Assembly (NCBI GenBank): GCA_010405405.1
Contig: MU004237.1
Span: forward strand, 2,119,345 to 2,183,344
DNA: 64,000 nt
From: Microthyrium microscopicum
Taxonomy: Eukaryota
Direction: 5' to 3'
A program made the translations under genes and the position numbers. The notes under the pieces are model-generated. The model searched no databases. It had not been told where the DNA came from and was given only the letters and a program-made list of their open reading frames with translations. Shown one piece after another: positions 1 to 64,000 of this stretch; position 1 is the first letter of the stretch; the number at the start of each line of letters is the position of its first letter.

Positions 1-251
1 AACTCGAGATAGGAGTGGTTGTGCTAAAAATAGACCTCACGAATCCCAACCAGGCGCCACTTGAATCATGATACGAGAACCGGTCAGTTTTAACTAGGCG
101 TCGCGGTACTTGTAGGATTCAAATCCTCTTCTTGCCCTCTTTCCTTTATATCTCTGTTTACATCATTCGTTATACTTTTTGGATTGAGAAAGGTCAACAA
201 GTCTCGGCGGCGTAACACATATCTTATGAAACCCTGAGACCGGTCGCTACT

Positions 252-1266
252 ATGCACTACCAAGTCCTCAAATTCAAAGCAATCCTCTTCGCTGTTGGGT
301 TCTTGACCTTTGCGATCCCCAAGGCTGTATCAGCGCACGAAGCCACCGACGCAATCATCGAGAGTGACTATGTTTCCGACTGCAGTAGTAGAGCCTTTGG
401 ACAGTCAAAGTCTTTCCACGTACCTGTCGACCGATGTCTCAACATACCCAGCTGGTATATGGAAATCAAAACCGTTGCGTTCTGCAAAAACGGCACGCGT
501 GCGAAATGGGCACGTTTCCCCGAGAAAGGCTGCGGGCATGGCACTCTTGATGCAGACTTTGGGCTCGTTGATATAAAAGACAAGGACTTTCGTACTTGCC
601 TCGATATACGGGAGTATGAAAGCATGGCATTTTGGTGCGAGGGTTACCAGAAGAGCACTCTGCCAGAGGAGAAGGATGACCATAGTGAAAAGGTGCCGGA
701 GAATGAGGACAAATCGAAAGCTGGTAGTATCAGCGAAAGTGTCTGCATGCCCCAAAGAGCACCTACTTGGAAGCATCCAAAGGCGGATACGTGCGTTAAT
801 CTTACCTACAAAAGGCTCCAAATACATACGCCAGCTATCTGTGCAAACGGAACAGAGGCTACCTTTGCATTCTACGAAGGGGTTGGATGTCACGGTATGC
901 CTTCAGAGTTCAAGACTGTGGAGGAGAGAGACGCAAGGCAGTGTTTGGACGTTGAGGGAATGAAGAGCTTTGCCTTTTACTGCACCGGAGAGGGCATCGA
1001 GCGCAATGATGGCCGACCAACTGGTGGAAATGGTAATGGTGGTGGCATTTTGCAGTTCTTGCTTGTACTCTTCCTTATCTTCATGGTTTTCTCCTTGATG
1101 CTGTTGCTCACAGTTTTCACCTGGGTTCGGAAGTATGGAGGTAGTGTTGGTAAAGTGTTTGACTTTTTCAAGGTAAGTGATTCTCCCTCGTGCTTGATGG
1201 AGACCAATGCTGATATTCAACTTCTAGAACCTCGTCAAACCGAAAGAAGGGAGCATTGCACTCTGA
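252..1266 (+). CDS. Secreted-type single-pass membrane protein with two tandem Cys-rich repeats (exons 252-1172, 1228-1266)
   Basis: Hydrophobic signal peptide. Two internal repeats (DRCLNI..FCKNGT..GC..CLDIREYESMAFWC and DTCVNL..ICANGT..GC..CLDVEGMKSFAFYC). C-terminal TM helix. Intron GTAAGT 1173..TAG 1227 gives the tail NLVKPKEGSIAL*. Confidence 0.75.
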
Positions 1267-2093
1267 GCCGAGCCTGTAGATCAGCTGCAAAGATTGTTGG
1301 TGATTTGTATGGTTTCCCACTAGTCTTTCCCATGACATGCCGGCGTGCGTTATGATATACTGAGGCTTGGGATTTCAAATGATTAGACGAAACGAAATTG
1401 TTGTCATGGAGATCGGGATAAGTGCGACAGTAATCCTAATATCGGTATTTTGCTCTAGACTAAATCACTTTCAAACCAGTTCGGTTTCAATGGGTCTCCA
1501 AAGAGAAAAGGTTCTAAAATCAAGCCCACGGGCAGAAATCAGCACTTGAACAAACTAGTAACCTACCGACTCCTTGTCATGCCATTGTCTGATCTCTGGC
1601 ATCACATTTCATAATAGTCAGGCAGAAGATAATCCCTCAGATCTGAGCTATTATTACCCGTTGTGTTCTGACGAAGTATTGTAGAGATCATTCTATGTCT
1701 GTATCTCTTCTTGATTGGAGATCTGTTTTTCTTTTCACGACATTTACATGTTTATGAATTATGTGCAATACATGACCCGAAGCCTAAAAATGAGTCAGGC
1801 ATAGATTATAAAAGCTTCATCTTCCCAAACATGCGTGCCGCGGAATTGATACTTCTGCACTCATGTTGGAAAACCCAGTTATTGACCTCGTACACGGGAC
1901 TTGCTGGCATGCGGGACTGTACTGATAGAAATGCCAGTTGATAAATGTACCTAGGTAGATACCTGAGATAGTTTAACATTGGAAGGAGAAGTTTGGTTCT
2001 GTTTTAGTTTGTTATATATTTACACGATTACGGTTAAGTTAACCAATAATCAGCTTGAATAGTCCACTTCGCTGGTGCGAAATATTGTTCACA

Positions 2094-2186
2094 GCTTGGT
2101 TAGCTCAGTTGGTTAGAGCGTTGCACTAATACACGACATATGTCCTGTTCATGCAAAGGTCACAGGTTCGACCCCTGTACTGAGCA
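2094..2186 (+). tRNA. tRNA with anticodon AAT (nominally Ile), 19-nt intron at 2132-2150
   Basis: Acceptor stem GCTTGGT/ACTGAGC, D arm GCTC..GAGC, anticodon stem TTGCA/TGCAA with loop CT-AAT-A[intron]A, T arm ACAGG-TTCGACC-CCTGT, discriminator A. Confidence 0.9.
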
Positions 2187-2190
2187 GTTC

Positions 2191-2199
2191 TTTTTTTTT
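2191..2199 (+). terminator. RNA polymerase III oligo-T terminator of the tRNA
   Basis: T9 run beginning 5 nt after the tRNA 3' end. Confidence 0.8.
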
Positions 2200-3992
2200 G
2201 TGCCGAGGGCCCTAGTAGTGAGATGGTACGAAAAGGTATTTTTTTCTCTAGTTCCGTAGATATGAAGCTTTGTTTAGGTTTGTTTAAGAGACCTACTAGT
2301 AGGACGAGGAATCTCTCAACAGTGTCAACCAGAGTACGTCCTTGATCTATCAGATCATTTCTTTTGGGTTCCTATGACCAGTATGTGGATTGACGCTTGG
2401 AAGAGTATTCTCAAGAGGAAGTACCTCATAGAATTTCTTTGTTTCTGCGGGTAGATATAGTCTGTATGAGCAGATCGTGTCGCGAATAGAGTGTAGAAGA
2501 CGCGATCAAGCGTAAGTTTGATACTGGTCAGAAAGAAACTTGATGCGATTGAGCGATCATACACAACAATGAATGTATTGCACCGCGCATCTCGGGTGGT
2601 ATCCAGCATCTAAGTTCGACTTAAGTTCGACTTGGTTGCGAGCGAACTGTTTTGCATTTGACAGGTCTCAATTTTGAATCTCGAGGCTTTCATTTGACGC
2701 GTAGTAATCGCCCAACACTTTTTTTTGCATAGTCGCTGCTCAAAAGAAGCGAGTAGAGACCGCACATCAACAAATACAATACTTTCAACAGATCGTCAAT
2801 CGATCGTCAACGAAGGTTGTACCTCGCCATTTGCTCATCAGATCAAATTACAGTCATAGCGCAAGCAGTTTGCTCTAAGGTACCTCGAGTATTCCTTCAA
2901 GTGCTAATCCGACAATTTCCGGCATTACGGTCAAAAGCACGTTCACTTCGCTTATCATTCATGTGGTGAGATCTGCAAATTACAGTAGCTCAGAAGGTCA
3001 TGTCCGATATCTGCCATTGCTCAAAACGATAGTCCTATCTATACTGTAGGCAGAGTTGAATCTTGAAAGGTAAATCGCGATTGATGCTGTGTGTCTTGTT
3101 GGTACTAAGTCAAAACTTATGCTCAAGCCCTATGGACAGAAGAAGAATTTGTATTCCAGGTGTATGGGACAGTACACCCTTTCTTTTGAGTAAGTAATAA
3201 CCCAATGCAGGGGACAAGTGACCACATCGGGTTGAGAACAGACCCATTGTTTTGGATAATGATAAGACTGACAGCTTCCGATCCTGGGAATCTAAATCGT
3301 ATCATATTTTTGGATTGAATCTGCTCCAACCGAGTAATCCGAACGTGACATTTGTCAAGGTTGATGGGTCTCATTGGGTCTGGTCCGCTGGACATTAATT
3401 AGAGTCCATATCTGATCTTGGTAACGACATGGGTACTTTGACAGCTAGGCTAGGAAACCTTTCAGCCTTACAATTTGGCGCAATAATGTTGTTTTCGACT
3501 ATATCGGATAATTGCAACCCAGTAAGAAAGGGTTAAGTAAGAGATTTTGCTGACAATTAAAGACTTTTCCTGTTCTACCAACTATAACCATACATCTGAT
3601 TCAAAGAATTTGGCGTAACAATGATATGATCTGCATAGTACCTGCTCACATGCTTTAGTGAATACATGCCGAGAGATAGAACTAAAGATGGATTCCTATA
3701 TTGCGTGAAATATCACAGACCACATCCATCGGCCTCGCTTAAGAAGATGAGAGATCTTCCTTGATTTAGATATCTCAACCGAGCTTTCAATTGATGATCC
3801 ATAAACCTCGAGATCTCGGTTCATTATACCCCTGGAATCCGTCAAAACAGCAATGATTCAATGCAGAAGAGTTATTATGTCCCTACAAGTCCCACGATAT
3901 CATTATGATGAATGCTTGTTCGTAAATACACCATGAGGCTCACACCGTAAATTTTGCTGCTCAGTTGTTCTTTTGTCAAGAGATTCCCAGTC

Positions 3993-5879
3993 ATGTTAAT
4001 CACTTTCTGTCTTTGGTCATTTTTGTTGTACTCCTTTTCAGTCCAAGCAGCAGCGCAATGCAAATCGATACCAGGGAGCTCGGGATGGCCTTCACTAATG
4101 GACTGGAATGAATTCAATACAACAGTGAAAGGGAGGCTCTTAAAACCCGACCCTCCGGCAGCGACATGCCATGATGACTATGATTCTTACAGCTTGATAC
4201 GATGTGCAGCTCTCAAAATCAAGTTCCTAGACTCAACATGGCATGCTGCTCATCCCACAAGTAATATGTGGCAGAATTACAATAATTATAGTTGTACTCC
4301 AACATCAGAGAGTTGCACAGGATCTGGTCTACCAATCTACGTCGTTGAAGCCCACGAACCCATGGATGTCAAAGCCGCAGTAGATTTTGCTCGCACAAAG
4401 AACATTCGACTAAACATCAAGAGTACTGGGCATGACTTTTTGGGGAGATCAGTCCAACCCAACTCTCTTTCTATTTGGACCCATCATTTGAAGACGACTC
4501 AGTGGCATGAAAAGTCATTCTCACCCAAAGGATGTGACCTTGTCATCGACGGACCTGCTGTCACTGCTGGATCAGGCAGTCAATGGGGAGAACTTAATGC
4601 TGAAGCCGATAAAAGGAAGTTAGCGCTTGTAAGCGGCGGCTTCAACTCTGTTAGCCTTGGGGGGTTTCTGTCCAACGGCGGCCATGGTGGATTGAGTGCT
4701 AAATATGGGTTCGGAGCAGATATGGTCTTGCAAATTGAGCTTGTGACACCTTCTGGAGAGATCATTACAGCCAATGAATGCCAAAATACTGTAAGATACC
4801 CTCAGAGTCTTGCCCAATATTTGTTCTGACACTCAAAAGGACTATTTTTGGGCCATGAGAGGCGGTGGTGGTTCTACCTACGGAGTCGCGCTGACTTATA
4901 CACTTAAAGCCCTTCCAACGTTCCGCACTGCAATGTGGATTGGCTTTGCCTCTGGCTGGGATGAAATCGCTTATCTTCATTCGCAATGGCCGAAATTGGC
5001 AGCAGTCGGAGCCAGTGGCTACATGATGGGTTATCTTCCTCTCATCACTGCTGTGCCCTTCTATGTCACGCTACCAAACGCTACGATAAGACAGCTCAAA
5101 TCTATACTAGACCCGATAACAGACAGTCTTGATGGCTGGGGCGTTGACGATCCACCAGCTGCCGGAAACTCATCGCGCTTATCAGGCCGCCGTGGCAACT
5201 ACACCGAGTTTGATAGCTGGGGACAGGCGGAGCCTCACGTCCATAGTCGACAGGATAAGACGAATGATTCTACTCAAGGGCTCTATAAGCGCGCTCAAGA
5301 AGGAATAACAGATTACTTTCCAGGAATGGGATCCAACAAACTCCTAGTATCGTGGCTATACAGTGCTGCAGATGTTCAGCATCCCAATTTGAAAGAAGCA
5401 CTCAAGGCTGCTCTTAGCGAGTCTGGGACCATTTATCTGAATGATGCCACCATGGGTGTTGGGACTCAAAATCCGCCATACCTACGCGGTGGAGGTAACG
5501 CAGTCAACCCTGCTCTTCGAACTGCTGTCATGAGGCCAGCGGCGGAGATGCAGTGGCTCGGAAATGATCCTGCTGTGTGGACCAAGAAGAGAGAAGTAGC
5601 TCAAAAGCTTGGAGCCTCATTACGATCAATCAGTCCCAATGGGGGAACTTATGCTAATGAAGTATGTTATTATGACTCTCTATTTACATTCTTTCCAGGG
5701 CTAACATCTTACAGGCCGATCCCGATACGCCAAACTGGCAACATGCATTCTGGGGTAGTAACTACGACCGGCTTCTTCGAATCAAGAAAATGGTCGACCC
5801 AGAAGGTGTATTTTACTGCAGGCGCTGCGTCGGAAGTGAATTTTTCGAGGATCATGATGGTATATTATGCCGGAAATGA
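3993..5879 (+). CDS. Secreted FAD-linked oxidoreductase, berberine-bridge-enzyme-like (exons 3993-4790, 4840-5661, 5715-5879)
   Basis: Signal peptide; IKSTGHDFLGRS flavin-binding His motif; FWAMRGGGGSTYGV; spliced C-terminus YANEADP..WQHAFWGSNYDRLLRIKKMVDPEGVFYCRRCVGSE (BBE domain). Both GT-AG introns keep the frame. Confidence 0.92.
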
Positions 5880-6216
5880 GAATGGCTGTTTTTCCTCGTT
5901 GTGCAGATATACGGCCACTACAAGATATCGACCACTGAAACTATCGTGACCGAAACCCGTGCGACATTTCCTTATTCATCGGTTGATGAGCAAGTGATTA
6001 CTTGAATGTTTAATGTTTATAGCTGCCGTTTCCGGTCATATACGCAAGCGGGCTGCATCATCTATCCAGCCTGCAAAACTATGACACAGATTCTTTCAAT
6101 GACTCTAAATCACGATCGTGGTCATTACTAGCAGGCCGTGACCATGATCTTGTTCACTACATTTTGGCCTTGAAAGATACAAGAGGCCCGAAAGTTCCTG
6201 ATCAGGCCTCTGCGGT

Positions 6217-6740
6217 AAAGTGCTTTGACCTAGGCTGCAACATGATATATGTAAGACAATCAGGAGTTGTAGTGGATGACATGTCGTTGAAGTGAGTAAA
6301 GAAGGTCTGATTTTGCAAGAGTGGTTCAGGCGGTGTCTTCAAATGCGGACAACTGGCTGACAGATTAAATGGCGCGCTCCATCGACTGTGATGGCGACCA
6401 TATGCTGCGCTTCAGAACCGAGTTCTTTATTTGGTCCTCAATGCGTAAAACCGTCGATCTCCATCGAATGCGCTGGAGCTTATAGAGTGTGATGCCGTAG
6501 GTGGAAGTTATGAACCATCTTCTTTCAACGAAAATAGATGACGATCGCGGCTGGAGAGGTCGTAACAACGGCCTTGAATGACCAAAGACCCAGAACATGT
6601 CTTTTGAGGAAAGATCCAGGGCAAAAGGCTTTAAGATAGGCTGCAACGAGATATTTTTGTAGGAATTTTGAGAGTTGTGGAGGAGGACATGTCGTTGGAG
6701 TAATGGAAGAGTGGCTTAAGCAGTGGCTTAAATATGGAGT
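6217..6740. repeat. Degenerate direct duplication (copies at about 6217-6350 and 6623-6740)
   Basis: Colinear shared blocks GCTTT..TAGGCTGCAAC..GATAT..GAGTTGT..GGA.GACATGTCGTTG.AGT..AAGAGTGG. Confidence 0.6.
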
Positions 6741-7059
6741 TAGCTCCGAACCATACTTGTCTTCTCTTCTCCACGGACTTTTGCTGTTATTGTCATCTCG
6801 TTAATCTCTTTTTCATCTCGAGAAATCATTGTCAAGCTCGATGGAGGGAAAACCTATCAATTAAGAGTGTAGTTGCATTCGCTTTGGTTATCACAGCAGG
6901 AGTAAAGGTTGCCCAGTGGTTGCTCTGAACGACTCTTCCACTCTGGAAGGCAGCAACGGCTCCTTTGAAGTCACTTGACGTGACATGAAGAACCCTCAAG
7001 CTCGAATCAAATTTCGTTGACTGAAACGAGTACTCCCAGATATACATCACCCACCGAAA

Positions 7060-8395
7060 ATGGGTCAACAACTGTTTCTTCTGGACCTTCCAAAGGATAT
7101 CCTGATCACACTGCCTGACTATCTCCATGACATTGAAGACTACAAGAACTTGACTTCAACCTGTCGAGCCTTTCGTGCTTGTCTCTCCTCACCGTCTGAT
7201 AAGACCATTCTTCGACTCGCAGCCGCTGCGACAAATATTTTCTTTCGTCCATCTCCGCACTTCTTGGTGACAGCAGTGGCTCGTCAACTAGGTAACTGGG
7301 CTCGCCTCTCTACGTCCAATGAACAAGTGTTGGCGCAGGCCTTCCAGAGCGGAATAGAAGCGGTGCTAGATCTTGCTCTACAGCACTGTAGCTTGAGCAT
7401 GGAGAGAATTCGACAATTACATAAACTTCGATTCTCAATTATCAATCCAGTGACGAACAGGATTGACCAGTGCATTGGAGAACAGTGGTACGCCACACCA
7501 AACTTCTGGCATGGCGGAGTAGACGACGCATACACTATCGATGCAGACGTCCCTGAGACATTCTTCTATCTTGCTATGTATGGAGAGTTCTTCGCTCCAG
7601 ACGCTGATATCCTACTCGGTACTGGAAACACTGACGCGGACCGAGCACTCAGCGTGGAAACACGACTAGAGTTTGTCAAATACTGTATCCCAGAGTGGGC
7701 TGCTTATCACTGTCAAAACAGTGCAAACGTAAGGATTTCCCGCAAAGACAACACATGTCATGGCCACACAAAAAGTATCTTCCCTGGTGATTTCTCTTGC
7801 AGGCTATGGATATCATAGCATGCTCAAAGTGATCATCTTGAAAACCTCATCCATTCTTTCCTGCGCGCGTCGGCTTCAATATCTCTTTCGTAAGCCTCAT
7901 GCTGACAAAGTTCAGGATGTCAAACTCGCCGATGGTAGCATTGATCCTCTTCGCCGTGTCTACGCCACAGGCCCATACATTGGCTTCGATAAGCCAAAGC
8001 AAGGAACAAATGTGTCCAGCAATCACATTGGTCTTCGGCATCTTCTAGAAAGTTCACGCTGGAGGCCTGATTGGACACTTGTCCGCCAGAGTGTTGGCCC
8101 TGATTTCGGACCTGATGATAGCGATGACGAGAACGAAGATGACCTGGACAGCCTCCCTTGGAAGCAGTTTCTTTGGAGCGAAATCGCTGTTTGTCAGGGA
8201 CTGGAGGGGCTCGGCATGATGTTGAACACAGACGCGGGAGATTTCAGAGTGGAGTTGTATGCGTTGCGTGACAGGATTGAGGCCCTCGAAAGAGAACCTG
8301 AGAGAGTGGTGGTGGGTAGAAACCATACATACAGACTGCCGTCTCTGTATAGAGATTTGGGCATCTGCTCTAGTGGGTACGTTGGAGGAACTTGA
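7060..8395 (+). CDS. F-box-like fungal hypothetical protein (exons 7060-7728, 7916-8395)
   Basis: N-terminal LLDLPKDILITLPDYL..YKNLTSTCRAF F-box-like motif. Intron GTAAGG 7729..GCTGAC..CAG 7915 joins the two ORFs in frame. Confidence 0.75.
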
Positions 8396-9112
8396 ATTGT
8401 TTACGAGGGCGCTTGGAAACAAGTGAATCTCCTACGTCCTCTTCAGCCGGGTAAACTTCAATGTGTAGTCCTTGCTTTCTTGTTTCATTCTGCTTGTAGT
8501 CCGGGATGCTTGAGAAGTGAGTATGTTGCTTTGCTAATGATTTGCTTTCCAGATTTCGCGGTTTGTAGAGTCCATGGTTTACGTTTGTGACAAATATTTG
8601 GCTCCACATGTATCAACAGGGCTGATACGTCCAGATGATAGACAGAAAATAGATCGAATGTGGATACTTCCGGACGTGGCTGAATGTCCCTAGAGATAAA
8701 CCGATGATTGTAGTATTCGGCGCCGGCGTAGAGTATGATATCAACTACCTGTACAAACTCGCGGTCACCATCGGCTTATCTACTTAGGTAGCTGGGTGTT
8801 TGGGCATCATCTCATCACGTACATGGAGTCTAGGTCTCAACAATGTACCGATTGCAATGGGAAACTCACTAGACTTGGTGTATTGGTGTTGATGGGAGCC
8901 ATGACCGTTGCTTGCGATATTCCTGCTATTTTGCCACTACGTTGACAACCAAGCTAGGAATCGTTCTCCTTCATTTAGACTATTTTTCAGAACTATCAGA
9001 ACCAGGGACGGGTATCTCGCAATCCCAAAAACCTCGATATCATGTGGGTTATATCCTCAGCGCGGTGACCAAATATTCCTACATTTTGTTATTATACATT
9101 CTAGATTTTCAC

Positions 9113-10351
9113 TTATTTCCACCTTTTCCCGGCCTTATCATCAAAATCCTGCCCCTGTCGCTCCCGATCAAGCCGTGCATCAAAGTCCTTTTGCGCCTCT
9201 TCCTTTGCCATTTCGCGCTCCGCCATAGAGCTCGAGAAGCTAAAGCTGTCACCTTGCGGTTCATTGTTGCGTTGTTCACGTGGACTGCTCGACGCTTCGT
9301 TTCTCGTAGCTTTTTGGCGTAAACGTTCCCAAGCGCCTCGCACAGGCGTTGAGTTGTCATGCGAGTCTGGCCGCGTGGGCGAAGCATCATCTAAGAGATC
9401 CACGGGTGTAGCAGAATGTAGTGGATCGGCGGATGTATTCGAAGAGCCAGTGGACCAGGAGTTGGACTGCTTGTCGGTGTCCGAAGACTGGTTGGTGGTT
9501 GGTGAGGATGATTTGTAGCGAGCGACTTCCTTTTCCCAGGATACGTTTGCATTGTCGTCAGATTGGTCGTTTTGCGAAGGGAAAGCAGACGAGGTGTTCT
9601 TCCGTCTGTCGGGTCTTGATTTAAAGGGTGGCAATCCTCCAGTGATCCGCAATGCATCGTTCTTCTCAACCATAGGGTATTTTGACGCAAAGTATTGTTC
9701 TTGGTGATCAAGGTCTTCGCGGTATTGCCTCAATTCAGGCGCCTCGTTGACACCTTGAAGTAGAGCCTGTTTTGCCCCCCATTGACGAGCCATATCCGCG
9801 ATTACATAAACGAAGAAGAACTTTGTGGAAATGCGGAACCATTGCATCGAGCTCATACCGTTTCCGTACAAGGGCGAGGTCCTGCCGAAGTACGTTCCCC
9901 AAACAAGGTTGGCTTCGCGTGGAATCCTCAACAAGACAATCGAGGCCCAGAAACCTGCGGTATCCCAGTTTTCACCAGTTCCTACCGCACTATCCCGTAC
10001 TGTGAAAAGTGAATTCGTTTCGCCGGGAGTGAGCTGCCGGTTTACGTGAGCTTGAATATTTCTGATCCAGATTTCGGATTCTGTTTTGACGTTTTTGAGA
10101 AACATCTTGTTTTGCGTGGTCTCCCAGGGAATAACCAAGTCCAATATCTTCCCACTAATGCCCTTCCGAAGTTGACGTAACGCTTCGAAGTCCACACTAG
10201 ATAGGTCGACCTCTCGAAGTTGTGGATCTTCTCTTCTCTGCACAATCTCTTTCTGATAGGCTGACAGCTCGTCTTTCAGAGGCTGCGGGACGAACCCCAT
10301 CAGCCAGGTTTCAGATTGTCGTTGGACTTCCTCCTTGCGTTCGACAGGCAT
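9113..10351 (-). CDS. Fungal hypothetical protein, probably conserved
   Basis: 412-aa ORF with two hydrophobic segments and a C-terminal AWERLRQ..DSFSFSSS..EAQKDFDARLDRERQG..RW tail that I recall from ascomycete hypothetical proteins. Start codon uncertain. Confidence 0.75.
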   Translation of the reverse strand: MPVERKEEVQRQSETWLMGFVPQPLKDELSAYQKEIVQRREDPQLREVDLSSVDFEALRQLRKGISGKILDLVIPWETTQNKMFLKNVKTESEIWIRNIQAHVNRQLTPGETNSLFTVRDSAVGTGENWDTAGFWASIVLLRIPREANLVWGTYFGRTSPLYGNGMSSMQWFRISTKFFFVYVIADMARQWGAKQALLQGVNEAPELRQYREDLDHQEQYFASKYPMVEKNDALRITGGLPPFKSRPDRRKNTSSAFPSQNDQSDDNANVSWEKEVARYKSSSPTTNQSSDTDKQSNSWSTGSSNTSADPLHSATPVDLLDDASPTRPDSHDNSTPVRGAWERLRQKATRNEASSSPREQRNNEPQGDSFSFSSSMAEREMAKEEAQKDFDARLDRERQGQDFDDKAGKRWK

Positions 10352-10818
10352 CTTGTTTAGAGATCGAGCTTTTCGTATACGATAATGGAACGGATTTGTA
10401 TGGAATTGAGACGGCCTATATGAAGTATGAACAGATTTTTGCTAGCGGTGGTTTCCCGGAGGTATGTCGAAGGCGAATTGGGTTGTAATGGAGATATTGG
10501 AAGCTTCCAAAGGTTGTAAAGATGACGAGTTGTATGGATGGAGGTTAGGAGCACCAAATATGGATGACTAAGCCATTCATTCTTCAATACATCATATCAA
10601 GCTTCTGATCGGGGTAGACAACAAAAAAGTCGATTTATTATTCGCAATATCAAGATCAAACAGATTGGAAGTTAATAGAAAGAAGTTATGAATGAGAATA
10701 GATCAGATACTTTATTGTCACCTGAATATGATACATGGAACTCCACAAGATATATGCACTCCTGCGATTTATCTTGTATGCCATGCTAACTAGTAGCTGC
10801 AAGCTATATAATGTACAT

Positions 10819-11793
10819 CTATTTACTCTCTGCACCATCTGGATGACTGTTTTCGGCCTGATCAACTTTGGGTTTCTCTTCCAACATATCTCTCCTAGCA
10901 TCCAAGGTATAATACAAACTCTTCCCCGAACTCTCCAAAGTATTCGCCAAACTAGCACCAACACCCTCCAAAGCATGAACCAATTGCGCCCGCAATCCAT
11001 CCAATCCTCCTGCAATCGTTCCAATCCATTTGACTTTTTCTATGGTGAATGGCTTACTCTCCACCCTTGCGCCCAGAAGCATCAGCTTTGGCACACCAGT
11101 CTGTACCGCCCGTTCATAGTATGCTGGATTCGCAGCTCTTCGCGGCGCCTTGAATTCTGGTGATGGTGACAATATCGAGAACACCATCTTCAAGTGCTCG
11201 GGCGACATGCGCGGAAGCGTTACGACGGCAATTGGGCCAACTAGCACAGGTTCTAGGCCGTGTTTCTTCTTCTTGCTTTCGCTCATTGCGAACTCGTAGG
11301 CTTCTTCTGAGAGCGCGTGGGTATGTACGAACGTCTCGGGGTGAGGGAGTTGGTCCGGCTTCCACCATACGTCTAGGCGGAGAGCGGCGGTCAGGATGGA
11401 GGCTTTCATGACTTGGAGTTTGATGTATTCCGCGACATTTGTGCCTTGCTCTTTATCAACTTTTTGGAGGGAGGATCTGAGGACTGTTCGAATTGCGGCC
11501 CATTCTGGAGATAAGACACTGTTGTGCTGGAATATGAGGATAATGGGGGAGGAGCGGAGAGTGGTGAGGTATTGACGAAGAAGTTGGGACTTTCGGAGTT
11601 CGGGGCGACGATGTGTAGGAGGTTGGGTTATAGGATAGTCTTTGATTGTTGAGAGTTCGGGTATGATAGAGTGATCGTGTGAATGGGGAACTTGAGCAAG
11701 AGCAGCGTACTGTCTTGATGATGTTGTGATTTGTCGTCGAGGAAAAGGGGATTTGGTCAGCTTTGAAGGAGCAACCCGTATTCGTGGCGGCAT
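10819..11793 (-). CDS. MRPL11: Mitochondrial ribosomal protein uL10m (YmL11-like)
   Basis: Basic presequence from MPPRIR; YPITQPPTHRRPELRKSQLLRQY; LIFQHN; KLMLLGARVE; GGLDGLRAQLV. Confidence 0.85.
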   Translation of the reverse strand: MPPRIRVAPSKLTKSPFPRRQITTSSRQYAALAQVPHSHDHSIIPELSTIKDYPITQPPTHRRPELRKSQLLRQYLTTLRSSPIILIFQHNSVLSPEWAAIRTVLRSSLQKVDKEQGTNVAEYIKLQVMKASILTAALRLDVWWKPDQLPHPETFVHTHALSEEAYEFAMSESKKKKHGLEPVLVGPIAVVTLPRMSPEHLKMVFSILSPSPEFKAPRRAANPAYYERAVQTGVPKLMLLGARVESKPFTIEKVKWIGTIAGGLDGLRAQLVHALEGVGASLANTLESSGKSLYYTLDARRDMLEEKPKVDQAENSHPDGAESK

Positions 11794-12241
11794 AATGAGC
11801 TGTGTAAGGGATATAGAGCCCAATTAGCAAGTCATTGGATCAAAATTGAAGATATGAGAGGGATAAGGCTGAAATAAAGACTGTTGCGAGCTTGAACAAC
11901 TCTTTGAAGGTCGACCAGAAAAAGATCGCAAGATCCCAAACAGGCAAGGCGTCGCAGGTTACTAAGCTCAACATCGGCATTGAGCTATCATCCGATATCG
12001 GACACAGAGCTTCAGAAATGTTTGTTGACTCTTACTCCTTGCTCCTCGCAAACTCACAATAGCAAAGAATGCAATGATGGCGATATTACATATATGACGA
12101 CCAAGAGCTAGAGTTTACAACCATCTTTCTTCTTTATTCCCCATCAGACAATTCAGCATAACGACCCCTAAGCTCTAAGTCATTTGATCCTACCGTTTCA
12201 CCAACCCGTCATTTTCACGATACAACCCTCAACCATACACA

Positions 12242-13501
12242 ATGGCCTCCGAACCAGAAAAAACCGTCCAAATAACCCCTCTCCTCAAACGACTATGGCC
12301 CGCCCCAGCCCAAGAAAACGTCGCCGCCCTTGAAATCGCCGCCGCCATATCCCACATCTTCACCAACTCCCTCACCCCCGTCCAAACCGGCGCCCTCCTC
12401 ACCGCCCTCCACTTCACCGGCCTCGACCGCGATCCCAAAGTCCTCGCCGCCTGCGCCAGCGCCATGCGCTCTGCCGCCGCACCCATCGACCACTCCGCAA
12501 TACGCACCGCAATCGCAAACCGCGTACCCAAACAAGGAACCTACGCCGGCGGCCTCGTATGTGTTGCTATTGACACTAGGTAGCTGGTACTAATAAGAGA
12601 GATGTAGTGCGATATAGTCGGCACAGGCGGCGACTCCCACAACACCTTCAACATCAGCACAACAGCCTCAATCCTCGCATCCTCCTACCTCCTAATCGCC
12701 AAACACGGCAACCGCGCCTCCACCTCGCGCTCCGGTTCCGCTGACCTTCTGCAATCCACACTCCCCACCGCCCCACTTCTCGATGCCATAACACCGTCTT
12801 CACTGTCAAAACTGTATAGCAAGACGAATTACGCATTCCTGTTCGCGCCAATCTTCCACCCTGGCATGCGCTTCGTAGCCCCAATCCGCAAAGAACTCGG
12901 CTGGCGCACAATCTTCAACCTCCTAGGCCCCCTCGCAAACCCGCTCGACTGTGCAGGTGAAACTCTCCTCGAAGCGCGCGTCATTGGTGTCGCAAGGAGG
13001 GATGTGGGACCCGCGTTTGCAGAGAGTTTGAAACTAGCCGGTGCGAAGCGTGCGTTGGTGGTTTGTGGGGATGAAGAGTTGGATGAACTTTCCTGTGCGG
13101 GCCCGACACATTGCTGGCAAGTTTCGGGGAACGCAGAGATTGAGTATTTCATGTTACATCCTAGCCATTTTGGGTTTCCAAGTCATCCACTGTCGGAAGT
13201 GGGTGGGGGCAAGGAACCGGGGGAGAATGCGGAGACGTTGATGCGGATATTGAGGGGGGAGATGGGGGAGGAGGAGGCGTTGATGCATTTTGTGCTGATT
13301 AATACGGCTGCGTTGTTGGTGATTAGTGGAATCTGTGAAGCGGACACAAGTGGGGAGGGGGATGAAGGCACGGTGATCATGGAGCGAGGACCTGGTAATG
13401 GACGCTGGAAAGAAGGGGTTCGACGAGCGCGTTTGGCGATTAAGAGTGGACGAGCATTACAAGAGTGGACGCGCTTTGTTGAAGCGACGCATAGTGTTTA
13501 G
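12242..13501 (+). CDS. TRP4: Anthranilate phosphoribosyltransferase (exons 12242-12556, 12608-13501)
   Basis: CDIVGTGGDSHNTFNIST, AKHGNRASTSRSGSADLL, RTIFNLLGPLANP and ELDELS motifs. Intron GTATGT..TAG. Confidence 0.96.
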
Positions 13502-14194
13502 TAGAATGCGGTATGCGACGTATACCATGCCATATGAATGAGATACCCATAATTGAGACGAAGGAGAAATGATGGAAATGTTAAGATCATGATTACCATT
13601 AAATAGTATTACTCCATCTCACCCAGCCGAATCATCATCGCCCAAGCAATCGACGATTCGGGTATCCAAAATCGAGTCCAAGGCATATAGCCTTGACGCA
13701 AAGCTAACAGTACAGCAGAATCATATATACATGATAGAAAAAACCTTTAACCTAACAATCCTGTAATACAAACAAGCTGAAAAATGGGTATATAACGTTC
13801 AACGGAGGGACCACGCCGCCTTCGTGTCGGATGTTGATTTTATGGATGGGTGGAAGTATGTTGGTGGTTCATCTCTTTTGGCATTGGAAGCCGGGGGGGT
13901 GAATTTGTATCCAAGGGGGTCGGTCGTTGGTTCTGAGGTGTAGCTGATGCTTGGTAGGAATTTGGTGAGGATGGCGATGGAAGGGGCTTGCCGATGGGAC
14001 TGAGATGGCAGGCTGTGATGTAGAGCTTCTGGTGGATGGTCTAGCTCTTTCGGGTGATCGTGACCAGAGGGATATATGGTCGATAGCTGTTTGAGCTTGC
14101 GTTTGCCAGGATCTGTTGGCAATGGAGCTTTTTGTTGGATGCCGAGCTGGCCTTTGCAGACCAAGCGCAGCATATAGCCCAAGCCATCAACTCA

Positions 14195-16028
14195 TCAAGG
14201 ACTCCCACCCGGACTATGTCCACCACTTCCTGATCCCATTTCCGCCTGCACCGCATCTCCTTCAATAGTCTTCCGCCAATGTTGGGGCAGACACACACAA
14301 ACCAGTGGGAATGCTTTGATATCACCCTCACCCACTTCAGCCTGTTGATCCCGTCTACTGCCAGCTGACAAGCCACTATCTCGGTTGACATTCCGTGATC
14401 CTTCGTAGTCCTCAGCACGACTATTCAGCTTGTAGCCAGTTGCCCAGCCATCATCCCAGATACCCACAACCTTGAGCATATCACCGCGCTCTAGTTCCCA
14501 CTCATCGCCTGCTCGCGGCTGGTACGCCCAAAGGGTCGCAACGCTGTCGCCTGGGTGTATGTCGTCGCTGCTGTAGTAGTCCTTAAAATGGCTCATCTGC
14601 TCCGACTGCCCACTGCCTGGACCCTCTGGAGAACTTCCATAATTCGGGCTGCTGCTGCTCAGGTCATTGTGGTCGCGCGAAAGGCTGCCACCCCGCTTAG
14701 GCGCGCCGCCTACGACGCCAAGACCAGACCGTTGGCTTTCTGGTGTGTTGTCAAAATTGCTCGAGCTGCCTAGATAGCCACCTGCGAGAGGAGAGCCAGC
14801 GTCGCCAGTTGACGAGGAGCCTTCGAGTGCGGTCATTTGGTGCACGCGTGCGCCTTGTGGGAGGTCGATATCGCGTTGTTGCGCCGGTGAAGCGTACGCC
14901 ATACCGGGACGGCCGCGAGTTGGTGAAGGCTGATTGAAAATGCTGGGAGAACGAACGCTGCCGCGGCGTTTACGGGTTAGGAGGAAGGCAATAAGGGCAA
15001 TGAGGAGGAGGGCGCCAATAATGGAGCCAATGACGATGCCAGCAATAGCACCGCCCGAGAGGCCGTGATGGTCATTATTATGAGAAGCAGTTGCGTTACC
15101 GGTGGCGCTGGGTAGGAAGTTGCCCATGGTGGTAGTAACAGGTAGATGCACTCCCTGACAACGAGTTTCGCTTTGTGAATAGATACAGCATGAGTCGGTG
15201 GCATTAGGCGAGCTGGCGGCGCAGTAGGCACATAGACTGGGTGTGTTTCCACTGAACCCGCAGTTATCGGGTTCGTTCTGGGCACCGTGGATACAATTTG
15301 CGGTGAGAGAGTCCGGTGGGAGGGCGCATGTTGTGAAATCCGCGCGGATCTGATTAAGAGCGTTCGCTGTGGCGGAGCCGCATAGAGATGGAGTTGAGGC
15401 GATTGTTTCCTCGCTTGTTGCGAATGATGCCTATCCACTGATTAGAATTGAGAGTACCACATCATAAAGGGCCTTCTTACACATGAGTCTGCACACATGG
15501 GTTTTGTAGATGCGCCCGATAAGCCGCATGGTGTTACTGAATTTTGTACAATCGCATTGCAGATATATGTTGTTGTGTACCGAGCATATAAATTGGTCGT
15601 GTTCGTGAGATTAACACTACTACATCCAAGTAAATCCTGGTATCTATTGCAGGTTAGCGGCAATCCTCAAGCCATTGACGAGTCCTTACTTTTGTTGTGA
15701 ATAGCCTGTAGATATGTATGATTGCAATTGGCTATCAAATGACTTGACATCTGATACAAACGCCAAAAAGGGACTGTCCATGTTAGTACACGTATCCAAC
15801 CGCGTCCTGTATCTAAACTCACTATAAACCCCTCAATTGGGTATTTGTCGATACCGACGACTGATTAAAGGCTGGACACACAGTGGAGCCCGATAGGGAA
15901 ACACACTGTTGTGCCATAGCCGAAGGTAGCGCCGCAAGCAAAGCAAAGGAAAACCACGAAGCAGATGACGATGAACTCTTTGCGCGGTCGGACCGGGGGC
16001 TTGGAGTTGGTTTTGAGCAAGGTGCCAT
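14195..16028 (-). CDS. Multi-exon type I membrane protein: Cys-rich ectodomain, TM helix, cytoplasmic SH3 domain
   Basis: Signal peptide then CVSLSGSTVCPAF. Introns, e.g. 15774-15822. LSGGAIAGIVIGSIIGALLLIALIAFLL TM helix. SH3 motif ATLWAYQPRAGDEWELERGDMLKVVGIWDDGWATG..AFPLVCV. Confidence 0.88.
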
Positions 16029-18300
16029 TTTTGAATTGCTCTGGGCCGCGGGGAAAGACAAAGAGATTGCAACGGCCAGCTGGAGAAGCACCCCGGTTCG
16101 GATCTGCAGGTACACTTCCTCAGGTTGAGAATGCCGAAAGCAATCCCAGTCGGTTTGCGATATTGTAAAGGGTTGTTTGTTGATGGCTTCTGGTTGACAA
16201 GGTCTTTGTCTAGCAGGAGTCTTTTTAAGTGGTGGTCACTGGGCAGACAGGTGCGGAGCTGTTGCGTGAGGTATAGGCCGGGAGGACGGCCGACCAGGTT
16301 GTTTGTTGGGATATTGGTGACCGGGGAGTATATGGAGGATGGGAGTAGGTTGGGACTGTAACGGTTTCGAAGGCCAGCCAAAAGTGTGAGTAATTAAAAT
16401 GCGACTATAGCTTCATTGAGCAGAAAGTTAGTTGATGATTCTCAAGTCGGGCGCATAGAATTGTAGTTGGGGGATTAAGAGAGACGAGCAGCCAAGTCCA
16501 TGTATGCAGGTTGTGATTGACTAGTCGTGGACAGAGCAAAAAAGAAGAAGGCGCGTCCAAAACATGAGACTTGATGGATCATGTTTGAGAATAATTCCAT
16601 CAGGGGAGGACTCTTACCTTTGCAAATGTCTCGTGGGAATTCTCCAACGAGTTACCTGGCCTGCATTGCCATCTCAACCAGTAAATCGTGTCTTGGATCT
16701 GAAAAATGCCTTTTCCCGTCTTGACGTGCTGTGTCTCGCAATTCCGATTATAGACAGAGCCGAAAATCAATTAATCCAAAGCGGCAAGCACAACAGACAT
16801 GCGGTCCAGTACAGTTTGATAGGCGATTTTGAGCAATTGGTTCAGCAGCGGCGTCGGCACGGTCGAGCGGAGTTTGTTCAGTTCAGCGGCTACTGGGAGG
16901 CTATTATTATGCTTGACAAGCGGTAAAGAGTGGCAATCAAGCAGTGATCAATGAGTGTATGTGTTGAACGAGGGACAAGCAAGTAATTATTAGATGGTAT
17001 GATAATGAACAAGGAAAGAAAAGAAAAGACAATTGATGCACGACGCAGTAATGACCGACGACGACGATAGAGTGAGTGTAGGGAACGAAAGAAGCAGCGG
17101 AGAGGGAGTGGATGGGAGCTGGGACAGGGCCTCTGGGAGTCTGGCTGTTCCTCAGGCTCTTGGTCTCACTGGCTTGCTTTCTTGTCAGCCTCTCTCAGCC
17201 CATGAATTGGCAGCAAAAAGGCAGTTCCACAATCAATCGAGTGCTTCAAGAGAAACTGCCACAAAATTGGTTGTGTTTTGCTTGCAATCTCTCTCCACAA
17301 AGTCCACCTTGGTCCACAACTTCAAATCACCGCAGTCGCGACCGGATTTCAGCCAACCACCATTCGTCCTGGCACACTCACTAGTCTCTTCCAGGCAAGG
17401 TCAATCACGCTAAGGTCCAATACAGTCAAGCGTTGCAGTCGGTACCTGCCAAGGATGGCCATAGCTCTACGCCTTGGGAAGCCACTGCCGTTGATTCCTT
17501 CCAACTCAATTTCCGTCAACAACTCCTTTTCTTCAACAGAAACACTCTCGCTAACAATTTGAGACTTGAGCTCACCAAAACGATGCGGCGCATTTGTCTA
17601 AGATATCAACCTCCCAGCCTCCCGATTATTCCTCACAATCCTTCTCTCTATCAAATGTCGTCCTGAACACATCAACAGCGATTCCCTAAATATTTGCTTT
17701 ACCTTCAAACCTCAGGCATACCATACAGCCAACCGCTTCTTTCTCGCGTGTATGAAAGGATACCATGTCAAACAAGGTAAAGAATACGTCAAATGTTTCA
17801 ACGGCTGTTCGCCCGCTCCTACCTAGTCTGTATTCCTTGCTGTTAAGCACTGCATTAAGAAATACAAGATAGGTGATTTCGCCTCCCTTTTCTCACCATG
17901 TCTTCTGAACCAAAGTCTAAAAAACAATACAACTGCGTAGAGATTAGAAGTATCCTTGCGTCTACCTTCTACTTATGTCACTATATTCATTATTTACGTC
18001 TCGTTTATGCACACATAAGGATAGATCGCTATCAACCTGGTATAACAAGCATGTTTGTGAGCGTAAAAGGCGCGCATGCGATGGATACTTGGATATACTC
18101 TAGGTCCGCTGCTACCTATACACGGAGCACGGTTATCTACTATGTACTCGTACGGTAGGTTGTATTGATAACGCGGATATATCCGACAGAATATTGGTTA
18201 TACGCTACTCTACATCTGCAGAGTACCGTCTTTTCATGAGAATCCTGGGTATCTAAATGCAAGTTGAAAAACATCACCATCACCATCACCAACATCAGCT

Positions 18301-19859
18301 CTAAACCTCCTCACCGCCCTCCCCAGCACCGTTCTCCACCGCCTCCTTCTCCTTTTTATCATCCATCTCCTTCTTATGCCCCTCCTCATACCCCTCCGTC
18401 TTAATATCCCTCAACCCCAACTCCTCCTCCTCCTGTTCCGTCCTTGTATAATCCTCCACCGTAATCGCCGCATCAATCTCCCCATCCACCTCCGCCAAAC
18501 TCTGCACATAACTCCCCGCCAACGGATCCTCCAGCACCAACGTAAACTCCATCTCTCCCGCAATCGCCTTGTCCAGCTTGCTAAAGAAGCCTTCCCACCG
18601 TCCTTTCTCGTCGTGCTGTAAACTGTCGCCGCCGCCATCGGCGTCGAAGACGTTGGCTTTTAGGTCGTCGCGTACTTGCACTAGGAGACCTTCGATTGTG
18701 GTGAAGCGGCCGCCTAATGTACCTGGTTCTACGCTGAGTGCTAGCTCTGAGCAGGAAAGGGCACAGGACTCGGATTTGAGGATGTCGCGGGATAGGTCGG
18801 CGGAGTTTTTGATATGGATGGTTATGCGACGTCCTAGGTCGGGTACTGCGCCGCCGGTTTTCACTTCGTTGGATCGGTAGCCGCAGTGGGCGCAGACGGT
18901 GGACATTATGACTACTTGTTTGAAGTGGGGGATGTTTACCATCTTCATGTGTGTGTCGCAGGATTGCATGCAGCCGGGACAGGTTGCTGGGAAAGTGTAG
19001 ACTTGGTTCTCGACGATATCGTCGTCTGGATCGTGGTCGGCGTCGACGTTGTTGGTTGCTGTTGTGCCGTCGGTTGGTTGAGCGGGATACATGTGTGAGG
19101 GGTGGTATTCTGGACGCATTTCTACGCCGTCGTTGGAGGGTTCTTGGGCGGAGAGTCCGAGGGCAGTGTTTTGTTCGGGCGTGCGGTTGTAGTCTGCTCG
19201 TATGAGTTTGCCACGGGTGTCGGTGGGAGATGGCTCGATCCATGAGTTTCCGGCGGGGTCGTTGGCGGTTATGGTGAAAGGGAAGGACGTGGGTGTGCTG
19301 GATGCCATGGACTGGAGGGATGTTATGATGCTTGCGATCTTCTCGTATACTTCTGGGACGGCTTCTTTGCGCTCATCTTGCTTTTGCGACAGATCTTGCG
19401 CGATGGTTGAAAGAACTCCCTCGATGTTCGTGAGTTGGCCACGGCCCGCGGGCACTTCGAGGTCAATGTCCTCGATCCGAAGGGTACAAGTGTCGCTCTT
19501 GATGAGTTGCCGGCTTAGGTCTTCAGTGTTCTCTACTTTGAAGGTATACTTGTGACCTCTTTGTTGGATTTCGCCGGCAGATTGAATCTCGGAGTTTTTG
19601 AAGTGGCAGTGTTCGCAGGCAAAGGACATGATTATTATTTCGCGGAAGAAGGGAATCTTCGTCAGAAGGAGGCGTGTCATGCCCTGTTTGAGTTAGTTGC
19701 TGGTTCTTCATCAGGCTGTGGGCAACGTACATCTTCATGACAATTCATGCACAAACTCTCGATTTCATCGACGACTCGAGGCTCATCGTCCGTAGCATCC
19801 CCTCCGGTCGTGGCAGCTTGAGCTCCAACAGACTCGAAAAGTTGTGGTCCGGTAGACAT
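18301..19859 (-). CDS. ZPR1: Zinc finger protein ZPR1 (intron 19684-19730)
   Basis: ESLCMNC..TRLLLTKIPFFREIIIMSFACEHC; second finger CPGC..IPHFKQVVIMSTVCAHCGYRSNEVKTGG; GRFTTIEGLL. Confidence 0.96.
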
Positions 19860-20761
19860 GATGGGTTCAAGCGTGTTTGGTTGCGATATATGGTTCGTGG
19901 TAAGTTGATGTTTGGTGAGGTAGCGATGCGACAATAGGTCCACTTATATGCTATAGGGCGTCTTGAATAAGTTAAGATTAAAATACCGTCCAATGGGTCC
20001 AAGAAAATTGTAGTTTTGGGTTCGAAAATGGGCAGTGTTTTGAAGGAAGTTTTTGGTTGAAATTGCCCCACCAGAAATTACGAGATTGATCTCCCGAGCT
20101 CCGGAAGCTTCTGGCAAATAACATCTTCACACTTCAATATTGACTATAACCAACTCGTCATAAGGTGGGGCGTCGGATCTAATCTAAGGCTCTACCAAGA
20201 AAACATATTGCACCGCCTTCGGATTGGCTCATAGCATTCGATATCCATATTCGGTTTACTTTATCTTCTACCGATGCAACCATGAACATATAAGAAGCAG
20301 CTCCTGATCGAATTCCGACACGGGCTATGGAATCCTATAGTGTTGAACCACGAGGCAGTATTCGTCGCCCATGGAGTCAAAGCACTCCCAACATTTGAAC
20401 AGAAGGTTATATAGCGCAAGTAAAGGACAGGCCCAAAACGCCAGTGAACATGAAAACGCATCTGGTGCTCCTCGTGGGAGACATCAAAGCCAACAGCAGG
20501 CTCAATCAAATCAAGCCCATCACTTCAGAGCTTATCGTGTTGGACCTAGGAGTAGTGCTCGTCGCGAATGGATGATTAGATGATGTTTGTATTCAAAGAT
20601 GTTGCTTCAAGCACTTGATTGTCTAATAACGACTTCTGGTTCTCCTGCACCTCTTCCTGCCGCACCTTTTCCGAATTTCCTTCCTCTTGTGCTTCAGACT
20701 ACTCGTCGAAGTCATGATCGAAATCAAATCGGTCAACATCAGAGTCCTCTTCCTCATCTGC

Positions 20762-21799
20762 CTATTCCTCTGGTATCCAAGTGGGATTCTGGTCTTCCGA
20801 ACCCTGCCACAACATCTCACGTCTTGACCCACGGCTATTTGGTGGGTACCAAGCCCAAATTTCGCAAGGAATGTGATCTCGTTGCTCATCTATCGTCATC
20901 TCAACACAGGTGTGATAGTAATATCCTGGCCCCGATGTTGATGTTCTGGGTTTGGTTTGAAATCGCCATGCTGTAGGAACGCCGACCAAAATTCCGTGCT
21001 TTTGAAAGTATTTTTGAATTTTTCTCATCCACCATCGATGGAAGCTGAAACTCGGAGGGACAGTACCATTTCGAGGATGGTCAGGATCATCGAAGGCGAA
21101 GTTTTCTTGCCGCCCAGACACTATAGCACCGGAAGTGGTGGTTTCCAGAGCATGAGGCTGCCAGTTTCGATAGGCGCTGCCACCGTAGGAAGTGTAGGAC
21201 AACCCCGACTTCACTTGGAATTCACATGTGAATGTTTTGATCTGTTGCGCTTGGCTAAGAATCTGAATGTTGTCTTGAAGCTTCTCGCCGATTGGAAAGG
21301 CTTTAGCAACGACCGTATTTAACCAATTGCTTTTAGCTCGAACATTACAAAGCTTTGGAAATAGACTAAGCACAGTTGTAGCCCCACACCACAAGTACGA
21401 TGCTTCAACAGAAAGATGAAGACTCCGGATGCGACTCATCTGAGAAAGCGAAATGTTGAATGCTTTCTGGGACGAATTGGACGAAAGAAACAAGTGTTTC
21501 GGGTTGATAGATTCCAGCCGAAACAGATTCTCGCAATAGAGAAGTTCTGTTGCTTCCTCCGCGATTTTCTTGCATGTGCTCAGAATTTGAGGATATAGAC
21601 CGAAAGATTCGCTGGCTCTGTAAATACGAGTTATGAAGCCTGGACTGTTGTCGGGCTCCTCGTCGATGGTGATTGTCGGTATCCTCCAGATTTCATCCGG
21701 GGTAGGAAACACCAGAAGCTCTTTGTAGATCATTAGTCGAACCTCTGGTGGTAGCCTACGCAGTGAGCCGCAGTCTGAAGAAAGATTCTCTGCGGACAT
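20762..21799 (-). CDS. F-box-like array paralog P1 (subtype A)
   Basis: LRRLPPEVRLMIYKELL; PQILSTCKKIAEEATELLYCENLFRL; C-terminal FSFHRWWM..VPTAWRF..DHIPCEI. Intronless, 345 aa. Confidence 0.82.
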   Translation of the reverse strand: MSAENLSSDCGSLRRLPPEVRLMIYKELLVFPTPDEIWRIPTITIDEEPDNSPGFITRIYRASESFGLYPQILSTCKKIAEEATELLYCENLFRLESINPKHLFLSSNSSQKAFNISLSQMSRIRSLHLSVEASYLWCGATTVLSLFPKLCNVRAKSNWLNTVVAKAFPIGEKLQDNIQILSQAQQIKTFTCEFQVKSGLSYTSYGGSAYRNWQPHALETTTSGAIVSGRQENFAFDDPDHPRNGTVPPSFSFHRWWMRKIQKYFQKHGILVGVPTAWRFQTKPRTSTSGPGYYYHTCVEMTIDEQRDHIPCEIWAWYPPNSRGSRREMLWQGSEDQNPTWIPEE

Positions 21800-22651
21800 G
21801 ATAATGGTGGTGTTGAGGGTATGATGTGAGGTTTTAGTTTCGTGATATTTGAAGTGTGGAGGACTAGAAATAATTTAGGAGGTGCGTTTGGGATGAACGA
21901 TGGCAGACTACTTAGGCAGCTGCCTACGGGTGTCTATGTGCCTAGAAAGGCTTCGCATGACGTGATTGTGACTGCCACTTATATTCATTTTGGCTGGGTC
22001 GTGCTTGCCGTGGCGGCTCACATACTGAACGCTCGATAAGGCTGAGCAATTTCACCATAAGGCTGACAGCACCAATCAAAATAGTCGAAATGTAATTATC
22101 AACTCCTGTGAGGGACAAGATAGCTAAATATCTAAAAATACATATATGCAATTCATGATTTCTCCGATATAAGAATATACAATACTGCTATCAACAGGTG
22201 GGCCGCCAGAGCCATAGTGCACAACCGCATGGCAAAATAATGATCTTGTCCCATGAAATCTGATGGCCGCCACCAACGCTCTTAAGCAAAGGTGCTATAC
22301 TTCCCATTGTAACCGATAAACTAGTCGGTTCTGAATAACCTCTATGGCAAATAGAGCACTCGATAAAAGGGCGTATCATCTGGGAGCCAACAAGGTTGAT
22401 GGGAACGCGCCACTTATTTTGCTGACCCGTTGTCTGCACATGAAACAATCTTTGCGCTCGGGTGCAAGGCAAGATTGCGTCGCCCGTTTTCGGTAGTTCT
22501 TCACCTTTGCTCACACACACCTTATCTTAGTTCTGCTCGCTTTCATTCTTTATTCATTTTAATTTCATTGTCATCTGATTCTTCTGATCCATATAGATAA
22601 AAGGTAGCGCTTCACCAAGCCTTTTGTCGTCCTATTATTCAAGATCGTCCA

Positions 22652-23653
22652 CTACAACTCTTCCGTCCCAGTAATTGTCTCGTGTCTATCAACGATCTCG
22701 CACTTGATGTGGTCCTGATGTACGCCTGTCGCCATTTCGACCCATGGAAATGGCTGCCTACCACTGGCGTCGGTGAGGAATCGCCAGGCAGTAGGAACAT
22801 CCTGCAGGATATCTCGTCTTCGAAGTTCCGCCTGGATTTGTTTCCTCCACCATCGATGAAATATGAAGTTGGCTAGTTCCAAGGTACGAACAGGATTCTT
22901 GCCATCAATGTCTGCTTCAACTTGTTGTTTTGGCAGAGTATTTGGCAGCCACAGTCCACGAACAGATTCACAGTCGCTCCCTTCGTCTTGGGATGATCCA
23001 TGGAAATACTTCAATTCAAAGAAGCATTTGATCTTTTTGATACGTGGAATCTGGCTGAGCTCTTCAAGGACATCGAGAGTGTGCACTTCGTGTTGCTCAT
23101 TTGGTCTACCTTGGTAGGAAACATAGGTTTGTGGCCACGAGGTCTTTCCATGAACGGTACGAAGAGCTGGAAATTGGCCGAGCAAAGTTGCAAGAGGCTC
23201 GTTGTAGTAAGCTGCCTCCATGGGGACGTGAAGAGTCGTAATGAAGTTGGTTAAGCGACGTGGCACCATGCATTCCACTTTCTCAGGATACACTTTGCTG
23301 CGCGTATAAAGGCGAAAGACGTTATGGCGATAAAGGATTTCATGCGCTTCTTCGTGTATCTGTTTGCAGGCGCGAAGAATCTGCGGAAAAAGCCTTCGAG
23401 GTGGAATGTTATAGGGAAAGCCGTCGAAACAAGGCGGATGCGTCCACTGAGAACCTCCGTGGATATCGGTCACATAATCTCCGCTCATATCACGACAGGG
23501 CCCAAGAACGATGTCCTGTTCTGTCCGTGTTGGCTTGTTTGACGTGAGGGGCTCGGGAGGCGCAGTTAGAAGATATCCATAGACGATCAATCTGATCTCA
23601 GGAGGAAGCATGTAGAGAAAGCCGGAACATTGTGGAGATTCGGTAGAAACCAT
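22652..23653 (-). CDS. F-box-like array paralog P2 (subtype A)
   Basis: FLYMLPPEIRLIVYGYLL; PQILRACKQIHEEAHEILYRHNVFRL; FIFHRWWR..VPTAWRF..DHIKCEI. 333 aa. Confidence 0.82.
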   Translation of the reverse strand: MVSTESPQCSGFLYMLPPEIRLIVYGYLLTAPPEPLTSNKPTRTEQDIVLGPCRDMSGDYVTDIHGGSQWTHPPCFDGFPYNIPPRRLFPQILRACKQIHEEAHEILYRHNVFRLYTRSKVYPEKVECMVPRRLTNFITTLHVPMEAAYYNEPLATLLGQFPALRTVHGKTSWPQTYVSYQGRPNEQHEVHTLDVLEELSQIPRIKKIKCFFELKYFHGSSQDEGSDCESVRGLWLPNTLPKQQVEADIDGKNPVRTLELANFIFHRWWRKQIQAELRRRDILQDVPTAWRFLTDASGRQPFPWVEMATGVHQDHIKCEIVDRHETITGTEEL

Positions 23654-24230
23654 GATGAGCTCCTTGGTCGAAAAGCGATGTTGCGGTTCTTTGCTGTTTA
23701 TGCGATGTAAAGTTTATGGAAATTGGAGAATGATAAAGGCACAAGCTGATCTGCGTGTTGAAAATATATGAGTAGTACTGAGATATATAGCAGGTGGCGG
23801 AGAGAGTGATTTCAAGAGCTGTCACTTCAGCTGTCACTTCAGAACTTTCATCTCTCCGTAGCGGGTTGCCTCGATCACCTCATTTGTACTTTCCAGGTCA
23901 CTCGTGGGTTTTGAGGTTGATATGGAGCCGCCAGGTGGCCATTCAGAGGTAGAATGCCTTCTGCATCCTCTTCGGCAGCGTAGCAAACTTGGGCTGAAAG
24001 AACATTACAATTGAAAACATAAGCATTTCAATTGCTCATAATCTAGCTGATTTCCAATGTGAAATACAGGTATTGACGGTCTGGATGACTCGCCAGCAGA
24101 TTTCAAATACTCGGAGATCCTAGCATAACAAATCAACCCTTAAAAGCCATTAGATAGGTACTCAGCACTGATGCCGACTCCGACGGAAATGGATGGAAAG
24201 GCGTCCATCGGCACTCCTGCCTAAGTACTA

Positions 24231-26062
24231 ACGTGCCCCACCCACTTCTGCGCCAACCTACTTCTGCGCCATTAGATCAAGATAATTAACAAATAATCAC
24301 TGTAGGATATCTTAGCTAAAACACAAAATATTTAATTAATTTAAAGTACAAAATTAAGCTTAATCTTTAAGCTACTAATTCCTTCTCTCTACTTCTTCTT
24401 AAGTCGCTTAAGTATGTCTTAAGCTAAAGCTAAACTATTTATTACAAAATCTCTAAAAATCTTCTCTTTATTATCTAATTCTGTATTATAATCTTTCTTC
24501 TTTCTTTTACATAATTTTAAAACTATAAATAATATTCTAACCTATTCTTAAAGCGTAATAATTATTTATTATTAAGCTAAATACTATACTAAGGCTTTTA
24601 AAGCCTATTTTAGAATTACCTATTTAACTATTCTCTTTAAATAAGGAGTTAATAATAAAACATTAATTAATTTTAAAATTTCTACTAAAGTAGAAGGAGT
24701 AATAGCTCTAGTAATTTATATAGGAATTTCCTCTAAAGCATTTTTAGTTATTAAAAAGTAAGATAATAAATAATATAGTTTAAATAAATAAATACTAATT
24801 ATAGCAAAGGAATTTTAGATATTTAACTTAGTAAAAGCTTATTTATAAGCCTAAAAATAGATCTAAATAAAGATTCTCTTCTAAATAGAAGTAGATATTA
24901 AATTAAGTCTAGAATAGTATAAAATAGTAGTAAATTTATACTTTAAAGAAGAGAAGCAACTAACGTCTAAAGGTTAAGTTTTATAAGATAAATAAGGTAG
25001 TAAATATACTAATTATATATTATTAATAATATAAATATAGCAAAATTTAGGTATATAATAACTACTATAGTTATTATAAACTAAAATTTACTATTCTAGC
25101 TCATTTATAAGCGAATTAAGTAGTATTTTAGTAAAAGGAATAAAGATCTTTTAAAGCTATTCTTTACTAAGCTTATTTAACGTCTAGCTATTAACTATAG
25201 CTATAAATTAATAGCTAGCAGATTCTAATTCCTTCTTATAATTTGTAGGGAACTAGTAGTTAAGAATAGCTAGTCCTTTATAGATCGTAAAGAAAGGTAT
25301 ATAGGTTCCTATTATAGAAACCGTCTTAAGAATTAAAGTATTTTCTTAACTATTATTTGTATTTAGAAACTTATTCTTTTTATATTTAGTAGTTTGCCTA
25401 CTAACTATAATAATCTCTTTGCTATTTAATAATAGGCATATGCCTATTTTGTCTATATTATAGATATTTAATAGCTTAATGAAATAAGTTATAATCGTAT
25501 AGTTTAAATAGTTATAAAACTTCTTAATAGCTAGTTTATTAAATCTATTAAATTAAGAGCTTTCTATCTTCTTACGCTTTATTAAAATAATATTAGGATT
25601 TCGTCATTTAAATCCTTAGATTTAGTTTATACCTAAAAAGGATAAAGAATCTATTTCTAGGTTCTTAAGGCGCAAAAATTCTTTAGTAAATTCTCTTATT
25701 CTACTATAGTTAGGAGAGTTACTAGCAATCTCTTTATATAGAATCTATTTAATTACTTAATCCTTATCTATCTTAGATAATTTTTAGGCACTAGAATAAG
25801 CTATAGAGTATAATTTAATTCCTTTTAATCTACGGCCTAGAGTATTATAAGAGATTCTATATGCCTTAGTATAACTTCATAATAATAAGTATTCCTAGTT
25901 TAAAAATGTATTTACTATATTATCTAGATCCTATAAGTCTGCTATTAAAAGCGCATTTTAAAAGAATTAAAATTGAGAGAGTTATGGTGGTTTGAAATTG
26001 ATCTAAATTGTTTGATGGGGCTGGCGCAGAAGTGGGTTGGCGCAGAAGTGGGTGGGGCACGT
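24231..26062 (-). mobile_element. Full-length Fot1/pogo-type (Tc1/mariner superfamily) DNA transposon, RIP-inactivated
   Basis: ~41-bp terminal inverted repeats ACGTGCCCCACCCACTTCTGCGCCAACC(T/C)ACTTCTGCGCCA. TA flanks both ends (24229-24230, 26063-26064). 1832 bp long with a very AT/TpA-rich interior. Minus-strand transposase relics IYNIDKIG (cf. NMDETG), ILVYNNYSSY (cf. DxHxSH) and LLPYLSYKT*PLDV (cf. LPPHSSH..QPLDV). Confidence 0.95.
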
Positions 26063-26356
26063 TATAGGGTGCGACGGGGGGCAGAGGAAAAGAGGATGGG
26101 AGAACCCTTCCAAGAAAGAGCGACCATATGCTGTCGAAAGGACGTAGAACGCATGTCATAGCTACCTAGCCATTATGTCTAATTCATGTCTTTAAACTGT
26201 GTAGAAGTCTGAAAGTATCTCTAGATCTTTGTAGCATCATGTTACCCCAAGGGCTCTCTTATTATCAGTTCCTCTAAGCCCCATCGCACCCTATGGTAGT
26301 TTGGCATAAAGCGAAGTACAGCTGCGATCAGCTACTGTCCCATGTCTTCGCTCCTA

Positions 26357-27277
26357 CTATTGTTCCAAAGGCTCTCGACCTGACATTACCCCGTAGTCTC
26401 CCGTGACCTGGCAGAGGATGTCATGCTCCAGCTTGTTCACGATCATGACGATGAACACATCCGGCCAACTGTCAAAAGCGGTGATGGCATGGAACCTCCA
26501 TGCTAAGGGAACATCGACCAGGTAATTGCGTGTGCGCATTACGCCAATCATCATCGTCATCAGCTTGCGATGGACGCTGAAATCTCTGGACCATTTGAGT
26601 AATTCATCGTGTGCCATATCGCCGTCCGTGCTAAGGAATTGGGCCACGAGCTCGATCTGATGAATGGGAAATGTACACTGAAAACTCTTCAAACGAGGAA
26701 AATGAGCGAGTTTTTGAATGCAGTCCAAGATGTTTTGTCTCTCCTGCTGCAGGTGACTGATACTGCGGAACCGCTCAGTAGCATAATTCGGATGGCTAGC
26801 ATGATAAAGATGATTCCCGTCTTCCAGCCACAAGAACTGACAATCGAGACGCCGAAGTTTTGGAATGTGAAGAACAAGATGATCAGCAACGTATTGTGCC
26901 AAGCTTTCGATCTCTTCCCAGTCGTGAAATCTTATACTGAGGTGACGAATGAGGCTCATTTGTTCCGGTGAGAAATCATACGTAGCAGATTGTGGATCAT
27001 ACCAGTTGGGATCTTCCAAGCTAAAAGTATTGCAGTGATGCAATATATCTTTCGCCTCTTCATAAACTTGCTGGCATGTCTGTAGGATCTGGTAGGAAAG
27101 GTTCAGCCTGGAACCGGGACTTCGATGTATTTTGAAAGTTGGTGTATTCTGACCGTTGTTGCGGTTGTTGGGTACAGCATGGAAGACAATCATTTCTTGA
27201 GAAGCCAAAGCAAACGCGTAGATCATCTGCCGAATTTCTAATGGGAGCTTAGATAGAAAGTTTGAAGAGCTCGACAT
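26357..27277 (-). CDS. F-box-like array paralog P3 (subtype B)
   Basis: MSSSSNFLSKLPLEIRQMIYAFAL; QILQTCQQVYEEAKDILHHCNTFSL; FSVHRKLM..LVDVPLAWRFH..HDILCQVTGDYGVM. Confidence 0.82.
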   Translation of the reverse strand: MSSSSNFLSKLPLEIRQMIYAFALASQEMIVFHAVPNNRNNGQNTPTFKIHRSPGSRLNLSYQILQTCQQVYEEAKDILHHCNTFSLEDPNWYDPQSATYDFSPEQMSLIRHLSIRFHDWEEIESLAQYVADHLVLHIPKLRRLDCQFLWLEDGNHLYHASHPNYATERFRSISHLQQERQNILDCIQKLAHFPRLKSFQCTFPIHQIELVAQFLSTDGDMAHDELLKWSRDFSVHRKLMTMMIGVMRTRNYLVDVPLAWRFHAITAFDSWPDVFIVMIVNKLEHDILCQVTGDYGVMSGREPLEQ

Positions 27278-28014
27278 GATGGGAGAATCAGTAAACCGAG
27301 ATTTCAGTAGACACGACTTTAGTGGATGAACTAAGATCTGTCTGGTGAAGTAGGAAAGTGGGCAACAAGGCAACTAATATACCCATTTTCTTTCCTCTTT
27401 GGAATATATCTTTAAGTGTGACTAGGTCAGTGATCTCCTGATGTGTCTGCGTGTTCAACGGATTGCAACTTCATGGTTTGTGTTAACGCTTAGAGGCTCG
27501 GAAAGCACAATTACAGTAGCTGGAGAAAGATCATCTTCTCGATCTCGCTCTCCAGCGTCATATTTGAGATAAAGCGAGCCCTCTGACCTTATAATCATCA
27601 GTGGTAAAGGAACAATTGTCGATATATCCCATCTAATACGGGAAGAGACTTTTCCTTACAAGCACTTCTCTGTACAAACTCTATCTAATTGTCTGACGTG
27701 TTAAGAAAAACATCAGACACAAACGTATCTCAAGGGAAACCTTGTCTTTAGAGCACACAGCTGATACAGGGCTCATATTAAAGCTACCTATCTAAGGTAA
27801 GTACCTAAGTCAGGTATCTTCCAGAAATAGAGCGGAACGGTAGGCCATTAACGACTTGACGGGACTTACCACCACACGCATGAAAGCCCATTTACAACAC
27901 CAAAAAATCGAGACGAGAAGAAGTGCCGTGATGTTAACCTCCATCCACTTGCTGATAACATATCTCGCTGTTAAACCCAAACTGAGAGCGGCACTATCAG
28001 ACAGAAGTCTGAAA

Positions 28015-28090
28015 ACCCACCATCAGGCTGAACACCCACCATCAGGCTGAACATCCACTATCAGGCTGAACATCCACTATCAGGCTGAGT
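28015..28090. repeat. Minisatellite, 4 x 19 bp (A(C/T)CCAC(C/T)ATCAGGCTGAAC)
   Basis: Four head-to-tail units with no spacers; a degenerate unit near 27991. Confidence 0.9.
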
Positions 28091-28403
28091 AGTCAATCAA
28101 AGGACTGGAGGCGCTCGTCTCCTCCTGAGATCACGAGTAATGCCAACTTGGATTGAAACAAAGTACAAATTTTGTTATTGTCCTAGCTATTGGGCTTGCC
28201 TAGACTACACGCGATACTCATGAGCTTGTTCGCGTACAGAGCGGCATACAACAGAGACCATCAGAGGCCAACTCATTAGGCAACTTTCAGTCCCCAGTCT
28301 GATCAGACTTTTCTGTCCTCGATAAGCCAAGCACCTGCCTTGCCGAGCTCCCATGATGTTCAACAAACAATCAAAACTCGAAATCTTGCCTACACTGCCA
28401 GTC

Positions 28404-29537
28404 TTACTCCTCATCTGAGTCCTGCTCCTCGCCCGAACTCCACTCCCCTCCTGAGGTCAAATCCTCTTCTGAGGTCGATGCCTCTTCTGCATTCGAGTCC
28501 TCCTCTTCCTCTGATAATCCTGCGGTCTCTACCTCCTCGAGTCCTTGCCACAGGACTTGTTTGTCGTTCATGATTTCGCATGTGATATGATCGCGACGCA
28601 TATTTGCGGTCATCTTGATCCAAGCGATAGCATCCTCAGATCCCTCACTCTTAAGGGTACTAAAATTCCAGGCAATCGGAACCCCAGGTAAGGTTTCTTG
28701 TCGTTGAAAATCCGCTTTAATCAACCCCATCCAATAGCGATGAAGACTGAAGCTTGGAGGTACTGGATCTTTGGCAGTATCCGTATCATCTTCCACATAC
28801 GTCGAGTCTTGAAGCGCTTTTGTCACTATATTTGGACGCCCGAGAGCACACCGCAGCCAATGTCTATGTGCCTTGTTGAAGTTACGACCACAGCCAGTGG
28901 ACCAACCTTTGTGCAACCAAGGTATACTGAAAGTGCAACTCAAACGAAGTCGTGGCGTCTGGTTGACCTTCTCGCCGAGTTTCTTCAGAGTATATAAAGT
29001 GTTGCGTTTAACATCGCAGCGTTTCGGCCATGTGCTTATAGCTTCAACGGTATGAACAGACTTCAGTTGATCGAGTACAATTTCAATCGACAAGAAACGG
29101 AATGTTGTTGGAATCAAATCAATTCTGACAATGCTGATGAGGTTCATCTGATGGTATGGCATGGCTCGTAAGCCTCGCGACAGGAAGTGCCCCGAATAGT
29201 GCTTGTGTATCGCAGGTGACAGGAAAAAAGCGTTTTGCTGATACAAGACTTCTTCTGCTTCATCGAAGACCTGCTTGCATGTACGCAGACTTTGAGAGGA
29301 TAGAACTTTGCGTTCGCAAGGCGGCTCTCGCTGTTCAATACAAGCTACATAGCCGCCAGTGTTGTCGCGCGCGGGCGCGAGATGAACCAATGCGCCCTCG
29401 TATAGTCACTATAGTGTATCGCAATCGTTCAGAGGAGCCAGAGGACACACTAGAAGCTCCACGTATATCATGCGTCTAATCTCCAAAGGAAATTGCTCCA
29501 GGAAAGCGCAATACGAAGAAGAATTCCGAGCGGACAT
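28404..29537 (-). pseudogene. F-box-like array paralog P4 (subtype A) with in-frame TAG TGA at 29406-29411
   Basis: FLEQFPLEIRRMIYVELL is in the same frame as the downstream 328-aa ORF (QSLRTCKQVFDEAEEVLYQQNAFFL; FSLHRYWM..VPIAWNF..DHITCEI). The two parts are separated only by two adjacent stop codons. Acidic repetitive tail. Confidence 0.8.
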
Positions 29538-30269
29538 AATGACCGTTTTGCTGAGCAGATAGTCGTGAGAATTTTGTTCGGGAATGTGAAGGACGAAAAG
29601 AGCAGAAGTCCATTTCAGACACTGTTGCCTTGAAGTTTTCACTGCTCAAGGTCGTGTTCCATTAGTCGCCTTATTTGATCTTCCCATTAGTTTTGAGGTT
29701 GTCTTGACACCGACAGGCCGTAAGTCTAAGAAAGCACAGCTTTCCTAATGCTTTCGAGTAACATAGCAACTTGGGCTAAATAATAGTTCAGCTGAATATC
29801 CACGTATTCACTTGCGCACAATCTAGTTGTTATAGCCGCCACGAAACAGATAAATTGAAGTACAGGCTCGCCAGGAGATAAAAAGCAAGAATACTTGCTA
29901 ATAGAGCAAGGACCACAATGAAACTCTGAAACTCTTAAATCCTAGATCTCACCGCCTACGAGGACGGCTTTGAACCGCGGAGAGTCTATTTTTACTACCA
30001 AGTGTGACCAAACATTGTGTATACTCGATTTCGTCCGCCGATCGACAAAATGGCGCGCCCATCAACAACCGTTTCTTTCATTGCACTACACGACAAACGA
30101 TGCTTTAGTTTCCAGCGCATCAGACGGAAAAGCTACGGATCTACTCCATTAAAACAATTGGTCCAATAGCGTAGCAGGATGCAGATATCGCACTTGATGG
30201 GGGCTCACCATTTATTTCGTCGACTGGTTGCCCGGCAGCCCAGTTTGAAATCCCAGTTTCATGGTCTTA

Positions 30270-31367
30270 TCACAAACATTCGCGTCGTGTCATTACCGAA
30301 TAGTCGCCGTCAACTTGGCATGTGATATGGTCGTCCTTATCGTTCAGAATCATTACAATGAACAAACACGGAGACTCGTTGAAGCGAGTAATGGTATGAA
30401 ACCGCCACGTCAAAGGGACGTCTACCAGGAGTCCTTCCTCACGCGCTTTTTTTTGAATCAAATGCATTAATTTTCGATGAGGAGTGAAGTCTTGGACCAC
30501 GCGACGAGCCGCATCATTCTCCTCATCCTGCTTTGTCGAGGTTTTGATGGTAGGAGTTCCGTTATCGATCTTTTCAGTGCTAGATTTCCCAGCGTGGGCT
30601 TCTCCTTGACTCTGCTGCTCTGCGCTGTTCACTAAGTCTGAAGTCCTGGAAGACATTGTGGCTCGAGAATACCAATAGTCCCATTCTAGATCTGTGTCGC
30701 GGCGCACCGTCTCTTCAATGCACACCGTGGGCAGCAGTAGACAAACAGGGAATTTACATCTGAGTCTCTTGATTTGAGGAAGCCGACCGATGTTTTGAGT
30801 GCATTTCAGCATTGCTTCTTCTTTTGATGGGGGCCTGGTTGAGGGACGTACTCGTCTACTTGAGGTACAGGTAGGTGTAAACCACCAGGGATACTCATGA
30901 TTCGAGGATCGGTATGGCCAAACATAGTCGCAGTCAATATATCCAGCGTTCAAAAAATTGTTAGCAAGACAGCGAAAAACCTCGTCGGACAAGCGCTCAG
31001 TGTGGTCCCATGCAGTCATTGTTATATTGAGATGAGTGATGAGACTTCTATGATCAGCTGAAATCTGGGATGAATACTTGAGAGAAGGCGAAAGATCACC
31101 CGGGACACTCAAGCGGAAGATATTACGGCGATATAAGATCTCTCGGGCTTCTTCGTAGACTTGTCTGCACGTGCAAAGGATCTGAGGGGAAGTGTCGTTT
31201 ATCAACAGCTCAGGAACGATGAATTGAGAATTGTCCCTCCGACGATTGTCGCCGCTATCGAGAGCAGGAGAGAACCCAAACGTCTCTTGAGACACTAGAA
31301 GATGCTCGTAAATCATTAGCCTCATCTCTAATGGAAGCCTATGTAGAAAGATTGAAAACGACGACAT
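30270..31367 (-). CDS. F-box-like array paralog P5 (subtype B)
   Basis: MSSFSIFLHRLPLEMRLMIYEHLL; PQILCTCRQVYEEAREILYRRNIFRL; FTPHRKLM..LVDVPLTWRFH..DHITCQVDGDYSVM. ATG 31367 chosen by homology with the other copies. Confidence 0.82.
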   Translation of the reverse strand: MSSFSIFLHRLPLEMRLMIYEHLLVSQETFGFSPALDSGDNRRRDNSQFIVPELLINDTSPQILCTCRQVYEEAREILYRRNIFRLSVPGDLSPSLKYSSQISADHRSLITHLNITMTAWDHTERLSDEVFRCLANNFLNAGYIDCDYVWPYRSSNHEYPWWFTPTCTSSRRVRPSTRPPSKEEAMLKCTQNIGRLPQIKRLRCKFPVCLLLPTVCIEETVRRDTDLEWDYWYSRATMSSRTSDLVNSAEQQSQGEAHAGKSSTEKIDNGTPTIKTSTKQDEENDAARRVVQDFTPHRKLMHLIQKKAREEGLLVDVPLTWRFHTITRFNESPCLFIVMILNDKDDHITCQVDGDYSVMTRRECL

Positions 31368-32654
31368 GATGCTTCTGTTGCTATTTAGGATGCAAGAAAC
31401 GTTGTCAACACATTTGAATGTCTGGTGAAAGGCCTGGTTGATGAGCGAGAACGTTGATATATGTGTTGCCACCTCTTGCGCAAAAGCAAAGATTTCTGCT
31501 GTTGGGCAAAGTCCTATGTACAAACACACAGGAGATACTGCACTTGACTCGTCGCTTGACCTGTGACACAACAATGAAGTAGAAATCGCAGTCACTTGTC
31601 TTGAGCAGGTAGTTGCCAGCGTATAGAGAGCTGCAAAAAGCAATCAAGGATACCAAACAACTGGTAGACAAAATAAGTGGCGTGCTCCCATCGACTTCGA
31701 TGGCTCCCAGACGACCTGGTTTGCTATCGAGTGTTTTACTTCCCTGACAGGACGTTCAGAATTGGACAGTCTATCAAGTGCAGTGGAAGATATAAAATCT
31801 GTTATTTAGTAGCATGCATGGGACCCAGCGGAACTGATGGGGGCACGCCAGTTATTTTGTCCACCGGCTTGACCAAAGAAGTATTATCAATTCGACTGTA
31901 ACTGTAACGTTAAGCCAAGTACTCAAACACAATTATAATACATTTACAATACATGATACCAACTAAGTAGTTTGTCCTTTCTCGAAAGACCTGAAAATAA
32001 ACTATGCTGGTATAAGAGCATTTCAAAGTTCATGTCGAGTTTGCTTCGCTACACTGATATTGAATCCAATCACTGCCTTCTGACCTTAAAGTGCTTGTGC
32101 ATTTGCAATAAAGCCAGCGACCTGAGACATCGGGCCGTTGTAGTTGACAGTTGGGTTTGGAGCTGCGATCGAGCTGTTTAATACTCCACCATCAGGGGCA
32201 CACCTAAGCAGATTGGTCGCTCCGGTCTCAAGGTCCTTCCAAAAGTTACACTCGTTGAGTGCCGTATCCGGATCTTGCGGTAGCATTTGAAATGTTTCAT
32301 TTGGGCTTTCGAGTGCAGATGTCGCGCCTTCGTAAAATAAGCTTGCGAAGATTTCGGCTAGCTGTCTCGAAGTCAGGTATGATGCTCGTAAACTGGCTTT
32401 CAACGACTGACACTCGAGTATTCGCGTCTACTGTGATTTCAGAGGATCTGGTAACTTTGTAAAATTAGGTATATGTAGTGCATTTTCCATGCTGTGCACT
32501 TGGTCTCTGCCAAAATGCAAAATCGTGTTCTCATCTGTTATATGATACAATATGCCGTGACCAATGAGCTTTCCAGTGTTGATGTGCTTCATACAACCGG
32601 TAGATTGTTGCTTTGACGTAGATTGGTCCGTGTCTTTTCAAAGTTCATCGCCCA

Positions 32655-33884
32655 CTAGGCGAGGAACGATAGGATGATAGGTAGGCTAAAGAGTATGGCA
32701 ACGCTTCTCGATCCTAGATGTTGCAAAGACAAGGCAGCCGCACTGGAGGGCGTTGCAGAGGGGCTTGATGACGTGTTTGAGCTCGTTGAATTACTGTTTT
32801 CACTTGTCAGTCTGAATGAGCTAGGGGCTATGGGAAACAGAAACCTGATAACCATAGATATGATGATAAAGATATCTGATCTAGTGCAAAGGTCGATGGA
32901 ACTTACGAGAGACATCCCAGGTAGCTCCCCAGCTTATCGACGACAAATTTCTGACTATCAATGCTGGCATCGGTCTTGTTCGCCGCATATGCGACACTGA
33001 TGCTGGCATAGCATCCTGCCTTGATCACCTGGCTCTCCGACGGCAATGTTGTGCTCCCACAAGTTTTGACGTCGTTTCCAGATCCAGAGTTAATTCGACT
33101 TAGTACGAAGACAAAGCTACTTGCTGAGCTACAAGTCTTGTCGGATACACTTGGATAATTGACATTGAGCCAAATGCCATCTGGGAGGTAAGGTTTTCCA
33201 GCTTTGATCAGGGTGTTCGTGACGTTCGAGCTCAAGTCAGCGTAAACTTTCTGATATGTCTCCGTGGTCGTCTGCCATCCGACTTGACTACCAGTTGCTC
33301 CACTGAATGCAATAGCCGGAACTCCTTCTTTTGCTGCTTCTGATGCTGCACCCACAGTCCCAGAGATCAAAACAGTACCACCGGCGTTACCACCAACATT
33401 GAATCCAGACACTGCAAGATCTGGTGGTCCTCCTAAGATGGTCTGGGAAAGGTTCTGAATGCCATAACGCATAGCTGTTACTGGATATGCGTTGACATAG
33501 TTCAAACGTGGCTCCGAAGCATTGTTGCCAATTGCTGGTGCTCCGCCTGGGCATGAGGAGAACTCACAGCCCGAGGACCCCAGCTGCACAGGAGTAGCAT
33601 CCGTTGATCCTGGAATTGGCGTTAGCGCAATGTTTACCATCGCAAGGAAGATGTCAGATTTGGCTGGTAGACTAGTGAATGGGTATACAGGGCGCTGGAA
33701 ACTTACCGGTTCCACTTCTGTCAATTGCTGGTGCAGAAATCAACACGTTTTGACCTGATGCAACGAGTGCATCGTAGAAGACGCGAATGTTCTTCTCGGC
33801 CCATCCATCGTCGTTCGAAAGCACAATACTGACAGCGCTGGACAAAGCAGGAGCGAAGAGAAAAAGAAGGCGTAGTTTAATCAT
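32655..33884 (-). CDS. Secreted SurE-family 5'/3'-nucleotidase/acid phosphatase with GPI-like tail (introns 33610-33706, 32794-32906)
   Basis: Signal peptide; IVLSNDDGW; ISAPAIDRSGTG; PDLAVSGFNVGGN; SGTVGAA; LNVNYP. The last exon encodes a Ser/Thr-rich stretch and a hydrophobic C-terminus. Confidence 0.9.
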
Positions 33885-34393
33885 CTTGGACTCTGCATTG
33901 TATGTACAGCAAAACCAGATTCAGACCGCAAGTTCGCTCAATGCAAATGATAGATCAAGTTGGATATCCAAAAGCACTGGCATCCATCAAGAGTCAAGAC
34001 GCCAGATGGCGAAAAGGATGGTGTGAGGTTGGAGACAACTTGAGACGCGTTTCAGGAGAGTTTCTTTTAGGACTAGCGCATAGAGGGATGGATCTTAAGA
34101 TCGGCGGCTATAATTCCTCGAGTAAAGTGGAGACTTTATCGGATGCTTCTCCCTTAATTCACAAGTTCTTCATCTCTAGTCTTGGAATGATGTTCCATAA
34201 TTGCTGATAGTCTGGCTTTTGGAAATAGCTGCGGGATCGTCGTATTTTGCCTTGCACTCAAGTCACTTCACAGTAGGCCAAGAGTTTCAGGGGTCCAACT
34301 ACAGGACTCAATCGCATAAAGATCTCCACCAGCATTCACAGGAGTATGCGATTTATCTTGCCATTTGATTCAGTACGTTATAATTATGAATTT

Positions 34394-36131
34394 CTATACT
34401 TTTCTCCATTTGATGAGTCGTTTGACAAATGGTGATACCTGCACAGTATCGTCTCCCCTCCCGTCCAGGTCTTCTTGCACTGGATTGATTTGCGTGGGAT
34501 TCAAGTGATCGCTCGCGGCAAGGCGCTCCAGCTGGCCAACTTTCCAGGCCTTCAATATCCAGAGACAGCATGCAGCGGCAATATACATCACTCCAGCAAA
34601 TCTAGAGCGGTTAGAGCAATTGACAGAATAAAGAGTTGGAAAGTACACATACAGTTGGGCTCCAAGATAACTTCCATTGTTGAATTTGACGATTTCAAGA
34701 CCAATCGGTTCCGAGACTGAGGACTATTAGCAATGTGGTCTTCATACTCAAAATTAAAGACCTACAGAGCATTGGGAGTGTTATGAAGAGCCAGGTAATC
34801 GACAACGCCGAGTTCAGATCTTTCAGTCCAACCACTTCAGCTGTGACAGGGGCGACTGTAGCCTTTGCCAGGTTAGCATAAGCTCTCCAAAGTATCGATT
34901 TCCGAAACTCACCCAATATGTTCCAGCAACTGTGCCTCCAACTAAGGCATAGAAGATGAGAACCTATCCATGTTGTCAGTAACAGTTCATCCGTAAGCTT
35001 ATGAGACTCACTCCGTAGCTTTTAGCATTGATCCAAACCACCAGGACCAGAAATCCGCAGAAAAAGGTTGTTGTTCCGGCCATGTTGATTCTTCCTATAT
35101 AATCACTGAAATAGCCAATTGGTGGTCTCCCCAGTCCTTGTCCGAGATTCAGAATGGCTCCTACTACTGACGCTTGTTTCGGCGTCAAGCCGATGGTAGA
35201 AGCATAATTGGCAATCGAAAATAACAACACCACATAGCCCAGCATGCTGAAGAAACCAAACCCCAAGAGAATCCAAAACTCCCATTTGCGGAAGAGCTTG
35301 ACATCGAATGCCAGATTCTTTGCTCCCACCTGTTGATTTCGGTCTCGCAGCAACAAGGCGCAGATGGTATTCACCACGAAAGAAAGAATTCCAAGAACTC
35401 GAAATGTCCAGGCAAGTCCTAGATGCTGAATCATTGCATTGGTGGCGAGCGAGTAAGTCAATCCACCAAATCCGGATCCAGAAGCTGATATGCCGTTGGC
35501 TAGACTGCGACGGGTACTGAACCATTGGGGAATTATGCCTACGCTACCAACGAATAGGAAGCCCATACCGAATCCGAAGCAGATTCCTTGACTAAGAACG
35601 AGTTGCCATATCTGTGTGGCAAAGGAAGCGCCGATAAAACTGATCGTCTGGAAGAAGACGCCAATTAACAGACAGGTGCGAGTTCCGTATTTTCGGATTA
35701 CAGTGGTAATGATGGGCGATATCAATACTGCCATGGACATGCTTAGACCGCCAATGAAGGCATATGATAGACGGGATGCTGAAGGGAAGACTGAGTTGGA
35801 GAGATAGTAGTTGAGAAAAACGCCATAGGACTGCAGTGAATTAGAGTTGAACGTAGTTAGAAAAATGTGCGGTACTTACGCTGTTCATGCCCCATGTATG
35901 AGCGTTGATTGTGAAGCATGTTGCGACACATACCCATCCATAACCACCATTCGGCTGAACGTCAACGTCTCCATTGCTCTTTTGCTGGTTCAGTTCCTTG
36001 ATCTCTTCATGTCTATTTGATCCATCGTTGTCTTCGCTTGCAGAACGAGTTGTTGAAGAACGATTGCCTCCCAATTCTTTTTCTAATTCTTTTGGCGTTA
36101 TCGGCTTGGAAAGTGGTGACTCTGACGACAT
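34394..36131 (-). CDS. MFS transporter, monocarboxylate porter (MCH-like) family, multi-exon
   Basis: QPNGGYGWVCV..INAHTWG; QWFSTRRSLANGISASGSGFGG; GRPPIGYFSDYIGRIN; many TM helices; GT-AG introns. Confidence 0.9.
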
Positions 36132-36870
36132 TGATATGTGGAGTTGATCCGCTGTTTGCGACCTCTAGAAACTCTTGTTTTGGACTTGAACAATCAAACT
36201 ATTCGATTTCTAAAACCACTCCAAACATAAAAATTATTAGACAACTCTTCGGCACCCGTCTTTGAAAATCACAGAGACTGAAAAACAACATGCAGGGCGC
36301 GAGGTTGGCATTAGTACAGTGAACTAATTCAACGCCAACTCCACAATTGGTCGGCAGTACTCATCATTTTCAGATGCAATCGTTAGAACGCCACAGGAGC
36401 AAACGGCCAACTCTATTCCCGGCATCGTTCACACGGAAATATCTCGGTGCGGAAGCTAATTCCGGGGTTCGCAGCAAGAAATACGTACAGAATTGGAGGG
36501 GTAGAACGAAGAGAAATTGCAGGTTGCAATGCAGATCCTGTATGGGAAAGTAATTGCGAGCATTGGTGATCATATGAAAACACCATTTTGATATAAGGCT
36601 GAAAATCTGCTTCATTATTCTCTAAATGTCCAATCAGAAGAACAGAACGTTTCTTTTGTGCTTTGGTACACCATAATGGCTTCCACTGCATGGTGGTACC
36701 AGATCTTCAAAACAACAAATCCATCAGGGTGGTCCTTTTGTTGGTATGCGATCGAAATTTAGGTAGTGTAGCTTATCCCATCGTTCATGTTCATAATCCC
36801 AAGTAGCAACATTGAAAGGAGCATTTTCCATAACAGCTTGTATAGCCTGATATCCTCGTGTCGGCGATAG

Positions 36871-37716
36871 TTAGTGATTATTTTCTTTCAGTTTGCCACA
36901 GCGAAACAACCATACATCAAATCGCTCAGTGGCCTGGGTGACGTCTCGTAATGGTCTGAGCCAGGTAGCCATCGCTTCTTGCTTGGCCGGGTGGTTCACC
37001 CAATTATCCCAGTTTGTGGTTAGCGACAAAAGCATAACACGTAGGCCCTGGAGTCGTTGTAGTTGTTTGCAGAACTTATTCCACGAAGTGATATCGAACG
37101 GTGGCTCAAGGTTGAGGAGAGCTGTAGGTACATTTCGAGCATACCGGATGTAGTAATGGGTAAGGATAGAACATTTCCAGGAAACGTGAAGGGAGTGGAG
37201 ATTGACAAGAGAGGTTTTGTGGAGAGGTTTAGTAAAAAGCGGAAGAGTTTGAATATGCTGGAGCAAGAATGTGTTCTCCTTGTATATCGTGGTGATGGCT
37301 TCATCATAACTACAGCTGATTAGATGTATGCCTGAATAAAATTTGGGTTTCACATACGCTCGACGACAGCTCAAAATGAATCCTAAAGGGGAGCGGGTGT
37401 TTGAAGGTTTGTGAGCGGCTGGAAGACCACTGCCAGGGTAGAGAAGTTCTTGCTTGTCCCATATACATCGACACTCATCATATGGGCACTCAATCCCTTG
37501 GTGCTTGTCATCTACGAGTCGGAGAATGTGTATACGTTTGCCAGAGAACGCATACTCGTAGATGCGTGCCCGAATCTCTGTAGGAAGAGAGAAGATCAGG
37601 GAATCAAGTTGACTATATTGAGTCCAGTCTGTATTTGATTCATAATGAACTAAAGAACGGTGAGCGTCTTCCGTTACAAAGGTGATTACATTAGAAAGTT
37701 TGAAGCATCCATCAGT
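36871..37716 (-). CDS. F-box-like (DUF7730-type) protein; 5' end unresolved, possible pseudogene
   Basis: The open frame upstream of the listed ORF reads QLDSLIFSLPTEIRARIYEYAFSGKRIHI..LGFILSCRRA[intron GTATGT..TAG]YDEAITTIYKENTF. No in-frame ATG was found before an upstream TAG. Confidence 0.55.
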   Translation of the reverse strand, partial: TDGCFKLSNVITFVTEDAHRSLVHYESNTDWTQYSQLDSLIFSLPTEIRARIYEYAFSGKRIHILRLVDDKHQGIECPYDECRCIWDKQELLYPGSGLPAAHKPSNTRSPLGFILSCRRAYVKPKFYSGIHLISCSYDEAITTIYKENTFLLQHIQTLPLFTKPLHKTSLVNLHSLHVSWKCSILTHYYIRYARNVPTALLNLEPPFDITSWNKFCKQLQRLQGLRVMLLSLTTNWDNWVNHPAKQEAMATWLRPLRDVTQATERFDVWLFRCGKLKENNH

Positions 37717-38401
37717 CTATGTTCTGTATATTCTGGGCACACGAATGGACTTGATATCTTGACTTACACCAACTGTCCGAGCTACCGCGTATCTTCCTAG
37801 GGAAGGCACGGAAAATCTTGGAGATGGGTTCCATTTTCGTGAGTTGATGGATCAAAGTAGTTATTTCCAGTAGAATTTAAGCCCTTTCGTCTAACCATGA
37901 CAGTGAGTGCATATAAATTTTGAAGTATGAGTCAAACATCAAGAAGACTGGTGATCTTGCGGGGGGTGGCTTGGAGCCTCATAATCTTTGGTATCCCGAT
38001 TTGGCGAAGCGGTGTGTATTTACTGGATCAAAAGGTCAAGTTAACAATCCGAAAAATGATCCATTCATGAACTACACGCACTGAAGCCATATTCTGGATT
38101 TCGATTTCTTTGGCAATCGAATTGATGTTGGTTCCGGTGAGCATAGCCTTCGTAAAAGAAAACAATGCATCAATGCCTGGTATATCGAAAATCTCATGAG
38201 AGCTTGGCATTCTACCACGCATTTTGACATAGGATATCCAGTTCTAGAGGACATTTTCCGCTTCTTAAGAGTTATCATTGTCCTGTAGATACAACAACAG
38301 CAGACCTCTATCCTACCTGAACAATGCTATGGCAAATAAAAGTCATTGACATAGCTGTTAGCTACCTCTATGGGCACTTCAACGAGACAAAAGTTCGAAA
38401 C

Positions 38402-39207
38402 TCAATCTTCATCTTCTTCATCATCAGAGTCGTAAGCCACAAGGCCTATCGCAGGAGCTCGTGATGCAGGCGCGACTTTGCCTGTTTTTGGCTTTGCAGC
38501 TGCCTCTGCCTTGGTAGTATTGGGGAAGACTGTTGGCTTCTTTGGAATTGCTTCTGTTTTCAACTCCTTGCTGTTCTTTGCAGGTGTTGCTGATGGAGCA
38601 CCGGAGGATGAGGTTTTGCGAAGCTTCAGTCCTTTGAACCCATCCTTCTCATTCTTCTTCCGCTTGCGACTTGCAACAGCCCAGTCTGGATTTTCAACTA
38701 CTGCCGCAGCAGGTGTATCCTCGATCTTTGTACTGCGTTCGGCGTCCTCCTGCAACTTGCGAAACGATGCGAGTTGTTCCGTGGTTTCCTTCTTGACAGC
38801 CTCTTCTTTGACACGCTCGGCTTGCAAAACCGAGTCTAGGAAATCAATCTCATCATCATCTAGCGATCGGAACTGGTTTTTGAGTTTGTTGGCCTAGGAA
38901 GACGTGAATATGATTCGCAGTCGAAAAGGAGGATTGCTATGTACCTCTTCAAAGGCTTCTTGTTTCGCGGCTTCAATGACAACCTAACATGTTAGCGCGA
39001 CCAATGGATACGACATTGCAGTCGTGACTGAGGGTAGCCACCTTTATTCGCTTCTAGCACTTCAAACAGGCTTTTACCGCCGTTCTGTGCCTCGAGTGCG
39101 GCTTTGCGCTTTCGCTGCTCTTCGAGCTCTTGCTCAGCGCGCAGCCATTCAGCGTCGCGTTCAGTGGGCTTGTCAAGCGAACCACCTGTTACGAATCCCG
39201 AGGACAT
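38402..39207 (-). CDS. FAM192A/NIP30 (PSME3IP1-like) nuclear protein, multi-exon
   Basis: MSSGFVTGG..EWLRAEQELE..GGKSLFEVLEANK..KQEAFEE..KLKNQFRSLDDDEIDFLDSV; C-terminal GLVAYDSDDEE. Confidence 0.85.
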
Positions 39208-39595
39208 GATTGTACTTTCAGACTACATTCAATAAAGGGAACGGCGTAACAAGTATCGCGGACGAGCATAATTTATGGGACGAGAAGATGGAATTGAGGG
39301 AGACAGCTTAAGAAATGCTAGGTAGAGCATTATTGAGCTAACCTGTTCTGGCCTAGGCGTGGATATGCCACGAGCGCTATCAACTTCAATGTTAACTTCA
39401 ACCTCTCATCAGCTCTTCATCTGTTCAATTCTTGTGTTGTCGTACTTGAGAAGAGTCATCTGGCAGATATGCCAGCCCTTGACTAGCAGATCATGCCCTT
39501 CGTCACTTCAACTTGCTGCATTTCGCACTCAGCAAGGAAGCGACCCATGGATATGCCTGGAAAGAATACACGCGATTGCGGCCTCGCTCGCTTTC

Positions 39596-41314
39596 TTACG
39601 GGATATATCTAAAGTCAGGGTGCCTGTAACCCAACTTCCTCTTTTCAGCATCGGACAAACCCACCAACCTGCCATCACGCCTTCCAGCAGCTCGCTGTTT
39701 GTTCTCCCACTGACAATATAACACGCATGAGCCCGCCAATGCAATAACAGCAATCTGGAACCCCAAATTGATCGCATGTCCCTTCTTGTAACCTGGTTTA
39801 TCCTTTTCCATGTATGTCCACCTACACCAGATTAGCAACCAGACCACAGAATAGATAGGGAAAGAACGTACGTAGATATAACAGCACCAACTGTGCCCAC
39901 TGACATGATATATGCGCTCGCCACGGCTCTGCTGCCTGCACTTCCGGCATCTAGAACACGGTCAGCGTTCTCGTAATGATACTTAGGATTGTGAGTGTTT
40001 CATGACTTACTGTTAATGCCCCAACTGAGAAAACCTGGACCGTTGGGAAAGCCGCCCATGGCAATGATGAAGATGGCGGCGTATTTGGTTTTTGGGTTAT
40101 TCGTAGACATGATGACTGCATAGCCAATGGCAGCGATAGCAGCGAATATCACGAGGAATATACCGCGCTGTCTTGTGCGGTCGCTGAGGAAGGCGACGAA
40201 GATTGCGAGGCAACAGGCGAGGAAGTAGGGAGGAACGGAATGGAGTTGAGCGGAGATTGGAGTGTAGCCCATTTGATTTAAAATCGTTGGCTAAAAATAG
40301 TGTTAGTGTAAGGGGACTGTATCGAGAGGCTTGGTTTGGAGTCTTACCATGAAGAGAGATAAAGATTGCACCGCGACGTTAGCACATAAAAAGCCAAATG
40401 CACAGAACTGGATGTTGATGTTGAAGATGGCGGCTTTGATGTCCGCCTTGGTGACTTTGTGGCTGTCATCCTGGGCCTATTAGCACTGTCCAATATAGTG
40501 TCTGAGGTCCAACTTACAGCGTCGTTTTCTTTGGCCAAACGAGTAATGGCAATCATTCGCTCCCTGTCGGTGAAGAATTTACATGACTCCACACTCTTTG
40601 GCAGCATAAGAGGCACCATCAGCCCAATGAAGATTGTGAAGAGTCCTTCAAAGAAGAAGATGTTTCTCCACATGTACAACTTGGATCCAGGGACGCCCCA
40701 ACTATGGATCTTGGTTAATCCTGTAGCCAACAGTCCACCAAATGCACCAGCCATGCTTGCACTAGATGCGAAAATGCCCACGCGCAGCAGGAGCTCTTCT
40801 CGTCGATAGAAGCAGCTTAGATAGAAAGAAGTCCCAGGAAACATGCCGCCCTCGGTAATACCCAGAAGGATACGCACAACAACCAGCTGCGTAAAGGTCT
40901 TGACAAACGCTGTGCCTACACATACACCACCAAAGGCTACTGTAAGCACTGGCAGCCAGATGTTTGCTCCTAATCGCTTCAGAGCCATATTGCTTGGAAT
41001 CTCGACTAGAATGTATACGATGTAGAAAACCGTGAGTGCGTAGTTGTAGTTGAGACCGGAGAGATCCAGATCTTTGCTCATTCCTTGGATCTTTGCATTT
41101 CCAATGTTCGTTCGGTCAATCTATACCTGTTAGCACCGGCAATTAATGAAGAATACAGAAAGCATACAAAGCAAAGCAGATACATCAACGTCAACGGCGG
41201 CACTAAATGCCAGTCCAGTTTGCGCCGCACAGCGCGTTCCTCCGCTTCAGACCATGAGACTTCCGACAAATTATCATGCAACTCGACCTCGAGATCGCCT
41301 TTAAAGTCCTTCAT
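39596..41314 (-). CDS. MFS transporter, anion:cation symporter (allantoate/nicotinate permease-like) family, multi-exon
   Basis: ERAVRRKLDWHLVP..DRTNIGNA; EIPSNMALKR; YLSCFYRREELLLR; WRNIFFFEG; LGYRHPDFRY terminus. Confidence 0.9.
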
Positions 41315-42180
41315 TGTGCCGTTATCTGTCGCGGCCGTTATGTTGCACCAAAATGTGGGGGGTGGTTGATCTGGGCGAAGGAGTTGCCAGACATCGTGAT
41401 TTCTATATGTGGTGCCAGCTGACAAGTCCCGTACAATATACCGGGGTGATCAGCGGGTGTTCCCATTCGTAATAGGAAAATTGGTGTTCCAGGCGCAAAG
41501 GGTTTAATATATTTCTTGGAGCTTGGCCATATAGGGGTCAAGTGGTATTCGGATGTGGTCCGCAAAATTCGGTTTTGCATCAGATTTGATTGGGCTTGGT
41601 CTCTATCTAACCAGATTCTGATCTCACTAGCACTTTGATTCCCCGGGAGATGTACTGTTTTCTTCAAGTGTACGTCAGACTGATGGTGGTACGGTAATGG
41701 TCCCTGGTTCCTGGCTTGTGGTGTTGAGGTGTTGAGGTAGGGCATGTGAAGCGAAGTTGCCGACTTTATGAAGCGACACAGGAGAGAATAAGCTTAATAC
41801 ATCTATGTTATGATTGCTTGTAAATACTATCAACCGTTTTTAGTTTCCACGTGTTGGTAAAGTGCTGACAATGGAACATACCGGCTCTATAAAAAAGATT
41901 CCAACATAAGAAGTGCAGGCGAAATCTTTCACCTCAGGTTCGGAAATCACATAGTCATAGCTCTTGTTCCCTCCGGTTCTTGAGATTATGCGTAATGATT
42001 AGACCGAAGTATGACAGTTTCATTCATCGCTCGTGATACACTTTCGTATATTTGCAGTGAAGACCGTCCAAAATATCCAAAAAACTGTAATCGAGCGTTT
42101 ATCCCTTAAAAATCAATAATTCACAGCGCCACGCTCATGCCAGGAAAGCCAATACAAAACAAGACTTATCACATCTTCAA

Positions 42181-42657
42181 TCATCCCCAGAAACCACTCT
42201 TCTTGGCTGCGGCGCCATATCCCGACGCGCGCTGAGCCTGACGCTCCCAGCGGTGATACTCGCCAGTCCAATAGCCGGACCAGTATTGTATGTCCTCCAT
42301 CGCGCCTTCTGGTCCGCGCGTATACATCCACATGGCGGCCAAGGCGAGTGAGCCGAAGAAGGCAATGCGCACGGCGAGGAAGACCCAGAACATCACAGCG
42401 CGGTAGAGCATGCCGAGAAGCTTGAGCGAGAGGAATAGGATTATAAGGAGCATGGCGATAGAGCCCAGAGAAGGGGAGGTGGATGAGACGCGTTGAACGA
42501 GATTGGTGATCATGGCGTTGGCGGAGGTTAGAGCGGAGTGAACAGAAGACATGTGGGAGAAGGCGGATTGGACGTCGCGAAGGCGGAAGTCTGTTGCAAT
42601 ATTGTTAGATGAGCAAGTGAGCACTGATTAGGAACGCTGACCTTCTAGAATGTCCAT
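42181..42657 (-). CDS. APQ12: Nuclear pore biogenesis membrane protein, Apq12-like (intron 42591-42641)
   Basis: PSLGSIAMLLIILFLSLKLLGMLYRAVMFWVFLAVRIAFF two-TM pattern followed by RGPEG..YWTGEY. Short first exon MDILE. Confidence 0.7.
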
Positions 42658-42994
42658 GGTTGTGGTGGTTGAGATCTTGAGGATTGTATGGAGTGGAAGT
42701 TGTGGAGCTTGGAAAGCTGGGAGAATGGATGCTCAAGGGTTTTAAACAGCAGGAATCAGGCTCAGAGGAGCCCAGAGGCAGCGACACACTACAAATAAGA
42801 TGAACAGAGTGTAAGAGGTGGGAGCTGAAGTATGTCTAACGTGTTGAGAGGAGATGTTTTGGTCTTGGTCTGGTTGGTGTTTGTCGATGGACCAGGACAT
42901 CTACGGAAGCGCATTGCGGCCTACCCGGCAACATCATCAAATCCGAAAATACAATATCGAATATGCACATTTTGAGCACTTCAGAGCCTTCTTA

Positions 42995-43431
42995 TATCAC
43001 ACCTAAGCGTTTTTAAAGGTTTCTGAATTGGCTATATTACAGGGCAAAGTAAGGGCTTTCATCAGAATATTCAAAATCTAATTTTTATATTATTGTTATC
43101 TCTTAGTTTAGCAGTAATATCGCTAAGTTAGTAAAGATGTTGCTAAAATAAGAAGACGGTAGCTAAATAGTAGAGGTGTAGCTAGCTTAGCGAGGCAAGC
43201 CACTAGCCTAGTAGGATTACCACTAAATTAGTAGGAAGAATATTCTCCCCTTAACTTCTAAAATATGCCTTTACCGAAAAGTGATTTCTATCCCATAGCT
43301 ACAATATAGTTAACATTATTAACCAAAAGTGCTTCAAAATTATTTTCAAAGAAGCCAAAAGAAAGCCAAGACTTTAGGCTTTACAACAATGTATTAAAAA
43401 TAATTAAAATGTACGTCTTAGGGGTGTAACG
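42995..43431. mobile_element. RIP-eroded short element (solo LTR or MITE-like remnant)
   Basis: ~437-bp AT/TpA-rich block bounded by imperfect inverted ends TATCACACCTAAGCGT.. and ..ACGTCTTAGGGGTGTAACG. No clear target-site duplication. Confidence 0.6.
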
Positions 43432-43793
43432 ATGTTGTTCGTATAGCCCCATTATGTGCTGGTTTTTGGTTTTCGGTTTTCCTCGATGTTGCCGGGTAGG
43501 CCGCAATGCGCTTCCGTAGACATCCCCGCAAATCTGTCTCCAGCCGATTCTCTCCACCGCTATCTCACCTTCATCATCATTTCATCTCAAAGATCAGTTC
43601 GTTGTTGGATTTGTTTCATGCTGTTGGGAACAAAGCCTTTTATTGACTACATTTATTCTACAAATCATACTGCGTCCCAGAAAGCTTGCTTTACGCAGTG
43701 ACAACCTCAGTATCACCAGTTTTGGGGGTTCCAGGGCTGCAACCATGAGCATCACAGCTGTCACTTGGCCTCCATTATACTTGCAATAATCAT

Positions 43794-44968
43794 TCAGAAT
43801 GCCTATCAGATTATTGTTAGCCTTGCTCAAGAACGCACTATCCTCAAGCCAACTCACCCTGAAGTAAGGATTGCAGACAGCCTTGACCTTTGCCCAAGCA
43901 TCATCCAATGCCTTCAGGATATCATCAGGCAGAGGGCCCTTCTCAAAGTTCGTCAAGTTCTCCTCCAGCTGCTTTGTGCTGCTCGCTCCAATGATGACGG
44001 CATCTTCATACTTCGCGTTGAGCTTGGAATGATGCATCATCCATCGCAGAGCCACTTCAGCTTCAGTGAGACCATCATGCTTCTTGATCGCGTCCCGGAT
44101 GATATCGAGCCCATCAAAGTACTCGTCCTTCCAGTATCGTCCACGATAGTTTTGCCCTTGATTCCGCTTGGGATCGAAACGACTTCCTGCCTCAACTTCC
44201 GTTGTATCGCGGTGATATCGGTCTGTCAAGAATCCTCCTGCCACTGGGTTGAAAGCGTAGAATGCGATTCCGTAGTGTCGAAGACATGGGAACAGTTCAA
44301 GCTCTGCCGCTCGTTGGATCCTATACACCGTTAGTAGTTGACACAGGTCCCAGGCAGCGCAACTTACGCATTGTACACTCCCTGGTAAGCAGTCGGCTTG
44401 ATCCATCCATTCTTGTCCGCAATCTCACACATCTGCGCAACCTCCCATGCAGCATAGTTACTAATGCCAAATCTCCTGAACTTGCCTTCCTTGTGCAAGT
44501 TGTTGATCTCACGCAGCGTAGTTTCATATGGCGTCGAGCGATCCGGCGCATGCAAATACCACATGTCCACCTTGTCTGTCTTGAGCGCCTCCAGACTCAT
44601 CTTCAGGCCTTGCCTCAGATGCTCTGGGCTATGAGTAGTCTGCACGCCTTCGCCCAGACCAATATTGGCGCGTGGAGACAGCTTAGTCTCCATAACGATG
44701 CCGCGGTCTTGCCATTTGAGTTCGCCTAGGTACTCCTCTGAGCTACCACCGCCGTAGACACGGGCAGTGTCGAGCTCTGTGTGTCCATATTTGCGAAATA
44801 CATCGAGGATTGCTCCAGCATCGTCTAGAGAGTGGACTCGTGCCTGTTCCGCGCCTTCAAAGGGTCAGTAGAGCTCGTCAATGGGTACAGGTTTGATGTA
44901 CCTTCCTTGCCCAACGTCATGGCACCAAACACAATCTTCACCGCAGTTTTGGGCGCTTGTCCAGCCAT
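43794..44968 (-). CDS. Aldo-keto reductase, aflatoxin B1 aldehyde reductase (AKR7) type, multi-exon
   Basis: KIVFGAMTLG; ELDTARVYGGG; DMWYLHAPDRSTP; FGISNYAAWEVA; PTAYQGVYNA; VIIGASSTKQLEENL. Confidence 0.92.
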
Positions 44969-45495
44969 GATGATTCAATGGTACAATTCAAAGGTTTGTT
45001 TGATAAATGTGAAGTATCTTCACGTCAATTCCTCACGACAATCACGCGTCACCCTACTACTTATATACCCCACAGTGAAGGCGGGGCTTGTACATCGTTT
45101 CATATCCGCAATCGGGTATAAAACGGCGCAACTAAAAGCTCTGTATTGACCAGTTGGTAAGCGAGGCTTCCATTCCCAACGGAGTTAAAGATATGTGCAA
45201 AGCCGTTTCAACGACGATCTTTAATTGACAGACCGGCGTTCTCATATAACCGGTATCGCAACGCGCGGAGTTGGACTATTTTTGGGGATAACAGGGATAG
45301 CTTCAGTTCCAAGACCAGGCACATGGAAACAACGGCACGATTGTTTAGAGGTTCGCGGCCCGCAAGCAGGGTGGGGCAAGGAGTGGGCATATTGATATGA
45401 CGCCTGGCCTAATATATATTTTGTCCATTGCTGGTTTGCTAGGGATAATGCTACGTCAATCGCTATCATCATGCAAGCCAATGGCTTGTGGAATC

Positions 45496-48400
45496 TCATA
45501 GCCCATCTAAACCCATTTCCCTGCCCAGTGTGTCCATCCATCTGACCAGTTCGCTCTTAACCTCCGCTGGCCCAGATCGCACGCCCGCCGCTTTGACGAC
45601 CAGCGGAAATAGTCTGACCAAATGTGATCCACTGCCAGCCACAGGACTTGTACCCACCGGCGGTATTGCTGCCTCCTCACATTTGAGTTTGCCCAACTCG
45701 CGCAACATCGTCACTAGTTCGCGCTGCAGAGACGCAGACATTGGCAATTGGCCGCGTAGAGGCTGGTCCGCGATGTATGCACGCAGCGGCAGCGCGGCGC
45801 GAAGAATGGCGTAGGGCGCTGCTGCTTTGGCGAGCTTGACCTGCGAAGTTGGTGAGTCCTGTGCGGCGAGCAGACTGATCAGGGTGTGGAAGCAAAAATA
45901 TGCCATGGCCTGGCGCGGACACGGAGGTGCGTCAAAGGTGCGGCCGTAGCGTATCGTGTAGAGATCTTTCAGGGGCTCGGAGCTTAAGTCTGGAAGGTCG
46001 TAGGGGTCGCTGTCGTGGATGAGTGAGGCGGTAAAGAGGGAGCGTGTGTATGTGCGACGAAGGGTATCATGCAAGACAGGAGAGTTTATGGCGGGTGTGA
46101 TAAGGGCGGTTATCTTGCGTAAGGATGTGATGTCGAATGCTTCATCGTCTGAGATCGTGGTGGAAGAGACAGTTGCAGTGTCCAGATGCTCAGCGTGGGC
46201 GATGTTGTGGGCGATATTGACGATTGGCTCCCATAATTTGCGCAGAGTTGTTGGCTCCAGTTGGTGAGCGAACATCTGGGGAAGCGCGCTATCTAGTATT
46301 GAGATGGATGCTGAAGTGGCTTTTCTCCAGAACTGGGGACTTCGACCTTGTCGCGACCAGTGATATTTTAGTGCAATAACTTTTTCCAGGTTGTGTAGGA
46401 GGAGGTACATGGTGTCAGATTTGAGTATCTCAGACCATGCAATGGGCTCTTTAAGCAGCTTTTCCAGTACAGCCATCGAAGCCTTGCTCAGAGCAATGAA
46501 CGTAATGCCAGTCTGCTTTTCTCCAGCATCGATCTCGAATGGTAATCCAATGAAGCGTGCTAAGAGTGCCACAACATCATTAGTACTGCCATTCAGATCG
46601 AGCCGAAGCATTCGAACAGCATCTATGATTTTCTTCTGTAAAGCGGTTGGAGAATCCAGGTCACTACTATACGAGGGGCTTTCAGACTCTCGAAGACAAA
46701 ACTCGAGATTCTTGACAATGTTCGTAGTGTCTTTTGAGGATATTTTGTCCCGTCGCAAGTTATATATAGTGACAAGTGAAGCTGCATATGCTTCGAATGC
46801 GGGAACGTTGGAAGCCTGTGGCAATGCGACTGGAGCCGATTTGGGAGGTACACAATTTTCCCAGATTGAAAATACTCTTGCAGTGCAGCTCTCTGGGAAG
46901 GATGAGGTTGAGGCTTTGGAAAGTATTGTTTCGAGAGTGAGAAAGATGCTTGCAGTGAGCTCATGGAGGCCATGAGAGAGGTAATCAGTGAGTGAGTCCA
47001 TGAAATGGTCCCAGATCTTGGGAAAGTCCGGAATCTCCAGTAGCTTATCGAGATAGGAAGCCATTAAGGTGCTCAAAGATTCAAGTATGACTTTAGAAGT
47101 GCTGATTTTGGCAACCAAGGCTTCGACGGTCTCTTCACTTTGATCCCAACCATCTGCTGCCTGAAAGGTGGTGTATGCTTCGACATCAATGGAGACCATG
47201 GAAAATAACACCGAGTAGAAGCAGAGTTTCCACACAGCTGGCGATAGATCGTCTCCATGGTTATCAAATATCCGAATAGTAGTGTGGACAGTGGTATTTC
47301 GAACCTCGTGACGATTGTCTCCTACGAGATCGGAAAGTTTCTTGAGCAAGTATAGCCATACTACTGCGTCCGTGGATATACCAGAGGGTGTTTCAGACAG
47401 TGCTGTAGCATTTGCAATTTTGAATGTTGGGTCTTTGGCGATCTTGTCTAAGGAATCAAGAGGAAGTTTGCCGTACAAAAAATCGGAAACATTCCAAAAG
47501 AGAGTGGTAGTCTAGATATTGTATTAGTGACAGGTTTGCAAATAGTGAAAGTTCTTACGGTCAAGGCTATATTAAGATCTTGCTCTTGAGAATTGAAATT
47601 GTAAAGAAGGTCGACCAGTGCTGCTGCATCTTTTTCCAAACTCGAAGATAAAAAGTCTGAACAGATGAGCTGCAAAGATCCAAATGCTGATCGCCCAAGG
47701 GAGACAGAAATCAGTTTTGCCCGATGTATGGATGTCTCTTCCGGTTTCGTTGAGGCAGGAAAGAAGCTGCTTTGGATAATATCGAAAACGGCACCCCATC
47801 CGTCAACCAAGCTCTCGCCTGCATGCTCCAGGAAACTTCTCAAGGCATCGAGAACAATAGTATGAGCTTCAATGGTAGTCTCATCGGAAACACTACCATC
47901 TGACTTGGCACTGTTCTGCTTGAAATGGATTGCTACTGAGCGTAAGGGTGCTAGAGCTCTCGCGTAGACTTTCGTTGCGTCTACGCCATCTTCGTTCATG
48001 GGCGTTGCAATGCTGTCAAGCGACAACTTCCTGATAAGATCGATCGCAAGCAGCCTAGCAGTAGTTGGAACACTTTGATCTGCGGCCATTACGACTAGCT
48101 CGTCGAGCAATATATTCCAACCGTTCTGAGCATCGTCGTCGCTACTGATGAATCGCTCAAGATTTAACGTTGCCAACTCTCGGAGCTTGGTCAGGGTGAA
48201 AAGAAAGTCATGATCTTGTACGCCGGTCTTGACTGATAATCCAGAGAAACTGGCGATTCTACGCGTATGTCTTGGAGTTTCAGGTGGAGATCCTGGGTAT
48301 GCTGAAGACTGTGTAGCGGATTCTTGACGAACTAGTCCATACAGTGCTTTGAGAACAAAAACAAAAGCAGGGTTGGACAACTCGGCAGTACTTTCAAGAA

Positions 48401-50642
48401 GCCTAGAGGCTGCAGCCTGTACAGCAGCCACCTCCGAGCCGATCTGCTGCGCTGTATTTGGCTCGGACAAATTTGGAGTTTGAGCGCCCGAAACACTACG
48501 GTACAGTTTTCCACCAGAAGTCGCCAGAACCCGATCAGCTTGCTGCAAGGTTTCGAACACTATTCTCCAAGAAGTCTCCAGGGTTGGCCCAAGAGCAATG
48601 GCAAGATTGAGGAGTGCTCTCAAGCATAGAAGATTCCGTACATTCAGAACCACTTCGCCCGAATCAATTGATTGTCTTCGCCGTTCAGGAAGAAAGCTGC
48701 TAGCTTGATTAACGATATTATCAACTCCCAAAAAGCCGGTGGCGTTTCTTAACAGTGACGGGGTTTGAGGAGGTTGTGATCCTGCTGAAGCGATTCCTGC
48801 AGTGAGAATATTCGGTGGCATTGCGTTCTTGCCCAATGTTGTCAAGAATGCGTCTCGCGGAACCGTCATTTGCAGAATACCAGCAACTTGCGTATATTTC
48901 TGGAATGACCTAACCAGAGCTCGGTAATTTTCGGCATCCAGCGCGGCATGAAAGAAAGTGGAATAAGTCGCAAGAATTGCATGCCAGGTCTTATCGATCA
49001 AGTCCGCTGCTGCTTTGATATGTTGAAAGGCAGGATGGTCTGTAAGGTCCATGGGATTGACAGAATTTGATTTCTTCCGTAGATGTCTTGCTTTTGGTGT
49101 TTCTGGATCCAAATTCGCAGCGTCCACTTCGCTCAATTTTTCAGCTTCATCGTCTTTAGAGGCCTTTCCTCGTCTTCTTAACTTCTCGTTACCAACCATG
49201 GTCAATGGCAAAATGAACTTTGCGAGGCTCTCAGCCAGATTGTTTAGAGAAACGAGAACCAGTCCATATATGTATGTTTCTGGCGAGCTAGGTGGCTCTG
49301 TCTTGTCCAACTGCTCAATGCATGGAGTTCGAACAGCATTGAACTGTGTACTAATTCCAGGTACAGCAGACGTGGGTACACCTGCAGAACCTCCTGTTGA
49401 CATAAGAGTATCTTGGTTGTCACCACTCTCACGTTGGAAATAATGACCAATGGGGACGGAGGATTGTTGTCCTAGGCCAATAAGTGCAGGCTTTTCGGTT
49501 GCAAGTCGAACAAATGATGCCAGACAGTCAGAAATAATGGGCTTTTGATCCTTTCCTCCGTGGAACTTTTGATATATATCCAAGACAAGGCTCGCATCCG
49601 TGTAGATTTCTCGAAAAACTTCCATACATAGAATTCTTTTCCATGGAGCAGTACCATCTTGATCGAGTCCATGGTTGAGCCATTGCAAAATTGTTTCTGT
49701 ATCTTCTGGGAATAAAGCTAGATGATTTTTGATTATCAAGTAGAGTAGTCGCATAACCCTGACTGTAACCGGAAACACCGACTTCTCAGAGAAGCTTTTG
49801 ATAAGATAGGGAATAAGCAGTGATTTCACGAGATGGGCTTGTTCTGGATGAGTGTTGATTGCTTCTGGATAGCTGGTAAATATTGACTCAATCAGCTCCA
49901 ATAGAGCCGGCTCGGAAGTTGCAGAGAAACGGACATAATGAGGTTTGTCGCCTCCAACTAGAGCACACAAATCATGAAAGATTCTGTACGCATCAAAAGC
50001 TACTGTGCGTACGGCCAGTTTGCCGTCTTCAACTTGAACTTCTGAAGATGTGGGGATTTCCAAGGCTCGACCTTGAGTCTGTTAGTTTATTCACATCAGA
50101 TGCTTTGGTAACTTACGGTCCTCAGATGCTAACTTCTCGTAAAGTGAAGCAAACAATTGCTGTAGTGTCGCTGCTGCTGTGCCACTAACGGCTGGTGTCT
50201 TGGATGATTGCAATGTCGAGCATATCTGAATAACAGTGAAAAATGAGGCACCGTTGATCTGGTCTGCATAATTCTGCAGTAATGAAGGCAAAGTCTGAAG
50301 GATCTTGAGCTGGATATCAAGACCTAAGTTTGTACACTCCGTTATGGCGTCGAGGACATCTTTCAGTCTTGCTTTGGGAAGTGCATGAGCAGCTGTAAGC
50401 CTCTGCAGGCATGCCATTCCAGTAGCGGCATACTTGGAGTTTTTGGAACTACACGCAATCAGAAATGGTGCTATAAATTGTGATCTTCTTGAAAGATCAG
50501 CCGCAATTTGTTGCTCTGATGTATTTGGCAGAACTTTAAGCTCCTGTAGAGATGTCTCTGCGGCATTCCGAAGGTCTTGATTCTTTCGCTTGCTGTCCTG
50601 TATGAGGGTAGTAAGTTCTGAGGCAAGAATTTGAGAAGTCAT
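45496..50642 (-). CDS. MON2: Mon2 (Arf-GEF-like endosomal/Golgi protein), three exons
   Basis: MTSQILASELTTLIQDSKRKNQDLRNAAE; LGLDIQLKILQTLPSLLQNY; PRDAFLTTLGK; RSAFGSLQLICSDFL; AYIADQPLRG. Confidence 0.93.
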
Positions 50643-51193
50643 GCTTCAGTCTTCCAACTCTTTCAGTTTGACATCAACAATCCAGGCTAGGTATCGTGGT
50701 AGCTTTTTCGGCAAGCAGAGACCTGGACGCGCACGAGGCTACACGACAGACATGACAACTGGTCTTTTGATATTAGTGGTAGGCGCGGTTCATTTGGTAA
50801 ACCGCGTCGAATGCTGCTGACAGTTAGTGACTCTGAGAGCAATTGGGTCATGAAGTACTCTTCGATTGTTCGTAGAGTCAATATGTCGCATGTCGACGAT
50901 TTCCATGGTGTTGTAAAGCAGATGGAGTTGATTCATACTAACGTCGGATGCACCTTCCGTTTACAGCCGCTGTCGCGTGGTGTTTGCTTTTTGGTGGCTC
51001 CTTCCTTTTGAGGCCGCCCATTTGGCCTTATCCTCAGTCGTTCCTTCCTTGTCATCTTTGGGTAATCACTCGCCCGACCAGTTTCAGTTCTCCTTCAGCC
51101 TTCAAGTCTCACACAGCACCCTTCTCCGCTGGAATTCTCCAAGTTGTTGACAGTTCTGACTGGCAGCTATTCTCCTCATCGAATCCCATAATC

Positions 51194-51814
51194 ATGTCCG
51201 CCAAAGTTCCCCGCAATTTCCGGTTACTGGAAGAGTTGGAAAAGGGCGAGAAAGGCCTTGGCGCTGGCAAGTCTTGTCTATAAACACTCCAGAAAGTCAT
51301 GCTAATTACTCCTCAGATGCATGCTCCTATGGCTTGGAAGATGGTGACGATTTGCTCATGACGAACTGGAACGGCACCATCCTCGGACCTCCCCACGTAC
51401 GACCCTCAACTCGGCCTCTCACTCCTCACATTTACAAGGCTGACATGTTCGTAGAGCAGCTACGAGAATCGCATATACAGCTTGAAGATCAGCTGCGGTC
51501 CAAACTATCCTGATACTCCTCCTGAAGTCAGCTTCGTCACGCGCGTCAACATACCATGCGTTGACAAGAACGGTCGTGTTAGTAGATGGCCGGCTGGGTG
51601 ATATACATTGCTAAGATCCGATCTAGGTTGATCCAACCAAACTTCCATGTCTTGTACAATGGAAGCGGGAGTTCACAATGGAGACCATCCTGATTGAGCT
51701 TCGAAGGTACGATACCAGAACTCCTAAAGCACAGCCCGCTCACTCGACCCCAGGTACATGGCCCTACCACAGAATAAGAAACTCCCACAGCCTGCCGAAG
51801 GCACTTCCTACTAA
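51194..51814 (+). CDS. MMS2: Ubiquitin-conjugating enzyme variant Mms2/UEV1, five exons
   Basis: MSAKVPRNFRLLEELEKGEKG; CSYGLEDGDDLLMTNWNGTILGPPH; ENRIYSL; METILIELRR; KKLPQPAEG. Introns 51267-51316 (GC-AG), 51397-51454, 51578-51626, 51707-51753. Confidence 0.95.
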
Positions 51815-52599
51815 AAGCGATGAGTTCAATCATCTCTCACTTATCCAGCATCGATACCAATGAGCGTTTGCATTGATTACAAATGCTTCTGCACATATTG
51901 GGGCGTAGACGTGGAAGCTCCGGCCTCTATGGTGTCTCAAATACAATCGCTTTGAGACAAACGCCTGGATGGATCTTACGGAGAACCAATATCCAATTGC
52001 TACCGGGGTCAATTTGTGGAATGACTACAAGAAGAGCTCTGAGAAGAGCACGACTGCGATGTTTATGTGCTATGATATCCATTCACACTGCTTAGCATAC
52101 CTAAACTAAATGTATATCTACATGAGCGTTTTCAACTCTAGGTTTAATCGAGTTCTACAAGCTGAAAGGTGCGGACATATCGAGAGTTGACTTACTCTAC
52201 TCCACCCCATAGTGAGCCATTGAGAAGGCAACGGGTACAAAAGCTTCTAAGCCTCCATATGATGACGAATAATGAACCAGAACGAGTCTAGGGAGTAACA
52301 GCATTATTGATTGCGCCTCATTGCGTTTGCACAACAACAGCGAATGGTTCAATCTCTTTTTAAAGTCACGATGTGTGATGCACCTGCGCCTGCAGTGAGA
52401 GCGACTTGTGGCTTTGCAAGGCAAGCACTTTCATTTGGGGGCCATCTCAACAACTCTTGGTGGGGCAATTGTTGAGCTTCATCTTCCCACTTTTTGTCCT
52501 TTAAGCTCTCACATCGCTGTCAGCTTCTATTTCTCCCATCCCTTTTCGTTGAATTCCGTGATTGACCTTCCAGAGCTAGAATCTTGACTGGTCGGCAAC

Positions 52600-55055
52600 A
52601 TGGCGTTCTCCAAATTCACCCTCTTCCTTCTCGTCGCCCTCACCGTCTTGATCCTCCTCCCCGCGCCAGTATCCGCCTTTGGTGCTGGAAACATTGCCTC
52701 AATCTCCAAAATCGAAGGACGAAATTGGCGTCATGGAGATATCGAAGATACACTAGAAAAGATTGCATTCATTGCTGGTCGGAAGTTCTCCTCTAAGCTC
52801 ATCAAAAGAGTCTACTTTGGCAATTGGCTTCGCGACTATTCACAGGCAGTCGATGTTGGAAGTCTGAAGGGTGTCCAGAAAGATGCTATTCGGATCATTG
52901 TCTGGGTTCTTGCATTTATGAGCTTTGGCTATGCTACTGAAGAGTTTGAAGTCACCGAAGATCGACTTGGGTGCGTAGTCTACCGAATAAGTTATGGATA
53001 TCCTTCTAATCGGGGGTCAGAACGTATCAAGCTCATGAGCATATTGATAATCCAAAAGGCTATCGTGAGTTTTGCAACAACTGCTTGGATATTGATTACT
53101 AAAGTTCCCAAGCCGATGATGCCCAGAAATACGACCCACGCCTTCGGCCACCTGTGCGCCCTGAGGAAATCGCTATTGATATCAATACAGGTTTGTTCAT
53201 GGATATGATGGCGTGTGAAGCTTATTCTAAAGAATGCCAGGCATGAAAAACTACATCTCCAACGAAAGTGGCGGCTGGGCAACGAGCTCTGATTACATCA
53301 AATGGAGTATCACCCGCTCCATACATTTCGGAAGACTCTATACAAGCGGACCGAATAAAGGACGCGACTCGGACCTATATGAAGCCTTGAGATGTCTTGG
53401 ACAAGCTCTTCATACATGTGAGGACTTTTCAGCCCATTCGAACTATACTGAACTAGCACTTCGCGAGATGGGCTACCACAATGTCTTCGCACATGTTGGC
53501 ACGGGCACTGAGATCACCGTACGAGGAAAGAGAATATTTCCTCTCACTACCGGGACGTTTGGAGGGCTCGACTTTGTGATATCTGTTCTTGGAGAAGCCG
53601 GTGATCATATGGCCCAATCAGAAGTTGATGAAGTCAATACCGCTTTGTACGATGCTGTTGCTCAAAACAAAAAGTCGACCGGACCAGGGAGTCTCGAGGG
53701 CCTCACTGGTGTTTTGTCCAAAGTTCCAGGTACCGACGGTCTGATAAATGAGGCTCGTCAGCTACAACAAGAGTCGGACAGCCAAGCTCAATTCAATACG
53801 AGTCGTGCAGCACCCACCCAAGCACAATCTTTCCAAGGTCCTCCTGGATCTACTGGAGGACCACCAGGCCCCGGTATTCCAGGAATGACAATGGATCCAC
53901 AACAAGTGATCGCAAAGATCTACCCCATACTAGTTTTCAGGTCAGTGACTCTGAACTACTTGAGCCCCACAGCAATGGGCTAGTAATCGCATTTACTAAT
54001 TCCACTTCAGAGACAAAGTAGTTCGTGCCGTATCTGACATAATATCGAAGGTACCCGGTCTAGAATCACTTCTCGAAACCATCTCAGAGCGTATCACAAT
54101 GTTCGTAATGGCTTTAATCGCCCCGTTTGTCCAACCCATAATCAAGGCTGTCACCGCATCCTTGAAGACGGGAAATAATGCCGTAATTGAAAGCTCAAAT
54201 GCCACTCAGTACGAAGTCTGGAACGACGCTCGATGCTCCGACCCCACCCACTCCATGCTGAGTAAAGACCATTTCTCTAACATACTCAACGAGCCCGCCG
54301 GCAAAATCGCGTCGGAAGTCGTCTCATACGTCGCTCCACGAGTCGTCTATGGGTGGGAGCATCCCGACGTACCTGTGCACGAAATCACCGACGATGTCGT
54401 TCGCGTATTCCACCACCCGGCACTCCGTGATCAAAACATAGATGTTCACCGCCGAATGTACTCTGTTGTTGAGACTTGGGCGCGCGCCTATCAGGGAGAT
54501 CTCAATAATGTGCTCGGCTCTGAAAGCGTCAAGCAAGGCCGCAACCATGTTGGCGGACAAAACCCACATACCCATGGTGCAGCGGGCACAAGCTCTCATT
54601 CAAAAGTTTCGAATTCGCCGTTTGAGATGTTCAACAAGAAGCGTGATATGGGCTTTGCGGATGACATGGGCGACTCGGGCTATGGTTCTGGTGCGACTTC
54701 ACAGTATGGAGGCCAGCAACAGCAGCAGTATGGCGGTCAGCAGGAAGGTTATGGTTCAGGATATCCCCAACAACAGCAGCAAGGCTATGGCGGGTGAGTT
54801 ACAGCAGACGCATTGGTCTTGGAGAGTTGCAATGCTAACAGACTTCGCAGTCAACCTGCCTATGGCGCGCCACAGCAGCAAAATGATCCGTATGCTTATA
54901 GCATAGGCACGAGCTATGAGTCTGGCGACTACGATGGATATCAACAGCGTCCTGGACAACAGGGTCAAGGTCAATATGGCGGACAACAGCAACAACCTCC
55001 ACCGGGTGGATATCCTGGCCAACAAGGACCTCCGTATGGTGGAAACTATCGGTAG
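52600..55055 (+). CDS. Het-C family protein with signal peptide and Gly/Gln/Tyr-rich tail, multi-exon
   Basis: AFGAGNIASISKIEGRNWRHGDIED; RVYFGNWLRDYSQAVDVG; GQALHTCEDFSAHSNYTEL; DPTHSMLSKDHFSNILNEPAG. Confidence 0.93.
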
Positions 55056-55422
55056 TTTAGGACTCGGTGGGGAAAATTGATGATGGATGATTATCTGTAG
55101 AAAGGCTGGTCTCAGTCGCTGGGGCATGTGTTGTAGCCAGATATGTTGTTCTGGGTAATTCAGATTGCACGTCCAGTGCTTCTACCATTACATCCATCGC
55201 AGTCCTTGCTCTCTTGTTGTGAACAAGTCTACTTTCGCGATAGCTCGTAATCCAGAGTTTTCCGGCTTCCTTGTCTCGTTTGAAACAGTGACAACGAGCA
55301 GCAGCTTATTTATAATTCCCTGAAGTTGTCCATGTCCAGCTCCACATCCACCACCCACGCATAACATAACATAACATTTCATATCAACACATTAATCATT
55401 ATTCCCTCACACGCCACAGCTC

Positions 55423-55956
55423 TCAACCTAATCCCAATTAGCACATCTCCTCTTCAACAAGTCTCGTCACCTACAATCCAGATAATCTGCCGCCAACGCC
55501 AACTCCAAACTGACTTCCGGCGCAATCTCCAGATCCGGCACATTCGTCATCCCCTGATACCGGTCTTTGTAATATAAGTATTCGCATACTTTCTCTAGTA
55601 CTGTGCCACTGTATATCTCGTTAGTGGTAATTCCCAGGTCCATATAGGTGCCCGTATATGTTTTCGGGGCACTCGCGCGGTGAGGTTATGGGGAGTGTTG
55701 GAGGTGGGTACGAACGAGATATTTTCAAAGTGACATACGCCTGTCACTGATTCTTTGAAACCGCCTATACACAAATTAGCATGGTCGACTTATAGAGGGT
55801 GTCTGGGGAGGTTTTACTTTTTGGATCAAGCATGCGCCGGATCGTGCCAGACAGGTTTGCGGAGCTGCGGAGGATGTGGAAGGTAAATTCGTCATGCGAG
55901 ATGAGCGTGACCCATTCGCTGAGCGGTTGTTGCGGTTCTTTCTCCATCATTGTCAT
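55423..55956 (-). CDS. ELC1: Elongin C, multi-exon
   Basis: WVTLISHDEFTFHILRSSANLSGTIRRMLDP; GTVLEKVCEYLYY; VPDLEIAPEVSLELALAADYLD. Confidence 0.92.
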
Positions 55957-56165
55957 TTTTGCGCGATGAGATATGTGTTTTGAGAAGTGGAGGTTTATGA
56001 GGTTGGCAGACGCGGTTGGTTGGTTTGGTGGCGTGCATCTTGGTGGGATATAAAAACGCGCGATCACGAGGGAGCGCGTTTATGAGTTAGAGGTCTCTTC
56101 TTTTCTTCCATGAGTCAATTGAGACATATATCTCGAAAATGACTATATATCTCTCATAAACTACA

Positions 56166-57231
56166 ATGCCACGGCCCATAAATGTTCTTTTGACAGGCGG
56201 GACTGGCGGCCTTGGCCGTGCCATCGCCCATACTTTCGCCGCCCAACGCAGTATTCCCTTCCACATCACGCTCCTTGGACGCAACGAAGACAGGCTCAGG
56301 AATGCAATTGCCGATCTACCGAAACGTCATGGCGGTTCGACACGAGTTCATGCCTATCATGTAGGCGACATCACGGCCCAGACCTTCTGGCGCAACATCC
56401 CATGGAGCTCCAATTCCAATGGCGCAGATGAGGGCAATTCGGTGCAAGTTCCAACAGTCCTAGTCAATGCTGCAGGCGTAGTGCATCGCTCGCTACTACC
56501 CCAGCAGACTGAGGAGCAGGTACAGGAAACGCTGGATGTGAATCTCAAGGCAACGATATGGGCGTGTCAGGCATTTGCGCAGCGGGACTTGGTAAGGGCG
56601 CGCCGGAAAATCGAACTACGGGAAGAAGAGCAGGGTGGAATAGAGAAGGTTGTGAAGGTCGTCACGCCAAATATCATCAATATCTCCTCTCTGCTCGGCA
56701 CACATGGAGGGTTGGGAGCTGCTGCGTACGCTGCGAGTAAAGCTGGGATTATAGGTAGGATTGCAGAAACCATACGTGGAGGGCGGCTGATGAGATGACA
56801 GGATTATCGCGCGCACTTGCGGCAGAGTATGGACGATTGGGTATTCGAGTGAATACGTTAGTTCCCGGCTACATTGATGCGGGTATGGCAGAGACAGGTA
56901 CGTTTTTTCTGTTTACAGAACTCATTCATTAGTGATGTTAGTGATACAAGTAATATCTCAAGTCCGAGGATGTGTCAACCCAAAGCCCCTCATGTCTAGA
57001 ATCCAAGAACCAATGAGTCCAAAGGGGTGGTTTGGTTTGATGAATGTCTAATGCTAATAATGTACAGAAAGTGCCGAAGCACTGAAAAGAATCCGGGGTA
57101 TCGTGCCGTTAAAACGCCTAGGAACTGCCCAAGAAGTTGCCGATGCTGCCATGTTCCTCGCACTGAACGACTATGCCAACAATTGTGTGCTCAATCTCGA
57201 CGGTGGACTCGGTGCTACTGCTGGCTCATGA
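56166..57231 (+). CDS. Short-chain dehydrogenase/reductase, 3-oxoacyl-ACP reductase-like, three exons
   Basis: TGGTGGLG; VLVNAAG; NISS..YAASKAG; IRVNTLVPGYI; NDYANNCVLNLDGG. Confidence 0.88.
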
Positions 57232-57275
57232 AATCCAACCAGCGTAGAGGAATCTAGCCAGGGTAAAGGACTGGT

Positions 57276-59060
57276 TTAGTCGATGACGATTGGACCATCG
57301 TCCACAGCGACTGGTTCGTCGTCGATAATCACTGCGTCGTCGTTTGTTTTCACTCTGACGGCAGGGCGAGCTGGAAGATCGCCGGATGCGGCACGTTTGC
57401 GGTGACTGGTACCATTAGACTGTCCATTAGTGTGTCCATTAGGCTGTTCAATGGCAAGTGGTGCTTCTGGCTTCTTGTCTGGGATGGTGATGGAGGTTAA
57501 GGAAACCGGGTTCATGTCGGCATCAGAGGCCTCCTCGATAGTGAGGACTAGGTCTTCCTTGCCATCGGTCTGTACAGTGATGAAAGATGTGAGTTCAAGC
57601 TCGATGAGAGTTTTTGGCAACATGTCTTCGAAATCCTCATCGTCCGTCTCAAAAAGGACCTGACTGTTGGCCAAAAGACTGAGATCTTCGTATCCCAAGG
57701 TGGATTGAAGAGCGGAAACAAGATCTTGTAGAGTGGCTTCCTTCTTGATCATGGCAGAAGTACGAAGAACGCTGCAGGTTTGACATTTGGGATTGGGTCC
57801 TTCGAAATGAGAGAGCATCATGCGATCCGTAGACTGGAACATGGCAAGCTGCTTCGCCTGTTTGTATTCTTGGCTGAGAACTTTGAAGGCCTGAAGGACA
57901 CAAGCTCCGGCAATGATAGCATTGGTAGTGGCAATGGCAGGAATGATGTTACCAGCCATCTGCTTAATGTCGAATTTTGACTTTGGGTCAATACCAAAGA
58001 TGTATGATCTCAAGTTTGCTGCTGCAGCCACAAAATCCAGGGTGTCTTCATCGTCTTTGTCAAAGTCTAGACTCTCCTTTTTGCTTACGGCCCGATCCGT
58101 CAGTCTCCGAATACTGTCTTGCAACACGGCGAAGCATTCTTTCACAGTCCAGGTCTTTTGATCTTGCGAGGCCTCCTCTGCTCCTGACTTGGACTTGTCT
58201 GCGTTCAAGCCTTGGTAATCCAGCGGCTGTGGAGCTGGGCGCTGTTTACTCCAGCGCTCTTTGATCGATCCCAGAGTCTCAATGTCTGAGGTGAAGACCT
58301 TCTGAAAGAGAAGCTCGGCAAAGCTATCAGTGCCGATCGACTTTCGGATTTTTTGCAGGGCCGCAGTCTCCTTTTTGATATCATCCAGCTCATCCTTATC
58401 ATTCTCGTCTGCTTCATAATCCAACTCTTTCACGTCATCTGAGCCCTCACCGAATATTTCCGTAAACAAATAGCTTTTGGCCCAAACAATGCAATGAATA
58501 GGTTGAGATGGTGTGCTTCGGATGGTGCAGACTGGAAAAGATTTCGGCGTCTCTCTTTCCGTGCAATCGTAACATGGAGTAATGCCCTTCTTGATAACAG
58601 ACGCTTGTCCTCGGAAACCAGTAGTACCACTTTCCACCAGCGGAATGTCCAGGGCAATGCACACAGTATTCACATATCGCCGCGCGTCCATATTGTCTAG
58701 CGCATTGAATACGATGTCGAACTGTCGGAACCAAGCTTTTGAGAATTGTGAATCCTTGATGTTGCCATGGTAGGCTTTGATGACGACAGATGGATTGAAT
58801 CTGGAGGCTACTTTTTGAGCCACGATGGCTTTTGACTGTTTGATGTGTTCATTTCGAAAAAGGAATTGCCGGTTGAGGTTGGAGAGGTCGATGGTATCCA
58901 GGTCAACAACATGTATTTCGCCAAAGTTCATGAGCACGAGATTTTTCAAAAGCTCGCAACCAATTCCTCCAGCTCCAACCATCAAGACTTTTGACTTGGC
59001 GACGAGGCCGGAGAGGTTCTTGCCAAGGGACTGGCGCGCGTATGTATCGCGAATCGCCAT
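57276..59060 (-). CDS. UBA2: SUMO-activating enzyme E1 subunit Uba2
   Basis: VLMVGAGGIGCELLKNL; DTIDLSNLNRQFLF; CYDC..KSFPVCTIRSTPSQPIHCIVWAK; MAGNIIPAIATTNA. Confidence 0.96.
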   Translation of the reverse strand: MAIRDTYARQSLGKNLSGLVAKSKVLMVGAGGIGCELLKNLVLMNFGEIHVVDLDTIDLSNLNRQFLFRNEHIKQSKAIVAQKVASRFNPSVVIKAYHGNIKDSQFSKAWFRQFDIVFNALDNMDARRYVNTVCIALDIPLVESGTTGFRGQASVIKKGITPCYDCTERETPKSFPVCTIRSTPSQPIHCIVWAKSYLFTEIFGEGSDDVKELDYEADENDKDELDDIKKETAALQKIRKSIGTDSFAELLFQKVFTSDIETLGSIKERWSKQRPAPQPLDYQGLNADKSKSGAEEASQDQKTWTVKECFAVLQDSIRRLTDRAVSKKESLDFDKDDEDTLDFVAAAANLRSYIFGIDPKSKFDIKQMAGNIIPAIATTNAIIAGACVLQAFKVLSQEYKQAKQLAMFQSTDRMMLSHFEGPNPKCQTCSVLRTSAMIKKEATLQDLVSALQSTLGYEDLSLLANSQVLFETDDEDFEDMLPKTLIELELTSFITVQTDGKEDLVLTIEEASDADMNPVSLTSITIPDKKPEAPLAIEQPNGHTNGQSNGTSHRKRAASGDLPARPAVRVKTNDDAVIIDDEPVAVDDGPIVID

Positions 59061-59599
59061 GGTTGCGCAACTTGTACAGGATTGAGGGCGCAGATACGGA
59101 ATGGGAGTGGTTCTTGGGCGTGGAGAGTGCGGTTTATAAGACGAGGACAGAGCGAGGAGTGCAGGGAGGTGGATAGGTAGGAGTAGGCTGAGAGGGACTC
59201 AGGAAGGGTGAGACGAAAGCATCAGAGATTGAAGCTCAAGCGGTCAAGTGTAAACAGTAACAAAAGGCAGACGCGCGAGATTAGTCAAAAGTTCCTTCCC
59301 CAAGAATCAGTCAGGCAAGTACAGAGGACTGCAGATGGAAGTCGCGAATGCGTCGTCGCTCTTTCCACTGTCGTGGTGTCCAATCCGAACAGCTAGATCT
59401 GGATTACTAAGCCAACCACGCGAGGCACTAACGACGCGATCTCTTTTCCTCCAACTCATTTTTATATTCGACTATCAAAATCTCCGACAAGCCCGCTCAC
59501 AGCCGTTTGAGGCTTGCAAGTCAGCGACAGTAGTTGTATTCGCGCATACAGAGGCCTGGCTTGCAGACATACACAAGTACCGGCCCGTATTACACAACG

Positions 59600-61133
59600 A
59601 TGCCCGACTACTTGATTCGACTTGCTCAGGCGCATGAAACATTTCGAAAGCCTGAGCTAGAATCTTTGGCTGAGTTGCTTGATATTCGCCTTGAATTCTT
59701 AGAATATTCTCCGGATGTAAGAAAATAGCGCCTTGTACTTGATTCAACATATGATAACCTTTATACGCACTTTCTTCTTGGAACTAATACAACGCAGTCA
59801 CCACATTGCCTTGTACGGCTGGAATCACTGAAGGATGCGGAAAAACTGATCACAAGATCTATCCTTACTGACTCTATATGCGAGTTATGGGGTCAAGGCT
59901 CTGACTATGCCTCCCTACACGCTGATGTAAAAGAGCGTACAACCCACAGATGGCCAGACTTTCTACACGCATCCTTCCGCTTCTCGGTCTTTGGATACCA
60001 AGGCAAACGAGATACCAAATCCCACTCCAGCATCATAGACTCATTTTCCTACATGGGCTTTCTCGGCCCCATCCGCATGAAGAATGCCGACCACGAATTC
60101 ATCGTCTTTGAAGAATATGGCATCCGCGAGCCTGAGCCCAAACGCATCTTCCTAGGCCGTCTTGTAGCTCGCGGATCACGCCCAGTAGTCTCCAAATATG
60201 ATTTGAAAAAGCGGTCGTACATAAGCACCACGTCCATGGATGCCGAGCTAGCACTGATTACTGCCAACATTGCCAAAGCTAGTGCAGGAAAGCTCTTCTA
60301 CGATCCGTTTATGGGGACTGGCGGATTTCCGATTGCTTGTGCGCACTTTGGGGCTATGTGTATTGGTAGTGACATTGATGGCCGCACAGTGCGTGCGACT
60401 CCGGATAGAAATCCGTTGACTAATTTCAAGCAATATGGACTGATGTCTTACTGCTTGGACAACTTTGTGTCTGATCTGACGAACTCGCCTCTGAAGTGTG
60501 AGCGGTGGTTAGATGGGATTGTTTGTGACCCGCCGTATGGCGTTCGAGAGGGTTTGAAGGTCCTTGGATCGAGGACGGGATTACATAAACTGGTGATCTT
60601 TGAAGATGGAACTCCAGCACATCTGTGAGTTGTTTGGTGATTATGCTTTTGATGTGTCTAATGGATGTAGGGCTCCTGGTTTCATTGCTCCAAAAAGACC
60701 ATATAGTTTCGATGCAATGCTAGATGACATTCTTCACTTTGCAGCGTGTATGCTTGTGGATAATGGTCGTCTATCAATGTGGATGCCAACAGCGACTGAT
60801 GAAGATATCGCACTTTCAATACCTCAGAATGAGCATCTTGAGTTGTTGTCTTCTTGCATACAGACATTCAACAAATGTAAGTCAAGGCCCGACAAATGCA
60901 TTGGCAGAGTCTAACTCAGTTCAGGGTCGAGACGATTGTTGACATATCGCCGGCTACCGGGCAGTGTTACTGGACCTGTTATGCCACGACCAGACAAAGA
61001 ATACGTCAATGGAAGCACTGCTGATGATCTCAATAACTTTCGGAAGATGGTTTGTTCTTCTACAACTTTCCCAAGCATTTGCTAACTTCGACAGTATTTT
61101 GAAGGATTTCGAGACAAATCATCCAAAGGATAA
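59600..61133 (+). CDS. TRM11: tRNA (guanine-10-N2) methyltransferase, multi-exon
   Basis: YLIRLAQAHETFRKPELESLA; YDLKKRSYISTTSMDAELAL; YDPFMGTG; GSDIDGR; IVCDPPYGVREGLKVLG. Confidence 0.95.
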
Positions 61134-61864
61134 TAATTACCAGAGCGCTCTTAATTGTCCAAATGCCATTAGATGCCTCTCCGTGCAGTACGCAACCAAA
61201 CTCGGGCTTCTCCTCTGAAGATGAGAATGAATCTCACCGGCATACCGTTGTCACCGAACATTGGATTCAAGCTTCTCAACGGCTTGTGGGCCATCATTGA
61301 CAGTCAAACTATTCCTCGGGTCTCCGCAGCTAGCCATTGACCTCTCATGCCCAAAACGATATCATTCCTCTGAAAGGAGGAGCTTGCCAGATGCGGACCT
61401 CGGGATTTATCGGATCGGTCGTTTCAACTTCTATCACAGGAAGGCCTCCTGGACGCTGTCGCAATGGCAGGCTGTTGCCTCAATGAGTAAACGTTGGAGG
61501 ATATTCAAGCATTGTTCCTTCTTCTTAAAGTATCAACTCTTGTGCTAGACAATTCCTCAAACGCGCTAGCTAACACTAGGTATCCTCGATCATCTTCGTG
61601 AATGAGCTTTCTTGCCAAATGACTGCCTGTCTTGTCTGGACATCATCACCTGAGGTGTCAAGTGCTGAGATGAGGCCGAGGAACTCATCCCAACGAAGTA
61701 GTCATGCAGCAATCGACCTCTTTTACGCGTCTATAAAGTCTCATCCACCGCCATCATTTCAACCTCTTCTTCTTCCACACCACTCTCACGACCATAAACT
61801 TCAATCACTTCAATATCAGACAAAACCACTTACCCAACTCCACCAACCTCATCAAGCATCCAAA

Positions 61865-62347
61865 ATGAAGCTCTCCATGATCCTCAACGTTCTCCTCCCA
61901 GTCTTCGTGACTGCGGACTGGACCATCACCTCTCTCACCTACACTCGTCCAACCAACGCCCAGGGCAATCTCAGCAACACCGTTACCTTCTCAGTCAACA
62001 TCGACGGCAGCAACACTCAGTGCAACCACACCTGGTCTTCCACTGAGCAGAACGTCAACTTCGTCGGCACCTGCTCTGACTCCCACACTCGCTTCAAGCT
62101 GTCAGGCACTTCCGATGGTGGTGGATGGGTCGATGTCTACCGCGTGGCCGAGTAAGTTTTCCCCCAGTTCCTCACTATCTTTTGTTATAGCTAACCATCC
62201 GTTCCCAGTGCCTCTGCCTACAACCACGGCGTTGCGCAGGTTCCTGTCAGCAGCCTCAGCTGCAGCCAGAACAATGGCTGGATCGTCTGTCAGAGTCGCG
62301 GAGGTATTGGCATGTCCACTCAGCGCGAGGGTGGAAGCATCCCTTAG
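61865..62347 (+). CDS. Small secreted 4-Cys protein, possibly Alt a 1/AA1-like; effector candidate (intron 62152-62208)
   Basis: Signal peptide MKLSMILNVLLPVFVTA; beta-rich WTITSL..VTFSV..TQCNHTW..GTCSDSHTRF. Intron GTAAGT..GCTAAC..CAG. Second exon ..LSCSQNNGWIVCQS..GGSIP*. Confidence 0.75.
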
Positions 62348-63224
62348 ACGGGTTCTTGGATCATGTCGGCTTGTCTGCTTGTGAATCGACTTTGCCATTT
62401 TGTGACGTGGCCAGTGGTGGACGGTGATGGCGATTTGAAGGAATTGCGATTTGTACCTGGGCTTTGAGCTACTTTAGATCATCCGCAGATTAGAGGATCG
62501 ATCAAATAAAACAGTACACATTCATCTTCGTTGTTTTTATGCCAACTGTAGTTTTTGTAAGGCCCTCGTGCGGTGATAGGGGCATCATCTCTTTCCAAGG
62601 TTCTCTTAACAGCTCCAGTTGCGCCACCATAATTGCACTTACTTGCACACTTCAATGATCGATAGATTATTTGGCGACAGTCAACAAGCGCGTCGTATAT
62701 ATCTTCAAGCCTTGCCAATGAACTTTTCGATGGATGGTCAACCTTGGAATCCCGTTCATGGGATGAGGTCAAGCCTCACACAGCCCCGGTTGGCCGCAGT
62801 TTCTCGTCTATGAGTCAACAAATCACCCGTCTAACTGGTTTCGGACACCTTTACTTCTTTGACTTCATTTTGTCTGTAAATCGGGACATATTCTATCCAT
62901 TTGCCCAAAAAGGTACTCCAGGGCAGAGTCACTGCGGTAGGAGCTGTCATAGCAGGAGTGGCAGGTTTGCTTGAGCTGTGGGATGCGACACAATGCCAGC
63001 AAGCCGCAAAGTATCCGTGATGGATGAACCTATCAAATGAATATGTCCTCTGAATCCTCACATCTTGCAATAAATATCGCTCCATGCCTTGCCAGTCTCT
63101 TACAAGGTCACATTTAATTTCCTCGCTCAAGAGCTTCGCCATCATACCTGTTCGAGGGACCACCCCATTCCACCTCCAACAACAATCCAACCACATAGCA
63201 AAACACAACACAAACTCAAAACCA

Positions 63225-64000
63225 ATGGCGTCCTTGGGCTCATTCCAAATATCATCGACCCAAACCGCCCTGGCCATAGTCCCCTTAGCAACATACACTG
63301 AATCCGTCGACACCTTCCGCGCCAAACACGACAAAGCTCACGGCAAATGGCCATCACATATCAACCTCATATACCCCTTCGTCCCACCCTCCCAACTAAC
63401 ATCCGCAATCGCCTGCATAAAGCACAGTCTCACTGAAGACTGGATAGGCGGTTTCAACGTCAATTGCGATTCACTGGGTGTCTTCCGACATGCCAAGAGC
63501 GCAACGCTATTTCTACAACCGCATGAAACGAGCGCTGAGACGTTGATACGGCTCAGGAAGGTGTTGGTGAATAGCTTGGGATGTGCGGAGAATGAAGGCC
63601 TGCATGATGGGGAGTATCGGCCGCATTGGACGGTTGGGCAGTCTGCGGTTACGGATAAATCGGTGGAGGGATTGAAGGATAAGGCGAAGGGGCTTGTTGG
63701 TGTTGATTGGGATGTCGTATCGCTGGTTGTGCTGAAGAGACGGGGACCTGGTGGGCCAATGGATATTGTGGAGCGGTATGTGTTCTTGTGTGGGGTGGTT
63801 TGAAGGTTTGAGATTGACTGACTATTGGTTAGGATTGAACTAGGACCAGTGATACAGAAACAGGCTCCTGAGAAGCAGTTGGGCTGGCTTGCAGAGGCTT
63901 CTTCAAGTCCTGCGGCTCTACCTACACCGAAGAACTGGCATGAATGCTACCATTATCGAACTGATGGGGACTGCTGGGAACCATTCACCGCATCGGACAG
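63225..64000 (+). CDS. Protein with N-terminal 2H phosphoesterase (2'-5' RNA ligase-like) domain, truncated by the window end (intron 63776-63832)
   Basis: TALAIVP..HDKAHGKWPSHINLIYPFV and PHWTVGQ, the two Hx(T/N) motifs. The frame stays open after the intron to the window edge. Confidence 0.82.

Follow-up and report, generated by a model that had tools for sequence, protein, structure and literature searches.

What does a row of five diverged genes in the genome of Microthyrium microscopicum represent, a system of its own, as the first-pass annotation proposed, or the local form of a family already on record, and what could its products do? In the window, i.e., the whole 64,000-nucleotide stretch of DNA analysed, the array consists of five co-oriented minus-strand open reading frames of 306–377 codons between a ZPR1 and a SurE gene, and the ORF list and Pfam matches bear out the positions, orientation and flanks originally given. 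The description "intronless" is true in the sense of uninterrupted ORFs; a database model of P4, however, has a 54-nt intron. The features of the locus are as follows.

18301–19680, minus strand: ZPR1 flanking gene (Pfam jr-ZPR1, E 2.5e-76; Zn_ribbon_ZPR1, E 5.6e-45)
20762–21799, minus strand: P1, subtype A, intact ORF of 345 aa
about 20813–21172, minus strand: C-terminal block of P1, residues 210–329 (C-block HMM, E 4e-37)
22652–23653, minus strand: P2, subtype A, intact ORF of 333 aa
about 22655–22912, minus strand: C-terminal block of P2 (C-block HMM, E 2e-29)
24229–26064, no strand given: degenerate TIR DNA transposon of 1836 bp, between P2 and P3
26357–27277, minus strand: P3, subtype B, intact ORF of 306 aa
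26366–26614, minus strand: C-terminal block of P3, residues 222–304 (AF2 models)
about 27014–27253, minus strand: predicted split F-box-like part of P3, residues 9–88 (AF2 models, fold match)
28404–29537, minus strand: P4, subtype A, 377 codons, ATG at 29537, acidic C-terminal tail
30270–31367, minus strand: P5, subtype B, intact ORF of 365 aa
about 30273–30680, minus strand: C-terminal block of P5 (C-block HMM, E 1.8e-36 on P0004, the database gene model of P5, which is 14 residues shorter)
32903–33640, minus strand: SurE-family flanking gene (Pfam SurE, E 1.8e-23)
36874–37716: canonical DUF7730 gene in the same window

A homologue of Het-C is encoded some 21 kb from the array.

The three motifs said to be shared were all found in the five copies by alignment, which yielded 29 invariant columns. 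Motif (i) occurs as LPPEVRLMIY, LPPEIRLIVY, LPLEIRQMIY, FPLEIRRMIY and LPLEMRLMIY, while the columns invariant in all five copies (P3 numbering) are Q63, L65, C68, E74, A75, L79, N83, F85 and L87 in motif (ii) and F233, H236, R237, V256, P257, W260, F262, M278, I287 and C289 in motif (iii). The reported atc/att-ATG start context is likewise present (ATC-ATG four times, ATT-ATG once). The copies retrieve one another by tblastn with E values of 1e-11 to 1e-32, no sixth copy of the array clade was found in the window by this search, and, judged from the sequences, chance is ruled out as the source of the likeness. Pairwise amino-acid identity is 26–39% overall; it is only 14–30% in the middle compared with 27–43% in the N-terminal and 28–53% in the C-terminal part, thus the segments between the anchors, described as scarcely alignable, are indeed so. 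The proposed division into two subtypes is backed by a quick tree, where subtype B (P3 and P5) has an SH-aLRT support of 97 and subtype A (P1, P2 and P4) falls within a clade of support 95, its copies interleaving with sequences encoded elsewhere.

The N-terminal motifs had been likened to the DUF7730/2EXR type, and DUF7730 (PF24864) exceeds its gathering score of 27 in all four intact copies (P1 32.3, P2 36.2, P3 48.4 and P5 45.7 bits). 2EXR (PF20150), which overlaps the same ExR-bearing N-terminal region, scores 32.0 bits in P3, 22.9 in P1, 16.7 in P2 and 22.6 in P5, and its gathering score of 24.8 is passed by P3 only. With E values up to 10, DUF7730 is matched in 40 and 2EXR in 36 of the 42 subfamily members. 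In the five copies and 15 relatives, positions ~3–145 alone of the 235-position DUF7730 profile are matched, positions ~145–235 being unmatched in the array proteins and the subfamily. The hhalign similarity to eight canonical DUF7730 proteins (probability 99.2%, E 1.5e-19) covers 116 N-terminal columns with LPxEIRxxIY, the insertion, LLxTCRQIYxEAxxILYxxNxF and the first IRxLxV strand, after which it ends; between the C-terminal block and the canonical C-terminal half, hhalign detected no homology. The canonical and the array proteins are both ascomycete-restricted and about 260–340 aa in size, and the models of the ESM Atlas itself reach TM 0.5–0.58 over residues 2–297, but the block F..HR / VPxAWRF / I.C..G..G..SR.EEL is missing from canonical DUF7730 (seven database proteins).

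This block was initially regarded as an unrecognised C-terminal domain special to the array. It does lie outside all Pfam models in the 42 members scanned, but in the models it is not separable and would instead close one compact unit. Nor is it special to the array, since 42 of the best 150 database matches share it, and it is present in named proteins from Glonium, Neonectria, Clonostachys and Amphichorda; Dothideomycetes and Sordariomycetes are both among its carriers. Across the 42 sequences, F233, H236, W260, F262 and C289 are each at least 90% conserved, and the block lies no more than two residues from the C-terminus in 17 of 48 matched sequences, the P4 read-through included. We take it as the mark of a DUF7730 subfamily. 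Because this tail region recurs in dozens of relatives, the locus is to be read as an unstudied family enlarged at one site rather than as a unique new system: on sequence comparison, one subfamily of the Pezizomycotina-specific DUF7730/2EXR family has expanded here in tandem, giving four intact genes and a fifth, P4, that is either disrupted or doubtfully restored. What was once suspected to be an undescribed system thus becomes a variant, at subfamily level, of a family that is known but uncharacterised.

As to function, the AF2 model of the N-terminal part (118 residues, pLDDT 79.3) resembles an F-box interrupted by an insertion, which favours the split F-box-like N-terminus suggested earlier. 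Ranked first of 48,161 chains is the Skp1-bound F-box 5ibk_E, a weak match (Z 4.7, rmsd 3.1, 48 of 48 residues aligned, 27% identity, model residues 2–82), and a split F-box would agree with it. Six F-box chains from Skp1 complexes are among the 50 matches listed (FBXO42, FBXL17, beta-TrCP1, AnkB, FBXL2 and 5ibk_E, identity 16–35%), and the three F-box helices of SCF proteins can be superposed, at low scores, on the array model (5ibk_E Z 4.7, FBXL17 Z 3.5, FBXL2 Z 3.0). However, no structural match reaches a Z of 5.3, the tool rates such values as within common arrangements, and neither the N-terminal nor the whole-protein model gave a Foldseek match at E ≤ 0.001. A canonical F-box has a tight turn between helix 1 and helix 2; the models place there a variable beta-hairpin of 25–50 residues, which may affect docking on Skp1. 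As a lead only, 93% of the members of an ESM Atlas cluster have 2EXR and 76% F-box-like_2, and four relatives carry the automatic source name "F-box domain-containing protein".

The P3 model built from a 42-sequence alignment (mean pLDDT 83.1, pTM 0.82) alternates strands with helices and has a four-stranded sheet at the end, so modelled that the whole protein would be one compact alpha/beta unit with no clear solved relative. Its weak matches include COI1 (Z 4.4) and D3 (Z 3.9; model 9–260 on chain 18–263), both F-box-LRR proteins, and also the LRR proteins TLR1 and NLRP2, the LRR-type matches having Z of 3.9–4.4; LRR Pfam families had no match in the 42 members with E up to 10. Like the FBXL-type proteins COI1 and D3, the array model has beta-alpha repeats after the F-box, with L..L.C.F-type strands. 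Unlike them, its F-box, for which Skp1 binding is predicted, is split by the hairpin, its body has about four repeats, and the antiparallel sheet at the end is without counterpart among the matches returned.

We hypothesize, with moderate confidence drawn from these models, that the array proteins are small Skp1-binding substrate receptors. Each protein would fold into one compact alpha/beta unit some 300 residues long, with the F-box in its first ~90 residues: LPxEIRxxIY as helix 1, then the variable beta-hairpin insertion, and ILxTCxQxxEEAxxILYxxNxF as helices 2 and 3. A short irregular LRR-like beta-alpha body would follow, and the C-terminal block would be the closure of the unit, consisting of two helices with F..HR and a four-stranded antiparallel sheet with VPxAWRF and I.C. 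The split F-box would dock on Skp1, and the variable middle and the C-terminal sheet could present the substrate to the SCF ubiquitin ligase, so that the copies would be receptors for different targets. No Skp1 gene is present in the window. DUF7730/2EXR, with 4356 cluster representatives at E ≤ 0.001 in a profile search, is among the large ascomycete-specific families; if Skp1 binding holds true, the number of SCF substrate adaptors in filamentous fungi would far exceed the count given by F-box models, and the C-terminal block would mark a structurally distinct branch and be a candidate for its own domain model.

Less probable, though still to be reckoned with, is an N-terminal module that resembles an F-box without binding Skp1, its helices being a structural element of a self-contained globular alpha/beta protein whose function, for instance as a binding scaffold or regulator, would be unrelated to cullin ligases. 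The pTM of 0.82, with the entire chain modelled as a rigid whole, would suit such a protein, as would the low Z values and the F-box models (PF00646, PF12937 and PF13013), none of which is above cut-off in any of the 42 members (sub-threshold matches to F-box-like in two, best E 0.041, and to F-box-like_2 in one, E 0.08). The same is true of R16 and E74, which do not vary across an alignment of 85 family members; they are, to our knowledge, not canonical F-box positions and may form an internal salt bridge. Our literature search found no experimental work on DUF7730 or 2EXR, and 2EXR, a family with no described function, appears solely in its defining clustering paper, where a passage says only that the two ExR motifs "might be functionally important" (PMC9621593). 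However, that the top match and six of the 50 listed should all be F-box chains at 16–35% identity is unlikely to be an accident. An extended form of the receptor hypothesis, a new class of fungal cullin-ligase receptors with a split F-box plus a new alpha/beta recognition body closed by the F..HR / AWRF / I.C sheet, a possible metal or redox-sensing site of the almost invariant Cys68, His236 and Cys289, and, through the hypervariable middles of the tandem copies, a small receptor repertoire for different and perhaps foreign targets, appears improbable.

A little more improbable still is that the array is a set of duplicates in decay, by now functionless or nearly so. P4 fits such decay: its codons 43–44 are both in-frame stops, TAG TGA (29406–29411, minus strand). 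The stops fall inside a 54-nt in-frame GT..AG stretch (29397–29450) taken as an intron in its database model P0005 (359 aa, 18 codons fewer), and P4 is either broken or, doubtfully, rescued by this intron. Translated through the stops, which are written as X, P4 matches the C-block HMM at E 8.5e-32; its 252-aa ATG-ORF, which does not include the N-terminus, has no Pfam match. The 14–30% identity of the middles and the degenerate transposon within the array would also agree with decay. However, four open ORFs of 306–365 codons persist despite saturated synonymous sites, dN is below dS in every comparison for which NG86 returned an estimate (omega 0.26–0.48 over the full length), and the 29 invariant columns are the same columns that are conserved in relatives of other fungal classes. 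Since dS is saturated and the tree places subtype A copies among sequences from outside the array, the duplicates are judged to be old. The birth-and-death evolution attributed to the family is weakly indicated, by the one broken copy and by this interleaving.

The age of the duplicates also bears on the suggested role in defence, non-self recognition or effector degradation through a diversifying system, to which we assign a marginally lower probability than to decay. The tandem layout, the variable middles and the single dead copy would be in keeping with it, and the nearby Het-C homologue is probably a coincidence, but old duplicates are unlike the recent turnover of typical recognition loci. 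No HET, NACHT/NB-ARC or similar domain is among the Pfam matches in the five copies or the 42 members, nor do the 42 members have a TIR, STAND or toxin-like domain, which speaks against this role, and none of the analyses produced support for it. It is highly improbable that the body is an enzyme fold of degenerate Rossmann type resembling the class I methyltransferases. Amino-methyltransferases do head the lists of three structure searches, weakly, but the likeness to TrmM (Foldseek E 3.7e-3, TM 0.24–0.29; Z 4.6–4.7 together with PrmC), MmeI (Z 5.2) and Atlas structures (TM 0.36–0.44 for residues 195–306) is all in the noise range of the tools, no methyltransferase Pfam match exists in the five copies or 42 members, and the conserved columns include neither a glycine-rich nucleotide loop nor an (N/D)PPY motif.

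The transposon reported within the array is present, with terminal inverted repeats of 43 nt that are 98% complementary and a TA flanking either end, and its size and TA flanks make it Tc1/mariner-like. Its interior (GC 0.22, TpA/ApT 1.45, (CpA+TpG)/(ApC+GpT) 0.38) is RIP-like in composition, and the ORF list gives no long ORF within it. The gene copies, with a nucleotide identity of 41–52%, are far too diverged for RIP, as had been supposed, and the array is an ordinary case of old tandem duplication outliving RIP. Next to the transposon, in the P2 region, one contig of 1840 nt from run X1 runs colinearly along 22338–24177 with 0 differences.

The five minus-strand paralogs P1 to P5 form a tandem cluster within an unstudied subfamily, old and of wide distribution, of DUF7730/2EXR-type (split F-box-like) ascomycete proteins, in which one copy is probably a pseudogene and one gap holds an apparently RIP-degraded transposon. 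The intergenic gaps measure, in order from P1 to P5, 852, 2703, 1126 and 732 bp, and the start codon stands in an ATC-ATG context in four copies and ATT-ATG in one. A SurE-seeded search for related loci in prokaryote genomes gave no match.

Features of the array and its flanks (window coordinates)
18301-19680, minus strand, ZPR1 gene (Pfam), one flank of the array
20762-21799, minus strand, P1, ORF of 345 aa
22652-23653, minus strand, P2, ORF of 333 aa
24229-26064, element of 1836 bp with terminal inverted repeats (43 nt, 98% complementary), in the 2.7-kb gap
26357-27277, minus strand, P3, ORF of 306 aa
28404-29537, minus strand, P4, 377 codons including TAG TGA at codons 43-44
30270-31367, minus strand, P5, ORF of 365 aa
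32903-33640, minus strand, SurE-family gene (Pfam), other flank of the array

The first-pass annotation had described five paralogs with shared motifs in two subtypes, A (P1, P2, P4) and B (P3, P5), and this description is correct and no chance pattern. Each copy, used as a tblastn query against the window, recovered its four paralogs (E 1e-11 to 1e-32), with no match elsewhere. Pairwise identity is 26-39% for amino acids and 41-52% for nucleotides; by region, amino acid identity is 27-43% in the N-terminal third, 14-30% in the middle and 28-53% in the C-terminal block, i.e., the conserved tail. The 29 columns invariant in all five copies include Y20 and L24 (P3 numbering), the run Q.L..C.....EA...L...N.F.L, and F..HR, VP..W.F, M and I.C in the tail. 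In a quick maximum-likelihood tree of the 42 subfamily members, i.e., the proteins carrying the block, P3 and P5 group together (SH-aLRT 97), and P1, P2 and P4 share a clade (support 95) with P0007-P0010, four sequences not encoded in the window. The tree bears out the two subtypes; the duplications behind subtype A date back at least to the split from these four. The full-length NG86 dS is 1.5-2.3 or undefined in all ten pairs, showing saturated synonymous sites, which makes dN/dS selection tests meaningless at such depth.

The assignment to an F-box-like family also held, with DUF7730 above the Pfam gathering score in P1, P2, P3 and P5 (profile positions ~4-140 of 235 covered) and an overlapping 2EXR match that passes its gathering score in P3 only. 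A five-copy profile, run by HMMER against the full set of 1.84 billion cluster representatives, gave 4356 matches at E <= 0.001, of which 99 reach E <= 1e-10 and 12 reach E <= 1e-30. Most of the 4356 cover the N-terminal third only; the 12 strongest align end to end and comprise the five window proteins and P0007-P0013, the nearest relatives outside the array. P0009 and P0012 carry the source name Microthyrium microscopicum, and at least these two of the seven are probably dispersed paralogs in the same genome, not orthologues. In a word-index search, P3 on its own matched nothing but itself, and the 42-sequence profile, run against PDB sequences, gave two rows at chance level (E 0.17 and 0.34). 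A sixth DUF7730 gene, of canonical type, lies 3.2 kb beyond SurE at 36874-37716 on the minus strand (88.8 bits, profile positions 90-212); its product has the N-terminal motif in common with the array proteins but lacks their C-terminal block. A literature search on DUF7730 found no paper, and for 2EXR one passage was found, in the clustering paper behind the Pfam entry (PMC9621593).

The block distinguishes the subfamily. An HMM built from the tails of 20 full-length relatives and run on the best 150 of the 4356 profile matches found it in 42 (E 7e-38 to 2.8e-5), among them the five window proteins, with the consensus P..F..HR..M, ~12 residues, (VP)..W.F.T, ~10 residues, I.C..G..G..SR.E.L. 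Its usual place is the extreme C-terminal end, no more than two residues from the terminus in 17 of 48 matched sequences; the 48 include the read-through of P4. Glonium stellatum P0021 carries it, and a later search found its core in five further proteins, from Neonectria magnoliae, three Clonostachys or unnamed relatives, and Amphichorda felina; judged from these sequences, the block spans at least Dothideomycetes and Sordariomycetes. Given this distribution, the earlier proposal that the array is a candidate for a new system goes too far. The view that the tail was unmodelled stood, as none of the 42 members has a Pfam match over it. When the subfamily alignment was compared by hhalign with eight canonical full-length DUF7730 proteins, 116 N-terminal columns aligned (probability 99.2%, E 1.5e-19) and nothing past them against this shallow template; with the 36874-37716 protein alone, itself one of the eight, 25 columns aligned. 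As far as profiles can tell, the block is not a diverged canonical DUF7730 tail, though the two tails may still be distantly homologous. Atlas models of canonical DUF7730 proteins superpose on P3 residues 2-297 with TM 0.5-0.58.

The AlphaFold2 model of P3 (42-sequence alignment) is one unit with mean pLDDT 83.1 and pTM 0.82, in which residues 154-162 alone fall below pLDDT 50. It starts with helix 13-24 (LPLEIRQMIYAF), a beta-hairpin (30-51) and helices 62-67 and 69-81, continues with four strand-helix units (strands 84-88, 112-117, 143-148 and 198-205) and ends with helices 219-231 and 234-249, which carry HR, and a four-stranded antiparallel meander (258-303) with AWRF and I.C. The shared C-terminal domain first proposed is thus modelled as the piece that completes one fold, and not as a module of its own. 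With the whole model, Foldseek found nothing in the PDB at E <= 0.001, and an exhaustive comparison with 48,161 chains by VIA-align gave no clear relative (best Z 5.2). The weak rows were class I methyltransferases, TIM-barrel glycosidases, IF3-C domains and LRR proteins, the last including the F-box-LRR receptors COI1 and D3. An Atlas search with P3 residues 195-306, DUF7730/2EXR clusters left out, gave no lead (best feature score 0.79, TM <= 0.44).

Whether the N-terminus is an F-box was addressed by sequence models and by fold. None of the 42 members passes a cut-off of the F-box sequence models. Residues 1-118 modelled alone (85-sequence alignment, pLDDT 79.3) had as best of the 48,161 chains 5ibk_E, a 48-residue F-box crystallised with Skp1, with 48 of 48 residues aligned at 27% identity to model residues 2-82, the hairpin insertion being bridged. 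Among the 50 rows listed, five more came from F-box proteins (FBXO42, FBXL17, beta-TrCP1, Legionella AnkB and FBXL2; Z 3.0-4.3, 10-35% identity), and the aligned ranges are what we take to be their F-boxes. Foldseek against the PDB found nothing for this model at E <= 0.001. The fold evidence is suggestive of a split F-box, in agreement with the first-pass annotation, Z values below 5 not being proof. This reading is the basis of the mechanistic proposal, and we infer that the array proteins would bind Skp1. No Skp1 gene was found in the window, and the Skp1 family had no match in a set of control genomes. Aspergillus nidulans is reported to have 74 F-box proteins, of which 24 were detected in SCF complexes (PMC9744329). 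Elsewhere in the window, the plus-strand ORF 7021-7815 matches the F-box-like model PF12937 below threshold (20.3 bits, cut-off 24.3; E 4.8e-4), and a ubiquitin/SUMO-type E1 activating enzyme is encoded at 57279-59198 on the minus strand (ThiF E 5e-64, with a UBA_E1_SCCH domain).

The adjacent in-frame stops of P4 lie at 29406-29411, and each is one transition from a sense codon (CAG, TGG), as read directly from the sequence. The database gene model of P4, P0005, removes both as a 54-nt in-frame intron (29397-29450, GTGTGT...GAG); with a 42-nt intron (GT..TAG) instead, the TGA would stay in frame. GAG is a rare intron acceptor in fungi. Because the 54-nt intron cuts out residues aligned with coding residues of the paralogs and has this unusual acceptor, P4 is probably a dead gene.

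The 1836-bp element has TA, the target site of Tc1/mariner elements, at both sides, no long ORF and an interior GC of 0.22. Its RIP-type dinucleotide indices are 1.45 and 0.38, against 0.63-0.70 and 1.24-1.36 in the rest of the array, and by the usual thresholds its composition is that of a RIP-degraded transposon. A second small inverted-repeat element (26064-26294; arms of 46 nt with 76% complementarity and 139 nt between them) adjoins its right end, and a 19-bp unit is tandemly repeated between P3 and P4 (27987-28100; ~5-6 copies, 63-89% identical in a 38-nt register). About 300 bp upstream of the P5 start codon lies a MITE-like element of ~200 bp (31663-31865; 47-nt imperfect inverted ends, 81% complementary), with 33-nt arm-like relatives upstream of P1 (22397-22429) and P4 (30195-30227).

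Contigs of X1, a sequencing run of guessed kind, reach very high depth (320-684) at the MITE-like element, and one links 22422 with 31838, both of which a dispersed repeat would produce. An exact 1840-nt contig matches P2 with its flanks in colinear order, and fragments lie over P1 and P3, which shows colinearity at most; none covers 27506-30841 (P4 and most of P5). Taken together, these contigs are no evidence either way on expression. One contig of low depth (2) skips 188 bases at 21193-21382 with GT..AG on the plus strand, antisense to P1, and may come from antisense transcription with splicing or be an artefact.

A role in defence or non-self recognition had been suggested; no feature of the array points to either. 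A Het-C homologue lies ~21 kb from the array at 52588-54794 on the plus strand (Pfam Het-C E 8e-63, 7e-82 and 5e-77), spread over three ORFs that are presumably exons.
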